Source: Chloroflexota bacterium (GTDB taxonomy: Bacteria; Chloroflexota; UBA11872; VXNJ01). From it: a stretch of 64,000 bases of DNA. The notes below the pieces were generated by a model. The model was not told the origin of the DNA. It saw only the letters and a program-made list of their open reading frames with translations, and made no database searches. Location of the stretch: assembly GCA_965217845.1 (NCBI GenBank), contig OZ244573.1, positions 1,976,610 to 2,040,609 of the forward strand, given 5' to 3'. Below are positions 1 to 64,000 of the stretch, in pieces (position 1 is the first letter of the stretch; the number at the start of each line of letters is the position of its first letter). A program made the translations under genes and the position numbers.

Positions 1-737
1 AGGACCGTGATCCGGCCGGCCAGCGGTCCGGCGGCCCCGGCCCGGCGCAGCTGGTCGGCCAGCGGTCCGGAGCCGGCGAACCGCAACCTTGGCACCGGGT
101 CAAGCATCGCCGCGGCCGCAAGCAGCGTCGCCAGCCCCTTTTCCAGCACCAGGCGGCCGGCGTAACCGACAACCAAACCGGCATCACCGTTGTCGCCCTC
201 ACCGGAAGGGGCAAAGTGGTCGGGATCTACGCCAAATTGCGGAATCGTAGCCACCGGGCCGCAAAAACCCTTGGCACGCAGGGCGGCGGCGGCCTGCTCT
301 GTGCCAGCGATGGCGCCGCATGTCCGGTAGCAGTAGCGTTCGATCTGGGCGAAAGGAGGCGGGTAGCGGCGCACGATGTTTTGCCAGGCGAAGAAGACAC
401 TGGCGATGCCGCGGCGCCGGGCAACGAACGCGGCCTGCCCGGCGGCCAGGTTGTAGGGTTCTTCGTCGATGTGCAGCAAGTCCGGCCGAAGCCGGTCCAG
501 CAAACGGCCCAGGTCGGGGTAATGGTGGAGATGGAAGCGGCCGTTCAGGCGGCAGTCCAAAAACTCCATCGCGTAACCCTCGAACGGACCCGTTTCAAAC
601 TCCTGCCGGGCCCGGCCGGCCCCCCAAAATCGCGGTCCGGCGGCGAACACATCAAGTCCGGGCCGCTCGGCAAGGGCGGTCAGTTTCTTGCGGTATTCGA
701 GCGCCAGCAGGGCCTTGGACAGCATCAGGATCTTCAT
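1..737 (-). CDS. Glycosyltransferase family 4 (GT1/GT4 fold), N-terminal part; the gene runs off the window start
   Basis: Manual translation of the minus strand from ATG (cat at 735-737) gives MKILMLSKALLALEYRKKL...VVGYAGRLVLEKGLATLL..., a typical GT4 N-domain. It is not in the ORF track because it is truncated by the window edge. Its ATG overlaps the TGA of the upstream GT (ATGA coupling). Confidence 0.65.
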   Translation of the reverse strand, partial: MKILMLSKALLALEYRKKLTALAERPGLDVFAAGPRFWGAGRARQEFETGPFEGYAMEFLDCRLNGRFHLHHYPDLGRLLDRLRPDLLHIDEEPYNLAAGQAAFVARRRGIASVFFAWQNIVRRYPPPFAQIERYCYRTCGAIAGTEQAAAALRAKGFCGPVATIPQFGVDPDHFAPSGEGDNGDAGLVVGYAGRLVLEKGLATLLAAAAMLDPVPRLRFAGSGPLADQLRRAGAAGPLAGRITV

Positions 738-1798
738 GTCAGCTCCCGGTACACCGCCAGCGTCCGCTGGGCCGTGCGCAGCCAGTTGAGTTCCTCGGCG
801 CGTTCGGCGCCGGCGTCCATGAGTTCGGAACGGGCCAGCGGATCGGTATCTAGAACCTGGATTGCCTCGGCCCATTGGTCGGGATCATCCGGCGAAAGCA
901 GCAGGGCCGCCCCGCCGGTCACTTCGGGGATTGCGCTGCAATCGGCGGCAATTACCGGCACGCGGTGCGCCATGGCCTCCAGCGGTTCCAAGCCGAAGCC
1001 CTCGTAACGCGAAGGGAAGAGCAGCATCCGCGCACCGGCGTACAGGGCGTGCTTACGCGCTTCACTGATCCGTCCCGTGAAGCGAACCCAAGCTTCGACG
1101 CCCAGGGAACGGGCCAGTGCGGCGTGGTCGGGCAGGAGCTCGGTGCCCGCATTGGGGACCGAACCAGCGACAACCAGCTGCGGGCGCTGCGACTCCTTGA
1201 TATGGGCCAGCGCCAGGATCGTCACGGCGATGTTCTTGCGCACATCGCCCGAGCCCAAGTAAAAGCAATAGGGACGGCGGATGTCCAGGTCTCTCAAGTG
1301 CAGGTCGGTTTCGGCCCGGCTAATTGCCGGCGCCGGATGCACTCCCAGGTAAATCACGCGCACCCGTTCGCGCTGAATCTGCAGATAGCGGACTATGTCG
1401 TCGGCGGTCGCCTCCGAATCGGCAATTACCAGGCGGGCGCGGCGCACCGCCCGGGCCATCAACTGCAGGTAAAGACGCCAGCGCGGGTCGGCGGCATATT
1501 CGGGCATCGCGAACCCGATCAGGTCGTGGACGGTGACGACATCCATCCGACCCAGCAAAGGTCCGCAGAAATAGGGCACGTGGCAAATATCGGGCCGGCG
1601 TCCAAGCACCGTCAGCGGCCACCCGCACTGTTCCCACCACAGCTTGTCCAGTCGTAGCCCCAGGCGTTGCGGCGGAAGGGCGACATCGATCCGGAAATCG
1701 GGGGCGGCACGGCGCATTGCGGCGCAGAGGTTCTCGAAGTACTGTCCCGAACCGGTTGTGCGCTGACCTGCAAACTGCCCGCTGAGAAGGATGTGCAT
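734..1798 (-). CDS. Glycosyltransferase family 4
   Basis: The C-terminal two-thirds of the 591-aa ORF matches GT4 (…GSGDVRKNI…LVVAGS…RYEGFGLEPLEAMAHRVPVIAADCSAIPEVTG…). Trimmed to the internal ATG at 1796-1798 (MHILLSGQF…) because the 5' extension overlaps the neighbouring membrane-protein ORF in another frame. Confidence 0.8.
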   Translation of the reverse strand: MHILLSGQFAGQRTTGSGQYFENLCAAMRRAAPDFRIDVALPPQRLGLRLDKLWWEQCGWPLTVLGRRPDICHVPYFCGPLLGRMDVVTVHDLIGFAMPEYAADPRWRLYLQLMARAVRRARLVIADSEATADDIVRYLQIQRERVRVIYLGVHPAPAISRAETDLHLRDLDIRRPYCFYLGSGDVRKNIAVTILALAHIKESQRPQLVVAGSVPNAGTELLPDHAALARSLGVEAWVRFTGRISEARKHALYAGARMLLFPSRYEGFGLEPLEAMAHRVPVIAADCSAIPEVTGGAALLLSPDDPDQWAEAIQVLDTDPLARSELMDAGAERAEELNWLRTAQRTLAVYRELT

Positions 1799-1833
1799 AA
1801 AGTTGCGCGGCAGACGCGCCGATCGCCGGCGCG

Positions 1834-2367
1834 CTAGGTCTTGTTCACACCGATACGGCGGCCCACTCCGTAGAGCGTGCTGTCGTCGTATTTTTCCTGG
1901 TGTTTGAGCTGCAGCAGGACCGATATCGCGGCCGCCCCGATGAAGAGTTCCCAGGAGCGGTCGACAACCCCGAACACGAACGGAAACATCCGGTAGGCGA
2001 CCGAGGTGGCAAAGAAAGTGCGCCGCCTGGTCAGCAGTGCCACCGCCCAGATCCCGATTGAGATGGCCGGAATTATCGGAAATGTCCGCCCCAGATAGAT
2101 ATCCAGGAAAAAAGCCCCCCAACCGAATACCGTCGTGCCCCGGCTGCCGCCGCGGAAGCGGGTGAACATCGGCCAAAGCGCACCGGCGGTGGCGCAGAAG
2201 ATTCCGACCATCAAGGCGCCCCGATCGCCCGGCAGGAACACGTGCGCGATATGCACCGCCAGCAGGCCAACGGCGCAGTTGCTGGCAAAGGTCATTACCG
2301 CCGGGCGGTAGCCGCCGTTGAAGAACGAACTGTAGATCGAAGCGTTGCCCGTACCCACACGGCGCAA
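1834..2367 (-). CDS. Hypothetical polytopic membrane protein (glycan-cluster associated)
   Basis: 177-aa ORF with several hydrophobic helices (…GWGAFFLDIYLGRTFPIIPAISIGIWAVALL…). It sits in the glycosyltransferase cluster. The true start may lie upstream at a GTG/TTG. Confidence 0.4.
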   Translation of the reverse strand: MRRVGTGNASIYSSFFNGGYRPAVMTFASNCAVGLLAVHIAHVFLPGDRGALMVGIFCATAGALWPMFTRFRGGSRGTTVFGWGAFFLDIYLGRTFPIIPAISIGIWAVALLTRRRTFFATSVAYRMFPFVFGVVDRSWELFIGAAAISVLLQLKHQEKYDDSTLYGVGRRIGVNKT

Positions 2368-2672
2368 ATCGGCATGCGCGAATACGCGCGTCCACAGATA
2401 AGCGCACGGAATCGAGCCGAGCGCGTAAGTGGTGAGCGCAAGGGCCGCGTATTGGGCAAGGTCGCCAGCTACCGCTATCGGCCACCCCCAACATGTGAAG
2501 GCCCTTCAATCACCCTGATTCGCAAAGCTAGCTTAGTGGCGATCAAATCGGGCCTGCCCGGCAGGCAAATTCGACAGGTCGCCTCATTTTACGGGGCGTT
2601 TGCGGTGGCAACCGCCACGCATCGACCCTGAAAATCACTACGCCCACCACCCGCTACAGAAATGCTCATTAC

Positions 2673-3632
2673 ATGCCGCTTGACCCGCAATTGTTCAACC
2701 CGGGGGCCGTGAGCCCGGAAATGGCCGCATTCAACGCCGAATTGGCGGCGGCATTGGCCGCCGCACCGCCGCTTACCGAAATGGACCCGGCCGAGGCCCG
2801 CCGCGCACAGCGCGAAGGCAGCCCGGGAAGTCCGCCGCCGCCGCGCTTGGACATCGCCCGCACAATCACCTGTCCCGGGCCGACGGGCGCGGTTCCGCTG
2901 CGGATATTTGAGCCCGCCGATTTGGACGGCGCCTACTTGCACATTCACGGCGGCGGTTGGGTCCTGGGCGGCTTCGATCAACAGGATGAGGAGCTTTGGG
3001 CGATGGCCCAGGCAACCAATCTAGCGGTAATCAGCGTCGAATACCGGTTGGCGCCCGAACATCCCTATCCGGCCGGTCCTGACGATTGCGAGGCCGCCGC
3101 CCGTTGGCTATTGGAGAACGGGCAGGCGCAATTCGGGACCGATCGGCTGCTGACCGGCGGGGAGTCGGCCGGAGCCCACTTGTCCGCGGTGACGGTCCTG
3201 CGAATGCGCGACCGTCACGGCTTTGCCGGCTGGGCGGGGGTAGATTTCGTCTACGGCGCCTTCGATTTCAGCAACGCCTGCCCGGCACGAGCCGAGATCG
3301 GAGTCGACAGCCTTCTGATCAACGCAACCAATATTCCCTGGTTCGTTTCCCAATTCCTCTGGGGTCAGGACATCGACCCCGCCGATCCGGATCTCTCGCC
3401 GCTGCGCGCGCCCCTGCACGGATTGCCGCCGGCCCTGTTCAGCGTCGGTACCGCTGACCCGCTGCTGGACGATTCGCTGTTTATGCACGCGCGCTGGATC
3501 GCGGCCGGCAATCCCGCCAAAATCGAGATCTATCCCGGTGCCACGCACGCATTTGATTCGCGCGAATCGCCATTGGCAACCCAATTCCGCCAGCGCCGCT
3601 ACGAGTTCCTGCGCTCCTGTTCCAGGGATTAG
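2673..3632 (+). CDS. Alpha/beta-hydrolase fold-3 esterase/lipase
   Basis: HGGGW oxyanion-hole motif and GESAG nucleophile elbow (GXSXG); 319 aa. Confidence 0.85.
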   Translation: MPLDPQLFNPGAVSPEMAAFNAELAAALAAAPPLTEMDPAEARRAQREGSPGSPPPPRLDIARTITCPGPTGAVPLRIFEPADLDGAYLHIHGGGWVLGGFDQQDEELWAMAQATNLAVISVEYRLAPEHPYPAGPDDCEAAARWLLENGQAQFGTDRLLTGGESAGAHLSAVTVLRMRDRHGFAGWAGVDFVYGAFDFSNACPARAEIGVDSLLINATNIPWFVSQFLWGQDIDPADPDLSPLRAPLHGLPPALFSVGTADPLLDDSLFMHARWIAAGNPAKIEIYPGATHAFDSRESPLATQFRQRRYEFLRSCSRD

Positions 3633-3660
3633 GCGGCAACCCCGCCCCCGGCGCGGTCGC

Positions 3661-4794
3661 TCAGGTAAGCGCGCGCCGATAGCTGGCCACGGTCTGCGCC
3701 GCGGCCCGGTCCCAATCAAAGCTGGCGGCGCGATCGCGTCCGGCGGCCAGACGGCGCTCGCGCCCCGGACCGGATTCCAGCGCACGCTCGAGCGCGTCGG
3801 CGATCTCGCCAACGTCGTAGGGATTTGCGAGCAGGGCGGCGCCGGCGGCGATCTCAGGCATGCACGAAGCGCTGCTCGTCACCACCGGAGTCGAGTGCGC
3901 CATGGCTTCGATCATTGGCAGTAGAAACCCCTCGGCCTCAGAGACCGCCGCCAGGACCGCGGCGCGGTGATAGAGCGCCCTTAGCAGACCGTCGTCGACG
4001 GTGCCAAGGCGCATCAGGAATTCCCACCCGGTTTGTTCGATTCGGCCCAGCTCTTCGTCCGAAATCCATCCGGTCGCCCCGGCGTGAACCAATCCCAGCT
4101 CGTGCCCGCCCTGGCGCAGGTTCGCGACCGCCTCGACCGTGCGTAGCACGTTCTTGCGTGGCTGCAGGGTACCAACGCTGAGCACGAAACGCTCCGGCAG
4201 CCCCAGATCATCCAGGCGGGCCAGATCGGCGGCGTCCGGCGGGGCCGCCAGATACGGGTCCAGTCCGTTGTAGATCACATCGATCCGGTCGGGCTCGAAC
4301 CCCAGCAGCTCGGCAACGTCGGCAGCGGTGTGCGCCGAAACACAGTGAACCCGGTCGGCGAACCCGAGGCTTCGCCGCACCGCCCTGTCCAGGCGCTCTC
4401 GCAGACGCGCTTCGGCGGTGTGCGGGTGGGTCAGATAGGTCAGGTCATGGATAGTTAGCACCCGTCGGCGGGCGAACGAAAAGGGCAGAACGAAATCAGG
4501 CGAATGCAGCAGGTCAAGGCGGCCCGTGAACAGTTCGACCGGAATCGGCGCCCGCAGGCGTTGCCAGAGCACCCACCCTACCCGCGGCGAAACCGGGATC
4601 AGTGCCGGAATCACACCATGGTCGGCCAGGACCTCCTCAAACCGCCTGGCGATTCGCTGGCCCAGGTAGAAGACGACCCATTCGATATCGGGGTCGCGGC
4701 GGCGCAGCAGCGCCAGCAACAGCGATCGCGCCGCGCGGCCGATGCCGGCTCCCTGCCAGGCGGCGGCGGTAGCGTCGAATCCGATCCGGGTCAA
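3661..4794 (-). CDS. Glycosyltransferase family 4
   Basis: 377 aa with GT4 C-domain motifs (…SEAEGFLLPMIEAMAHSTPVVTSSASCMPEIAAGAALL…). Its start overlaps the stop of the upstream ligase-like gene (ATGA). Confidence 0.85.
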   Translation of the reverse strand: MTRIGFDATAAAWQGAGIGRAARSLLLALLRRRDPDIEWVVFYLGQRIARRFEEVLADHGVIPALIPVSPRVGWVLWQRLRAPIPVELFTGRLDLLHSPDFVLPFSFARRRVLTIHDLTYLTHPHTAEARLRERLDRAVRRSLGFADRVHCVSAHTAADVAELLGFEPDRIDVIYNGLDPYLAAPPDAADLARLDDLGLPERFVLSVGTLQPRKNVLRTVEAVANLRQGGHELGLVHAGATGWISDEELGRIEQTGWEFLMRLGTVDDGLLRALYHRAAVLAAVSEAEGFLLPMIEAMAHSTPVVTSSASCMPEIAAGAALLANPYDVGEIADALERALESGPGRERRLAAGRDRAASFDWDRAAAQTVASYRRALT

Positions 4795-6182
4795 GGCCAG
4801 CCCCGCGGGACCCGCGGACAGAGCGCGAATCCGATGGCCATGCCCAGCATGATTCCCAGACCCCCGACGATCATGTAATCGACCAGGCCGTGCAGCAGGA
4901 AGGCCGCCAGCAGACAGGCCGTCCCGGTGTCGATCCAGTCCGCTCCCGATCCGGCCAACCTGGCCGCCAGCGGCCTGAGGCAGGAAAGTAGCGCAGATGC
5001 AAACAACGCCAGGCCCACCAGGCCGATCTCGCTGGCCAGCACCAGGGCCAGGTTGTGCGCGTGGCCGAGCGATTCGAACCAGGGCGAGACCATGTAGTCG
5101 GGGTAGGCCTCATCGAAATTGCCCAGGCCGACGCCGCCCGCCGGATTGGCGGCGACCATCCTGGCCGCCGCCAGCCAGAACCCGATTCGCTGATCGATGG
5201 AAAAGCTCTGACGGCTGGGATCAGAAACCGCGTCGCGCGGTCGGATCGAACCCTCCAACAGACCGGCCGGTTCGGCCGGCAGTTGCGTGGTCGCCAGCAG
5301 GGCCAGCAGCGCAGTTGCCGCGACCAGCCCGACCACGGTTGCCGACAACGGGTGCAGGACCCGGCGCCGCAGTCGCGGATAGGTCAGCAGCAGCGCGATC
5401 GCGGTGATGCCGGCGACCGCGAGCCAGGAACCACGCGAGAAAGACAGCAGAACCCCCGCCAGGGCCAGGGCGGCCACGCCGGCTCCGATCCAGCGGGTAC
5501 GACCGCGGCCGGAGAGCGCCGCCGGCAGGGCGAACGCAAATCCCATCGCCATGAACGATCCGAAGGGGTTGGGCTGCCCGAACGTGCCGAGCAGGCGCGG
5601 CACCGGTGCCGCCGCCACTCCGACGCCATTTAGGGCCAGGGTCAGGGTCAGCACGATTTCCAGGGCGAATACGCCGGCTGCTCCCAACAACAGGGTTCTA
5701 AGATCAGCGCGTTCGCGGGCCAGGTCGCAGGCCAGCAACATCGCCACGATCAGCTCGCACCACTTGGCAAATTCCTTCACTACCGGGCCAACCTCAGGAG
5801 CCCAGAACACCGAGGCGGCTCCGTAGAGGACCAGACAGATCCAGAGGGTTGCCTGTACCGGAATGAAGAACGGTCCGCGGCGGCGAAACAGCAGCGTCCA
5901 GGCTATCGCCAGCGGCAGCGCCAGTTCGGTGATCGTTATGTCGGCGATATCAGTACGAACCGCCAGCAGGGTTCGCAGCGGCACCGCCGCCAGCAGCAGG
6001 ATCAGGCCCCAGGCCGGCGACGGGTGCCAGCGGGAACTAAGAGATGCCGCGCGCGGCCGCCGGTCTGGCGTCGGCGCCAACGGTCGACTACCCATCAATG
6101 CGGCTGCTCCCGTAGCGATCCCATCGTGTTGATTTTTGACTCGGACGCGCCGGCGATCGGCGACAGGAAGGCGGGTGCGCAA
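4791..6182 (-). CDS. O-antigen ligase / O-antigen polymerase-like (Wzy_C domain) integral membrane protein
   Basis: About 10 TM helices plus a periplasmic loop with the Wzy_C-like signature (…LSFSRGSWLAVAG…). The real start is probably internal (e.g. the Met near 6095), because the first ~30 residues are Arg-rich. Confidence 0.65.
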   Translation of the reverse strand: MRTRLPVADRRRVRVKNQHDGIATGAAALMGSRPLAPTPDRRPRAASLSSRWHPSPAWGLILLLAAVPLRTLLAVRTDIADITITELALPLAIAWTLLFRRRGPFFIPVQATLWICLVLYGAASVFWAPEVGPVVKEFAKWCELIVAMLLACDLARERADLRTLLLGAAGVFALEIVLTLTLALNGVGVAAAPVPRLLGTFGQPNPFGSFMAMGFAFALPAALSGRGRTRWIGAGVAALALAGVLLSFSRGSWLAVAGITAIALLLTYPRLRRRVLHPLSATVVGLVAATALLALLATTQLPAEPAGLLEGSIRPRDAVSDPSRQSFSIDQRIGFWLAAARMVAANPAGGVGLGNFDEAYPDYMVSPWFESLGHAHNLALVLASEIGLVGLALFASALLSCLRPLAARLAGSGADWIDTGTACLLAAFLLHGLVDYMIVGGLGIMLGMAIGFALCPRVPRGWP

Positions 6183-6226
6183 AAATCGGCCGGCGGCAAT
6201 TGGTCAGGGACAGCGTCACCGCAGCG

Positions 6227-6754
6227 ATGCAATCGGACTTGGTATATCTGGGATTGGGCAGCAACCTGGGTGATCGCTACCGCCAGTTGCTGGCGGCGCT
6301 CAAGCTGCTGGGACCGCACCTGGGCGGCATGGAGCATTCGTCGGTTTATGAATCGCCGCCGTGGGGCATTTTGGACCAGCCGAGTTTCCTCAACTGCTGC
6401 TGCAGCGGGCGCTGGGAAGGACGACCGCAGGAGCTGCTGCGAAAGATTAAGGCGATTGAGGCGCGCTTGGGTCGCCGCCCGACGCGGCGCTGGGGAGAGC
6501 GGCTGATCGACATCGACATCCTCATCCTGGGCGATGTCGTTATCAGCACGGCGGATCTGCAAATCCCGCACCCGCAGCTGGCCAATCGCCGGTTCGTCTG
6601 CCGACCGCTGGCCGATCTTTCTCCGGACCTGGTGGTTCCCGGACTGGGCGCGAGCGTTGCGGCCCTTGCCGACAGACTGGCCGCCAGCGAATCATTAAAC
6701 CTCTGGCGCGAACGGGAGGAAGTGGCCGCCGACCGGCTCGCGGACGGATCCTGA
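6227..6754 (+). CDS. folK: 2-amino-4-hydroxy-6-hydroxymethyldihydropteridine pyrophosphokinase (HPPK)
   Basis: VYLGLGSNLGDR … WGERLIDIDIL motifs typical of HPPK. The ORF track starts at 6200; the internal Met at 6227 sits just before the conserved N-terminus. Confidence 0.85.
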   Translation: MQSDLVYLGLGSNLGDRYRQLLAALKLLGPHLGGMEHSSVYESPPWGILDQPSFLNCCCSGRWEGRPQELLRKIKAIEARLGRRPTRRWGERLIDIDILILGDVVISTADLQIPHPQLANRRFVCRPLADLSPDLVVPGLGASVAALADRLAASESLNLWREREEVAADRLADGS

Positions 6755-6755
6755 T

Positions 6756-8048
6756 TTGGACTACGTTGAGGCTCTTGACCTGCTCTATGCGCGCTCGGAT
6801 CCCGAGCGCGGCCCGGGGTTCTGGACCGGCGGCGGTGATCCGACCATGGGGCCGGAGCGCACCCGCGCGATGCTGGCCGAGGCCGGTGAGCCCCAGGAGA
6901 AGGTCTCCTGCTTTCACGTCGCCGGAAGCACTGGCAAAGGCACAACTTGCCTCTATCTGGCCGCAGCACTACGGCAACTTGGACTGCGGACCGGCCTTTA
7001 CACCCAGCCCCACCTGCATTCGTACCGCGAGCGGATCCAGTTGGGGACTGAGCCGATCCCGGCAAGTGAATTTGCGGCCGGATTCGAGCGCGCGCTCGAC
7101 TATGAATGCATCTACCGGCGGCGCGGTCCCGACCTGGGGCCGGCCACGACCTTTGAGCTCACAACGGTGATGGCGTTCGATTGGTTCGCGCGCCGGGGGG
7201 CCCGGTTCGCAGTCGTCGAAACCGGTCTCGGCGGGCGCCTCGATGCCACCAATGTGATATCCGCGCCCGATTGCGTGCTGCTAACGCCGATCGGACTCGA
7301 GCACACTCAGATCCTGGGCCACGAATTGGGCCAGATCGCTGCCGAAAAAGCCGCGATCATCAAGCCCGGCGGCGCGGTGGCATGCGCCCCGCAACCGCGG
7401 GCCGCGGCGGCGATCATCGCAGATCGCTGCCGCCAACAGGGCGCGCAGCTCGAATTCCTGGGGCCGGCCGAAATCGAATCGGCCCGGCGGCGCATCCCCG
7501 CGTCCCACCTGGCGGCCAGCGCGGCCCTGGCCGTGCTGGGGCTATCGCAGGCCGCAATCATCGCCTCGCCGGGGTCGGTGCTCGACGGATTGGCCAAGGC
7601 ATCGCTGCCGGCCCGCTGCGAAGTATTCGCGGGGCCTCCGCTGCTGCTCGTCGACGGCGGCCACACCGTCCACGCCATGGAGTGCCTGGCCGCGTTCATC
7701 GGCGAGCGATTCCGGAACCGGTCAGTGCAACTGGTTTTTGGTTGCTCCGCCGACAAACCAGCGTCCGAGTTGCTCGGCGCCTGGAGCGGTCGGATCGCCG
7801 GGCTTCACCTCTGCGCCGCCCAGCATCCCCGGGCGGCGGCGGCGGAAGAACTTGCCGCGGCAGCGCCTTTTGCCCACGGTCGGATCCACGCCGACGTCGA
7901 AAGCGCGCTAGCGGGAGCGCGCGCCGCGGCCGGGCCCGAGGCGGTCATCGTCGCCACCGGCAGCATGTACGTGGCCGCCGCCGCCCGTGCCCAGGCGCCC
8001 GGGTTCGGCGCAACCCCGGAACCGATCCCGGCGGCACCGTTGCCTTGA
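6756..8048 (+). CDS. folC: Dihydrofolate synthase / folylpolyglutamate synthase (Mur-ligase family)
   Basis: P-loop HVAGSTGKGTT and the Mur-ligase middle/C-terminal domains; it immediately follows folK. Confidence 0.85.
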   Translation: MDYVEALDLLYARSDPERGPGFWTGGGDPTMGPERTRAMLAEAGEPQEKVSCFHVAGSTGKGTTCLYLAAALRQLGLRTGLYTQPHLHSYRERIQLGTEPIPASEFAAGFERALDYECIYRRRGPDLGPATTFELTTVMAFDWFARRGARFAVVETGLGGRLDATNVISAPDCVLLTPIGLEHTQILGHELGQIAAEKAAIIKPGGAVACAPQPRAAAAIIADRCRQQGAQLEFLGPAEIESARRRIPASHLAASAALAVLGLSQAAIIASPGSVLDGLAKASLPARCEVFAGPPLLLVDGGHTVHAMECLAAFIGERFRNRSVQLVFGCSADKPASELLGAWSGRIAGLHLCAAQHPRAAAAEELAAAAPFAHGRIHADVESALAGARAAAGPEAVIVATGSMYVAAAARAQAPGFGATPEPIPAAPLP

Positions 8049-8149
8049 TCAATTCCCAACCCGTTCACCAACCTCCGGCATCGCCCCGGAACCGGGCGCG
8101 GCCGGTAACTCCGCTCCCGGCGCGGGGCCGCCTGCGGCGAATTCTCAAG

Positions 8150-9253
8150 ATGATCTTGCGCTCAGCCCTGCTGCCGCTTGTCGGGATCGTCGCGGCGGCG
8201 GAGCGGCGCCTGCGGCGGATCCCGGCGGCGCCGAACGCGGGAACCTGGCCCTACGCCGAGGAACCGCAAACAGCCCTCATCGTGCGCCTCGACCTGCTCG
8301 GCGACTGCTTGCTCACGCTCCCCGCGGTCGCCGCCCTCAAGCAGGCCCACCCGGGCCTGCACGTCACATTTCTGGCCGCGCGCGGCAGCGCCGAACTGCT
8401 GCGCTTATCGCCGGCGGTGGACGAGGTCAAGGAGTGCGATCTGGCCGAACTCACTCACCTGCGGGCCCTGGCCAACCTCAATGGCTGGCGCGCCGCGGCG
8501 CGGCTGTTGGCAGAACTGCGACGATCCCGCTTCGATATCGCCGTTGCCGCTTACGGGCCGCTGGCGCGGACTCTGGTGGCACTGTCGCTGGCCCGCCACC
8601 GCATCGCCGACGGGAAAGGCTCCCCGGCAGTCGACCGGGACCGGCGTATCGCCGCCGGCGAGCACGAAATTGAACACCTGCTGGATCTGGCAACGGGATC
8701 GGACGCGCCTCCGGTAGCTTGCCCGCTGGCGCCGGACCAACCCGCACCGACGGACACCGCGCGGGCGGCGATCCTCTGCCCGGGAACCCGTTCCGGGTCG
8801 GCCAAAGCCTGGCCGACCGCCTACTGGCGACAGCTGGCGGCAGCTCTTGGCGACCGCGGGTTCCGCCCGGTGGTTGTGGGAACTGGCGCCGAAGCGCCCC
8901 TGGCGGGCAGCATCTGCGCGCAGCGGCCGGACCTTGTCAACCTGGCGGGCAAGCTATCGCTAGGGCAATTGGCGGGGGTGCTATCCCAGGCCCGGCTGGT
9001 CGTGGGGATCGACAGCATGCCGATGCACCTGGCCTCGCTGCTGGGAGCTCCGACGCTGGGCCTGTTCGGGCCAACCGATCCCCGGCGTTACCGGCCGCGG
9101 GGGCGCAGCCGGGCGCTCAGAGTCGGGATCGGGTGCGCACCCTGTTACGACCAGCGGGCGCCGCCGGAATGCCCGTTCGGAGACCGCCTGTGCATGCACT
9201 GGCTTGAACCGGAGCGGGTGCTGGCGGCGGCGCTGCAGATTGCCGATGGCTGA
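8150..9253 (+). CDS. Glycosyltransferase family 9 (ADP-heptose:LPS heptosyltransferase-like)
   Basis: Only the C-terminal 367 aa of the 690-aa ORF are protein-like (MILRSALLPLVG…LDLLGDCLLTLPAV…GIDSMPMHLASLLGAPTLGLFGPTDP…). The upstream 320 codons are an out-of-frame overlap with folC (Arg/Pro-rich). Confidence 0.75.
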   Translation: MILRSALLPLVGIVAAAERRLRRIPAAPNAGTWPYAEEPQTALIVRLDLLGDCLLTLPAVAALKQAHPGLHVTFLAARGSAELLRLSPAVDEVKECDLAELTHLRALANLNGWRAAARLLAELRRSRFDIAVAAYGPLARTLVALSLARHRIADGKGSPAVDRDRRIAAGEHEIEHLLDLATGSDAPPVACPLAPDQPAPTDTARAAILCPGTRSGSAKAWPTAYWRQLAAALGDRGFRPVVVGTGAEAPLAGSICAQRPDLVNLAGKLSLGQLAGVLSQARLVVGIDSMPMHLASLLGAPTLGLFGPTDPRRYRPRGRSRALRVGIGCAPCYDQRAPPECPFGDRLCMHWLEPERVLAAALQIADG

Positions 9254-10013
9254 CCGGGGCAGCGGACCCGATCGCATCACGCTGCTCGGGGTGCCGGTGG
9301 CCGACTGCAGCCGCGGATTGGCCCTGGCCTGGATACGCTGTTGGCTGGCCGGCGAACGCGGTCGGTCGGTTTTTACCGTCAATCCCGAGTTCGTCATGGC
9401 GGCGCGTCGCGACCGCGGCTTCGCCGCCACCCTCGCCGGCGCCGACCTGAACCTCATTGACGGCGCGGGCCTGCTGCTGGCAGCGCGCCTGCATGGCCAC
9501 GGACGGGTCCAGAGGGCGCCGGGGATTGACCTGATCCCGGACCTTTGCCGCCTGTGCGTGGAGGGCGCGCACCCGGTTTATCTGCTCGGTGGGAGATCCG
9601 GGGCGGCCGCCGCGGCCGCCGCCAACCTGTCGCGCCAGCATCCGGGGCTTAAGGTCGTGGGAACCGCCGAACCGGCCGAACCGGCCGCGCAGACCGGGGA
9701 GCTCTGCCGGCAGATCCGGGATTCCGGCGCCCATCTGTTGCTGGTCGCGTTCGGCACCCCCGCTCAGGAAAAGTGGATCGGTCGGCATCTGGAGCGGTCC
9801 GGCGCGCGCGTGGCGGTCGGCGTGGGAGGCTCGTTCGACGTGATCTCCGGTCGCGTCCGGCGCGCCCCCGAACTGCTTCGCCGGTTGGGGCTCGAGTGGC
9901 TCTACCGCCTGCTGATTGAGCCCTGGCGGTGGCGTCGGCAGCGGGTGTTGCCGGGGTTTGCGATGCTCGCTGCGGCAACCGCTCTGCGAAGGCGACTGGG
10001 TGGACGCGAATAG
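9246..10013 (+). CDS. WecB/TagA/CpsF-family glycosyltransferase (GT26; N-acetylmannosaminyltransferase-like)
   Basis: ITLLGVPVAD…FTVNPEFVMAAR…LIDGAGLLLAARL…VYLLGG is the family signature. Its ATG at 9246 overlaps the stop of the GT9 gene (ATGGCTGA). Confidence 0.8.
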   Translation: MADRGSGPDRITLLGVPVADCSRGLALAWIRCWLAGERGRSVFTVNPEFVMAARRDRGFAATLAGADLNLIDGAGLLLAARLHGHGRVQRAPGIDLIPDLCRLCVEGAHPVYLLGGRSGAAAAAAANLSRQHPGLKVVGTAEPAEPAAQTGELCRQIRDSGAHLLLVAFGTPAQEKWIGRHLERSGARVAVGVGGSFDVISGRVRRAPELLRRLGLEWLYRLLIEPWRWRRQRVLPGFAMLAAATALRRRLGGRE

Positions 10014-10066
10014 CCCAATAATTTGGGTCAAGCGGGCCCCGAAGCATAAGTGCGAGCCGAAACGCC

Positions 10067-11209
10067 ATGCAGATCAACAACATCTCGACCATCGCCACGG
10101 CCGGTGGGCATGCCAACTGGCTGTTTGTCAAGGTTGAAACCGATGCCGGGATTACCGGTTGGGGAGAGGCCAGCCTGGAGAACCGGGAAATATCGGTTCA
10201 GACCGAGGTGGCCGAGCTGGCCAAGGGTCTTGTTGGCCGCGACCCTATGCAGATCGAAAAGATCTGGTTGGATATTCACCGCGGGGCCTATTGGAGCGGC
10301 GGGGCGGTCAGCATGTCAGCGCTCGCCGGTATCGACCAGGCGCTATGGGACATTAAGGGCAAGGCCCTGGGGGTTCCCGTATACGAGCTCCTCGGCGGCA
10401 AGGTCCGCGACCGCCTGCGCACTTACGCCAACTCTTGGTTCGAGCTGGGTTCCGATCCGGCCAAGTACGCCCAAGACGCCCTCGCCATGGTCGAACTTGG
10501 CTTTGACGCAATCAAATGGGACCCTTTCACCGGGGCGGCGCAGATGCTGTCGCGTGAAGTTGAAGAGGCCGCGTTCGCCAACATCGCCACCGTCCGCGAC
10601 GCGGTCGGCCCGGACGTGGACCTGTGCATCGAAGCCCACGGGCGCTTCAATGTCATCTCCGCAGTGCGGGTCGGTCAGCGGCTGGAGGAATTCCGGCCTT
10701 TCTTCTACGAGGAACCGATCCTGCACGACAACCCCGATGCGATGGCCGAGGTGGCCCGGGCGGTGCGCGTTCCGATCGCCTGCGGCGAACGCCTGCTCAC
10801 GCGTTGGGATTTCCGCCCCCTCTTGGAGCGCAACTGCGTGCGCATCATCCAACCCGACATCTGCCATGCCGGCGGTATCAGCGAGCTAAAGAAGATCGCC
10901 ACCATGGCCGAGGCTTACTACGTCGGAGTGCAGCCTCACAATGCCGGCGGGCCGCTCTCGACCCTGGCCTCGATCCATCTGGATGCCAGCCTGCCGAACT
11001 TTGCCATCCAGGAATTTTTTGAACCCTATCGCCCTCGCTACAACCAACTCCTCACGCACCCGATCGAGGTAGAGAAAGGCCGCTTGATCGTACCCGACCG
11101 GCCGGGCCTGGGCGCCGACATCGATGAGGCGGCGGCGGCGGCCTTGCCGCCCGATCCATCGCTGGCGCTGCGGCGCGTCGTAAACACGCCGCACTTTCCG
11201 TATATGTAG
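10067..11209 (+). CDS. Enolase-superfamily enzyme, mandelate racemase/muconate lactonizing family (D-galactonate/D-mannonate dehydratase-like), paralog 1
   Basis: 380 aa with an N-terminal capping domain plus a TIM-barrel carrying the MR/MLE metal-ligand pattern (…DAIKWDPF…CIEAHGRF…FYEEP…). It is 88-100% identical to the downstream paralog. Confidence 0.85.
   Translation: MQINNISTIATAGGHANWLFVKVETDAGITGWGEASLENREISVQTEVAELAKGLVGRDPMQIEKIWLDIHRGAYWSGGAVSMSALAGIDQALWDIKGKALGVPVYELLGGKVRDRLRTYANSWFELGSDPAKYAQDALAMVELGFDAIKWDPFTGAAQMLSREVEEAAFANIATVRDAVGPDVDLCIEAHGRFNVISAVRVGQRLEEFRPFFYEEPILHDNPDAMAEVARAVRVPIACGERLLTRWDFRPLLERNCVRIIQPDICHAGGISELKKIATMAEAYYVGVQPHNAGGPLSTLASIHLDASLPNFAIQEFFEPYRPRYNQLLTHPIEVEKGRLIVPDRPGLGADIDEAAAAALPPDPSLALRRVVNTPHFPYM
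10253..10644 (+). repeat. About 390-bp segment 100% identical to 11564..11955 (the core of the two paralogous dehydratase genes)
   Basis: Direct comparison of the two gene sequences: the central part is identical while the 5' and 3' thirds are about 85-90% identical. Endpoints are good to about ±2 nt. Confidence 0.8.
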
Positions 11210-11378
11210 GGTCCAATCGGCCAGCCTGGCCAGCGAACCGTTGCGCCGCCATCGGATTCTGCCGGGATATTTGGCTCGCCCCTTAACCGCGGCCGCGCGC
11301 AAACGATGCGGTGGCCGCAAATTGGCCCAATAATTTCAGTCAAGCGGGCCCACCAACGCCGATGCGAGCCGAAACGCA

Positions 11379-12521
11379 ATGCTGGTCAGCAACATCTCCA
11401 CCATCGTCACGGCCGGCGGCCACCACAACTGGCTATTCATAAAGATCGAAACCGATGCCGGGATCACCGGCTGGGGGGAAGCCAGCACCGAAAACCGCGA
11501 AAAATCAGTCCGGGCCGAGGTGACCGAACTGGCTAAAGGCCTGGTAGGGTGTGACCCGATGCCGATCGAAAAGATCTGGTTGGATATTCACCGCGGGGCC
11601 TATTGGAGCGGCGGGGCGGTCAGCATGTCAGCGCTCGCCGGTATCGACCAGGCGCTATGGGACATTAAGGGCAAGGCCCTGGGGGTTCCCGTATACGAGC
11701 TCCTCGGCGGCAAGGTCCGCGACCGCCTGCGCACTTACGCCAACTCTTGGTTCGAGCTGGGTTCCGATCCGGCCAAGTACGCCCAAGACGCCCTCGCCAT
11801 GGTCGAACTTGGCTTTGACGCAATCAAATGGGACCCTTTCACCGGGGCGGCGCAGATGCTGTCGCGTGAAGTTGAAGAGGCCGCGTTCGCCAACATCGCC
11901 ACCGTCCGCGACGCGGTCGGCCCGGACGTGGACCTGTGCATCGAAGCCCACGGGCGTTTTAACATGGCCTCCGCAGTGCGGGTCGGTCAGCGCCTGGAGG
12001 AATTTCGGCCTTTCTTTTACGAGGAGCCGATCCTGCACGACAACCCCGATGCGATGGCCGAGGTGGCGCGGGCGGTGCGCGTCCCGATCGCCTGCGGCGA
12101 ACGCCTGCTCACGCGCTGGGAATTTCGTCCCCTACTGGAACGCAATTGCGTCCGAATAATCCAGCCCGACATCTGCCACGCCGGCGGTATCAGCGAGCTC
12201 AAGAAGATCGCCAACATGGCCGAGGCCTATTTCGTCGGGGTCCAGCCGCACAACTCCGCCGGCCCGATCGCCACCCTGGCTTCAATCCATTTCGACGCCA
12301 GCACGCCAAACTTCGCCATCCAGGAGTTCTTCCCGCCCTACCTGGCTCGCTACAACCGGCTCCTAACCCACCCAATCGAGGTGGACGCAGGCCGTCTGAT
12401 CGTGCCCGATCGGCCGGGCCTTGGCGCCGACATCAACGAAGCCGCGGCCGCGGCCCTGCCGCCCGACCCGTCTCTGGCCCTGGAGCGCTTCGTAAGGGTG
12501 CCGTTCTTCCCTTACTTGTAA
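11379..12521 (+). CDS. Enolase-superfamily enzyme (MR/MLE family dehydratase-like), paralog 2
   Basis: 380 aa, a tandem paralog of 10067..11209, with the same upstream leader motif. Confidence 0.85.
   Translation: MLVSNISTIVTAGGHHNWLFIKIETDAGITGWGEASTENREKSVRAEVTELAKGLVGCDPMPIEKIWLDIHRGAYWSGGAVSMSALAGIDQALWDIKGKALGVPVYELLGGKVRDRLRTYANSWFELGSDPAKYAQDALAMVELGFDAIKWDPFTGAAQMLSREVEEAAFANIATVRDAVGPDVDLCIEAHGRFNMASAVRVGQRLEEFRPFFYEEPILHDNPDAMAEVARAVRVPIACGERLLTRWEFRPLLERNCVRIIQPDICHAGGISELKKIANMAEAYFVGVQPHNSAGPIATLASIHFDASTPNFAIQEFFPPYLARYNRLLTHPIEVDAGRLIVPDRPGLGADINEAAAAALPPDPSLALERFVRVPFFPYL
11564..11955 (+). repeat. Second copy of the identical core segment
   Basis: See 10253..10644. Confidence 0.8.
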
Positions 12522-12526
12522 TAGGC

Positions 12527-12566
12527 AACCGGCGCCGGCCCGCAGCTGCGGGCCGGCGCCGGTTGC
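12527..12566. terminator. Perfect 40-nt palindrome (20-nt arms) between convergent genes; probable bidirectional terminator hairpin
   Basis: CAACCGGCGCCGGCCCGCAG|CTGCGGGCCGGCGCCGGTTG lies between the stop of paralog 2 (12521) and the stop of the minus-strand permease (12585). Confidence 0.6.
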
Positions 12567-12584
12567 TCGGCTTAGCCGAACTGT

Positions 12585-13886
12585 TTATGCAATGAAGATG
12601 TAGCGGGCGATGAAAACAACGGCCAGTACGTGCACCAGCCAGGAAACTTCCAGGCCCTTGCCGCGCAGGATCTTTAGAACCGAGTAGCTGACCAGCCCCA
12701 TCGCCAGACCGTCGGCAATCGAGAAGGTAAGCGGCATGCCGGCCATGGTGACCAGCGCTGGGACCGCGGTGTCCAGATCGTCCCAGTTGATCTCGCGCAC
12801 GAGCCCGACCGTGGTGGCGGCGATGATTACCAGCGCCGCGGCAACCGCCGATTCGGGCACGATCGCCACCAGCGCCGCCAACGGCAGCGCCAAAAGAAAA
12901 AGGACTCCCACCACGATCGCGGTGAGACCGGTCCGTCCACCGGCCGAAATCCCGGCCGCGCTCTCGATGTAGGTCGTCACCGTCGAAGTGCCGGCCAAGG
13001 CGCCGGCAATCGTGGAGGCCCCGTCGACCGCCAGGATCCGACCCAGGCGCGGCACGTTGCCGGTCTCGTCCTCCAGCTTGGCGCGGCGTATCAGCCCGAT
13101 AACCGTGCCCAGGGAGTCGAAGAAGTCGACAAAGAGCATGGCGAAGATGATGTCCAGGAATCCAATCTGGATTGCCCCGCCGATATCAAGCGCCAATAAC
13201 CCGTCGGTCCAACTTCCGTCCGAAGCCGGCTCGGCATTGAGCCCCAGTGGGATCGATACCACCGTGGCAACCAGGATCCCGACCAGGATCCCAGCCCGAA
13301 AACCGCGCGCCAGCAGCGCCGCGATAACCACTACGGTGGCGATCGTCAACAGCGCCTTGGGGTCGCCCCAGTCGCCGCGGGTGATGATGGTGCCGGCCGA
13401 TTCCATGACGATCCCGCCGTTGCGCAGACCGATCATGAGCAGGAAAAGGCCGATACCGGCCCCGATTGCCGGCAGCAGCTCGCGCGGCATCATCCGCACC
13501 AAGGCTTGACGGATGCCGGCGATGGTCAGTACCACGAAGACGCAACCGGAGATGAACACCACCCCGAGCGCCTCCTGCCATGTCAGGCCCATGCTGCCAA
13601 CGACCGTGAATGCGAAGAACGCGTTCAGGCCCATCCCGGGGGCCAGGGCAAGCGGCATCCGCGCGATGAGCCCCATGGCGATGGTTCCGAGGCCGGCCAC
13701 TAGGCAGGTGGCAAAAGCCGCCGCCACAGGGGGGATGCCGGCGGCGGAGAGGATTGCCGGGTTCACGGCGATGATGTAACTCATCGCCAGGAAAGTCGTG
13801 ATCCCAGCCACGACTTCGACCCGAACCGAGGATCCCATCCTGGCAATACCGAAAAAGCGGTCAAGTTTTTGTGCAACCGCGTTCAT
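12585..13886 (-). CDS. NCS2-family nucleobase permease (AzgA-like guanine/hypoxanthine/adenine permease)
   Basis: About 13 TM helices with xanthine/uracil permease-family motifs. Trimmed to the internal Met (MNAVAQKLDRFFGI…); the ORF track's GTG at 14009 would add a 41-aa Arg-rich extension. Confidence 0.8.
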   Translation of the reverse strand: MNAVAQKLDRFFGIARMGSSVRVEVVAGITTFLAMSYIIAVNPAILSAAGIPPVAAAFATCLVAGLGTIAMGLIARMPLALAPGMGLNAFFAFTVVGSMGLTWQEALGVVFISGCVFVVLTIAGIRQALVRMMPRELLPAIGAGIGLFLLMIGLRNGGIVMESAGTIITRGDWGDPKALLTIATVVVIAALLARGFRAGILVGILVATVVSIPLGLNAEPASDGSWTDGLLALDIGGAIQIGFLDIIFAMLFVDFFDSLGTVIGLIRRAKLEDETGNVPRLGRILAVDGASTIAGALAGTSTVTTYIESAAGISAGGRTGLTAIVVGVLFLLALPLAALVAIVPESAVAAALVIIAATTVGLVREINWDDLDTAVPALVTMAGMPLTFSIADGLAMGLVSYSVLKILRGKGLEVSWLVHVLAVVFIARYIFIA

Positions 13887-14008
13887 GCACACCCCCCAAA
13901 CGTCGCAAGCCCGAAGGCTTGTCACTGAGTCCTGACGGACTCGCGCCACCACCGCCATTCTATGTTTTGGCGGCCGGCGCCTGACCGCGTCGGAACGCGG
14001 CCTATGCA

Positions 14009-15199
14009 CTAGCGAGCGGCGGCGGCCGGTTTGGCCCAGGGATTGCGCTGCAGCATCGGCCCAGGGACGGCCAGCGTGCAGACAAACCCCAGGATCGGCA
14101 TGAATCCGATAACTGCCAGGGCAAGTTGCAAGCCGATCTGGTCGGCCAATACCCCGGTAACTGCCTGCCCCACCGCCTGGACCGAGAAGATGAATCCGAG
14201 CGCCATACCGGAGGCCGCACCCATGCGCGTGGCCAATGCCTGCTGGACCATTACGACACTGGGAGTCTGCGGCGTCTGGACCGTGAATCCGACCACGTAG
14301 GCGGCCACGAACGAGAGCGGCGAACCGATGTCGACAACCATCAGCAGGAATATCGGCGTCCCCAGCAGCAGCGGCATCGCCATAACGACCTTGGCGCCCA
14401 GGCGGTCGGAGAGCCAGCCGCCAGCGAAAACGCCGGTGGCGGCGCCGGCCGAAAAAACCGAGAGCGCCAGGCCCGCGACCGTAAGCGATGCCCCGCTTTC
14501 CAGGAAAGCAAACGGGATAAACACCGGCGCGGCGCCAAACGTTAAGCCGCGAAAGACCGACATTGCGGCCAGTGGCGCCAGCATCCGGTAGAGCACCCCG
14601 CCCCGCGGCGCAACGGTGTCGCCGCTCGGTTCGGGTGGACGTTGCACGCGCTTGCCGCGGGTGAGCGAAAAGTACCAGATCGTAGTCAGGGTCGAAAACG
14701 CGATCAGATAAAGCGGGAAGGCCAAGCCCAGTTCGACCGACTCCACAAAGAACCCGGTAACTAGCGGCGAGACTGCAAAGCCCAGGTTGCCGGCCAAAAA
14801 GAACATTCCGACCGCCGAACCCTTACCGGTTCTGGACGAACGGTTGGCCGCCTCCAGGCCGAGCGCATGAAATGCCCCCGAGGCCAGGGCCGAAACCAGC
14901 AATAGCGCAAGCAGCAGCCAGTAGGTCGAGGCCTGGGCGGCCAGACCTATGAACAGGCCCTGAACGAAGATTCCGGTGGTGACCAGCTTGCGTCCACCGA
15001 TGCGGTCCCCGAGCAGCCCGAAAAGTGGTTGTGACAGGCCGTTGGCGGCAATGTGCAGTCCGGCCGCTATCCCCACCTGGGTGAAGCTGAGATCGAGCTT
15101 GGTGGCCAACAACGGGAACAGGATATTGACCGCAAAGGTGATGAAGTCGATCCCAAAGTGGGCCGGCAGGATCGCTAGCAGGGCGCGGTTAATCCGCAA
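14009..15199 (-). CDS. MFS transporter
   Basis: 396 aa with 12 predicted TM helices and the typical MFS loop 2-3 (GLLGDRIGGRK). Confidence 0.8.
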   Translation of the reverse strand: MRINRALLAILPAHFGIDFITFAVNILFPLLATKLDLSFTQVGIAAGLHIAANGLSQPLFGLLGDRIGGRKLVTTGIFVQGLFIGLAAQASTYWLLLALLLVSALASGAFHALGLEAANRSSRTGKGSAVGMFFLAGNLGFAVSPLVTGFFVESVELGLAFPLYLIAFSTLTTIWYFSLTRGKRVQRPPEPSGDTVAPRGGVLYRMLAPLAAMSVFRGLTFGAAPVFIPFAFLESGASLTVAGLALSVFSAGAATGVFAGGWLSDRLGAKVVMAMPLLLGTPIFLLMVVDIGSPLSFVAAYVVGFTVQTPQTPSVVMVQQALATRMGAASGMALGFIFSVQAVGQAVTGVLADQIGLQLALAVIGFMPILGFVCTLAVPGPMLQRNPWAKPAAAAR

Positions 15200-15419
15200 T
15201 TGAACCCTTCCAAACCGCGGGCGAGCGGCCGCAGAAACCCCGCCGGGACCGGATCGGCCGCACCATATCGATTATGAAGGTTGGACAGGATCGTCCTATC
15301 TGCCCATAAAATTTTTCGCGTTCACTAATCGCCGGCGCCAGCCTATGGCTGCGGCCCTCAATCCGCCCGGCATCGCCGGCCCCGATCGCTGCCAATCTGC
15401 CTCTATCCGGAGTTCCTGC

Positions 15420-18071
15420 ATGTCGCAATCGATCAAATGGGTCTACCTGTTCAACGAAGGCGACCAGTCCCTGCGCAACCTCTTGGGGGGCAAAGGGGCG
15501 GGCGTTGCCGAAATGACCCGGTCCGGAATGCCGGTTCCGCCGGGGTTTACGATCACCACCGACGCCTGTCGCACCTACTTCGACGCCGACGGACAGTTTC
15601 CGGAAGGTCTCGAACAACAAATCGGCGCCGCCCTCGAGGCGGTCGAGCGCGAGACCGGTAAACGGTTCGGGGATCCCCAGAACCCGCTTTTGGTTTCGGT
15701 CCGTTCGGGGGCCCGGGTCTCGATGCCGGGAATGATGGATACGGTCCTGAACCTAGGGCTCTCGCAGGCCACCTTAAAGGGCCTTCAGGAGCTCAGCGGC
15801 CAATCGCGATTTGCCTATGATTCCTACCGCCGCTTCGTGCAGGGCTACGGCTCGATCGTGCTGGGATTGGAAAGTCGCCGTTTCGAGCACATCATCCAGA
15901 CCCACAAGGACCGTCTCGGCAAACCCGAGGACTCCGAGCTCAGCAGCAGAGATTGGAACGCGGTCGCGACCGACTTCAAAAATCTGATCCAAGCGGAGAC
16001 CGGCAGCGCCTTCCCCGAGGACCCCAAGGACCAGCTCTACGGGGCGATCCGGGCGGTGTTCGACTCCTGGCACGGGCGCCGCGCGATCGACTACCGCAAT
16101 TTCCACGGGCTGCCACATAACTGGGGAACCGCCGTCAACGTGCAAACGATGGTTTTCGGCAACATGGGCGAAAACTCGGGCACCGGCGTCGCCTTCACCC
16201 GCAACTCGGTCACCGGCGATCGTGAGCTGTTCGGGGAATACCTGCTCAACGCCCAGGGCGAGGACGTGGTCGCCGGCGTCCGCACGCCGGCTCAGATCGC
16301 AACTCTGGCCGACCAGCTGCCGGATGTGTATGCCCAATTCCAGGCCCATGCCGAACGTCTCGAAATGCACTACGGCGACATGCAGGACCTGGAATTTACG
16401 ATCGAGGAGGGTCGGCTCTGGATGCTGCAAACCCGGTCGGGCAAGCGCAGTCCCCGGGCCGCTGTCAAGATCGCGGTCGACATGGCCGACGAAGGCATCA
16501 TCGACCGCGCCACTGCGCTGGCCAGGGTGGAACCGGCCCAGGTTGATGCCCACCTGCACCCCCAGGTCGACCCGACGATGACCATTGAGCCGGTCGCGGT
16601 CGGCCTGAACGCATCGCCGGGCGCGGCGGTCGGCAAGGTCGTGTTCGATGCCGATGAGGCCGCCGAACGCGGCCGCGCCGGTGAAAGCGTAATCCTGGTG
16701 CGACCGGAGACCTCGCCCGATGATTTCCATGGCATGGCGGTCGCCAAGGCGATCCTGACTGCGCGCGGCGGGGCAACCTCGCACGCCGCGATCGTGGCGC
16801 GGGCGCTGGGTCTGCCGGCGGTAGTGGGTTGCGAACAGCTGCGGATCGATCTGGACGCGGGTACGCTGCGGATCGATAAGACCCTGATCAATGCCGATGA
16901 CACACTCACCGTCGACGGATCAACCGGAAACGTGATCCTGGGCGAAGCGCCACTGATCCCGGGCAAGATCACGCCCGAGCTTGAAACGCTGCTGGGGTGG
17001 GCGGACGAACAGCGCCGCCTCCAGGTCTGGACCAACGCCGACACGCCACAGGAAGCGACCCAGGCGCGCGAATTCGGGGCCCAGGGCATCGGGCTGTGCC
17101 GAACCGAACATATGTTCCGCGAGGAAGATCGGCTTCCCATCTTCCAGGACATGATCCTGGCCGAGACCGAAATAGACCGCCGCGCCGCATTGGACCGGTT
17201 ACTGCCAATCCAGCGTGCCGATTTTTATGGAATCCTCAAGGCGATGGCCTCGCTGCCGGTGGTGATCCGATTGCTGGACCCGCCGCTGCACGAATTCCTC
17301 TCCGGCGTCGAAGAAGAGTTGGCGGATCTGCGCGAGCAGGGCGTTGGGGGCGCGGGGCTGGCGGCGGCCGAGCGCAAGGTCCGGCGAGTGCACGATCTGC
17401 ACGAGGAAAACCCGATGCTGGGGCTACGCGGATGCCGCCTGGGGATCGTTTACCCCGAGATCTACGAGATGCAGGTGCGGGCAATCATTGAAGCCTCGCT
17501 CCAGCTTGAGGTCGAGGGCGTGGACGCCCATCCCGAGATCATGATCCCGCTTATCGGGCATATCAACGAATTGCGCACGGTCGAGGCCAATCTGCGCCGG
17601 ACCGCCGAGGCGGTGGCGGGTGAACGCGGGCGATCTGCTTCGTACAAGTTCGGCACCATGATGGAGGTGCCGCGGGCCTGCCTGACCGCCGGCGAGATCG
17701 CCGAAGTGGCCGAATTCTTCAGTTACGGCACCAACGACCTGACCCAGACCACCTATGGCATCAGCCGCGACGACGCCGAGGGCAAGTTCCTGCTGCAATA
17801 CGTCGAGGACGGGATCCTGCCGCGCAACCCCTTCCAGGTACTGGACCCGATCGGGGTAGGCGAGCTCATGCGCCTGGGAAGCCAGGCTGGACGCGCCGCC
17901 CGCCCGGATATTGAAATCGGCATCTGCGGCGAACATGGCGGCGACCCGGAATCGATCGCGTTCTGTGAGGAAATCGGGCTCGATTATGTCAGCTGTTCAC
18001 CGTACCGGGTTCCGGTGGCCAGGCTGGCCGCCGCGCAAGCGGTGGGAGTCGCCTTAACCCGCGACGTGTAG
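15420..18071 (+). CDS. ppdK: Pyruvate, phosphate dikinase
   Basis: The full-length PPDK signature (catalytic His-bearing phosphohistidine domain and C-terminal PEP-utilizing domain). Start set at MSQSIKWVYLFNEG rather than the ORF track's 15345. Confidence 0.9.
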   Translation: MSQSIKWVYLFNEGDQSLRNLLGGKGAGVAEMTRSGMPVPPGFTITTDACRTYFDADGQFPEGLEQQIGAALEAVERETGKRFGDPQNPLLVSVRSGARVSMPGMMDTVLNLGLSQATLKGLQELSGQSRFAYDSYRRFVQGYGSIVLGLESRRFEHIIQTHKDRLGKPEDSELSSRDWNAVATDFKNLIQAETGSAFPEDPKDQLYGAIRAVFDSWHGRRAIDYRNFHGLPHNWGTAVNVQTMVFGNMGENSGTGVAFTRNSVTGDRELFGEYLLNAQGEDVVAGVRTPAQIATLADQLPDVYAQFQAHAERLEMHYGDMQDLEFTIEEGRLWMLQTRSGKRSPRAAVKIAVDMADEGIIDRATALARVEPAQVDAHLHPQVDPTMTIEPVAVGLNASPGAAVGKVVFDADEAAERGRAGESVILVRPETSPDDFHGMAVAKAILTARGGATSHAAIVARALGLPAVVGCEQLRIDLDAGTLRIDKTLINADDTLTVDGSTGNVILGEAPLIPGKITPELETLLGWADEQRRLQVWTNADTPQEATQAREFGAQGIGLCRTEHMFREEDRLPIFQDMILAETEIDRRAALDRLLPIQRADFYGILKAMASLPVVIRLLDPPLHEFLSGVEEELADLREQGVGGAGLAAAERKVRRVHDLHEENPMLGLRGCRLGIVYPEIYEMQVRAIIEASLQLEVEGVDAHPEIMIPLIGHINELRTVEANLRRTAEAVAGERGRSASYKFGTMMEVPRACLTAGEIAEVAEFFSYGTNDLTQTTYGISRDDAEGKFLLQYVEDGILPRNPFQVLDPIGVGELMRLGSQAGRAARPDIEIGICGEHGGDPESIAFCEEIGLDYVSCSPYRVPVARLAAAQAVGVALTRDV

Positions 18072-18827
18072 CCCTGGCGCGGCTCCGGCGCTTTCGCCGG
18101 GCAAATCGGCCTGGAGCGATAGGATCGCCCCCTTAGTGCCAACGTGGTCGGGTGCATCGGGTTCGAACCGGCGAACCCTCCGGTAACCCAATCCCGTGTA
18201 CAGGCAGCGTGCGGCGGAGTTTCCCTCCAGCACATTGACCGTCATCGAGGCGGCCCCGTCAGCGAGCGCCGCCGCATGGGCGCGGCCGAGCAGGTCCCGG
18301 GCCATCCCGCGGCGGCGTTGCGCCGGCGCCACCGCCAGGGCGATGACGAAGTGGTCGCCCGGCCCGGCGCCGGAAACCATCGGCGGCTCGCCGCGCCGCC
18401 GCCAGGAGCGCGGCACCAGCAGCCGCGGGCCGAGACCGGTGGGGAGGAGTCCGCGCCGCAGCAGCGCCAGGGAATTGAGCGGACCCAGGCTTCTAAGCAG
18501 CGGGGCAACAGTTGCCAGATTGCGGCGCCGCAGCTCGCTGAGCACGCAGCAGGTCACTATCCCCAGAACCTGATCGTCCTCTGCGGCGACCAGGCAGGCC
18601 TCGTGCGAGAAAAGCGTGCCGCGGGCCAGGTACATACGCTCCAACGCGGCCAACGCCCGGCCCGGATCGCCCATGCCCAGGGCCGCCGCCGCCATCGGTC
18701 CGGACGACTCAAACAGCAACTGTGCCGCCCGGCCAACATCGTCGCATCGGCCGCGGCGGATGCAGTACCGCCCGGAGGCCGCGGTCGGAGGCGCGCGCCC
18801 CGCACGCGATTCCGGCAAACTCGGCAT
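18054..18827 (-). CDS. GNAT-family N-acetyltransferase
   Basis: C-terminal acetyl-CoA binding motif (…VIALAVAPAQRRRGMARDLLGRA…); the N-terminal extent is uncertain. Its 3' end overlaps the ppdK 3' end by about 18 nt (convergent). Confidence 0.55.
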   Translation of the reverse strand: MPSLPESRAGRAPPTAASGRYCIRRGRCDDVGRAAQLLFESSGPMAAAALGMGDPGRALAALERMYLARGTLFSHEACLVAAEDDQVLGIVTCCVLSELRRRNLATVAPLLRSLGPLNSLALLRRGLLPTGLGPRLLVPRSWRRRGEPPMVSGAGPGDHFVIALAVAPAQRRRGMARDLLGRAHAAALADGAASMTVNVLEGNSAARCLYTGLGYRRVRRFEPDAPDHVGTKGAILSLQADLPGESAGAAPGLHVAG

Positions 18828-18834
18828 GGCGCCT

Positions 18835-19704
18835 TCAGGCGCGCATTAGCTCGGGAACGTGCCCTTCCATCCAGGTGCGCAGCGGAACATCCTGGGGGCC
18901 GGGCGAGGTGCGTCCGTGATTGCTGGAGGAATAACCCAGCATCTGGCGCATGATGGGGTCGGCCTGCTGGTACCACTCGGCCGGGTAATGCATTTCATCG
19001 CGAGCGTGCAGCCAGCGGTAGCCGTAACCGTAAAAGAGCACCTTGCGGGTTGTCTCGAAATAGTTGGGGGTGGCCGAATGCCAGAGCCGTCGGTCGAAGA
19101 CCACCGCGTCGCCGGGGCTGGCCAGGACCGGCACCGCCCCCTCAGGCTGACCGCGGCCGCCCGGCGGGATCTCGATCTCGTTCCGTAGGTGAGATCCCGG
19201 TACGACCCAGAAGTTGCCGCGCCCGGGCTGGGATACGTCGGTTAAGAAATAGGCGACCTTAACCGAAACCCTGGGCCGCGGATTGGTCTCCAGATCGCGG
19301 TTGAGCTGACCTGAGTCCTGGTGCCAGCCCCAGGTCGGACCGTCGGGGTCGTAAACGCCGCGCTCGCGTCCGGAGACGGTCAAATGGGAGTGGTAGAGAT
19401 ATATGTTCCAACCCAGGATTCCAAACATCTTGGGCAGGATCCGTTCGTAGCAGACCAGGTCGAAAAAGATTTGGTCGAGGCCGATAAAGCCGAGCAGATT
19501 GAACCGCTGCGCCAACGAACTGTCGCGTTCGCCACGTATCAGTTCGCCGCTAAGTCCCTCTTCCCAACAGCGGTCGACGGCAGCCAGGCAGTGCGTGTTC
19601 AATGCCGGGTCCAATGCTCCCGGAAACCGCAAAAACCCGTCGCGTGCAAAGATCTCGCGTTCGTCGTCGGTGAGCAGATGAGCGCCAAAATTTCGCCCAG
19701 GCAT
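18835..19704 (-). CDS. Phytanoyl-CoA dioxygenase (PhyH)-family Fe(II)/2-oxoglutarate oxygenase
   Basis: PhyH-fold motifs with a HxD…H metal triad context (…WGWHQDSGQ…VVPGSHL…RLWHSATPN…). Start trimmed to the ATG at 19704, which has a GGAGG box 7 nt upstream. The longer ORF would overlap dnaG. Confidence 0.75.
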   Translation of the reverse strand: MPGRNFGAHLLTDDEREIFARDGFLRFPGALDPALNTHCLAAVDRCWEEGLSGELIRGERDSSLAQRFNLLGFIGLDQIFFDLVCYERILPKMFGILGWNIYLYHSHLTVSGRERGVYDPDGPTWGWHQDSGQLNRDLETNPRPRVSVKVAYFLTDVSQPGRGNFWVVPGSHLRNEIEIPPGGRGQPEGAVPVLASPGDAVVFDRRLWHSATPNYFETTRKVLFYGYGYRWLHARDEMHYPAEWYQQADPIMRQMLGYSSSNHGRTSPGPQDVPLRTWMEGHVPELMRA

Positions 19705-19899
19705 GTTTCCTCCCGGCTCCCCCTTCAGCATCCGCAAGTATGGCCAACCTACCTGCATCAAAATGGCATCCGCGCGGGCCGGCCGGTAGATTTTTGACGG
19801 CGATCCGATCGGTCCTGGGTCCGGCGCGCCGGCATTGACGACGGCGGGTTCGGAAGTTACCAAAATTGGTGACATAGGAAAGGCGGCGATTGGCAACCG

Positions 19900-21723
19900 A
19901 TGGCCGGAGAAATAGATGAGATCAAGGCCCGTCTTTCGATCGAAGGCCTGGTGGGACGCCATGTCCAGTTGCAGCGCTCCGGCCGTCACCTGCGCGGCCG
20001 CTGTCCGTTTCACGACGAGCGCACACCCTCGTTTTTCGTCTTCCTAGATTCCGGCAACTACAAGTGCTTCGGTTGCGGCGAAGCCGGAGACGCCTTCACC
20101 TTTCTGATGCGGATGGAGAACCTGACCTTCCGCGAGGCGCTGCTGCGGCTGGCCGAGGAGACCGGCGTCAGGCTTGCCCCGTCAAACCAGGACCCGGCGC
20201 GTCGCCAATATCTCGACTCCCTTGCCGGAGCCGCTGAGGCCGCCTGCCGCCACTTTGAGCGTCAACTGACGCAACACCCTCACGGCGAGACGGCGCGCGA
20301 CTACCTGCGCCAGCGCGGAATCGAACCCGACGTGCAGTCCCGGTTCCGCCTGGGTCTGGCGCCCGACTCCTGGGACGGGCTGCTGTCGGCGCTGACCGGA
20401 CAGGGAATTGCGCCCCGGATCCTGCTGGCCGCCGGGCTGGTCCGCCAGGGGCAGCAGCAAAACCTCTACGATGCCTTTCGCGGCCGACTCATGTTTCCGA
20501 TCCGGGCCGCCAACGGCGGCGTGCGCGGATTCGGCGGCCGCACCCTGGGGACCGATCCCGCCAAGTACATCAATACCGGCACCACCGAGATTTTTGACAA
20601 GAGCCGCCTGCTCTATGGCCTGGACCTGGCCCGCCCGGCGCTGCGGCGCCTGCGCCAGGCCGTGGTCGTGGAGGGCTACACAGACGTCATCGCCGCCCAT
20701 GCGGCCGGATTTGAGAACGTGGTCGCGGCGATGGGTACCACCCTGACCGAGCCCCAGTTCCGGATGATCGCCGAGAGCGTTGACCAGATCGTGGTCTGCA
20801 TGGACGGCGATGCCGCCGGCCAGGCCGCCGGGCGCCGCAACCTGGAGCGTATGGATGAATTCCTGGGGCCGTTGGTCTGGCACGAAGGCCAGCTGCGCGC
20901 CGAAATCAAGATTGCGCGGATGCCGCAGGGCGAGGATCCGGACCAGGTCATCCGTACCGACCGCGAACGCTGGCAAGACCTACTTGCGGCGGCGGTGCCG
21001 CTGCCCGAATACCTTTTCGGGGAGATAGTGGCCGCAGCCGATATCAATACCCGCCGCGGCCGTGCCCAGGCCCTGCAGGAGGCGCTCAAATACCTGCGCC
21101 GCCTGGCGCGCGGTGACCCGGTAACCCGTTCCGACTACATCGCCGCCCTGGCTGAACGCCTACAGATACCGGCGGCCGCGATCGAAGCCGAGTTGCGGCG
21201 GCGCCCCGGCGAGGGCCAGCCGGGTGACTTCGGGGCGCCCGTCTCTGCCCAGGGGTCGGTAGCGGTGCCCCCGGAAGACCGGCTGTGCGCTTTGGCAATG
21301 CAGAATCCGGCGCTGTTGCGGCAGTCTGTCGGGAGGACGGCGCTGCCGTTGGCCGCATTCAGCGGTGCGTCCGCGCGGGCGGTGTTCGAGATCCTGTCGC
21401 GACTGCGGTCGTCGGAATCGGCCGAATCGCACCTGGCGCGGCAGTTGGGCCCCCAGGATCGGGAATACCTTGCCCACCTGGCCCGACTCAACGCCGGCCA
21501 GCCGGAACCGGTCACCGACCAACAGGTTTCAGCCGACCTGGCACGGCTTGTGCTGGAGCTGCGGCGGCGCTGGATCACAGCCGAGGCCGAACGCACCACG
21601 CTGGTGCTCGGTAGCGAGACCGACCCGCACATCCAGCGCCAGGCGCTGGCGGCCATGAATGACCTGTATCGCCAGCGCCTGGCAATCGATCGACAGCTCA
21701 TGACCCTGTCGATTTCGACCTAG
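19900..21723 (+). CDS. dnaG: DNA primase
   Basis: CHC2 zinc finger (CPFHDERTPSF…CFGCG), TOPRIM domain (…VVEGYTDVIA…CMDGDAAG…); 607 aa; followed by rpoD (the classic MMS-operon order). Confidence 0.9.
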   Translation: MAGEIDEIKARLSIEGLVGRHVQLQRSGRHLRGRCPFHDERTPSFFVFLDSGNYKCFGCGEAGDAFTFLMRMENLTFREALLRLAEETGVRLAPSNQDPARRQYLDSLAGAAEAACRHFERQLTQHPHGETARDYLRQRGIEPDVQSRFRLGLAPDSWDGLLSALTGQGIAPRILLAAGLVRQGQQQNLYDAFRGRLMFPIRAANGGVRGFGGRTLGTDPAKYINTGTTEIFDKSRLLYGLDLARPALRRLRQAVVVEGYTDVIAAHAAGFENVVAAMGTTLTEPQFRMIAESVDQIVVCMDGDAAGQAAGRRNLERMDEFLGPLVWHEGQLRAEIKIARMPQGEDPDQVIRTDRERWQDLLAAAVPLPEYLFGEIVAAADINTRRGRAQALQEALKYLRRLARGDPVTRSDYIAALAERLQIPAAAIEAELRRRPGEGQPGDFGAPVSAQGSVAVPPEDRLCALAMQNPALLRQSVGRTALPLAAFSGASARAVFEILSRLRSSESAESHLARQLGPQDREYLAHLARLNAGQPEPVTDQQVSADLARLVLELRRRWITAEAERTTLVLGSETDPHIQRQALAAMNDLYRQRLAIDRQLMTLSIST

Positions 21724-21907
21724 AATCTCTTCGACCCGCCCCGACGAAGTGGTGTCGGTCGACTCTCTGGTAGAGAAGCAGTATTGCGTGGGATTGGAAG
21801 CGCGCCCGCCAGCATTGGACTCAACTGTCTGAGCTCGGTTCCAAACCCGGGCGCAGTCGAAAGACAAGCAGACGGCGCGGGCGAGCGCGACGGGAGCGGA
21901 GAGTAAT

Positions 21908-23344
21908 TTGGCGATCAAGGCAAAAGGCAAGTCGAAGCAATCCGAGGCCAGCAAGGCCGGGGGCAAACCCGTACCTGGCCCGGACAATCAGAACCATCAG
22001 TCCACTGCCCCGCCGGACGTCCCCCAACTCCAATCCGAAGAAATCCCCTTTGAAACCCTGCTGGCCCAGTGGCAGGAGCGCGGCTGGGTAACCTACGCCG
22101 AATTGTTCGCGGTCTTCCCGGACGTTCACATCGACAAGTTCGGTCCCGAGCACGAGCTCCACAAGGAGCTGACCGCCGAGCACATCGACGTCCGCTCGCA
22201 GGCCCCCGAGGCCGACGAAATCGAGATTTCGTCCGAGTTGTCTTCGGAAATGGAAGCCCTTGTAACGAAGGGCAAGCGCGACGGGTATGTCACCTACGAC
22301 GACATCCTGGTGGTCATCCCGGAGGTCGAGGAGGAGATGGACCAGATCGACGACCTTTACCAGCGGCTGATGAGCGAGGGCGTAAAGATCCTCTCCGAGG
22401 GGCTGGAACCCCCGGCGCCGCGAGCCGCCAGTGAACAGAGCGAGACGGTTCCCGCCAACGTGGCCCCGGCACCCTCATCAACCGGATCCCTGGACGATCC
22501 GGTGCGCATGTACCTGCGGGAGATCGGCCGGGCCAATCTCCTGACCGCGCGTGAAGAAGTCAAGCTGGCACGACAGATGGAGGCCGGCAGCATGCGGGCC
22601 CGCGAGCGCCTGATCAAATCGAACCTGCGCCTCGTGGTCTCGGTCGCCAAGAAGTACACCGGCCGCGGAATGTCACTGCTCGACTTGATCCAGGAGGGCA
22701 ACATCGGACTGGTGCGCGCGGTCGAGAAATTCGACTACCGGCGCGGTTACAAGTTCTCGACCTATGCCACCTGGTGGATCCGACAGGCGATTACCAGGTC
22801 GATCGCCGACCAGGCCCGTACCATCCGGATTCCGGTACACATGGTCGAGACCATCAACAAGCTGATCCGCAAGACTCGCGAACTGCTCCAGGAAAACGGC
22901 CACGAGCCTACCCATGAGGAGTTGGCCGAGGCGCTCGGGATCACGGTCGAGAAAGTGGTCGAGATCCGCAAGGTGGCCCAGCAGCCGGTTTCACTGGATA
23001 CACCCATCGGCGAGGACGAGGACAGCCACCTCGGGGACTTTATCGAGGACCAGTCGATCGTCACGCCGGCCGACGCCGCCGCTCACCGCAACCTTCAGGA
23101 TGCGGTGCTGCGCGTACTGCGCGAACTAGACGAGCGCGAACGCAACGTGATCATGCTGCGCTTCGGGATCGGCGACGGCCGCACTTGGACTCTGGAAGAG
23201 GTCGGTCAGCGCTTCGACGTTACCCGCGAACGGATCCGGCAGATCGAGAGCAAGGCCATTCGCAAGCTGCGTCACCCGCGGCGGGCCCAAGCCCTGCAGG
23301 ATTACATCGAAAACCCGGTCGGTCGCGCGCCGATGGTCTCCTAG
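21908..23344 (+). CDS. rpoD: RNA polymerase primary sigma factor (sigma-70)
   Basis: Regions 1.1-4.2 are present, including the region 2 and 4.2 signatures ([33 protein letters not shown]…WWIRQAITR… and the HTH). Confidence 0.9.
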
Positions 23345-23447
23345 GGGACCGCCCCCGCCGCCCGTTAAAATTCTTCCCCTGCGATGGTGCAGGGACCGGG
23401 CGGCGTCGACCACGACTAACCTTCTCCACCCCACCTTGCGGGTCTGA

Positions 23448-26400
23448 TTGGCCAAATTGACCAGCACCGCCCACCGCCGCTCCCCGGGTCTACTGGATCC
23501 GGCGTTTGAACACGCGAACTGCGGCGTCGGCGCGATCGCCGACCTTCACGGTCGGCGCACCCACGCGCTGGTAAGCGACGCCCTCACGATCCTTGAGAAC
23601 CTCGCCCACCGCGGCGCCAAGAATGCCGATCCCCTAACTGGCGACGGATCCGGGATCCTGCTGCCGATCGCCGACGAATTCTTCCGCCCCAGCGCCAGCG
23701 CCGTCGGCATAAACCTCCCTCCAGCGGGCCGCTACGGCGTCGGGTCGGTGTTCCTGCCCGCCGACGAGGCCCAGGCCCAGTCCAGCCGCAACCTGATCGG
23801 GGCGATTGCCAGCGAGCGCGGCCAGCGCGTCCTCGGATGGCGAGTAGTACCCACGCGCCGCGGGCACCTGGGTAAGCTGGCCCGCCAGCGGATGCCCAAG
23901 ATCGAGCAAGTCTTCGTGGCTTTGCCCGATGAACACGCCGCCGACCCCGAGGTCGCCGAACGACAGCTGTTCATTACCCGCAAGCTGGTCGAGGCCCACG
24001 CCAACGCGCTGGAGTTGAGTGATCCCGAGACGTTTTTCGTCTGCAGTCTGTCGGTGATGACCGTCGTCTACAAGGGCATGCTCATCTCCACCCAGACGCG
24101 GCCTTTTTTCCCGGATCTGGACGATCCGCGCATGCTGGCCCAATTTGCGATCGTGCATTCGCGGTTTTCCACCAACACGCTCGGCTCCTGGCGCCTGGCC
24201 CATCCCTACCGGATGACGGTCCACAACGGCGAGATCAACACCTTCCGCGGCAACGCCAATTGGATGGCGGCGCGCGAGGCGAGTCTTGACCACCCCGACT
24301 ATCGGGGCCTCGGCACCGACCTGTTCCCCATCATCACCCCCAATTCCTCGGACACGGCCGCGTTTGACAACGTGGTCGAGCTGCTGGTCCGCTCCGGTCG
24401 TCCGCTGGCCCAGGCGATGTTGATGATGGTTCCCGAAGCCTGGGAGCGGCATACGGCGATGCCGCCGGAAATGCGCGATTTCTACCGCTACCACGCCTGC
24501 CTGATGGAACCATGGGACGGTCCCGCGCTGCTGGTGACAACCGACGGGCGGCGCATCGCGGCCCTGCTTGACCGCAACGGGTTTCGCCCGTTCCGTTACA
24601 CGGAGACCTGGGACGGCCGGCTGGTGCTGGCATCCGAGACCGGGGTACTCGGCCTGGAAATCGAGAACGTGCGCTCGCGCGGCCGCCTGGCCCCGGGCCA
24701 GATACTGCTGGTCGACCCCGATGGCGATGGGATAGTCACCGATCAGGCGGTCAAGTCAGAACTTGCGGGTACCAGGCCATACGGACGCTGGCTGGACGAG
24801 AACTTGCTGACCGTGGACGACCTGCCGCCGGCCAAAAGCGCCCCGGCACCGACCGACGTGACCCTGCGCCAAAGGCAGCGCGCATTCGGATACACCTTCG
24901 AGGACCTGACCACTATCCTGCAGCCGATGGGTCTCTCTGGAGCCGAGCCGATCGGCTCAATGGGGCTCGACACTCCGCTGGCGGTGTTCTCAGAGCACCC
25001 GCAGCCGCTCTTTAACTATTTCAAGCAGCTGTTCGCACAGGTTTCCAACCCACCGGTGGACGCGATCCGCGAGGAGCTGGTCACAGCTACCGATACGCTG
25101 CTGGGGGCGCGCGGCAACGTGTTGCTCGACGCGGGCGAGCAGTGCCGCCTGCTGCACCTGGACGCGGTCGTTGTCGACGATTCGAGGTTGGCCCGGATCA
25201 ATGCGCTGGATCGGCTAGGGTTGCGAACCCGCACCCTGGACGCCCTTTACGGGTCGGCCCATGAACCCGGATCGCTGGCCGCGGCAATGGACGATCTGTG
25301 TGCCCAAGTCGATTGCGCCCTAGCCGATGGCTGTACGATCCTGGTGATCTCCGACCGGGGCGCCGATGCCGAGCGGGCCCCGATTCCGGCGCTCCTGGCC
25401 CTTTCCGGGGTGCACCACCACCTGATTCGGACCGGCCAGCGCCTGGCCTGCGGGCTGGTATCCGACACCGGCGAGGCCCTCGACGTGCATTCCGTCGCCT
25501 GCCTCCTCGGCTACGGAGCCCAGGCGGTCTGTCCCTACCTGGCATTCGAATCGATCCTCGCGCTCTCGGCCGCAGGCGAGCTGAATTCACATTCATCCGC
25601 CGACGCCTGCGGCAAGTACATCAAGGGCCTGGAGAAGGGCGTGCTCAAGATCATGTCCAAGATGGGCATATCCACTGCGCGCAGCTACCAGGGCTCCCAG
25701 ATCTTCGAAGCGGTGGGGTTGAGCCAGGAACTTGTGGACCGGTTCTTTACCTGGACACCCACGCGCATCGGCGGCCTAACGCTGGACGAGCTGCAAGCCG
25801 ATTACGCCCGCCGTCAACTGGCGGCCTACCCGCAGAACGGCGCCCTTTCCGGAAGCCTGGAGCTTGAACCGGGCGGGTATTTCCAGTGGTATCGCGACGG
25901 CGAGCGCCACATGCTCAATCCCGCAACGGTTGCCCTGCTGCAGAAGGCGACCGGCGCCAACAGCTACCCGATCTATGAGGATTTTGCCGCCCAGTGCGAG
26001 GTCGAGGATCGCCGCGCCACCACCCTGCGCGGGCTCCTGGATTTTCGTTGGGCGGCCGAGCCGCTGCCTATCGACGCAGTGGAACCGGAGGAACGGATCG
26101 TCCAGCGCTTTGCCACCGGCGCGATTTCGCTGGGAGCCATTTCCAAGGAAGCGCACGAGGCGCTGGCGGTCGCGATGAATTCGATCGGGGCCAAGTCCAA
26201 TACCGGCGAGGGCGGCGAGGACCACCGCCGCTACAAGCCCGACCCCGACGGCTCCTGGCGCAACAGCGCAATCAAACAGGTGGCTTCGGGGCGCTTCGGA
26301 GTAACGACCGACTACCTGGTCAACGCTACCGACCTGCAGATAAAGATGGCGCAGGGCTCCAAGCCGGGCGAAGGTGGGCAACTGCCGGGACGCAAGGTGG

Positions 26401-28022
26401 ATGAATATATCGGCTGGATCCGGCACTCGACCCCGGGCGTGGAGTTGATCTCGCCGCCACCGCACCACGATATCTACTCGATCGAAGACCTGGCGCAGCT
26501 GATCCATGATCTCAAGAACGTAAATCCCTACTCGCGAATCAACGTCAAGCTGGTCGCCGCGATCGGAGTTGGCACGATCGCCGCCGGAGTCGCCAAAGGA
26601 TTCGGGGACGTGGTCCTCATATCCGGTGACTCGGGTGGAACCGGGGCATCACCCTGGTCATCGATCAAACATGCCGGACTACCCTGGGAACTGGGACTGG
26701 CCGAGACCCACCAAGTGCTTCTGGCCAACGACCTGCGCTCGCGGATGGTGGTCCAGACCGACGGGCAACTGCGTACCGGGCGCGACGTGGCGGTCGCCTG
26801 TCTGCTCGGGGCCGAAGAATTCGGGTTCTCCACCCTGCCTTTGGTCACGCTGGGCTGCGTGATGCTGCGTAAGTGTCACCTCAACACCTGCTCGGTGGGG
26901 GTCGCCACCCAGGACCCAGTGCTGCGGGCACGCTTCGCCGGCAAGCCCGAAGCGGTCATCAATTACTTCTTCATGGTGGCCCGCCACCTGCGCGAAATCA
27001 TGGCCGGACTGGGTGTCCGCAGCGTCGACGAGATGATCGGCCGGGCCGATCTGCTTGAACCGCGCCAGGACATCGAGCTGGCCAAGGCCGCGCGCGTGGA
27101 CCTTTCGCGGTTGCTTTACCAGCCGGATGTGCCCCCTGATGTGGGCCATCGCAACATGTTCGCCCAGCAACACGGGCTCAACCACGCTCTGGATAACGAG
27201 ATAATCCGCACCGCCGCGCCGGCGCTGGACGAGGGCCGGCCGGTGCGGGCCCGCTTTGCGGTCCGCAACTCCAACCGGACCCTGCTGACTATGCTCTCCG
27301 GCGAGATCGCGCGCCGTTACGGCGGCGAAGGCCTGCCGCCGGACTCCATCAGGCTCCAATTGAGCGGATCCTGCGGGCAGAGTTTCGGCGCCTTCCTGGC
27401 GCCTGGCATCGACGCCAGGATCGTCGGTGACGCCAACGACTATTTCGGCAAGGGCATGGCCGGCGGCTCGATCACGATCCGACCGCCCGTCAACGCCGGT
27501 TTCCTGCCGGAGGAGAACATCATCGTCGGCAACGTGGTCCTCTACGGCGCCACCGGCGGCAAGATGTTCGTGCGCGGCCAGGCCGGCGAACGCTTCGCGG
27601 TGCGAAATTCGGGCGCTGCCACCGTCGTCGAAGGAATTGGCGACCACGGCTGCGAGTACATGACTGGCGGCATCGTGGTAGTCATAGGACCGACCGGCCG
27701 CAATTTTGCCGCCGGAATGAGCGGCGGAATTGCTTACGTGCTGGACCCCGAAAGGCGCCTGGCGGCAGGGCATTGCAACCCGGATATGGTCGACCTGGAG
27801 ACTCCTGACGAGCAGGATCTGCGGATCGTCAGGGAGCTCCTGGAGGAACATCTTGGCCGCACCGGGAGCAATCCGGCGCGCGAAATCCTGGACGAATTCG
27901 AAGTGCTTGGTTCCGGTTTCGTCAAGGTGATGCCGCGCGATTTCAAGCGCGTACTTACAGAACGGGCCGCGCGCAGCGAGGCCGAGGAACTCACAGCTAT
28001 GGAGCTGGTCCATAACGGTTGA
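23448..28022 (+). CDS. gltB: Glutamate synthase large subunit
   Basis: 1524 aa with an N-terminal amidotransferase Cys (…EHANCGVGAI…), the FMN/3Fe-4S central domain and the C-terminal GXGXG beta-helix domain. Start is TTG at 23448. Confidence 0.95.
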   Translation: MAKLTSTAHRRSPGLLDPAFEHANCGVGAIADLHGRRTHALVSDALTILENLAHRGAKNADPLTGDGSGILLPIADEFFRPSASAVGINLPPAGRYGVGSVFLPADEAQAQSSRNLIGAIASERGQRVLGWRVVPTRRGHLGKLARQRMPKIEQVFVALPDEHAADPEVAERQLFITRKLVEAHANALELSDPETFFVCSLSVMTVVYKGMLISTQTRPFFPDLDDPRMLAQFAIVHSRFSTNTLGSWRLAHPYRMTVHNGEINTFRGNANWMAAREASLDHPDYRGLGTDLFPIITPNSSDTAAFDNVVELLVRSGRPLAQAMLMMVPEAWERHTAMPPEMRDFYRYHACLMEPWDGPALLVTTDGRRIAALLDRNGFRPFRYTETWDGRLVLASETGVLGLEIENVRSRGRLAPGQILLVDPDGDGIVTDQAVKSELAGTRPYGRWLDENLLTVDDLPPAKSAPAPTDVTLRQRQRAFGYTFEDLTTILQPMGLSGAEPIGSMGLDTPLAVFSEHPQPLFNYFKQLFAQVSNPPVDAIREELVTATDTLLGARGNVLLDAGEQCRLLHLDAVVVDDSRLARINALDRLGLRTRTLDALYGSAHEPGSLAAAMDDLCAQVDCALADGCTILVISDRGADAERAPIPALLALSGVHHHLIRTGQRLACGLVSDTGEALDVHSVACLLGYGAQAVCPYLAFESILALSAAGELNSHSSADACGKYIKGLEKGVLKIMSKMGISTARSYQGSQIFEAVGLSQELVDRFFTWTPTRIGGLTLDELQADYARRQLAAYPQNGALSGSLELEPGGYFQWYRDGERHMLNPATVALLQKATGANSYPIYEDFAAQCEVEDRRATTLRGLLDFRWAAEPLPIDAVEPEERIVQRFATGAISLGAISKEAHEALAVAMNSIGAKSNTGEGGEDHRRYKPDPDGSWRNSAIKQVASGRFGVTTDYLVNATDLQIKMAQGSKPGEGGQLPGRKVDEYIGWIRHSTPGVELISPPPHHDIYSIEDLAQLIHDLKNVNPYSRINVKLVAAIGVGTIAAGVAKGFGDVVLISGDSGGTGASPWSSIKHAGLPWELGLAETHQVLLANDLRSRMVVQTDGQLRTGRDVAVACLLGAEEFGFSTLPLVTLGCVMLRKCHLNTCSVGVATQDPVLRARFAGKPEAVINYFFMVARHLREIMAGLGVRSVDEMIGRADLLEPRQDIELAKAARVDLSRLLYQPDVPPDVGHRNMFAQQHGLNHALDNEIIRTAAPALDEGRPVRARFAVRNSNRTLLTMLSGEIARRYGGEGLPPDSIRLQLSGSCGQSFGAFLAPGIDARIVGDANDYFGKGMAGGSITIRPPVNAGFLPEENIIVGNVVLYGATGGKMFVRGQAGERFAVRNSGAATVVEGIGDHGCEYMTGGIVVVIGPTGRNFAAGMSGGIAYVLDPERRLAAGHCNPDMVDLETPDEQDLRIVRELLEEHLGRTGSNPAREILDEFEVLGSGFVKVMPRDFKRVLTERAARSEAEELTAMELVHNG

Positions 28023-28152
28023 CCCCACCGGGTTCCTGAGTCACCCGCGGCGGGGAATACCACAGCGGGCGATCGATTCGCGCGTCGGCGACTGGCGCGA
28101 CATCTACCTTCAGCGTGACCCCAACGAATCGGCCCACCAGGCCTCGCGCTGC

Positions 28153-29493
28153 ATGGGTTGCGGCATCCCGTTCTGCCACACCGCCTGCCCGCTGGGAAAC
28201 AAGATCCCGGACTTTAACCGCCACGTCTACGGGCAGCGCTGGGAAGAGGCGCTCAAGGTCCTGCATTCGACCAACAACTTCCCGGAATTTACCGGCCGCA
28301 TCTGCCCGGCGCCGTGCGAGGAATCCTGCGTGCTGGCGATCAACACCGAACCGGTGACGATCGAGCACATCGAGCGCGAGATTGCCGATTGGGGTTTCGC
28401 CAACGGGTTCATCCGGCCCGAACCGCCGGCCGAACGCACCGGCCACCGGGTCGCGGTGATCGGCTCCGGTCCGGCCGGACTGGCGGCGGCGCAGCAGCTG
28501 AACCGCTGCGGCCACCGGGTCGTGGTCTATGAACGTGACGAATACCCGGGCGGGCTGCTGACGCTGGGCATCCCGGATTTCAAGCTCGAAAAGGACGTCG
28601 TCTTCCGGCGGGTCGATCAACTCGAACAGGAGGGCGTCGAATTCCGAACCGGGGTCAATGTCGGCTCCGATATCGACGGCGACGAATTGCGCGCCAATTT
28701 CGATGCGATTTGCCTGGCCACCGGCGCCAACTACCCGCGTTCGTTCACCATCCCTGGGTACGACTTGGATGGGGTCGTCTACGCGATGGACTACCTGTGT
28801 CAGCAGATCCGCCGCAATCTGGGGCAGGATATCCCCGATTCCGAATTCGTAACCGCGCGTGACAAGAAGGTAGTAATCCTCGGTGGGGGCGATACCGCCG
28901 CCGACTGCCTGGGGACCGCCATCCGCCAGGGCGCGGCCGAAATCCACCAGTTCGACATCCATGAATGGCCCGAGCACCGCGCCCCTGACAATCCCTGGCC
29001 CTACTGGCCGGCGGTCATGCGCACCCGCACTACACCGGCTCACCACGAGGGCGGGATTCGCAATTTCAACGTGCTTGCCCAGCGGCTGGCAGGCACCGGC
29101 AGCCGCGTGCAGGCGCTGGAGGCGATTCGACTTGCCTGGGGCGAGAAGGATGAACGTGGTCGTCCCAAGATGATCCGGATGCCGGGGACGGAATTTTCGA
29201 TCGAGGTCGACCTGGTGCTGATTGCGATCGGATTCGCCGGCCCGCACGGCGAGAGCCTGATGGGGCAATTGGGCGTTGGCTTCGACGCTCGCGGCATGAT
29301 CGCGATCGATTCCGATCAGATGACGACCACTCCGGGGGTGTTTGCCTGCGGTGACGTTCACCGGGGCATGTCGCTGGTGGTGTGGGCGATCGCCCACGGG
29401 CGTGACGCGGCGCGCGGCATTGACCGTTTTCTGACCGGCCGAACCGAGCTGCCAGCAAGCGCAGTGACCGGCGAGTTGGGGGTCGGGCGCTAA
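28153..29493 (+). CDS. gltD: Glutamate synthase small subunit (NADPH-dependent). The first canonical start is given; homology to the GltD N-terminus continues upstream to about 28021
   Basis: Two Cys clusters (CMGCGIPFC…, CPAPCEESC), and FAD/NAD Rossmann motifs (VAVIGSGPAGLAAA, VVILGGGDTAADC). See the finding on the missing canonical start. Confidence 0.85.
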   Translation: MGCGIPFCHTACPLGNKIPDFNRHVYGQRWEEALKVLHSTNNFPEFTGRICPAPCEESCVLAINTEPVTIEHIEREIADWGFANGFIRPEPPAERTGHRVAVIGSGPAGLAAAQQLNRCGHRVVVYERDEYPGGLLTLGIPDFKLEKDVVFRRVDQLEQEGVEFRTGVNVGSDIDGDELRANFDAICLATGANYPRSFTIPGYDLDGVVYAMDYLCQQIRRNLGQDIPDSEFVTARDKKVVILGGGDTAADCLGTAIRQGAAEIHQFDIHEWPEHRAPDNPWPYWPAVMRTRTTPAHHEGGIRNFNVLAQRLAGTGSRVQALEAIRLAWGEKDERGRPKMIRMPGTEFSIEVDLVLIAIGFAGPHGESLMGQLGVGFDARGMIAIDSDQMTTTPGVFACGDVHRGMSLVVWAIAHGRDAARGIDRFLTGRTELPASAVTGELGVGR

Positions 29494-29504
29494 ACTGCGA
29501 TCGC

Positions 29505-29600
29505 CCGGGCCGGGCCGGCGCAAACGGATTCGAACCGGCGTCTTCGGGCGCGTCGCGTCGCCTGATTTTTAGACTCGCAACCGGGTCGATCGCCGGCCAT
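29505..29600 (-). other. tRNA-like fragment carrying a canonical T-arm (GGTTCGAATCC) and a GC-rich stem that could be an acceptor stem; no complete cloverleaf could be folded by eye
   Basis: The minus-strand sequence …GACGCCGGTTCGAATCCGTTTGCGCCGGCCC… contains the tRNA T-loop consensus flanked by complementary GCCGGCG/CGCCGGC 7-mers about 84 nt apart. D-arm and anticodon arm are not convincing, so it may be a pseudo-tRNA or integration scar. Confidence 0.3.
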
Positions 29601-29732
29601 TTCAAGCGGTGCCAATAGCTGCAACGTTACACACCGGGCGATGAACCCACCGGGGTTGACGGTTTGATTCGCAACACGTCCCGGTCAGCGGCACGCCATT
29701 TTCGGATTGGGGGTATCCGTCAGGAGGCAAGA

Positions 29733-29972
29733 ATGGGCGCCAAATCACGCGTCTCGAAATTGGGTTGCGGCCTCGCAGTCCGCATCCCCAAGACCGTCGT
29801 CGAGCAGTGGGGCGTCGACGAGGGGTCGGTCATCGAGATCATCTCGCACGGCGAAGACGTCCTGCTCCGCAAACGCCGGTACAGCCTCGACAATCTGATC
29901 GCCGACATGGATCGCGACCGCCAGGGTCCGGTACAGGACTGGGGTTCGCCGCACGGTTCAGAAACGTGGTAG
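29733..29972 (+). CDS. Type II antitoxin, MazE/PemI (AbrB/SpoVT swapped-hairpin) family
   Basis: 79 aa (MGAKSRVSKLGCGLAVRIPKTVVEQWGVDEGSVIEIISHGEDVLLRKRR…); AGGAGG sits 7 nt upstream of the ATG at 29733. Immediately followed by a PemK/MazF-like reading frame. Confidence 0.65.
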   Translation: MGAKSRVSKLGCGLAVRIPKTVVEQWGVDEGSVIEIISHGEDVLLRKRRYSLDNLIADMDRDRQGPVQDWGSPHGSETW

Positions 29973-30303
29973 GCCGTGAAGACGCCCCTGATCGCGGCGA
30001 CATTATTTGGCTCGTTTTTGCATCCCCGGCTGGACCCGAGCAGGCGGGCCGCCGTCCCGCCCTTATCCTGGGCCCGCGCTCTTACAACATGCGCTCCAGC
30101 GTGGCGCTGGCGTGCCCGATATCCTCGCGGGTCACGGGTTGGCCCTCCGAATCCGGTTGCCTGACCGGGGCCCGTCTCCGGGGTCGTACCGGCGGACCAG
30201 ATCCGAAGCCTGTATTAGGACGCGTGGCGCGCCCGGCATGCGGGACGAGCTCCCCGGAAAGTTGTGGCGGAAGTCCTGGCGAATGCGCGCGCTGCTCGAG
30301 TGA
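29966..30303 (+). pseudogene. PemK/MazF-family toxin gene, apparently frameshifted (N-terminal half in one frame, C-terminal remnant in another)
   Basis: The frame starting at GTG 29966 (overlapping the antitoxin stop) encodes PDRGDIIWLVFASPAGPEQAGRRPALILGPRSYNMRSSVALACPISSRV, closely matching the Kid/PemK/MazF N-terminal half. The expected C-terminal motif (IRTRGAPGMRDELPGKLWRKSWRMRALLE*) appears only in the other frame, ending at 30303. Confidence 0.45.
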
Positions 30304-30439
30304 CAGGGCCCGACGCCATGCCCTGGAGGCGACCCATCGGCGTCGGAGCCAACGCACCCAGGCAGTTTCAGGCAACAAACGCCAACGCGTTGCTGGCGGG
30401 GCGCGGCCGCCGCGGTGCCCCAATCTCATGCCCTTGGCG

Positions 30440-30730
30440 CCCTATTCCAATCCCGGCCGGCAATGAACCTGGCCATCAGTGGACGGTCCTATGGCAAATT
30501 GCACGGTGGCATGTCGCCGGCGGTTTGGGCGAGAACCGATGAAGACGACCACGCCGGGTGCAATTGCCTGCGGCGACGTCCACCGCGATATATCGCCGGT
30601 GGTTTGGGTAATCGCGCACGGTCCCAACGCAGCACGCGGGATTGATCGCTATATAGCTGAGGGGCGAATCTTCCGGCGCGGTCGATTACCGGCGAACTCG
30701 GGGTCGGTCGGTAACAACTTCAATCGCTAA
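30440..30730 (+). pseudogene. Degenerate duplicate of the 3' end of gltD (about 95 codons, about 70% nt identity, at least one frameshift)
   Basis: Frame-A translation …PIPIPAGNEPGHQWTVLWQ… matches GltD …LIAIGFAGPHGESLMGQ…, and frame-B MKTTTPGAIACGDVHRDISPVVWVIAHGPNAARGIDRYIAEGR matches the GltD C-terminus [41 protein letters not shown]. Confidence 0.55.
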
Positions 30731-30865
30731 AGGGTGCCACTACCCAGTTGGCGATTCTCTGCGCGCCGCTCGAACCGGCTGACGATCGATTCGCCAACTT
30801 TGACCGAGATTTTGCTCACGCAAATCTAAGCGGTTCCCGATTCAGGTGCTGGCTCCTGGTCAATG

Positions 30866-31297
30866 TCATCGGAGAACGAGGTAGCGTCTACTTTCGGCCC
30901 CCAATACTGCCCCGGTCGGCACACGGGAATCGAACGTGACAAGTGTTCCGTCGTTTTTGACGGCAAGTGCTAGCAGATAGACGTCCATGAGTTGTTGCGA
31001 CCCCAAAATGTGCGACCTGGCAATCACCTCAAGCTCAAGCAGATTCACATCATCGGCCCAAAATTCGTGTAATTCATTTGCCGTCGCCTCGGCAAGGCGC
31101 ATTGCAACGTCGCGGGGGGCAAGGTTATTGGGGTACGAAGGATTCGACATGACCCTAATGCAACCTAGTTGCGTAATTGGGCAAGAGGCCCATCTGCGGA
31201 CACGGTTGCCCCGCATCCAATTCATGGCCGTCAAATGGTGAACGTGCTTGACGTCAAGAAGCGCGATCAGCACGTTTACGTCAAGCAATGCCCGCAT
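30866..31297 (-). CDS. vapC: VapC-type PIN-domain toxin
   Basis: 143 aa (MRALLDVNVLIALLD…DVYLLALAVKNDGTLVTFD) with conserved PIN acidic residues. Its ATG overlaps the stop of the upstream antitoxin by 1 nt (TGATG). Confidence 0.7.
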   Translation of the reverse strand: MRALLDVNVLIALLDVKHVHHLTAMNWMRGNRVRRWASCPITQLGCIRVMSNPSYPNNLAPRDVAMRLAEATANELHEFWADDVNLLELEVIARSHILGSQQLMDVYLLALAVKNDGTLVTFDSRVPTGAVLGAESRRYLVLR

Positions 31298-31548
31298 CAG
31301 GTCCCAATTTCGTCTCGTATGCGGTTTACAAGCTCGTTGGTAACAACACCACGGCTCGAGTGGAATGGACGAAATCCAATCCCGGACGCGTCGTCGTGCG
31401 TCGAACCCTCGGGCCCTGCAGACAGCGAAGATTCCAACGAGCATCGGATCAGGTCGGACGCAACCTGACCAGCCGTGCGCGATTCGCGCTTGGCAATCTC
31501 CTTAATGGCGAATAGCAGGTCTTCGTCGAGATTCAGCGTGGTTCTCAT
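31297..31548 (-). CDS. vapB: VapB-family antitoxin
   Basis: 83 aa starting MRTTLNLDEDLLFAIKEIAKRESRTAGQV…, the common VapB N-terminus, directly upstream of vapC and translationally coupled to it. Confidence 0.55.
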   Translation of the reverse strand: MRTTLNLDEDLLFAIKEIAKRESRTAGQVASDLIRCSLESSLSAGPEGSTHDDASGIGFRPFHSSRGVVTNELVNRIRDEIGT

Positions 31549-31880
31549 CCGCTGCTCCAAGCAACCTGGAAGGTCGACAGCCAAGGCTACATCACGCATC
31601 GCGCATCACCGTCGCCGAGGTTGCACAAATACCTGACTCCCGAACTCTCGGTTCTCAGGAATTCATGAACGGATTCGCGTGACAAATGGTCATCCCGACT
31701 TGCGTGGCCCGGTTGAACTTCGGTCGCGCTTCGCCGGATTTTTGGCCGATTGCCTCGATCGTGACCAAGGCCGCTGTTGTCTTGACGATCTTGACGGCAA
31801 TCATGCCGGTTGGCGGCTCGCTCCGTCGAATGGCACCGACGCGACGGCAATGCTGCCAATAACGGTCGACCGTCTTCACT

Positions 31881-32993
31881 GTGCCCGGCGCCAGTTGGCG
31901 GGCTGAACGATACCAAGGATCTTCCAGACCCGCTCACCGATCGGGAGCTTGCACCGCAGCGGTCAAATGCCCCGCAAGGGGCTACCCAATCGCCCGAATA
32001 ACACCTGCCGCTTCGATTTTGGCCGCGGCCAAACACTGGAAACAGAGATCTCTGAGAAATCAAGAATCGCTGTTCGCCGCAGGGTCGCTGTGGACGTTTG
32101 AGCGATTCGATGAGCTCCGGCAGTTATACGTTGACCACTCCATCGAGACACCAGAGGGGTTATTGGTCAAACTCAAGCGCCAACTCTCCCCTGGGTCGGC
32201 GGATGCGCCTTGTCTGTTCGCCGAGATGGCCTGGGTCTACGACTTAATCGTGGTGCGCGACCCCAAAAGGCCTCAAACAAAGCGCGACCAAATTCGCCAA
32301 ATCTGGAGTTGGTCGGGTGAAGCCCGGCCCGCAGGACACCGATTGTTGAGGGATGATGTGCTCGGGGCGGGCGTTTCGGACCCCGGAACGGCCTACAACG
32401 TTCGCAATTGGGCCGAGCACCAGTTCTTTATCGTCGCAATGGGCGAATTCTTCCCGATGGGCAAAGAATAGTCGCTGGCGAATTCGTCCTTGATTCCGCC
32501 ATTGAAGCAGTTGGCGGGTTACCCCGGTCACCTCGGGATAGTAGGCACGGCGGCAGCGTTCGACTTCGAACCGGACCCTGTTGACCAGTTGGTTGTGTTC
32601 GGCGGTGTCGAGGTCGAATTCGAGATTCGCGGTCTGTTTGCGACCTCTCGGCGCCGGCAGCAATGCAAGGCTGGGGCGTCGCCCGCGGACCGGTTCTTCG
32701 TTGATGGCACGCAAATTCCGGTCCAAGCGCCAGTACCACCGCGGCGGGCCGTAGGGACCGTTAAGTACGTACTCACCGGGTCAAGATTGTCAGGCGTACA
32801 CGAGTTGCCCAACTCGTCGTTCAAGCCATTCAGTTCCAAATCCATTCCGGGTCCGGGGTCGAGCGCGATTCATACCGGGCGGGGCTTGATAGGTGTATCC
32901 GCCGAAAAACTCTTGTCGACCAATTCCTGCCCTTTAATTACATGGCGAATTCCGGTGGCCGAATCAGCGCGCCGTTGGGCCCAGGAAGGGTAG
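31881..32993 (+). pseudogene. Remnant of a gene of unknown function in the lower-GC islet (5'-truncated; one in-frame TAG at 32469-32471)
   Basis: Two ORF-track ORFs (31881..32471 and 32490..32993) are in the same frame, separated by a single TAG. Strong GC3 bias begins only near codon 60. No recognisable family; local GC is about 52-56% versus about 68% in the flanks. Confidence 0.3.
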
Positions 32994-33057
32994 CAATGTG
33001 CAGAAATTCGACCGTGATTGCAACCCCGAGTGCTGCATGAGATTGCCAGCGCATTAA

Positions 33058-33888
33058 TCAGACTCCGGCTTCGTCAAATGCGCGTCGCAGCGATTGATGG
33101 CCCAGCCGCGCGCTCGCAAACGGATCGTATCCGGGCCGGCGTTGAACCATGACCGAGACTTCCAGGGTTTGAAACCCCGAGTATCCGGCCGCTTCCATCA
33201 GGCGCAGTTCAGCGGCGTAATCGTAATCGTCTTCGCCCGGGACCACGAATTCGTGTTCAGGCCAACGGCCGGTGACCCCTTTCAAATGCGTGTGCAGCGT
33301 GTCGCCGGCCAACAGATTGATCGACGTGTTCAGGTCGATGTCCTGGGCCAGGAAATGGGAATAGTCAAAGTTCACGCCCAAGTTCTGACGACCCAGTTGT
33401 TCCAGCACCCAGGCGGTCTGCTGGGGAGTGTGCAGTGCCGAACCCACATGCGGCTCCAGGGCGATATCGACCGAGGCCGCCCGCGCCGCTTCAAGCACCG
33501 GTGCGAGGTGATCAAGCACCAGCTGGCGCTGACCAACCCAGTTGCCGCTGCGACCACCCACGGTGGTATTTATGGCCGGGGGATTGTCGGAGGCTAATTC
33601 GCACGCCAGGGAGATGGCCCGGTTGAGGCGTTGGTAGCTGCCCGCAAGAGCCTTCTCGTCAACGTCAAGTAATGGTGAGTGGGCCGCAATCGCCGGTAGG
33701 TCCAGGTCAAGTTCATCCAACATGTCGCGCCAACTGCGCACCGTTACCGGGGTCAGGTCCTCAATTCGGGTCGACCAAGCGGGCAGGACGGTGAGCTCGA
33801 CCCCGGCGAACCCCAGTTCGGCGGCAAAGCGCGCAAAGCGTTCGAACCCCACTTGGGGCATGCCCCAGTTCGAAATACCCAACTGCAT
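33058..33888 (-). CDS. Sugar phosphate isomerase/epimerase (xylose-isomerase-like TIM barrel)
   Basis: 276 aa from MQLGISNWGMPQ…; AP-endonuclease-2/xylose-isomerase-like fold motifs. The ORF track's 5' extension (to 34161) is Arg-rich junk. Confidence 0.75.
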   Translation of the reverse strand: MQLGISNWGMPQVGFERFARFAAELGFAGVELTVLPAWSTRIEDLTPVTVRSWRDMLDELDLDLPAIAAHSPLLDVDEKALAGSYQRLNRAISLACELASDNPPAINTTVGGRSGNWVGQRQLVLDHLAPVLEAARAASVDIALEPHVGSALHTPQQTAWVLEQLGRQNLGVNFDYSHFLAQDIDLNTSINLLAGDTLHTHLKGVTGRWPEHEFVVPGEDDYDYAAELRLMEAAGYSGFQTLEVSVMVQRRPGYDPFASARLGHQSLRRAFDEAGV

Positions 33889-33914
33889 CCGCCGTGACCT
33901 TGCTCCGGGCGCGT

Positions 33915-34829
33915 TCAGGGGGCCGGGAAGCGCAGCGCGCCGCGCCGGTTTGTTCGCGCCCGCAGCAGCGCGCCGGTACCGGTGGTCACGTAAAGATCGG
34001 TCAGATCGGGGCCGCCGAAGGTGCAATTGGTCGGCATGTCCCTGGGCACTGGATGGGTCTCTATGATTCGCCCGGACCGGGCAATGACGTAGATCATCGA
34101 TCCCGGGCCCTCGCCGTCGCGGCCGGCGGCGGCAACGATATTGCCTTCGCTGTCCCAGCACATTCCGTCGATTGCGCGATGGGGGAAGAAGTTGTGGACC
34201 ACGCGCGGCTTGCCCAGCGATCCGTCGGCAAGGATCGGATAGGACCGCAATTCGCGCGGCTCGCCCTCATCCTTGCCGCAATTGGAGACGAACAGCTCGC
34301 CCTGGTCGGGCGAGACCAAAATCCCGTTGGGGCGGGTGGTGTCGAAGGTGACGCGCTCGATCGACCAACCCCCGCCAGCGTCCGGGTCGAGGCGATAGAC
34401 GGACTGGTGATCGAGCTGCATGGGCGGCGACAGGTCGTCGTAGCGCGGATCGGTGAACCAGATCCGGCCCATTTCGTCGAAAGCCATGTCGTTGGGACTG
34501 TTGAGCCGTCGGCCCTCGAATTCGGACACCAGGATATCGAATTTGCCGCCGGCGCGGTAACGACAGATGGCGCCGCGGTTCTGGCTGCAGCCGTAAAGCT
34601 GGCCGTCCCGGTCAAAGAGCAGTCCGTTGGTCCGGGCGGTATCTTCGTGCCACGGCTCCGAGTGGCCGCTTTCGGGGTCAAAGGCCATGATGCGGCTGTT
34701 GTTGATATCCGTAAGCAACAGCCGGGACCCGTCCCAGGCCGGGCCCTCGGCCAGGGTGTAGCCTTCTTCGAGAAGTTCAAATTCCCAACTCACGACGGCC
34801 TCCCACAATGGGTTCTTGGGGTACAGCAA
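33915..34829 (-). CDS. SMP-30/gluconolactonase/LRE-family protein (six-bladed beta-propeller lactonase)
   Basis: 304 aa with repeated beta-propeller blade motifs (…GPAWDGSRLLLTDI…NGLLFDRDGQLY…SPNDMAFDEMGRIWFTD…). Confidence 0.8.
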   Translation of the reverse strand: MLYPKNPLWEAVVSWEFELLEEGYTLAEGPAWDGSRLLLTDINNSRIMAFDPESGHSEPWHEDTARTNGLLFDRDGQLYGCSQNRGAICRYRAGGKFDILVSEFEGRRLNSPNDMAFDEMGRIWFTDPRYDDLSPPMQLDHQSVYRLDPDAGGGWSIERVTFDTTRPNGILVSPDQGELFVSNCGKDEGEPRELRSYPILADGSLGKPRVVHNFFPHRAIDGMCWDSEGNIVAAAGRDGEGPGSMIYVIARSGRIIETHPVPRDMPTNCTFGGPDLTDLYVTTGTGALLRARTNRRGALRFPAP

Positions 34830-34839
34830 GAGTGCTCGC

Positions 34840-36000
34840 TCACGCGGATTGTTGCACGCGTGGCGGCGTCTTACGCAGGGTTTCGGGCACGAACAACAGG
34901 ATCAATATCCCGCCGAATATCCCGATCGCGCCCAGGATCACCGAACCGGCCTCGAAACCGATGCTGTCGCCGAACTGTCCCGGAAGCACACTCCCAGAGA
35001 ACTCACCGACTTCGCCGATCGCCCGCCAGGCGCCCAGGAATTCGCTTATCCGATCGGCCGGGGACAGGTCCACGCCCAGGGTCATCAGGGCGCCTGAACC
35101 CAGTCCATTGCCGACTCCCAGCACCGCCGACGCCAGCAGCAGGAGTGGCCAGGAATCTGAAAATGCGACCAGAAACATGCCCAGGCCCATGACCGTAAAC
35201 GAGGGTACCGAACAGAATTTGCGGCCATAGCGGTCCATCATCCAGCCGGCCAGCGGGAAGAATGCCATGTCCAAGGCACCCCCGACGGCGGTAATGTAGC
35301 CGATCGCCGAGGCGTCGAGTTCGAGAACGAAGGCCCCGAAGAAGGGGATGATCGCCAGCCGGGCGGCGCGGGTGAACTGCCCCAGGAAGGCCCCGAGCGA
35401 GGCGATCGCAACCCGCGGCGCAAGGTACGCCCGGGCCACGTCCAGCCCCTGAAAGGAGGAGGTCCGCGGCGGTCCGCGGCGATGAAGATTGGCCTCGTCA
35501 CGCTGGCCGAACCAGGACGCCAACGCGGCCAGCGCCTGGAATGCCGCCGCAACCGCAAAGAGGGCCCGCAGATCGATGAAGGCGCCGAACAATCCCACCA
35601 GCGCCGGCCCCAGAAAAAACCGCGAGATCCGCATCGTGCCGCCCAGCATGGCGGTTGCGCGGCCGCGGTGCTCGATGTTGACCGCCTCGCCGAGGAGCGT
35701 AACCCGTGAGAGGAACACCATCGAAAGTCCGCAACCAAACATCAGGCGCAGCACCAACACCTGGCTGAATTCGTCGACAAATACCAGCGGCAGGGTGGTG
35801 GCCAGCATCACCAGCGAGCCGATGGTGGTTACCAGGCGGTTGGAGAACCGGCCGAGCAACAAACCGCCCGGTACGTTGAACAGGATCGTTCCGACCGAGA
35901 CAATCGCCACACCGACCGCGACCGCGGTGTAACTTACCCCGAACTCGGCGATAAGCAGCGGCAGCGTGGGTACCAGCATCCCCACGCCCACGAAGAACAA
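34840..36000 (-). CDS. MFS transporter
   Basis: 386 aa with 12 TM helices and the MFS signature loop (…GWMMDRYGRKF…). TTG start; possibly a few codons longer. Confidence 0.8.
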   Translation of the reverse strand: MFFVGVGMLVPTLPLLIAEFGVSYTAVAVGVAIVSVGTILFNVPGGLLLGRFSNRLVTTIGSLVMLATTLPLVFVDEFSQVLVLRLMFGCGLSMVFLSRVTLLGEAVNIEHRGRATAMLGGTMRISRFFLGPALVGLFGAFIDLRALFAVAAAFQALAALASWFGQRDEANLHRRGPPRTSSFQGLDVARAYLAPRVAIASLGAFLGQFTRAARLAIIPFFGAFVLELDASAIGYITAVGGALDMAFFPLAGWMMDRYGRKFCSVPSFTVMGLGMFLVAFSDSWPLLLLASAVLGVGNGLGSGALMTLGVDLSPADRISEFLGAWRAIGEVGEFSGSVLPGQFGDSIGFEAGSVILGAIGIFGGILILLFVPETLRKTPPRVQQSA

Positions 36001-36250
36001 GAATGCGGGCAGGTAAAGGGGAATCAGCAGGCGCCGGATAGTTGTGGCTATAGAAATGCGCGGACCAGTCCCGGCGCCATCAAAGGGTCGATTGCCAACT
36101 CCTAGGTTATGTGATCATCCCAGCCAGCCCCATCCGGGCCCGAATAGTCCATTAACATGATTTGGGCGTTTGTAGGGTGAGCGCCGTGCAGTCCTCACAT
36201 ATATCTACAGGCCTGCGCACGGGGCTCGACTGATCGGAAATCGGATCGAC

Positions 36251-38788
36251 ATGGCAACATCCAGCACCGCGACGCGATCGGTGAGAGTCGGCTCTCGGGC
36301 CGGCCCCGGGCGCGCGAACCAGCTCAGCGTTGAAGTTCCCGAATACGGCCGCCAGCAGCTTGAGGACACCGCGTTCCTGACTTCGATGCTGCTGGTGCTG
36401 CTTGGAAACTATTCGCAGACCGGGCACTTCGGGGGGCCGCTGGCCTACACCCCCTACAACGTCGCGGTGCACCTGGTGGGCCCTCAACTGGGCGGGTTGG
36501 CCTACGATCTGCGACGCCCCAAGCACCCCAACGCCGACAACTTCATGCTCGCCGGTGGGCACTGCATTCCAACCTGTTACGCGCTTTGGACAGTGCTCTG
36601 CGAGGCGCTGGAGCGTCAGCGTGCCGCAACCGGCGACGATCGTTATGCCACCGATGCGGGGCAGAACATGCTGTCCGTTGACACGATCGGCTTTCGCCGC
36701 GGCGCCGGTGCCCTAGCCACGATTCTGGAGGAGAACGGCCTGGTTGATCACCCGCTGTTTGCCCAGGCCAAGGGCCGCGGGATCAGGGCCCTGGCCGGGC
36801 ACGCCGAGACCACCGACATGACCAATGACGTCAATGGCGGACCGTCCGGGGTCGGCTTTTCCACCTCGGCCGGCAAGGCCATGTTCTGGGACTTTGCCGG
36901 ATCCCCGGCCGAGCGCAAGACGATCGTCTTCGAGGGCGAAATGGCGCTGACCGAGGGGCACGCCCAGGAGATCAAGACCATCGCGCTGGCCCAGAAGGTG
37001 GGCAAGCGCCTGCGGGTAATGAACTCGTTTAACAACGCCGGCATCGACGATTCGCTCCTCGACGGCGTAATCGACGCCAAGTACACCGCCTACAGCCTGC
37101 CCGACCAGTGGGCCTCCTACGGTTGGAACGTCCTCACGCTCGAGGACGGGAACCAGCTCGACCAGGTCGTGGCGGCGCTCAAGACCATGGAGGAGTGGGA
37201 CTTCTCCGACCGCCGACCCATGATCACCGTGGGCCGTACCCTCAAGGGATGGTGGCCCGGCGCAGTCGACGGACGCGTCAATGGCCACGACCAGATCGTC
37301 GACGCCGCCTCGCACCCTTACACCCTGGCCATGAACAGCCCCTACTTCCTGGCGCTGGCCAAGTCGTTCGAGCAGCGCTTCGGGGTCGAATTCACCGGCA
37401 TCCGCGATGGGGTCCCAGGTTCGGAGCGCGAGCGCCTGATCGAGTTCAAGACCAACGTCGACACGGTGCTTTCGGTCCTCGACGGCGGTCTGGGAGCATG
37501 GCTGGCAGAGCGCCTGGTTTCGATCGGCGATGCCCTGCCCGATGAAATGCCTTCCCGCATCAACGTCGACCGCGACCCGTTCCACGACGAACGCCTGGCG
37601 CCGGACAACCTGCCCCGCCAGACGGTAACGGTAAGTTCGGCCGGGGTGGAAGCTCAGGTCCGGCTGTTCCGGGAGCCGGGTGAAAAGGCCGGCACGCGGC
37701 GCGCGATTTCGGAGCTGGGCAAATGGCTCAACTACGTCACCGACAACCGCTTCATCACCATTGCCGCCGACCTCTCGGACTCGATCAATATCGAGAACGC
37801 CCATTTCACGCATGAGTACGATCCCGAGGAAAACCCCGGCGGGACGCGCCTCAGGGCGGGGATCGAGGAGGCCGGCAACGCCGGCACGATCGCCGGTCTG
37901 GTATCGCAGTCGCTATCGCTGGATCCGGACCGCCATGCCGGAGTGTGGGGTCTGACCGGCACCTACGGGGCCTTCACGCCGCTGATGTACACGCCGGTCC
38001 GGGTCTTCTCGCAGCAGAACCAAGACTCGCGGTTCGCCAACGGCGTGCTTACGGTCCTGGCCGGGCACTCGGGTCCGGAGACCGCCGCCGACGCCCGCAC
38101 CCACTTTGGAATATTCGCCCCGCAGGTCTGGACCATGTTCCCGCGCGGTCAGATCACCAACCTCTATTTCTGGGACTACAACGACGTCGCCCCCGGTTAC
38201 TTTGCCGCCGTGCATCACGCCGCCCGCCACAAGGAAGCGGGGGTGATCGTGATCCACGTTGCCCGGCCCGACTTCCTGGTCGCCGACCGCGCCAACTTTG
38301 CCGACAGCGATCTACTGGCGGCCGCCCGCGGTGCCTACGTGATCCGCGATTACGATCCCGCCGCGCCAAGGCAGGGCAGCGTCTACGTGCAGGGTTCATC
38401 CTCGACCAACAACCTGGTCTCGGTTATCCCGCAGCTGGAAGCGGAGGGAATCAACGTCCGGATCGTGGCAGTTATATCCGAGGACCTGCTGCGCCTGCAG
38501 GACGATGCTTACCAGCAGAAGATCCTTTCCGATGCCGACCGGTTCGACTGCACGTTCGTAACGACCCTGACCAAGCGGGTGCCGCCGCTGTCCAACCTGG
38601 GTCCATTCGCCGAACGCTACGCGCTCAGTTCCGATTTCGACGATCGTTGGCGCACCGGTGGAACCGAGGCCGACGTGATCGCCGAATCGCGCCTGGATCC
38701 CGAATCGATCCTGGCCGGGATCCGCAGGTTCGCGGCCGCTCGCCAGGAGCGCGTCGCACTGGCGCGCAGCGCGCTCAGTCAACTCTGA
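36251..38788 (+). CDS. Transketolase-superfamily thiamine-diphosphate enzyme, unusually long (845 aa) with an inserted segment of about 200 aa between the PP and Pyr domains
   Basis: N-terminal ThDP-binding PP domain resembling TK/PDH-E1 (GHFGGPLAYTPYNVAVHL…GHCIPTCYALW…GHAETTDMTNDVNGGPSGVGFSTSAGKA). C-terminal Pyr-like domain (…VLTVLAGHSGPETAADARTHFGIFAPQVW…). No phosphoketolase motifs. Confidence 0.6.
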   Translation: MATSSTATRSVRVGSRAGPGRANQLSVEVPEYGRQQLEDTAFLTSMLLVLLGNYSQTGHFGGPLAYTPYNVAVHLVGPQLGGLAYDLRRPKHPNADNFMLAGGHCIPTCYALWTVLCEALERQRAATGDDRYATDAGQNMLSVDTIGFRRGAGALATILEENGLVDHPLFAQAKGRGIRALAGHAETTDMTNDVNGGPSGVGFSTSAGKAMFWDFAGSPAERKTIVFEGEMALTEGHAQEIKTIALAQKVGKRLRVMNSFNNAGIDDSLLDGVIDAKYTAYSLPDQWASYGWNVLTLEDGNQLDQVVAALKTMEEWDFSDRRPMITVGRTLKGWWPGAVDGRVNGHDQIVDAASHPYTLAMNSPYFLALAKSFEQRFGVEFTGIRDGVPGSERERLIEFKTNVDTVLSVLDGGLGAWLAERLVSIGDALPDEMPSRINVDRDPFHDERLAPDNLPRQTVTVSSAGVEAQVRLFREPGEKAGTRRAISELGKWLNYVTDNRFITIAADLSDSINIENAHFTHEYDPEENPGGTRLRAGIEEAGNAGTIAGLVSQSLSLDPDRHAGVWGLTGTYGAFTPLMYTPVRVFSQQNQDSRFANGVLTVLAGHSGPETAADARTHFGIFAPQVWTMFPRGQITNLYFWDYNDVAPGYFAAVHHAARHKEAGVIVIHVARPDFLVADRANFADSDLLAAARGAYVIRDYDPAAPRQGSVYVQGSSSTNNLVSVIPQLEAEGINVRIVAVISEDLLRLQDDAYQQKILSDADRFDCTFVTTLTKRVPPLSNLGPFAERYALSSDFDDRWRTGGTEADVIAESRLDPESILAGIRRFAAARQERVALARSALSQL

Positions 38789-38813
38789 GCGCTGATCCGG
38801 GTCGAAGCCGGCC

Positions 38814-39425
38814 GTGCTAGCCCTGGTCGACTACGGCTCCGGAAACATCCGCAGCGTGGAGCGGGCGCTGGGATTTGTCGGTGCCCACTTTACCCTCACC
38901 GAAGACCCTGAAGTGGTGGCACGAGCCTCCGGCGTGGTTCTGCCCGGGGTCGGGGCCGCCGCGGATACGATGAACGGCCTGCGCGCGCGCGGCATGGACA
39001 AGGCGGTTAGCCAATACCTGCAAACTGGTCGCCCATTCATGGGCGTCTGCATGGGACTGCACGCCCTGCTCGAACACTCCGAGGAAAACGACGGCACCCC
39101 CTGCCTGGGTCTGTTCCCGGGCCGAGTGCGGCGCTTCCCGCCGGGCCTGCATGTCCCACACATGGGCTGGAACCAGGTCCGCCGGCAACAGCCGTGCGCC
39201 CTGCTTGACGGCGTCCCCGACGACGCCAATTTCTACTTCGTGCATTCCTATTTCGCCGACGCCGCGGCGTCCGACTATTGCGCGGCAACGACCGAATACG
39301 GTTTGCAATTCCTCAGCGTGCTGGGCCAGGACGTGATATTCGCCACCCAGTTCCACCCCGAAAAGAGCGGTGCCATCGGATTGTCGCTGTACCGAAATTT
39401 CACCCGGATCTGCGGGCAGCAGTAG
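38814..39425 (+). CDS. hisH: Imidazole glycerol phosphate synthase, glutamine amidotransferase subunit
   Basis: Class-I GATase triad context (GVCMGLHAL…, …HSYF…, …FHPEKS); 203 aa. Confidence 0.9.
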   Translation: MLALVDYGSGNIRSVERALGFVGAHFTLTEDPEVVARASGVVLPGVGAAADTMNGLRARGMDKAVSQYLQTGRPFMGVCMGLHALLEHSEENDGTPCLGLFPGRVRRFPPGLHVPHMGWNQVRRQQPCALLDGVPDDANFYFVHSYFADAAASDYCAATTEYGLQFLSVLGQDVIFATQFHPEKSGAIGLSLYRNFTRICGQQ

Positions 39426-39446
39426 GGCTGCGATCGGGTCCTAGCG

Positions 39447-40172
39447 GTGATCATCTATCCGGCGGTCGATATTCGCGGGGGGCGTGCCGTAAGGCTCCAC
39501 CAGGGTGACTTTGCGCGCGAGGTCGTCTTCTTCGATTCCCCCCTTGAGGCGGCCCGCGGCTGGGTGGACCAGGGGGCGCAATGGCTGCACGTGGTGGATC
39601 TGGACGGGGCCCGCAGCGGCTCCCCGATGAACCGCGCCGCGATTGCCGCCATATCCGGGCTGTCGATTCGGGTGCAGCTGGGCGGAGGATTGCGCAGCAT
39701 GTCTGAAATCGAATCGGCGCTTGCCGGCGGCGCCAACCGGGTCGTACTGGGCACCGCGGCGGTAGAGGACCCTGAACTTTTTTCGTCCGCATGCCGCCAA
39801 TTCCCGGGCCGGATAGCGGTAGGAATTGACGCCCGCGACGGAATCGTGGCCACCCGCGGATGGCGCCGCAACGCCGGCACCGATGCCATTGAACTTGCCC
39901 TTTTCTGCGAACGGCAGGGGGCGGCGGCAATCATCTACACCGACATCGATCGTGACGGCATGCTGGGCGGGATCAACACCGCCCGTCTGGCCGAAGTCAG
40001 TGGCGGGGTAGACATCCCGGTTGTCGCCAGCGGCGGCGTTGCGGCATTGGCCGATGTGACGTCCGCCGCCGAAGCCGGGGCGGCCGGGCTGATCATCGGC
40101 CGGGCGCTTTACGACGGCCGGATAGACCTTAAAGAAGCGCTGGCACGGGCCAATGGAGTGGCCCGGTGCTGA
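39447..40172 (+). CDS. hisA: 1-(5-phosphoribosyl)-5-[(5-phosphoribosylamino)methylideneamino]imidazole-4-carboxamide isomerase
   Basis: [17 protein letters not shown]…VVDLDGA… is the HisA signature; 241 aa; it overlaps hisF by 7 nt. Confidence 0.9.
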
Positions 40173-40942
40173 CGCGCCGCATCATCCCCTGTCTGGACGT
40201 AAAGAATGGCCGCAATGTGCGCGGGGTCCGGTTTTCAGCCGACCGCGATGCCGGCGACCCGGTGGAACTGGCGTCCTATTACGACCGGTCCGGCGCCGAC
40301 GAGCTGGTCTTTTACGACATTTCGGCCTCGGCCGAAGGAAGGACCATCACCCTTGACATGATGCGGGCAGTGGCCGAACAAGTGTTCATCCCGCTGACCG
40401 TCGGTGGTGGTGTGCGCAGCACCGCAGACATGTATGAATTACTGCGCGCCGGGGCCGACAAGGTCTCGGTCAACACCGCCGCGGTCGAGCGCGAGACCCT
40501 AATCAGCGAGGGCGCCGAGCGATTCGGCAGTCAGTGCATCGTGCTTTCGGTCGATTCGCGCCGCCGGCCAGACGGGAGCTGGGAAGTCTGGACCCACGGT
40601 GGTCGCACCAACACCGGCATGGACACCCTGAAGTGGGCTGAGCGCGGGGTCGAGCTGGGGGCGGGCGAGATCGTCCTCAACAGCATCGATGCCGACGGAA
40701 CCCGGGACGGTTACGACAACGAGCAGTTGGCCGCTCTCACCAAGCGGGTGCCGGTGCCGGTCGTGGCCTCGGGCGGGGCCGGTACGCTGGAGCATCTGCA
40801 CGAAGCCCTTGCCGACGGCGGTGCCCACGCCGTGCTGGCGGCTTCGATCTTTCACTACCGCGTATATACGATCGTCGAAGCCAAGGAATACCTGGCCCGG
40901 CGCGGCAACCCCATGCGGTTGGACCATGTCCCCGCAATCTGA
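40166..40942 (+). CDS. hisF: Imidazole glycerol phosphate synthase cyclase subunit
   Basis: [12 protein letters not shown]…, the HisF signature; 258 aa. Confidence 0.9.
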
Positions 40943-41276
40943 ATCGCTCGATCCGGCGCAGCTCCGCTGGGATGCGGCCGGTCTTATAGCGGCGGTGGTC
41001 CAGGACCGAGCCACCCAACAGGTGCGCATGGTCGCCTACATGAACCGCGAATCGCTGGCGCGAACCCTTGAATCGGGCCAGGTGTGGTTCTGGTCGCGGA
41101 GTCGGGGCGAACTGTGGCGCAAGGGTGCGACCTCGGGCAACATACTCGCGCTGCGCTCCATTTACGTCAACTGCGAGGACAATTGCCTGTTGCTACAGGT
41201 CGACCCAACGGGGCCGACCTGTCACACCGGCAACGAGACTTGCTTTTACCGCGAGCTGCGAAAGGCCGATTCTTGA
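40926..41276 (+). CDS. hisI: Phosphoribosyl-AMP cyclohydrolase
   Basis: 116 aa from MSPQSESLD…; a HisI metal-binding Cys pattern (…[26 protein letters not shown]). It overlaps hisF by 17 nt. Confidence 0.85.
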
Positions 41277-41278
41277 GC

Positions 41279-41569
41279 GTGCGACCGGGCGTGGAAATCA
41301 TCGACCAGGTAGCCGCCGTGATCGCGCAGCGCCAGCGCGAAATGCCGCCCGACTCCTACGTGGCTGAGTGCCTGCGCCGCGGCTGGCCCTATATCGCCCG
41401 CAAGTTGATCGAGGAAGCGACCGAGGCCAGCATTGCCGCGCGCGAGGAATCCGACGAGCGCCTTGCCAGTGAGATTTCCGACCTGATCTTCTTCGCGCTG
41501 GTCATGATCGCCCATCGCGGGGTCGATCCGGAACAGGTTTGGGCCGAATTGAGCCATCGCCGGCGCTAG
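41279..41569 (+). CDS. hisE: Phosphoribosyl-ATP pyrophosphohydrolase (MazG-like)
   Basis: C-terminal part of ORF 41084..41569: …VRPGVEIIDQVAAVIAQRQREMPPDSYVAECL…EEATEA…DLIFFALVMIAHRGVD. Start is GTG 41279, or TTG 41273 overlapping the hisI stop (TTGA). Confidence 0.75.
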   Translation: MRPGVEIIDQVAAVIAQRQREMPPDSYVAECLRRGWPYIARKLIEEATEASIAAREESDERLASEISDLIFFALVMIAHRGVDPEQVWAELSHRRR

Positions 41570-41881
41570 TGGCGCGGGCGCGGGGCGTCATTCATCGTCC
41601 CGACCAATAACCAGCGGGGCGGGCACGGTTGGCGCTCCAGCCCGCAACGCAATGCAAGTTCGATCGGTCCAGCGTCGGCTTTTGGCGCGCGCTCGATAAT
41701 GGCCCGGGTGGCGCAGGCCGTTTGGGGCTCGACCCAGGCCAATTCCCACCCGATCCAACCACCGCCGCGATGCCCGCCCCGCCGACCGGTACACGCCTTG
41801 CCGCCCGGCGGTCGCCCCTTCCGAATTCGCTCTCGATATGGTTTTGGCGGCGACTGCCCACTCGATATTTGATCCACCGGA

Positions 41882-42703
41882 TCAGCGGCTCGGCGGCAGG
41901 ATTGCCTCCAGCGCCGCCTTGGCCGCGGCAAATCGTTGCGGGGTAGTACTGCCAAAATGGCGCTCGGCCACGTCCAAATGCGGTTCCAGGGCAAGCGTCA
42001 TGGGGTAATCGCGGCCGTCCAGTTCCACCAGGATTTGCGGCCAACCGCATAAGCCTTCGCCGGGCAGGACCATTTTTCCGGCAGACCCGCGATCCTTCAC
42101 GTGCAGGGCGTCGATGTGCTCGCGCAGCTGCCTGACCGCGCCGAGCGCATCGACGCCGACGACGGCGAAATTGGCCGGGTCACAGACATATCCCAAGTTC
42201 TCGGCATCGATCGCGTGCAGGGCCGCAAGGATCTGCTCAGGCGATTCGCCAAAGACATCGCGCTCGTTCTCAAGCAGCAGCCGGACTCCGGGCGCATCCC
42301 GATGGGCCTGCTCGCACAGCCGGGTCAGGTTCCCGATGCAATCACGGTCATCGGCCGCCGACCGGCACCGGAATCCAAATACCCGCACGGCCCGGCTCCC
42401 GAATTCGGCGGCGGCCGCCAGGCCGTTGGCCAGCTGCCGCTGCTGGACCGCAAAATCGCCCTCGACCGGGGCCTTGCCCACCGGGGTGGCCACGCAATGG
42501 CAGGCGATATCCGCCTCGCGCAGCTGGCGCGCCATCAGGGCGCGTTCAGCGGACGTCGCCTCGGCAATCGAGCAGCGCTGCCCGTCCCGTTCGAAATGGC
42601 GCAGGTCAATGCGCTCAATCCCAAGCGAGGTCAAAAACCGCAGCTGATCGGGCAGGTCAGTGTAAGCCTCGTCGGCAAACCCGGACAACCGCCAGGCGGT
42701 CAC
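41882..42703 (-). CDS. Sugar phosphate isomerase/epimerase (xylose-isomerase-like TIM barrel)
   Basis: 273 aa with TIM-barrel AP-endo-2 family motifs. Its start overlaps the lepA stop. Confidence 0.7.
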   Translation of the reverse strand: MTAWRLSGFADEAYTDLPDQLRFLTSLGIERIDLRHFERDGQRCSIAEATSAERALMARQLREADIACHCVATPVGKAPVEGDFAVQQRQLANGLAAAAEFGSRAVRVFGFRCRSAADDRDCIGNLTRLCEQAHRDAPGVRLLLENERDVFGESPEQILAALHAIDAENLGYVCDPANFAVVGVDALGAVRQLREHIDALHVKDRGSAGKMVLPGEGLCGWPQILVELDGRDYPMTLALEPHLDVAERHFGSTTPQRFAAAKAALEAILPPSR

Positions 42704-44490
42704 CGTTCCAGGACCGTGGTGAAGGCGGCCTGGGGGATCTCCACCTGGCCCACCATCTTCATCCGCTTTTTGCCTTCGGCCTGCTTCTTGAGCAACTTGC
42801 GCTTACGGGTCACGTCGCCGCCGTAGCACTTGGCCAACACATCTTTGCGCAGGGCGGGGATCGTCTCGCGCGCAATCACCTTGCCGCCCACCGCCGCCTG
42901 GAGGGCGACCTGGAACAGCTGGCGCGGAATTACCTTGCGCAACCGGGCCAGGATTTCGAGCGCGTCCCGGCGCGCCCGCTCACGATGCAGGATCGACGAG
43001 AGCGCATCCACGCGCACGCCGTTGACGAGGATGTCCACCACCTGCACCTTCACCGGTCGAAAGTCGACCACGTGGTAGTCGAGCGATGCGTAGCCGCGGG
43101 TGGAGGACTTTAACTTGTCGTAGAAATCGATCAGGATCTCCGACAGCGGGGCGTGGGCGGTCATCAGGACCCGACCGGCGTCCAGGGTCTCGACTTTGTC
43201 GACGCTGCCGCGCGCCAACCGAACCAGTTCCATCAACGATCCCAAGTAGCTGCCCGGGGTCACGATTGCGAGCTCGACCCAGGGCTCGGACACCTGGGCG
43301 ATGCGGTTGCTGTCGGGCATCGCGCCGGGACCGTCCACCAGCAGCTCCTGGCCGCCGCGGGTCAGGACCTTAAATTGCACGCCGGGGTTGGTAACGATCA
43401 GGGTCAGATCGTTGTCGCGTTCGAGGCGTTCGCGGACGATGTTCAGGTGCAGCAGACCCAGGAACCCCACCCGGAACCCGAACCCCAGGGCTCCCGACTC
43501 CTCGGGTTCGAAAGTCAGGGAGGAATCGTTGAGGCGCAGCAACTCGAGCGCGCGCCGCAGCGCCGGGAAATCACCCGGATCCTGGGGATAGATCCCGGCA
43601 AATACCATCGGCCGCGGCGGGGCGTAGCCGGGCAGGGGAATCGATTCCGTACCGTCGGCGAGGAGAGTGTCGCCAACCACGAATTCGAAACCGCCTTTAA
43701 GGCCGGTGGCAACGTAGCCCACCTGCCCCGAGGAGAGTGACTGGGCCGACTGCATCTGCGGAGCAAAGGTCCCGACCTCGACGATCTCAAAGCGCTTGCC
43801 GGAGCCGGGCAGAAAAATCCGGTCGCCGGACGCCAGCCGGCCGTCGACGACGCGCACGTGGGTGAGCACGCCGCGGTGCCGATCGTAGTTGGAGTCAAAG
43901 ACCAGTGCGCGCGGCGGCCCCTCCGATACGCCCTCGGGCGGCGGCACGATCTCGATGACCCGCTCCAGCAGCTCGCGCACCCCGGTACCATGCTTGGCCG
44001 AAACCGCTACGATCTCCTGCGGGTTAACCCCCATCAGTTCCACGATCGCCTCGCGCGCCGCCTGCGGTCGGGCCGCCGGCATGTCGATCTTGTTAATTAC
44101 TGGAATGATCTCCAGGCCCAGCTCCAGGGCCTGGTACAGATTGGCGATCGTCTGCGCCTCGATTCCCTGGGTCGCATCGACCAGCAGCAGGGCGCCCTCG
44201 CAGGCCGCCAATGCGCGCGAGACCTCGTAGGCAAAGTCCACATGCCCGGGGGTGTCGATCAGATTGAGCTGGTACTGCTCGCCCCCGTTCGACCAGTGCA
44301 TCCTGACCGGAGTGGCCTTGATAGTTATGCCGTGTTCGCGCTCTAGGTCGAGTGAGTCCAGCAGCTGTTCGCGCATCTGGCGCTGATCGACCTGGCCGGT
44401 CAGCTCCAGCATGCGATCGGCCAGGGTGGACTTGCCATGGTCGATGTGCGCGATGATGCAGAAGTTACGGATGCTCACGAGCGCGGACAT
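42700..44490 (-). CDS. lepA: Elongation factor 4 (translational GTPase LepA)
   Basis: G1-G5 GTPase motifs (AHIDHGKST…DTPGHVDF…NKID…SAK) and the LepA-specific C-terminal domain; 596 aa. Confidence 0.95.
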   Translation of the reverse strand: MSALVSIRNFCIIAHIDHGKSTLADRMLELTGQVDQRQMREQLLDSLDLEREHGITIKATPVRMHWSNGGEQYQLNLIDTPGHVDFAYEVSRALAACEGALLLVDATQGIEAQTIANLYQALELGLEIIPVINKIDMPAARPQAAREAIVELMGVNPQEIVAVSAKHGTGVRELLERVIEIVPPPEGVSEGPPRALVFDSNYDRHRGVLTHVRVVDGRLASGDRIFLPGSGKRFEIVEVGTFAPQMQSAQSLSSGQVGYVATGLKGGFEFVVGDTLLADGTESIPLPGYAPPRPMVFAGIYPQDPGDFPALRRALELLRLNDSSLTFEPEESGALGFGFRVGFLGLLHLNIVRERLERDNDLTLIVTNPGVQFKVLTRGGQELLVDGPGAMPDSNRIAQVSEPWVELAIVTPGSYLGSLMELVRLARGSVDKVETLDAGRVLMTAHAPLSEILIDFYDKLKSSTRGYASLDYHVVDFRPVKVQVVDILVNGVRVDALSSILHRERARRDALEILARLRKVIPRQLFQVALQAAVGGKVIARETIPALRKDVLAKCYGGDVTRKRKLLKKQAEGKKRMKMVGQVEIPQAAFTTVLER

Positions 44491-44540
44491 GCGCGGGCGG
44501 TGCCTCTATAAGGTAGATAGGCCAGCGATTTTAGGAGCGG

Positions 44541-46076
44541 TCAATCATTGATCGCGCTCGGCTTCAGGCGCGACCCCAGCATCCGCAGCAGGATCTTGGG
44601 CTGTTCCAGCCCCAACGCCAGGGTAATGGCGAGGTAAGCGGCGGCGGCCAGTCCCAGGATTAAGAGCAAACCCGCGGCATAGATCGGCGGGGTTGGGTCC
44701 AGCGAGCCCAGCAGCTCGGTCCCCAGCCAGGCCAGCGCCGCCGCCAGCACGCTGGCGCCGAATACGCGCGCGGTCCCCGTTCCCAGTGAAATCTGAAGCC
44801 CCAGGCGCTTGAGCCAGAGATAGAGGATCGCCACTTCGACCAGCACCCCGACCGAGACCCCCATGGCTATTCCGGCGACCGCGAACGGTCCCGACAGGGC
44901 CCAGGAAATTGCCATGTGCAGCAGCAGGCCCGCGGAGATGATCAGCACCGGCCGGCGCGTGTCCTGGCGGGCGTAGTACACCCTGGTGAGGATTTCGGCC
45001 GCCGCATGACCGATCAGGCCCACTGCCAGCGCCGCCAGGACCACCGCGGTGGCGGCGCTGGCGGCAGCGTCGAACGCCCCCCGTTCGAACAGCACCCGCA
45101 CCAGCGGTTCCCCGGTGACGATCATCACCAGGCTGGCCGGAAGCGTGGCAAACAGCACATAGGAGAGCGATTCGGATGTCGCACGCGCCAAGCCGGGTCC
45201 GTCGCCACGGACATGTAGATCGGAAAACTCGGGCAGCACCGCCTCGGCATAGGGGATCGCCAGGATGCCGAGCGGAAAGAGCAGCAGCATCCAGGCATTG
45301 GCGAACGCGGCCACACCCGAGGGCCCTTGCAGGGAGGCCAGATAGTTGATGAAGAAAAAACTCAGCTGGATTACCGCAAAACCACCCAAGCGCGGCAGCA
45401 TCAGCGCAATCACGCGCCGTCCCGCGCCGCGTACGGCCAGCGCCGGTTGCCAACTGAGTCCGGCGCGGCGCAGGCCCGGGACCTGGATCAGCAGGTGCAG
45501 GACGGCCCCGGCGATGGTGCCCCAGGCCAAGCCGACAATGCCCAGCGGCTCAACCAGAAAGAGCGCTCCGGCGATGACGCCGGTGTTGTACAGCAACGGG
45601 CCGACCGCCGGCAACAGGAAGTCACGTTCGGCGTGCAGGGCGCCCTTAAATACGGCCGAGATGCCCAGCAGCAGCGGCGAGAGCATCAGGTAGCGGGTGG
45701 CCTCGGTGGCCAGGGCGCGGGTGGGCTCGTCGAATCCCGGCACCAGGACCGACATCAGGGGCGCGGCGAACAGTGCCGCCAACAGCGAACCACCGATCAT
45801 CATCATCCCCAACAGATTGAGCACCCCGGAGAAGAGGCGCCGGCGGTCCTCGTCGCGGCCGCGGCCGCGCAGCCCGGCATAGACCGGGATGAATGCCGAA
45901 ATCAGGGCCCCGCCGGCAAACAGGGTGAACAGGGTATCGGGTATCCGGAACGCGGCAAACCAGGCGTCGGCCTCCGGGCCGAGGCCGATCTGGCCGTTGA
46001 TCACCGCCTGGCGCGCGAACCCCAGCAGGCGCGAGAGCAGGAACATGACGCTGAGCAGCAGCGCCACCCGCGCCAC
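44541..46076 (-). CDS. murJ: Lipid II flippase MurJ (MviN)
   Basis: 14-TM MOP-superfamily protein with a MurJ N-terminus (…MFLLSRLLGFARQAVI…). Start trimmed to GTG/ATG at 46046-46076; the ORF-track extension to 46268 overlaps the upstream gene. Confidence 0.8.
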   Translation of the reverse strand: MARVALLLSVMFLLSRLLGFARQAVINGQIGLGPEADAWFAAFRIPDTLFTLFAGGALISAFIPVYAGLRGRGRDEDRRRLFSGVLNLLGMMMIGGSLLAALFAAPLMSVLVPGFDEPTRALATEATRYLMLSPLLLGISAVFKGALHAERDFLLPAVGPLLYNTGVIAGALFLVEPLGIVGLAWGTIAGAVLHLLIQVPGLRRAGLSWQPALAVRGAGRRVIALMLPRLGGFAVIQLSFFFINYLASLQGPSGVAAFANAWMLLLFPLGILAIPYAEAVLPEFSDLHVRGDGPGLARATSESLSYVLFATLPASLVMIVTGEPLVRVLFERGAFDAAASAATAVVLAALAVGLIGHAAAEILTRVYYARQDTRRPVLIISAGLLLHMAISWALSGPFAVAGIAMGVSVGVLVEVAILYLWLKRLGLQISLGTGTARVFGASVLAAALAWLGTELLGSLDPTPPIYAAGLLLILGLAAAAYLAITLALGLEQPKILLRMLGSRLKPSAIND

Positions 46077-46111
46077 CAGGCGGCCCCGCTCGGACGGGGC
46101 GGCGGGGGACT

Positions 46112-46516
46112 CTATTCGGCGCGCTCCACGCGGATCAGGTCGCCCGGTTGGCTGCCGTCCAGGTCGGGCGTGGGAACGATCCGCAGCCGCCCCAAGGGAA
46201 TCACTTTGCTGGCGGCGCGGATCTCTTCCGGGTTGCGACTGGCCGGGGTCGGGCCCCAAAACAGGCATAGCGCCGAACCCGGCGGCCAGTAGGCCAGCTC
46301 GCCCATGAAGAGCACTTCGCGGTCTTCCCGGGTGGGATCCAGCTGCAGCGGGATGGCGGCGAAGATTTCCTGCCCCCAGCGATTCACGCTCCCCGACAGC
46401 GGCAGTGCCGCCCAGAGTGCTTCGGCGGCGTCGGAGCGGTAGAGCTCAGCGTTCAGGTCCAGATCGCCAACGCTGACCCGAATCAATTTGCCCGGTTCGA
46501 TCACTGCGGTCTCAAC
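46112..46516 (-). CDS. Hypothetical protein (possible cyclophilin-like fold), between argB and murJ
   Basis: About 134 aa, no transmembrane segments; start set at a GTG just after the argB stop. No confident family assignment. Confidence 0.35.
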   Translation of the reverse strand, partial: VETAVIEPGKLIRVSVGDLDLNAELYRSDAAEALWAALPLSGSVNRWGQEIFAAIPLQLDPTREDREVLFMGELAYWPPGSALCLFWGPTPASRNPEEIRAASKVIPLGRLRIVPTPDLDGSQPGDLIRVERAE

Positions 46517-46517
46517 A

Positions 46518-47306
46518 TCACGCCGACCGGGCAAACCGGGTGCCCCCGGTCCCGCCCGCCAAGGCCGATTCAATAGAACCCGAACGGGCCCCATCCACGA
46601 TGTGGACAACGCCCACGTACTCCAGCAAATCCAGCGCCGACTGCAGTTTCGGGATCATGCCACCGACGACCGCCCCGGAGTCCCGCAGCTGGGAGGCGAT
46701 CTCCGGGGTAACCAATTCCACCGTCCGCCCGGCGCGGTCAAGGACCCCGGGCACGTTCGACACAAAGACCAGTCCCCCGGCCCGCAGGGCGCGCGCCACC
46801 GCGCCGGCGATCGAATCGGCATTTACGTTGTAGATGCGGCCCTCCCCATCCGCGCCCAGCGGAGCCACCACCGGAATGACGCGGGCAGCCATAAGCGCTT
46901 GGAGCACGATCGGGTCGACCTCATGCACCCGGCCTACCCAGCCGAGCCGGCCGTCGGATTCGGGTTCGACCCGGATCAATCCGGCGTCAATGCCGGAAAT
47001 GCCGGCCGCCGCCACGCCGGCCCGGCCCAGGGCGCTCACGATACGTTTGCCGACCGATCCACAAAACACCTTCAGGGCCGCCTCCAGGACCACATCGTCG
47101 GTATAGCGAAGCCCGTCGACGAAGCGGGTCTGGGCGCCGGAGCGCTCCAGCTCGAGACTCAAAGCGCGACCGCCGCCGTGGACGATTACAACCGGATGGT
47201 TTTTTTGCAGCCGCTTGACCTGGCCGCACAGGTCGGGCAGGTCAAGTTCGTCACCGCCGCCAATCTTTATCACCAACGGAACAGCGCCGGTTGAGTGATC
47301 CGACAT
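46518..47306 (-). CDS. argB: Acetylglutamate kinase
   Basis: Amino-acid kinase family motifs (VIKIGG…VVHGGG…); 262 aa. Confidence 0.9.
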   Translation of the reverse strand: MSDHSTGAVPLVIKIGGGDELDLPDLCGQVKRLQKNHPVVIVHGGGRALSLELERSGAQTRFVDGLRYTDDVVLEAALKVFCGSVGKRIVSALGRAGVAAAGISGIDAGLIRVEPESDGRLGWVGRVHEVDPIVLQALMAARVIPVVAPLGADGEGRIYNVNADSIAGAVARALRAGGLVFVSNVPGVLDRAGRTVELVTPEIASQLRDSGAVVGGMIPKLQSALDLLEYVGVVHIVDGARSGSIESALAGGTGGTRFARSA

Positions 47307-47312
47307 CGGCGA

Positions 47313-48506
47313 TCAGGTCGTGTACTCGGAATTGAAGGCCACGTACTCGGCGCTCAGATCACAGCCCACACCGCGGGCCCGATACGGTCCCGAATGCAGC
47401 TCCAGGGTCATGGTCGAGCGCGGCCGGGCAAGTTCGGTCGACGCCCGCTGGGCATCGAATGCAATTGGCAGGCCTTGCCGCATCGTCTGCACGGCGCCCA
47501 GGTATAGATCCATCCGATCGGAGTCGAATTCAGCACCGGAATAACCGGCGGCGCAGAGGATTCGCCCGAAATTGGGGTCGGCGCCGCGAACCGCCGTCTT
47601 CACCAGCATCGAAGTGGTCACCGCACGCGCGATTTGGCGCGCCTGCACCTGCGAGGACGCGCCATTGACCTCAACCACGAAAACCTGATTGACGCCCTCG
47701 CCGCCGGCGACGATGGCTTCCGCCATCTCCCAGGCCAGATCGCGGAAGGCGGTCGCAAACGCGGCCCAGTCGGGGCAATCGGGCTCCAGGGCGATGCCGC
47801 TGGCTCCCGAACCCAGCACCAGCAGCGAATCGTTGGTCGAGGTGTCTCCATCGATACTCACGGCATTGAACGTCTCGTCAGCTACCTCGGTAGTCAATTG
47901 CTGCAATGCCGGGCGGCTGATCGCGGCATCGGTGGTAATGTAGGCCAGCATGGTGGCCATGTTGGGGTGAATCATCCCGGCGCCCTTGCACATTGCCCCG
48001 ATCGTCACCCGGCCGGCAGCAGTGGGGATTGTGCGCTGCCCGAACTTGGGCCCGGCGTCGGTCGTCATGATGGCCTTGGCTGCGGCCGGACCACCCCCGG
48101 GTCCTACCGGGATTTTGGCCACGCCCGCGCCCAGCTCGTCCATCGGCAACTGCACGCCGATTATTCCGGTGGAGCACACCAGCACTTCCTCGGCCGGGAT
48201 CTGGAAGCGGTCTCCGGTCAGACGGGCCAGTTCGAGAGTGTTGTCAAACCCCGGCTGTCCGGTGGCGGCATTTGCGATTCCGGAATTGGTAATGATTGCT
48301 CGCGCCTTTCCACGGCCGACCACCGCGCGGTTGTAGCGCACGCTCGGAGCGGCGAAACGGTTGCGGGTGAATACGCCGGCCACTGTGGCCGAACCTTCGG
48401 TTGCCAGCAGCAGGGCCAGATCGGGCTCCCCCGACGGCTTAATTCCGCAGGTATACCCGCCGGCCACAAAGCCCAGCGGTGCGCACACGCCTTCGCTCAT
48501 CTGCAA
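47313..48506 (-). CDS. argJ: Bifunctional ornithine acetyltransferase / N-acetylglutamate synthase
   Basis: ArgJ self-cleavage site context (…ATMLAYITTDA…); 397 aa. Confidence 0.9.
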   Translation of the reverse strand: MQMSEGVCAPLGFVAGGYTCGIKPSGEPDLALLLATEGSATVAGVFTRNRFAAPSVRYNRAVVGRGKARAIITNSGIANAATGQPGFDNTLELARLTGDRFQIPAEEVLVCSTGIIGVQLPMDELGAGVAKIPVGPGGGPAAAKAIMTTDAGPKFGQRTIPTAAGRVTIGAMCKGAGMIHPNMATMLAYITTDAAISRPALQQLTTEVADETFNAVSIDGDTSTNDSLLVLGSGASGIALEPDCPDWAAFATAFRDLAWEMAEAIVAGGEGVNQVFVVEVNGASSQVQARQIARAVTTSMLVKTAVRGADPNFGRILCAAGYSGAEFDSDRMDLYLGAVQTMRQGLPIAFDAQRASTELARPRSTMTLELHSGPYRARGVGCDLSAEYVAFNSEYTT

Positions 48507-48540
48507 TCGCCCCTTCGAGGGTCTCCGTCAATTTCCGGTT

Positions 48541-49578
48541 TCATGGATAGGCCGACGCCGCACGCAGGCCGCAACGCTCGTCGAATCCGGCCATCAGATT
48601 CGCGTTCTGCAGCGCCTGGCCAGCGGCCCCTTTTATCAGGTTGTCGACCGCGCCAAACATCAGCAGGCGCCGCCCGTCGGGACTGGGACGGGCGTGCACG
48701 GCACAGAAATTGGAGCCCGCGACCCATTTGCTGCGCGGGGGCTGGTCGAGCGCGAGCGTGAACGGGGCGTCGGCGTAGTAATCGCGATACAGGGCCAATA
48801 TCTCGGCGGCTTCTACCGCCCGCGTCAGGCGGGCGTAGCCGGTCGAGAGGATGCCCCGGATCATCGGGGTCAGGTGCGGGACGAACGTGACCGCCACATC
48901 CTGGTTGGCGATCAGTTCGAGTTCCTGGATCATCTCGGCCGAATGCCGGTGACCGTCAACACCATAGGCGTGGATGCTTTCGGTCACTTCCGAATAGTGG
49001 CTGTCAAGTTTCAGCGCGCGCCCGGCCCCGGATATACCCGATTTGGCGTCGAAGACGACGTCGGGTTCGATCAGTCCCGCGGAAAGGGCGGGAGCGGCCG
49101 AAAGGATGGCGGCGGTCGGATAGCAGCCAGGGTTGCCGACGGCGCGCGCGGCCGCGATTTCGGCGCGGTGCAGTTCGGGCAGGCCGTAGACCGCGCCGTC
49201 GAGCAGTTCAGGGTGGGGGTGGCGGTGTCCGTAGTAGGTTTCATAGGCCTGCGCAGAGTGCAGGCGCAGATCGGCGCTCACATCGATCACCCGCACGCCG
49301 GCTTCAATGTAGGGAGCCAGCACCGCCGCCGACGCCAGGTGCGGAAGGCACGAGAAGACGATGTCGGTGTTGGGCGCGGCGGACTCGGTCGCAATCAGGC
49401 GGGCACGCGCAATCGTGCCATCGCCAAAGGTCTGCGCATGCGGGAAGACTTCGCCGAATTTGCGTCCAGCATGGCTGCGGCCGGTCAGTTCCAGGATGTC
49501 GAACCCGGAGTGGGTGCTCAACAGGCGCACCAATTCAAGGCCAAAGTAGCTGGTCGCGTTGATGATCGTTACCCGCAT
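48541..49578 (-). CDS. argC: N-acetyl-gamma-glutamyl-phosphate reductase
   Basis: MRVTIINATSYFGLELVRLL… Rossmann N-terminus and catalytic Cys region. Start trimmed from 49641 to the internal Met. Confidence 0.9.
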   Translation of the reverse strand: MRVTIINATSYFGLELVRLLSTHSGFDILELTGRSHAGRKFGEVFPHAQTFGDGTIARARLIATESAAPNTDIVFSCLPHLASAAVLAPYIEAGVRVIDVSADLRLHSAQAYETYYGHRHPHPELLDGAVYGLPELHRAEIAAARAVGNPGCYPTAAILSAAPALSAGLIEPDVVFDAKSGISGAGRALKLDSHYSEVTESIHAYGVDGHRHSAEMIQELELIANQDVAVTFVPHLTPMIRGILSTGYARLTRAVEAAEILALYRDYYADAPFTLALDQPPRSKWVAGSNFCAVHARPSPDGRRLLMFGAVDNLIKGAAGQALQNANLMAGFDERCGLRAASAYP

Positions 49579-49896
49579 GCGGCGATTGGGCCTGATGATG
49601 CGTTGCTGTAAACCGGCGGATCGGATGCCGATCGCAATCAAGAGTCTATTGCCCTACGGCCACGCGCGCGTCCGGCCGGACGCGCTCGTTCAAGCGGGTT
49701 CGGAACCCGATCAATTGACACCGAACATGCTGATATTGGCATTGCAATCCGGCGGTCGCGATCTGACCGCCGGACGACCTCACCGGACGCGGAACGGCGA
49801 CCGTGGCGGGACGGGCATGATGTCCCACTAAAATCCATCTCGGCTCCCTGGGCCGATCCGCCGACCCCTGTTCCAGCACCCCGGGTTCGTTTTTAC

Positions 49897-51072
49897 ATGG
49901 ACTGGCAAGCGCTCGCCGACAAGTACTACGCGCAGTGTTTCGTGCGCCCTCCGATGACCCTGGTTCGCGGAGAGGGCACCCGCGTCTGGGACACCAGCGG
50001 CCGCGAATACTTGGACTTTGTGGCCGGAATAGCCGTCTGTTGCCTGGGTCACGCCAACTCGGACATAGCCGACGCGGTGGCCGACCAGGCGCGCCAGCTG
50101 GTTACGGTTTCCAACCTTTACTACAGCGTGCCGCAGGTAGAACTGGCCAGCCTGCTCCTGGACGACTCGCCGTTCGACCGCGTCTTCTTCACCAACAGCG
50201 GGGCCGAGTCCACCGAGACCGCGGTGAAGGCGGTCCGAAAGTACGGCCGCAACGAGCGCGATGGAGCATTCGAGGTCATTACCGCCGCGCGCGGCTTCCA
50301 CGGCCGCACCCTGGCAATGACGGCGGCGACCGGCACGCCCGCATACCAGATACCGTTCGCACCAATGCCGGCCGGGTTCAAGCAAGTGGAATTTAACGAC
50401 CTGGACGCGGCCGACGCGGCGATCACGGATAGCACCTGCGCAATCATGGTGGAGCCCATTCAGGCCGAAGGCGGAGTATGGCCGGCGCACGACGGCTACC
50501 TGGCCGGGCTGCGCGAGATCTGCGACCGCCACGGCCTGCTTTTGATCTTCGATGAGGTGCAAACTGGAATCGGCCGCCTGGGCCACGTCTACGGATTCGA
50601 ACACTGGGGAGTTGAACCCGACCTGATCTGCCTGGCCAAGGGCCTGGGCGGCGGGTTCCCACTGGGCGCGGTCCTGTTTAAGGAGCACGCCCAGACCCTG
50701 CGCCCGGGCGATCACGGCAACACGTTCGGCGGTTCGCCGGCAATGTGCGCCGCCGGCAAGGTGGTGATGCAGGCGATTCGCTACACCGGGCTACTAGAGC
50801 ATGTTCGCGATCGCGGTGACCAGATGGCGGCCGGGCTAAACGAGCTGCGTTCGACCGGCAAAGTGGTCGACGTGCGCGGCATCGGCCTGCTGCAGGGTTT
50901 TGCGCTCGAATCTCCCGAACTGGCCGACCATGTCGTTGCCGATTCGCGTGGGAACGGCCTCATCCTCGTCAAGGTTTCGGCCGACGCTATTCGGATGGTG
51001 CCGCCGCTGACGGTTACCGACGACGAGATTGACAGCGCCCTAGCGATCATCGCCGGCGCCATCGGCGCCTGA
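49897..51072 (+). CDS. argD: Acetylornithine aminotransferase (class-III PLP aminotransferase)
   Basis: PLP-lysine context (…LICLAKGLGGGFP…); 391 aa; divergent from argC. Confidence 0.9.
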   Translation: MDWQALADKYYAQCFVRPPMTLVRGEGTRVWDTSGREYLDFVAGIAVCCLGHANSDIADAVADQARQLVTVSNLYYSVPQVELASLLLDDSPFDRVFFTNSGAESTETAVKAVRKYGRNERDGAFEVITAARGFHGRTLAMTAATGTPAYQIPFAPMPAGFKQVEFNDLDAADAAITDSTCAIMVEPIQAEGGVWPAHDGYLAGLREICDRHGLLLIFDEVQTGIGRLGHVYGFEHWGVEPDLICLAKGLGGGFPLGAVLFKEHAQTLRPGDHGNTFGGSPAMCAAGKVVMQAIRYTGLLEHVRDRGDQMAAGLNELRSTGKVVDVRGIGLLQGFALESPELADHVVADSRGNGLILVKVSADAIRMVPPLTVTDDEIDSALAIIAGAIGA

Positions 51073-51106
51073 CCCGGGCGTTTGCCGCAAATCTAAGGAC
51101 CCGTTC

Positions 51107-52333
51107 ATGGACAAGGTCGTGTTGGCCTATTCGGGCGGACTGGACACGTCGGTTGCAATTCCCTGGATCAAGGAGAACTACGACCTCGAAGTGGTCGCTC
51201 TGACCATCGATCTGGGTCAGGGCCGTGAACTAGACGGGGTGCGCGAACGCGCCCTGGCCAACGGCGCCATCGAGGCGCATGTCGAGGATGCGCGGGCCCT
51301 TTTTGTGGAACGCTTCGTGTTCCCCTCGCTAAAGGCCGGCGCCAAATACGAAGACGCCTACTACCTGGCCACCGCGCTGGGGCGACCACTGATCGCCTGG
51401 CTGCTGGTGGAAACTGCGCGCAAGGTCGGCGCCGTGGCGGTCGCCCATGGGTCAACCGGCAAGGGCAACGACCAGGTGCGGTTCGATGTTTCCATAAGCA
51501 CCCTCGATCCGAATCTGCGGATCATTGCGCCGATCCGCGAATGGAGCATGAACCGCGATCAGGAAATCGAATACGCCAACACCCGGGGACTGGACATCCC
51601 GGTGACGATTGAGAGGCCCTACTCGACCGACGAGAACCTTTGGGGCCGCAGCATCGAATCGGGCGTCTTGGAGGATGCCTGGCGGGAGCCACCTCCGGAA
51701 ATATGGCTCTGGACGACCGCCCCTTCGGACGCCCCGGAGGAACCCCAGGACATCGAAATCGGCTTCAAGGCCGGCATCCCGATCTCGATCGATGGTGAGG
51801 AGATGCAAGGGGTACAGCTGATTACACGCCTGCACGAAATCGGTGGGCGACACGGGATCGGCCGCGCCGACCATATCGAGAACCGGCTCATCGGGATCAA
51901 ATCGCGCGAAATCTACGAGATGCCGGCGGCCGAGATCCTGCACCGCGCGCACTATGCGCTCGAGACGATGACCTTAACCCGCGACCAGATGCGTTTTAAG
52001 GCGCAGGTGTCGGCCGAGTACGCGCGCATGGTCTACGACGGGCTCTGGTTTTCGGGCCTGCACCGCGACCTAGCCGCGTTCCTGGGCTCTAACCAGGAGA
52101 AAGTGACCGGAGCGGTGCGGGTGCGGCTGCACAAGGGCCACGCCACGGTTACCGGGCGCAGTTCCCAGGATTCGCTTTACCGGCCGGAACTGGCCACCTA
52201 CGGCGCCGACGACAGCTTCGACCACAGTGCCGCGGTCGGCTTCATCAAGCTGCACGGCTTGAGCCAGCAGACTCAGGCGCAGCTCCAGCTCGGGGCCGGG
52301 GGCGACAAACTGCTGCCGCCCGGGGGCGATTAA
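51107..52333 (+). CDS. argG: Argininosuccinate synthase
   Basis: AYSGGLDTS PP-loop; 408 aa. Confidence 0.9.
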   Translation: MDKVVLAYSGGLDTSVAIPWIKENYDLEVVALTIDLGQGRELDGVRERALANGAIEAHVEDARALFVERFVFPSLKAGAKYEDAYYLATALGRPLIAWLLVETARKVGAVAVAHGSTGKGNDQVRFDVSISTLDPNLRIIAPIREWSMNRDQEIEYANTRGLDIPVTIERPYSTDENLWGRSIESGVLEDAWREPPPEIWLWTTAPSDAPEEPQDIEIGFKAGIPISIDGEEMQGVQLITRLHEIGGRHGIGRADHIENRLIGIKSREIYEMPAAEILHRAHYALETMTLTRDQMRFKAQVSAEYARMVYDGLWFSGLHRDLAAFLGSNQEKVTGAVRVRLHKGHATVTGRSSQDSLYRPELATYGADDSFDHSAAVGFIKLHGLSQQTQAQLQLGAGGDKLLPPGGD

Positions 52334-52438
52334 CTGCCGACCCACGGTACCGATGCGCATCGGTCGCGCATGCGAGCGCACCTTAAAGAAATGTGTGCCC
52401 GGTATTTAGGCTACTAGTGGTGCAGAGCAACCGGAACG

Positions 52439-53899
52439 GTGGGAAGTGCCGCGCCCGCAGCTGCCGAGGATGAACCTGAATTGAACCTTTGGTCGGGGAG
52501 ATTTGGGGCCGGTGGCGGCAGCGCCGCCATGGCGTTCACCGCCTCGCTCGGCCGCGACGTGCGCTTCTGGCGCGAGGAGATCGCGGTGGCAGTCGCGCAC
52601 GTCGAGATGCTGGGCCGCTGCCGGATCGTGGATCCGGCCGAAGCGGAGTCGATCGTCGCCGGACTGGGCCAAATTGCCGCCCGATTCGCCGCAAACGGGG
52701 TTCCGATCGACGGCGGTGACGAGGATATCCACTCGCTGGTCGAACGGCTGCTGGGTGAGCTGGCCGGTCCCAGCGCCGGCCACCTGCGCACCGCCCGGTC
52801 GCGCAATGATCAGGTTGCGACCGCATTCAAGCTCTACGTCCGCCGCGCCACCGTCGATGTCTGGATGGCGGCCCTGGATCTGATCGAAACGCTGGTCGGG
52901 CGGGCCGCTGAGCAGGGCAGCACGCTCGCGCCAGGTATGACCCACTTGCAGGTTGGCCAGCCGATCCTGCTGGCGCACCACCTGCTCGCGCACGCCGAAG
53001 CGCTGCGCCGAATCTGCCAGCGCTGCGCTTTTGGGTTACGCGCGGCCGGCGAACTGCCGCTCGGAGCTGGCGCCCTGGCCGGCACTTCGTTTCCGATCGA
53101 TCCCGAATACGTGGCCCGGCGGCTTGGGTTCGAAAGGGCCTGCCGCAACAGCGTTGACGCCGTCGCCAACCGCGATTTCGTAATCGAATATCTCCAACTC
53201 ACGGCGCAGGCGGCGGTCAATCTTTCGCGCCTGGCCGAAGAAGTGGTCATTTGGGCCACGCAGCCGTTCGCGGTAGTGGTGCTGCCGGATGCCTGGGCTA
53301 CCGGGTCCAGCATCATGCCGCAGAAAAAGAACCCCGACGTGGCCGAGCTGGTACGCGCCCGAGCCGGATCGGCGATAGGTCGCCTCACTGGATTTCTGGC
53401 AACCGTCAAGTCGCTGCCGCTGGCCTACAACCTGGACCTGCAAGAGGACAAGCAGGCCGTCTACGGGGCCGAGGATGACATCCTCGGCAGCCTGCAGGCG
53501 ATGACCGGCTTAATGGCCAACCTCCACTTCCGGGCCGACCGATTGGCAGAGATTGCCACCATGGGCGCTTCTGCCGCCACCGATCTGGCTGACTACCTGG
53601 TCGGCAAGGGCGTCCCCTTCGGCCGCGCCCATGCCGAGATCGGATCGCTGGTCGCCGAGTTGGAGCAACAGGGCCGTGACCTGTCCACGGTTGATCTGGA
53701 CACCCTGCGACGCACTAATCCGCACTTTGACGATGACGCGCTGCAACGGTTGGATCCGGGGTGGGCGGTCCGGGCCCGCACCTCGCCGGGGGGAACCGCG
53801 CCGGTCCAGGTCGCCGCCCAGATCGAGGCTGCCCAAGCCTGGATAAGCGACGAACGGACGCGGGCGGAAGCGGCGGCGCCCAAGCTGCCACTCGCATGA
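52439..53899 (+). CDS. argH: Argininosuccinate lyase
   Basis: Fumarate-lyase signature (GSSIMPQKKNPD). Alternative TTG start at 52481 (LNLWSGRF…, with GAGGA about 10 nt upstream) is equally plausible. Confidence 0.9.
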   Translation: MGSAAPAAAEDEPELNLWSGRFGAGGGSAAMAFTASLGRDVRFWREEIAVAVAHVEMLGRCRIVDPAEAESIVAGLGQIAARFAANGVPIDGGDEDIHSLVERLLGELAGPSAGHLRTARSRNDQVATAFKLYVRRATVDVWMAALDLIETLVGRAAEQGSTLAPGMTHLQVGQPILLAHHLLAHAEALRRICQRCAFGLRAAGELPLGAGALAGTSFPIDPEYVARRLGFERACRNSVDAVANRDFVIEYLQLTAQAAVNLSRLAEEVVIWATQPFAVVVLPDAWATGSSIMPQKKNPDVAELVRARAGSAIGRLTGFLATVKSLPLAYNLDLQEDKQAVYGAEDDILGSLQAMTGLMANLHFRADRLAEIATMGASAATDLADYLVGKGVPFGRAHAEIGSLVAELEQQGRDLSTVDLDTLRRTNPHFDDDALQRLDPGWAVRARTSPGGTAPVQVAAQIEAAQAWISDERTRAEAAAPKLPLA

Positions 53900-53947
53900 C
53901 CGGAGCGGTCGCGCCGACGATTTACTCAATAAAATCTGACCGGCCAC

Positions 53948-53966
53948 CGGTCCGCGACCGTTTTTT
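53948..53966 (+). terminator. Rho-independent terminator after argH (CGGTC-CGC-GACCG stem-loop followed by T6)
   Basis: Sequence accggtccgcgaccgtttttt lies 50-65 nt downstream of the argH stop. An alternative, longer GACCGG…CCGGTC stem overlaps it. Confidence 0.6.
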
Positions 53967-54002
53967 AAGGCCCCGAACAAAAGCCCCGGTCAGGCCATTG
54001 AC

Positions 54003-56294
54003 ATGATTCGATCGTTGAGCTTGGGATACCCCCGCATCGGGCCCAAGCGCGAACTCAAACGGGCCGTTGAGCGCTATTGGAGCGGACGGCTGAGTGCGGA
54101 CGAACTCCGGACCAGAGCCGCCGAATTGCGCCGCTACAGCTGGGAAAGCCACCGCGAAGCCGGCATCGACCTTATCCCGAGCAACGATTTCACGCTCTAC
54201 GACCAAGTCCTTGCCACGACCGAAATGGTCGGAGCGGTACCGGAGCGATTCAGGCGGCTGGAAGGTCTTTCCGAGCTCGATATCTATTTCGCGATGGCGC
54301 GCGGTTACCAGGGGCCGCAGGGCGATGTGCAGGCCTGCGAACTGACCAAGTGGTTCGACACCAACTACCACTATGTGGTGCCCGAATTTGACCCCGATCA
54401 GAAATTTGAACTCAACTCGGCCAAGCCGCGCTCGGAATTCGCAGAGGCACGCGCCCTCGGAATCCAGACGGTGCCGGTACTGGTCGGCCCGATCACTTAC
54501 CTGCTGCTCGGCAAATCGATCGACGGGGGCAATTCGCTGCGATTGCTCGACCGCCTGCTGCCGGTCTACGAGGAGCTGCTCGGCGAGCTTGCCGCGGCCG
54601 GGGCGGATCAGGTGCAGCTGCACGAACCGGTGCTCGTGACCGACTTGGACACCGACGCCGGTGCCGCATTCAGGCGTGCCTATCAGCGACTGGCTAGTGC
54701 CGGCCCGAAGGTAATCCTGGCCACCTACTTCGGCGCCCTACGCGAGAACCTCTCCCTGCTGGAAGGCCTGCCACTAGGGGCTCTGCATGTGGACCTGGTG
54801 CGCGCGCCGGAGCAGCTGGAGCCGGCCGTTGCGGCCGCACAGGCGAACCATTGGGACCTCTCACTGGGGTTAATCGACGGGCGCAACGTCTGGCGCACCG
54901 ATCTGGAAGCAGCCTTTGCCAGGGCCCGCACGGCGGCCGCAAGCCTGGGCGCCGAGCGGGTCATTGTCGCCCCTTCCTGCTCCCTGCTGCACTGTCCGGT
55001 GGACCTTGCCAACGAACCCGGGCTGGACGCCGAACTCAAGCAGTGGCTGGCATTCGCCAAGCAGAAGCTGGGCGAGACCGCCGCAGTCACCGGCGCGCTG
55101 AATGGGCGAGCCGAGTACGAGGAGGCGTTTGCGAACGCCCGCAAGGCGCTGCGGGCGCGGGCCAGTTCCGGGCGGATCCACAATCCCGCCGTGGCCGAGC
55201 GCCTGGCCGGAATAAGCGAAGAAATGTGCCAGCGAAGCTCTCCCTACGCCGAGCGCGCCCGATCCCAGCGCGAGAAGCTGAAGCTGCGGCCGCTCCCGAC
55301 CACCACGATCGGCTCCTTCCCCCAGTCCGGAGAGGTCCGCCGCCAGCGCCAGGCATATCGGCGCGGGCGCCAAACGCGCGAGCAGTACGAGGGTTTCCTG
55401 CGCGCCGAGATCGCCCGCACGATCAGGATCCAAGAGGACTTGGACATTGACGTGCTGGTGCACGGTGAATTTGAGCGCACCGACATGGTTGAGTTCTTCG
55501 GCGAGCAGTTGGAGGGCGTCGCCTTCACCGGCAACGGCTGGGTGCAAAGCTACGGCACCCGCTGCGTGCGGCCGCCGTTGATCTACGGCGATATCTGGCG
55601 TCCAGAACCGATGACAACCAGCTGGACCGCGTATGCCCAATCGCTCACCGAGCGCCCGGTCAAGGGAATGCTGACGGCGCCGGTGACGATCCTGATGTGG
55701 TCGTTCGTGCGCGACGACCAGCCGCACGAGCGAACCTGCCAGCAGATCGCGCTGGCCCTGCGCGAAGAGGTCGCCGACTTGGAGGCGGCCGGCATATCGG
55801 TGATCCAGCTCGATGAACCGGCCCTGCGCGAAGGCCTGCCGCTGCGACGCGCCGAACATGCCGAGTACCTGCGCTGGGCAGTCGAGTGCTTCCGCCTGGC
55901 GTCCTGCGGCGCGTCCGATTCGACCCAGGTCCACACCCATATGTGCTATTCGGAATTCAACAACATCATCGAAGCCATCGCCGCGCTCGACGCCGATGTG
56001 ATTTCGATCGAGGCTTCACGCTCCAACATGGAGTTGCTGGAATCGTTCGTCGAATTCGATTACCCCAACGAAATCGGACCCGGCGTCTACGACATCCACT
56101 CGCCACGCATCCCCTCCACGGAGGAGATGGAGCAGCGTCTACGAGCGGCGCTTGCGCACCTTCGGACCGAGCAGCTGTGGGTAAATCCTGACTGCGGCCT
56201 GAAAACCAGGCGCTGGGAAGAAGTCGAACCGGCGCTGCGCAACATGGTCGAAGCCTCTGAGCGCTTGCGGCAACTCCAAGCCGCCCCGGCCTGA
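54003..56294 (+). CDS. metE: 5-methyltetrahydropteroyltriglutamate--homocysteine S-methyltransferase (cobalamin-independent methionine synthase)
   Basis: 763 aa with duplicated (βα)8 barrels and the C-terminal Zn-binding His/Cys/Glu/Cys context (…HTHMCYSEF…, …DCGLKTR). Confidence 0.9.
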   Translation: MIRSLSLGYPRIGPKRELKRAVERYWSGRLSADELRTRAAELRRYSWESHREAGIDLIPSNDFTLYDQVLATTEMVGAVPERFRRLEGLSELDIYFAMARGYQGPQGDVQACELTKWFDTNYHYVVPEFDPDQKFELNSAKPRSEFAEARALGIQTVPVLVGPITYLLLGKSIDGGNSLRLLDRLLPVYEELLGELAAAGADQVQLHEPVLVTDLDTDAGAAFRRAYQRLASAGPKVILATYFGALRENLSLLEGLPLGALHVDLVRAPEQLEPAVAAAQANHWDLSLGLIDGRNVWRTDLEAAFARARTAAASLGAERVIVAPSCSLLHCPVDLANEPGLDAELKQWLAFAKQKLGETAAVTGALNGRAEYEEAFANARKALRARASSGRIHNPAVAERLAGISEEMCQRSSPYAERARSQREKLKLRPLPTTTIGSFPQSGEVRRQRQAYRRGRQTREQYEGFLRAEIARTIRIQEDLDIDVLVHGEFERTDMVEFFGEQLEGVAFTGNGWVQSYGTRCVRPPLIYGDIWRPEPMTTSWTAYAQSLTERPVKGMLTAPVTILMWSFVRDDQPHERTCQQIALALREEVADLEAAGISVIQLDEPALREGLPLRRAEHAEYLRWAVECFRLASCGASDSTQVHTHMCYSEFNNIIEAIAALDADVISIEASRSNMELLESFVEFDYPNEIGPGVYDIHSPRIPSTEEMEQRLRAALAHLRTEQLWVNPDCGLKTRRWEEVEPALRNMVEASERLRQLQAAPA

Positions 56295-56406
56295 TTCCGG
56301 TCCCAACGCGTCAACCGCGGCCCTCCGGGGCGGGCCGCCACCGCTGACCGCCGCGGGGCGGTCGCTCCGCTACTGGCCGGCCCTGGACGGGCTACGCGCC
56401 GTCGCG

Positions 56407-58293
56407 GTGCTGGCGGTGCTCGCATTTCACGCCGGCGCGAACTGGCTTCCGGCCGGGTTCCTGGGCGTGGACATCTTTTTCGTAGTCTCCGGTTTCCTGA
56501 TTACGACCCTGCTGGTGCGCGAGCAAGAGCGCTCCGGGAAGATCGCCCTGGGCCGGTTCTGGCTGCGGCGCGCCGGACGCCTGCTGCCGGCGCTGTTACT
56601 AATGCTGGCCGGCACGATCGCCTACCTGGCACTCGCCGCCCCGGGATTGGTCGCGCGGTTCTGGGAAGATGTGCGCTTCGCGCTCCTGTTCGTGGCCAAC
56701 TGGGATTTCGTGGTGCGCGATATCCCCTACTTTGTCCGGTGGGAGCCTTCGCTCGGCACCCACCTTTGGTCGCTGGCGGTCGAGGAGCAGTTCTACCTGC
56801 TCTGGCCGTTGTTGGCCGGATTGGTCCTCCGAATTGGCGGCGTCCGTGGACTGGCGATGGCGGCCGGCGGGCTGGCGCTTGTCTCCGCTCTGCTAATGGG
56901 TCTGCTGTACGTTCCGTTCGGGGACGCTTCGCGGATTTATTTCGGCACCGATACGCACGCTTTCGGCCTGGCAACCGGCGCCGTTTTGGGATGCCTGTTG
57001 CACATGTACCCGAGCGGCGCTGGAGGGCGGGCGCGCCTGCGCGAATCGCTCGGCTGCATGGCTCTGGTTCTAGTGATTGCGGCCATGATCCTGCTGCACG
57101 AATGGGACGGATTCCTCTATCGCGGCGGTTACCTAGTGATGGCGGTCCTGGCTGGTGTGGTCACGTTCGCGGCGACTGCCGACGAAGGCCTGCTGGTGGC
57201 GGCGTTGGGTTGGCGGCCGATTCGTTGGATCGGGCGCCGTTCCTATGCAATCTATCTCTGGCATTGGCCGTTGCTGCTGGTGCCGGGACCGCCCCTGGAG
57301 CTGGCGGGAGGACCGGTCGAGCTGCCGGACTGGTTAGGGCTGGGGCTGCGCACGGCCCTGGTGTTCGCGGCCGCGGCGATCTCCTGGCAGTTCGTGGAAT
57401 CCCCCCTGCGTTCGGCGGTGAGTGCAGCCACCCGCGCGCCCGTCAGTGGTGCCAGGGGCCTGGCCGGGATTCTGCGGGGCAATCTCGCCTCGGCGCGGCT
57501 GGGCACCGGAACCGCGGTGGCCTGCCTGGCGGGGATTCTGGTACTGGGCGGGCTGGCCTCCGGTGGCGCCTTCGAACAGTCAAAGAACCAAATTGCGGTC
57601 CAGATCGAGGCCAATGTGGAGCTTCTGGCAGCTTCCCAGCGTGCCCGGGTCTTTGACAAGCCTCCCCGGCAAACGGATCCGATCCCCGAGCCGGACGGCG
57701 ACGCTCCGGCCGCGCCCAAAAGCACCAATCCGCTGAAAGTCGTGGCCTTTTCAAGTGATGTGGTCGCGATCGACTATGTCCCTTCGCTGGGACTGGCACC
57801 GCCGCGCCCGACCGTCATACCGCCGCAATTGCGAGTGTTGGCGATCGGCGATTCAGTGATGCTGGGGGCGGCCGACGTGCTGTTGGAATCCCTGCCGCAG
57901 TTGGAAATCGAGGCCGCCGTTTCCACTCAATTCCTGGATGGGATCACCCGGATCCGCAGCGAAATAGAGCTTCCCTACGGGGAGCGTCCGGGGGTGATCG
58001 TGCTCCACCTGGGGACCAACGGCATATTCGACCCCAGCTATGTCGACGAACTGCGCGATTTCACTAACCGCCTGCGGCGGCTGGTCGTGATCAACATTCG
58101 CGCTCCGCGGGCGTGGGAGAAGTTCGTGAACGAGCAGCTAGCGCAGGTCGCCGATTTGCAGAAGGTCAAATTCATCGATTGGCACCAGGCCAGCGCCGAG
58201 CAGCCGGATTGGCTGGCCGACGATCGCGTGCATTTGACCGACACCGGCAAACGCGCCTACGCGGCACTCATCGCCCATGCGATTTCGCTGTGA
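56407..58293 (+). CDS. Acyltransferase-3 (10-TM) fused to a C-terminal SGNH hydrolase domain (OatA-like O-acetyltransferase)
   Basis: N-terminal (Y/W)PALDGLRAVAVLAVLAFHAG AT3 motif. C-terminal SGNH blocks (AIGDSV, GTNG, DRVHL). GTG start; the conserved motif begins upstream of the first canonical start. Confidence 0.8.
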   Translation: MLAVLAFHAGANWLPAGFLGVDIFFVVSGFLITTLLVREQERSGKIALGRFWLRRAGRLLPALLLMLAGTIAYLALAAPGLVARFWEDVRFALLFVANWDFVVRDIPYFVRWEPSLGTHLWSLAVEEQFYLLWPLLAGLVLRIGGVRGLAMAAGGLALVSALLMGLLYVPFGDASRIYFGTDTHAFGLATGAVLGCLLHMYPSGAGGRARLRESLGCMALVLVIAAMILLHEWDGFLYRGGYLVMAVLAGVVTFAATADEGLLVAALGWRPIRWIGRRSYAIYLWHWPLLLVPGPPLELAGGPVELPDWLGLGLRTALVFAAAAISWQFVESPLRSAVSAATRAPVSGARGLAGILRGNLASARLGTGTAVACLAGILVLGGLASGGAFEQSKNQIAVQIEANVELLAASQRARVFDKPPRQTDPIPEPDGDAPAAPKSTNPLKVVAFSSDVVAIDYVPSLGLAPPRPTVIPPQLRVLAIGDSVMLGAADVLLESLPQLEIEAAVSTQFLDGITRIRSEIELPYGERPGVIVLHLGTNGIFDPSYVDELRDFTNRLRRLVVINIRAPRAWEKFVNEQLAQVADLQKVKFIDWHQASAEQPDWLADDRVHLTDTGKRAYAALIAHAISL

Positions 58294-58429
58294 GAGCCCA
58301 ACCGCATTCCGGCAATCCCGAGCGTTGCGGCGCTGTTCCTACTCCGGCAACCGCCTCCCATGAAACTGGGGTCAAAATATTTCGGGCTGTGTCGCCGGCC
58401 GGATCGCATCCGCGATTGGGTGGCGCTAA

Positions 58430-61120
<2,691 letters not shown>

Positions 61121-61154
61121 TCGACGCCCCGACCGGCGCGGATCGACCCTCCCC

Positions 61155-63380
61155 TTAGCCGGACTCGGACGCGGCCACCGGCACAAGTCGCGCGTAGGCG
61201 GCGGCCAGCTTCTTGGTCTCGCCCGAATCAAACCGGACCTTGACGATTTCCTCGCCGCGCGCGATCTGCGACTCGAGCACCACGCCGGTGCCGAATGTGC
61301 CGTGTTGTACCACCTGCCCCGGCCCGAACCGCGGCTCGGGATCGGCCACCGGCGGCGGTTCGAAAGCGGGACTTTGGCGGGGCGCGAACAACTCCATACC
61401 GGCACCGTGACCGTAGCTCTCGGTAGCCCGGAATTCAAGCAGATCGGCGGGCAGGTCGGCCAGAAATCGCGATGGGTCCTGAGTCTGCGTCCCCCAATAG
61501 CGGCGCGCGCGCGCCGAGTAGGAGAGGTACAGGCGGTTGCGGGCGCGGGTCATTCCCACGTATGCCAGCCGCCGTTCCTCGTCGACATCACGGTCGTGGC
61601 TGCGCTGGTGCGGAATCAGCCCGTCTACGAATCCGCAAACAATAACGCAGTCATACTCCAGACCTTTGGCCCGGTGCAGGGTCATCAGCTCCACCCGCTC
61701 CCCATCGCCGCCGGCGGCATCGTCGCCGCCGGCGATCAGGGCCACGTCTTCAAGGAACTGGCCCAATGCCTCGCCCGGCGCCAACCCGTCGTACGCACCC
61801 AGGCTGTCGAGCAGCGATCGAACGTTCTCAAGCCGGTCCTCGCCGCGTTCGTCCTCGGTCAGATAACGCTGATAACCGGTCTGTTCAAGCACTGCCATCA
61901 GCAATTCGGGTAGCGATACGGTTGCGGCGACTTGCCGCAGCGACCCGACCAGCTCGGCCAGTCTTGCCAGCGCGCCGCGGGCGCGCGAGTTCAGACGATT
62001 GGGCGGAAGATCCGGATCATCTGCGGCCAGCAGCGAAAGCACCTGGCCCAGCGGCAGACCCAGGTCCTCTCGCATCGCCTCCAACTGGTCCCGGGTGCCG
62101 GGCCCAATCCCGCGCGGCGGGGTGTTTAGCACCCGTCGCCAGGAAATCAAATCCGTGTCCTGGTGCAACAGGCGCAGATAGGCGATCAGGTCTTTGATCT
62201 CGCGGCGCTGGTAGAACTCCGGGGCGCCGCGCACGACATAGGCGATATTGAAACGGCGAAGCTCGGTCTCCAATTCGCGCGACTGGGAATTGACCCGGTA
62301 AAGAACCGCGATCTGATGGGCAGGGACGCCACCGTTCGTCAGTTCGGCGATCTCGCGGGCGATCTCCTCGGCCTCGTCTTCGGTGTCGGAGGCCTCCATG
62401 ATCATGATCTTGGCCCCCGCCGACCGCTGCGTCCACAACTCCTTGATGTGCCGGCGGTTCATGCCCGTCGCCAACCCGTTGGCGCACTCGAGGATGTTGC
62501 CGGAGGAACGGTAATTTCGGGTCAGCCGCACCACCCGGGTGTCCGGGTAGCGGTCGGCGAAGCCGAGGATCAGATCAACGTTGGCGCCGCGCCAGGTGTA
62601 AATGCACTGGTCGTCGTCGCCGACCACCACCAAATTCGAGTGCTTCCCGGAGAGCATTCCCACCAGCGTGTCCTGGGCGCGATTTACGTCTTGGTATTCG
62701 TCCACCATCAGATGCAGGAACCAGCCCTGGAGATGCTCTAACAACGCCGGAAATTCACTAAGCAGGTACACCGGGCGCGCCAGCAGATCGCCGAAATCCA
62801 GTGCATTGGCGGCAACCAATTCGCGCTCGTAATCGGCCGCAATATCGCCAAATAGGTCCGGGTCCAGGTGGAAGTCAAGCGTCGCGGCGTAATGCTCGAG
62901 TGGATCGGTCAGTTCGTCCTTGGCGCGGGCAATGTTGGCGATAACGTGGCGTTCGACATTTCGGCCCAGCCCGGCCTTGGTCAGCCCGCGCCGCGCCAGA
63001 ACGTGTTTTAGGACGCTGCGCTGGTCGTCGGCGTCAGCGATGGCAAAGTCAGGGTCGATTCCGATCCGGTCCCCATAGCGACGCAGCAGCCGCACCCCCA
63101 GGCGGTGAAATGTAGAAATCTGAGCTGCGTGCAGGGTGGGCCCGCCCAGGGCCACGGCGCGTTCGCGCATCTCGGCCGCGGCCTTGTTGGTAAAAGTCAC
63201 TGCCAGCACCCGCTCCGGCGCGATGCCGATGCCGCCGACAAGGTAAGCGGCGCGATGTGTTATAACGCGGGTCTTGCCCGAGCCGGCACCGGCCAGGATC
63301 ATCATCGGGCCGTCGATATGGCGGACGGCTTCCAGCTGTTCCGGGTTCAGAGATTCGTCGTGGTAGCTGGGATGAGCCAT
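61155..63380 (-). CDS. uvrD: ATP-dependent DNA helicase, UvrD/PcrA (SF1A)
   Basis: Walker A AGAGSGKT, motif Ia FTNKAAAEM, DExx motif, etc. Start set at the internal Met (MAHPSYHDESLNPEQ…) rather than 63428. Confidence 0.9.
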   Translation of the reverse strand: MAHPSYHDESLNPEQLEAVRHIDGPMMILAGAGSGKTRVITHRAAYLVGGIGIAPERVLAVTFTNKAAAEMRERAVALGGPTLHAAQISTFHRLGVRLLRRYGDRIGIDPDFAIADADDQRSVLKHVLARRGLTKAGLGRNVERHVIANIARAKDELTDPLEHYAATLDFHLDPDLFGDIAADYERELVAANALDFGDLLARPVYLLSEFPALLEHLQGWFLHLMVDEYQDVNRAQDTLVGMLSGKHSNLVVVGDDDQCIYTWRGANVDLILGFADRYPDTRVVRLTRNYRSSGNILECANGLATGMNRRHIKELWTQRSAGAKIMIMEASDTEDEAEEIAREIAELTNGGVPAHQIAVLYRVNSQSRELETELRRFNIAYVVRGAPEFYQRREIKDLIAYLRLLHQDTDLISWRRVLNTPPRGIGPGTRDQLEAMREDLGLPLGQVLSLLAADDPDLPPNRLNSRARGALARLAELVGSLRQVAATVSLPELLMAVLEQTGYQRYLTEDERGEDRLENVRSLLDSLGAYDGLAPGEALGQFLEDVALIAGGDDAAGGDGERVELMTLHRAKGLEYDCVIVCGFVDGLIPHQRSHDRDVDEERRLAYVGMTRARNRLYLSYSARARRYWGTQTQDPSRFLADLPADLLEFRATESYGHGAGMELFAPRQSPAFEPPPVADPEPRFGPGQVVQHGTFGTGVVLESQIARGEEIVKVRFDSGETKKLAAAYARLVPVAASESG

Positions 63381-63513
63381 TTGGCAGGGTGCGTCGCTTA
63401 CTTGCTCGGTTGGGAATTCCCCAAACAAAATGCTAGTTGGCGCGGCGCCTGGACCTGGCCCGGCGGGGTGCCAGAATTTGGCGTTGCCGTTGCCTATTTT
63501 GCGGGCGCCGCCG

Positions 63514-63996
63514 ATGGCTCAACTGGCCAAGACCCAAGCCCCGGCCTTGATCAGGGCCGCCACCCTTTTCGACGCTCTTGCCATTTCACGCCTTATTGAA
63601 CCGTTCGCGCGCGCCGATCACATGCTGCCGCGCCCGGTCGCCGACATCATCGAAAACCTGCGCGACTACAAGATCGCGCTCGACGGCGACGAATTGGTGG
63701 GCGTGGCCGCCCTGCATCTCATGCCTCCGGACACCGCCGAGGTGCGGGCGCTGGCGGTGGCGTCGCGCTGGCAGGGACGGGGACTTGGGCGGCAGCTGGT
63801 GCAACGCTGCCTGGACGAAGCGCGCGCGCTGGGCATTGGCCAGGCCTTCACATTGACCCTCCAACCGGGGTTCTTCGAGCGCCTGGGGTTTCAGATTTCC
63901 GAGCGCGATTCGCTCACCCACAAGGTGTGGACCGAGTGCTACAAATGCCCCAAATACGATCGCTGTGACGAGATAGCGATGACGGTCGACTTATAG
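63514..63996 (+). CDS. GNAT N-acetyltransferase, N-acetylglutamate-synthase-like (ArgA C-terminal-domain-like)
   Basis: About 160 aa (MAQLAKTQAPALIRAATLFDALAISRLIEP…VGVAALHLM…RWQGRGLGRQLV…) with the GNAT Q/RxxGxG/A motif. Divergent from uvrD. Confidence 0.7.
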   Translation: MAQLAKTQAPALIRAATLFDALAISRLIEPFARADHMLPRPVADIIENLRDYKIALDGDELVGVAALHLMPPDTAEVRALAVASRWQGRGLGRQLVQRCLDEARALGIGQAFTLTLQPGFFERLGFQISERDSLTHKVWTECYKCPKYDRCDEIAMTVDL

Positions 63997-64000
63997 ACCC

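Follow-up and report, generated by a model that had tools for sequence, protein, structure and literature searches.

Displacement of a gene's 3' end by homology-facilitated illegitimate recombination is a mechanism proposed for rhs loci and for the T6SS effector-immunity arrays of Vibrio cholerae, where homology-anchored displacement results in orphaned 3' ends as well as immunity genes that are orphans (PMC5361080). Insertion into a housekeeping gene is known from E. coli, in which e14 and phage 21 insert in icd and leave the icdC pseudogene (PMC13626634). Defence hot spots and islands lie at a fixed position between two core genes, are empty in some relatives, and carry varied cargo, mostly toxin-antitoxin, restriction-modification (R-M) and other anti-phage genes, with low GC content and many decayed genes. 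The locus described here shares these features of defence hot spots, the other anti-phage genes being represented by Menshen in one relative, L003. It differs from them in that the islet is small (3.6 kb) and nearly all dead save vapBC and mazE, and in that most sister genomes have metabolic genes (transaldolase, 5'-nucleotidase) at the site.

The window is a 64,000-nt stretch of a metagenome-assembled genome from an uncultured Chloroflexota bacterium. An insert of ~3.6 kb (29494-33057) separates gltD from a convergent sugar-phosphate isomerase gene. It is acquired DNA, old and eroding, that carries addiction/defence genes. Our best explanation of the whole, held with moderate confidence, is that it is a layered, mostly dead defence/addiction islet whose layer A entered by homology-anchored 3'-end displacement, a process that requires no element-encoded integrase. 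Layer A comprises 29505-30492 (mazE and mazF') and layer B 30728-33057 (vapBC and restriction-gene debris), and the two would have arrived in succession. The features are as follows.

28153-29493, plus strand: functional gltD (glutamate synthase small subunit), with Pfam Fer4_20 and Pyr_redox_2
29264-29504, plus strand: repeat copy F, which covers ~76 codons at the end of working gltD and ~11 nt beyond its stop, defined by local alignment
29505-29712, no strand: unassigned spacer, with no homologue in any fetched locus
29733-29972, plus strand: mazE, an orphaned but intact antitoxin gene of AbrB/MazE type (79 aa; PF04014)
29966-30303, plus strand: mazF/pemK pseudogene (mazF'), from a frame-repaired PF02452 match
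30304-30492, no strand: unassigned spacer from mazF' to gltD', without similarity to gltD or any fetched locus
30493-30727, plus strand: gltD', a decayed duplicate of the gltD 3' end that has been displaced (repeat copy P), from alignment to 29264-29504
30866-31297, minus strand: vapC, an intact PIN-domain toxin gene (PF01850, TIGR00028)
31297-31548, minus strand: vapB-like antitoxin gene, intact, 83 aa, overlapping the vapC start, with 65% aa identity to the L002 partner
31748-31816, minus strand: C-terminal scrap of a type III methyltransferase gene (mod), from tblastn with L003 mod
31992-32471, plus strand: N-terminal ~155-aa fragment of an McrB-like AAA_5 (type IV restriction) gene, 3'-truncated and without a start codon, from homologue matches
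~32451-32860, minus strand: N-terminal ~137-aa remnant of a type III restriction gene (res), 3'-truncated, from comparison with L002 res
33058-33888, minus strand: isomerase/epimerase gene (xylose isomerase-like TIM barrel; PF01261, 75.2 bits), the right core flank

This clade has an insertion hot spot, genuine but ordinary, between gltD and the isomerase gene. In three outgroups (L006, L007 and L008) gltD and the isomerase gene lie 30-75 bp apart. This is the empty site that a preliminary description of the locus, made from the letters of the window, had proposed looking for in relatives, and it bears out the claim that DNA was inserted after gltD. Elsewhere the site is filled in different ways: transaldolase and 5'-nucleotidase genes occupy it in L005 and in L152-L162, although L155, L158 and L159 have contigs that stop short of the isomerase gene; L151 has transaldolase and small ORFs; L002 holds vapBC, transaldolase, a second PIN pair and a type III R-M system; and L003 holds NsnABC, a gltD', transaldolase and a type III R-M system. 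The window's islet is a further example of an already known kind. The islet is not an assembly artefact: its structure recurs in another assembly of the species, which is 99.83% identical and lies 36 SNPs and one indel apart.

The gltD stop at 29493 was correctly placed in the preliminary description; in some public annotations of relatives, the gltD start is placed 47 codons further upstream. Working gltD shares 91-93% aa identity with gltD of the sister clade. Local alignment of 29264-29504 with 30493-30727 gave a score of 84, compared to 16.2 ± 2.3 for shuffles, at ~70% identity. At the protein level, gltD residues 391-437 match gltD' (E = 1e-13), and residues 433-446 with the stop continue it in another frame. 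The diverged, frameshifted copy of the gltD 3' end that had been reported therefore exists. Its reported extent (30440-30730, ~95 codons) was wrong: the copy spans ~235 bp, corresponding to ~76 codons and ~11 nt, and no gltD similarity was detectable 5' of 30493. Nor does it bracket the islet, as had been thought. The repeats enclose only the ~1-kb mazE-mazF' segment, and vapBC and the restriction debris lie outside.

gltD' carries ~28% private substitutions and several indels. At 36 diagnostic sites, it has the state specific to the working gltD copy at 3 and matches the sister-clade consensus at 22. The preliminary description had also suggested that the 3' end of working gltD is itself element-derived. 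Divergence from the sister clade is 17.1% over the last 240 nt, which lies within the gltBD-wide range of 15.8 ± 4.4%, and divergence along gltBD relative to the sister clade gave no detectable foreign signal in the gltD 3' end. This lends the suggestion no support. The value is compatible with a same-lineage donor and with no donor tract alike.

Layer A had been read as a PemI/MazE-PemK/MazF-like pair, and both members are recognisable. The mazE gene is intact, and its product matches PF04014 with 36.3 bits (cut-off 24.7). It is ~65% identical (aa) to MazE of the intact mazEF pairs in L163-L165 and equal to it in length (79 aa). The frame-repaired mazF' translation matches PF02452 with 69.6 bits and is, over its full length, 62-67% identical to intact 113-aa MazF proteins. 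The mazF' reading frame is shifted at least three times and also contains an in-frame TAG. In the second strain (L001) it has one frameshift fewer, with 38 codons still out of frame. mazF is therefore a pseudogene and mazE an orphan, in which respect the locus is unlike MazEF/PemIK modules. The mazE product may still serve as an orphan antitoxin or as a repressor. Both toxin-antitoxin pairs of the islet resemble the type II modules MazEF/PemIK and VapBC in two ways: antitoxin precedes toxin with overlapping stop and start, and MazE, VapC and frame-repaired MazF all score above Pfam/NCBIfam thresholds. The multiple lesions in mazF and the decay of gltD' agree with the earlier view of an old, eroding element. 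mazEF is a portable two-gene unit: a sister genome has intact homologues at an unrelated locus, and similarity at the nucleotide level is confined to 29713-30216. The spacer at 29505-29712 contains a terminator-like hairpin and T-run (29544-29575, plus strand); its resemblance to the isomerase 3' end is slight and falls short of significance (z = 2.8).

A tRNA-like T-arm fragment had also been reported next to gltD. This amounts to one exact match to GGTTCGAATCC (11 nt, 29526-29536, minus strand), of which 0.06 are expected per window by chance; 6 of 100 shuffles attained one such hit. ARAGORN found no tRNA here at default or 80% thresholds, Rfam gave none at E ≤ 10, and the fold z-score was -0.26. 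The fragment is not supported as tRNA-derived.

In layer B, the vapBC pair was recognized correctly, both genes being intact. VapC exceeds the cut-offs of PF01850 (34.9 bits; cut-off 23.6) and TIGR00028 (98.3 bits; cut-off 73.6). The VapB-like protein has a weak, sub-threshold ribbon-helix-helix match (E = 0.04) and matches no curated antitoxin family above threshold, unlike the described VapBC families. The pair likely acts as a self-stabilising toxin-antitoxin module. In L002, vapC occupies the same position after gltD, and the two VapC proteins are 59% identical (aa). At only 59-65% protein identity between the window's vapBC and that of L002, the shared position may reflect separate acquisitions, a point that counts against our best explanation.

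The remainder of layer B had been described as a single 5'-truncated, nonsense-interrupted ORF. We find three remnants instead: a mod C-terminus, an McrB-like N-terminus and a res N-terminus. The mod scrap aligns with residues 887-910 of L003 mod (tblastn, 62.5% identity, E = 0.004), which is weak evidence. The McrB-like fragment has 758 matches; the best ones are 580-900 aa long and align via residues 2-158, and full-length matches carry AAA_5 and MrcB_N domains. The res remnant has two in-frame stops near its start and is 54% identical (aa) to residues 32-137 of L002 res, a PF04851 (ResIII) protein.

Base composition also separates the two layers. Layer B (30728-33057) has a GC content of 57.4% (pieces 54-60%), compared to 65.1% for the window, and the lowest value among equal-sized windows elsewhere is 62.6%. 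It is compositionally distinct, GC-poor foreign DNA, and cargo at the site in sister genomes is similar (54-59%). In contrast, 29494-30492 has a host-like GC content of 65.7%, and GC3 is likewise host-like in mazE (0.81; 0.60 in vapC). The low-GC islet of the preliminary description is thus confined to layer B, and its figures of 52-56% against ~68% need correction to those given here.

L003 contains a second gltD 3' duplication, which is an event independent of the window's. Its cargo, Menshen NsnA, split NsnB and NsnC, fills 3.6 kb exactly between the working gltD stop and gltD'. The L003 gltD' measures ~600 bp, and the transaldolase gene begins ~70 nt after it. This is the ancestral spacing, since gltD itself is followed by transaldolase at ~70 nt in L004 and L005, and the displaced fragment clearly retains its ancestral downstream neighbour. 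In the window, vapC comes next after gltD', just as it comes after gltD in L002, which is suggestive of a kept ancestral neighbour here as well. Measured back from the stop, the duplicate begins at ~235 bp in the window and at ~600 bp in L003; therefore the two events have no common crossover point.

Neither gltD-repeat-flanked insertion (window, L003) contains a recombinase; the rest of L002, L003 and L151 was screened in part. Within the islet, all ORFs and fragments fall in other families, no integrase, recombinase or remnant of one was found, and unassigned stretches are at most ~220 bp. Because every longer stretch is accounted for, the islet has no space for an integrase or transposase, the absence of which had been noted from the start. 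Homology-anchored displacement is favoured for layer A because both insertions lack an integrase and their repeat lengths differ. A bare mazEF cassette of host-like composition would have entered by homology-anchored recombination on incoming DNA that bore a gltD end and then mazEF. One end of this DNA would have paired with resident gltD, and the other would have joined illegitimately within resident gltD, ~76 codons before the stop. The resident 3' end would thereby have moved downstream as gltD', with an intact gltD retained. The same product would result if a circular fragment underwent a single RecA-driven crossover. We place the event at about the split from the sister clade, with neutral decay of mazF and gltD' since, because gltD' has accumulated so many private changes and so few working-copy substitutions, and because mazF has multiple lesions.

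As in the rhs/T6SS arrays, incoming DNA would have been anchored in the conserved 5' part of the gene and brought a new 3' end with downstream cargo, the old 3' end being shifted downstream as an orphan fragment with no integrase involved (PMC5361080). Orphan protective genes persist in both, immunity genes in the arrays and mazE in the window (PMC5361080). The displaced ends of the arrays are variable toxin domains under diversifying selection, whereas the window's is the end of a conserved housekeeping gene, so gltD' is a true duplicate; for the arrays as for the window, displacement is a proposed mechanism (PMC5361080). Several observations count against it. Searches found neither the donor arrangement (gltD then mazEF, without gltD') nor a conspecific genome lacking the insert, decay of the junction is too far advanced for microhomology to show, and an integrase could have been deleted cleanly or acted in trans. 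As the working gltD 3' end has no foreign signal, the predicted donor-derived segment is invisible. That the between-repeat cargo, rather than gltD' with layer B, would be the inserted side in the window is a choice made by analogy with L003.

The preliminary description took the repeated 3' end as the hallmark of site-specific integration. A single integrative element would then have used a site-specific recombinase and an attB in the gltD 3' end, supplied a surrogate 3' end and later lost its integrase. The repeat is real, the site is filled in relatives and empty in outgroups, and a repeat of the target gene's 3' end reaching the stop codon or its vicinity is the e14 icd/icdC pattern, with the element placed after the complete housekeeping gene and before its displaced C-terminal fragment (PMC13626634). 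However, e14 brings an integrase of its own, and its excision takes place at a defined core (PMC13626634), whereas neither the islet nor the interval between the L003 repeats holds an integrase or remnant. Only 988 bp separate the window's repeats, mostly mazE-mazF', so that the cargo between them is a toxin-antitoxin pair only. Three defence genes fill the L003 interval and leave no space for a lost integrase, the vapBC and R-M debris lie outside the repeat, and the two independent events have repeats of unequal length (235 and 600 bp). We therefore consider this account unlikely. Equally improbable in our judgement is the reverse polarity, in which gltD and mazEF were resident and incoming DNA with gltD', vapBC and R-M genes, anchored by homology in the isomerase flank, joined illegitimately after mazF. 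It would fit the foreign composition of layer B, the order gltD, vapBC and type III R-M in sister-clade L002, and the closer likeness of gltD' to the sister-clade consensus than to window gltD. Yet that likeness is equally expected from ancestral states retained after an old event, and the private divergence of gltD' corresponds to neutral change along a branch of roughly the lineage's own length. The isomerase flank has no stretch of raised sister-clade similarity, vapBC and res are merely 54-65% identical to their L002 counterparts while gltD reaches 91-93%, and for L003 it is clear that the repeats flank the cargo and that gltD' occupies its ancestral context.

Direct repeats can also come from tandem duplication, here over the gltD 3' end with deletions and unrelated insertions, and a metagenome-assembled source raises the question of contig misassembly. 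We regard both as very improbable. Tandem duplication would have doubled the cargo too, and a second mazEF is absent; gltD' also lacks substitutions specific to the working copy beyond the three states above. Two distinct assemblies share one structure, and the gltD copies are ~30% diverged, so the repeat is not an assembly collapse.

A more general version of the preferred displacement reading, which we put forward as a doubtful speculation, is that in this clade compact defence/addiction cassettes (mazEF; nsnABC in L003) spread integrase-free with a gltD end as homology arm. With each new cassette, gltD would be restored and its former end left stranded, giving defence genes a recurrent "knock-in" route, driven by host recombination and targeting one housekeeping gene. 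On a smaller scale, selection may keep the orphan mazE as protection against incoming MazF toxins.

The DNA between gltD and the convergent sugar-phosphate isomerase gene (29494-33057, the islet) is a real, old and layered hot-spot insertion; most of it is dead, and the displaced gltD end it carries is genuine. In this respect the preliminary description was largely right, although its coordinates, GC values and gene identities were imprecise. The features of the locus, apart from the vapBC pair discussed below, are as follows.

23448-28022, plus strand: gltB
28153-29493, plus strand: gltD
29733-29972, plus strand: mazE, intact (PF04014)
29966-30303, plus strand: mazF pseudogene (mazF')
30493-30727, plus strand: decayed copy of the gltD 3' end (gltD')
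31748-31816: C-terminal scrap of type III mod, 23 codons (E = 0.004)
31992-32471, plus strand: N-terminal ~155 residues of a McrB-like AAA_5 protein (758 homologues, best matches up to ~900 aa)
~32451-32860, minus strand: N-terminal ~137 residues encoded by a type III res gene, 54% identical to res of the sister-clade locus L002
33058-33888, minus strand: xylose-isomerase-like TIM-barrel gene (isomerase)

The nearest species-level relatives of the window genome are Chloroflexota MAGs. Their gltD proteins are 91–93% identical to that of the window in the sister-clade loci L002-L005, and 84%, 82% and 69% identical in the outgroups L006, L007 and L008. In L006 and L007, alignment to the end of the isomerase gene (window 33065/33101) starts within 30–46 nt of the gltD stop. 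In the more distant L008 the two genes are also adjacent, with a 75-bp gap. From this empty site in relatives, the isomerase gene directly followed gltD in the ancestral arrangement, and 29494-33057 is an addition. The same species has a second assembly (L001), which shares 99.83% identity with the window over 21.3 kb (36 substitutions and one indel). Because its structure is identical, misassembly is an unlikely source of the islet. A metagenome scan for closer relatives gave no match above 69% identity. The gltD protein cluster yielded no conspecific empty-site allele either, its remaining members all being ~91% identical.

The same site carries cargo in the sister clade.

L005, L152-L162 (most of the sister clade), gltD-isomerase interval: transaldolase-family gene, 5'-nucleotidase
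L151, gltD-isomerase interval: transaldolase and four small ORFs, one vapB-like
L002, after gltD: vapC-vapB, transaldolase, second PIN pair, type III mod and res
L003, after gltD: three-gene block, second partial gltD, transaldolase, type III mod and res

The contigs of L155, L158 and L159 end short of the isomerase gene, and the stretch examined in L002 and L003 stops inside or just past res, with the isomerase gene outside view. Cargo GC in the relatives is 54–59%, compared to 62–68% for core genes. The differing cargo marks the gltD-isomerase interval as a hot spot, which, given the transaldolase and 5'-nucleotidase genes of most sister genomes, acquires metabolic genes too. These two genes, at ~11414-14700 of each locus in L005 and L152-L162, encode a transaldolase/fructose-6-phosphate-aldolase-like protein and a 740-aa secreted 5'-nucleotidase; both are missing from the window, L006 and L007. 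In L002, type III res (18030-20973) is split into two overlapping ORFs by a probable frameshift, so that this restriction system, too, looks to be decaying. By PADLOC, the L003 three-gene block comprises NsnA (E = 6.6e-118), NsnB in two pieces and NsnC (E = 4e-59), the genes of the Menshen system. This block (L003 10479-13820) begins immediately past the gltD stop, and the ~600-bp gltD 3' duplicate that flanks it has a 57-nt deletion inside.

The gltD 3' copy reported in the window is likewise real and frameshifted. Alignment of 29264-29504 with 30493-30727 gives ~70% identity and a score of 84, compared to 16.2 ± 2.3 for shuffles. At the protein level, residues 391–437 match in one frame (E = 1e-13) and residues 433–446 plus the stop codon in another; similarity reaches ~11 nt beyond the stop. 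No gltD signal was detected upstream of 30493 (to 30440 or farther), so the copy spans ~76 codons at 30493-30727 rather than ~95 codons at 30440-30730. Nor does the duplicate bracket the whole islet: the repeats enclose only 29505-30492. It had also been suggested that the working gltD 3' end is element-derived. Its last 240 nt, however, show 17.1% divergence from the sister clade, within the gltBD operon range (15.8 ± 4.4%), and bear no foreign mark; with no discontinuity in divergence, a foreign origin has no support, although a donor of the same lineage would fit as well as none. A candidate isomerase 3' end remnant just past the gltD stop was rejected (alignment z = 2.8, no counterpart in other genomes). 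The weak similarity behind it, between 29514-29597 and 33045-33140, was suggested by two short repeats and is not significant; if real, 29514-29597 would be a scrap of the ancestral gltD-isomerase junction carried along with the mazEF segment.

In L003, the partial gltD has the transaldolase gene ~70 nt downstream, exactly as the complete gltD does in L004 and L005, and the NsnABC cargo lies between the working gltD stop codon and the partial copy. On this gene order, the partial copy is clearly the original gltD end. In the window, gltD' is followed by vapC, matching the gltD-vapC order of L002. That gltD' mirrors the original gltD context of L002 is only suggestive, because divergence between the window and L002 vapBC pairs far exceeds that of core genes. 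Of the 36 sites separating working gltD from the sister-clade consensus, gltD' agrees with the consensus at 22 and with the working copy at 3, and differs from both at 11; in addition, it shows 28% private changes. These values fit a duplication event approximately as old as the lineage, with neutral decay since.

The proposal that a dedicated site-specific element inserted in the gltD 3' end is reasonable, since the window and L003, with cargo between a complete gene and a displaced 3' fragment, resemble the outcome of e14 insertion in Escherichia coli icd, where the complete gene is followed by cargo and the displaced fragment icdC (PMC13626634). However, neither repeat-flanked insertion contains a recombinase or its remnant, in agreement with the earlier observation that no integrase survives. 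Furthermore, the duplicated lengths (235 bp in the window, ~600 bp in L003) come from independent events and indicate no common crossover point, and the L003 interval is filled by three defence genes. The proposal of a single integrase-borne element with bracketing repeats is thus only partly supported: the old, eroding insertion stands, but site-specific integration is not its best explanation.

We infer that homology-anchored recombination fits better. DNA carrying a gltD end and a cassette would pair with resident gltD, and the other end of the incoming DNA would join illegitimately within gltD; alternatively, a circular fragment could integrate via one homologous crossover. Selection would retain only products with a whole gltD, which would account for both repeats extending to the stop codon. 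The route envisaged here for gltD' resembles one put forward to explain how rhs and T6SS loci come to hold orphaned 3' ends and orphan immunity genes (PMC5361080). No donor arrangement for the proposed gltD recombination was found, and the gltD-repeat junctions are too decayed for microhomology analysis.

The segment between the repeats holds the PemI/MazE-PemK/MazF-like pair described previously. While mazE is intact, mazF is a pseudogene, 62–67% identical over its full length to intact 113-aa homologues, with at least three frame changes and a TAG. In L001, an extra G at window 30152 (L001 12001) reopens a 113-codon ORF, which stays open via two compensating frameshifts but still has 38 internal codons out of frame; this 1-nt difference could reflect either real polymorphism or an error in assembly. 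Homologues were sought with MazF, as a word-based MazE query recovered only itself. Intact mazE-mazF pairs of the same family occur in L163 (an unrelated sister-clade locus on the contig shared with L152), L164 and L165. The L163 pair (5768-6342) lies ~220 kb from gltD, with a pyrimidine-biosynthesis cluster on one side and a GAF histidine kinase gene on the other, and its mazE is missing from the gene calls. Nucleotide similarity of the window to these three loci is confined to 29713-30216, and such limited similarity at an unrelated locus argues that the moved unit is a bare two-gene mazEF cassette. The spacers (29505-29712 and 30304-30492) have no match in any relative's locus examined. mazE has stayed open while its neighbours gained about one disabling lesion per 60–100 nt. 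By our own very rough estimate, the chance of a lesion-free 240 nt under neutrality is 0.02–0.09, suggesting that mazE may have been kept as an orphan antitoxin or repressor. With synonymous sites saturated, mazE dN/dS carries no information on selection.

The low GC reported for the whole islet holds only for 30728-33057, and with different values. GC there is 57.4%, compared to a minimum of 62.6% and a mean of 65.5 ± 1.5% in equal-sized windows elsewhere in the 64 kb, while the mazE-mazF' segment (GC 65.7%, mazE GC3 0.81) is host-like. The vapBC pair noted beyond the duplicate is present, with vapC (PIN; TIGR00028 at 98.3 bits) and the vapB-like gene both intact; the proteins are 59% and 65% identical, respectively, to the pair directly after gltD in L002. 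vapBC is the sole complete module of the islet and is probably an ordinary, working type II toxin-antitoxin pair. What had been read as a 5'-truncated ORF is instead several remnants of restriction systems, 3'-truncated or with internal deletions, and the res remnant has two stops close to its start. Recent import of 30728-33057 from the sister clade via the isomerase flank was rejected, as there is no raised-identity tract there. When both ends of the islet were searched for short direct repeats resembling att sites, matches did not exceed chance level.

The supposed tRNA-like T-arm fragment comes down to one exact GGTTCGAATCC (29526-29536, minus strand), with an expected count of 0.06 and at least one hit in 6 of 100 shuffles. 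ARAGORN (default and 80% thresholds) and Rfam (E <= 10) found no tRNA after gltD, and the fold z-score is -0.26; we reject a tRNA remnant. A hairpin and T-run at 29544-29575, overlapping this spot, could be the gltBD terminator; the pattern is no more frequent than in shuffles.

Novelty is modest: the phenomena are known and the phylum under-studied, so this is a new instance and not a new kind of system. The islet documents a defence/addiction hot spot in an uncultured Chloroflexota lineage that has received little study. Two independent integrase-free cassette insertions, each duplicating the end of an essential metabolic gene, are of value as a natural case of homology-anchored gene gain. 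Annotators should label gltD', mazF' and the scraps of restriction genes as pseudogenes. It should also be noted that self-comparison of the window at E <= 1e-6 returned a sole repeat, tandem 380-aa paralogues (10067-11209 and 11379-12521, plus strand; 88% DNA identity over 1.19 kb) that, judged by eye, resemble enolase-superfamily (mandelate racemase/galactonate dehydratase-like) genes.
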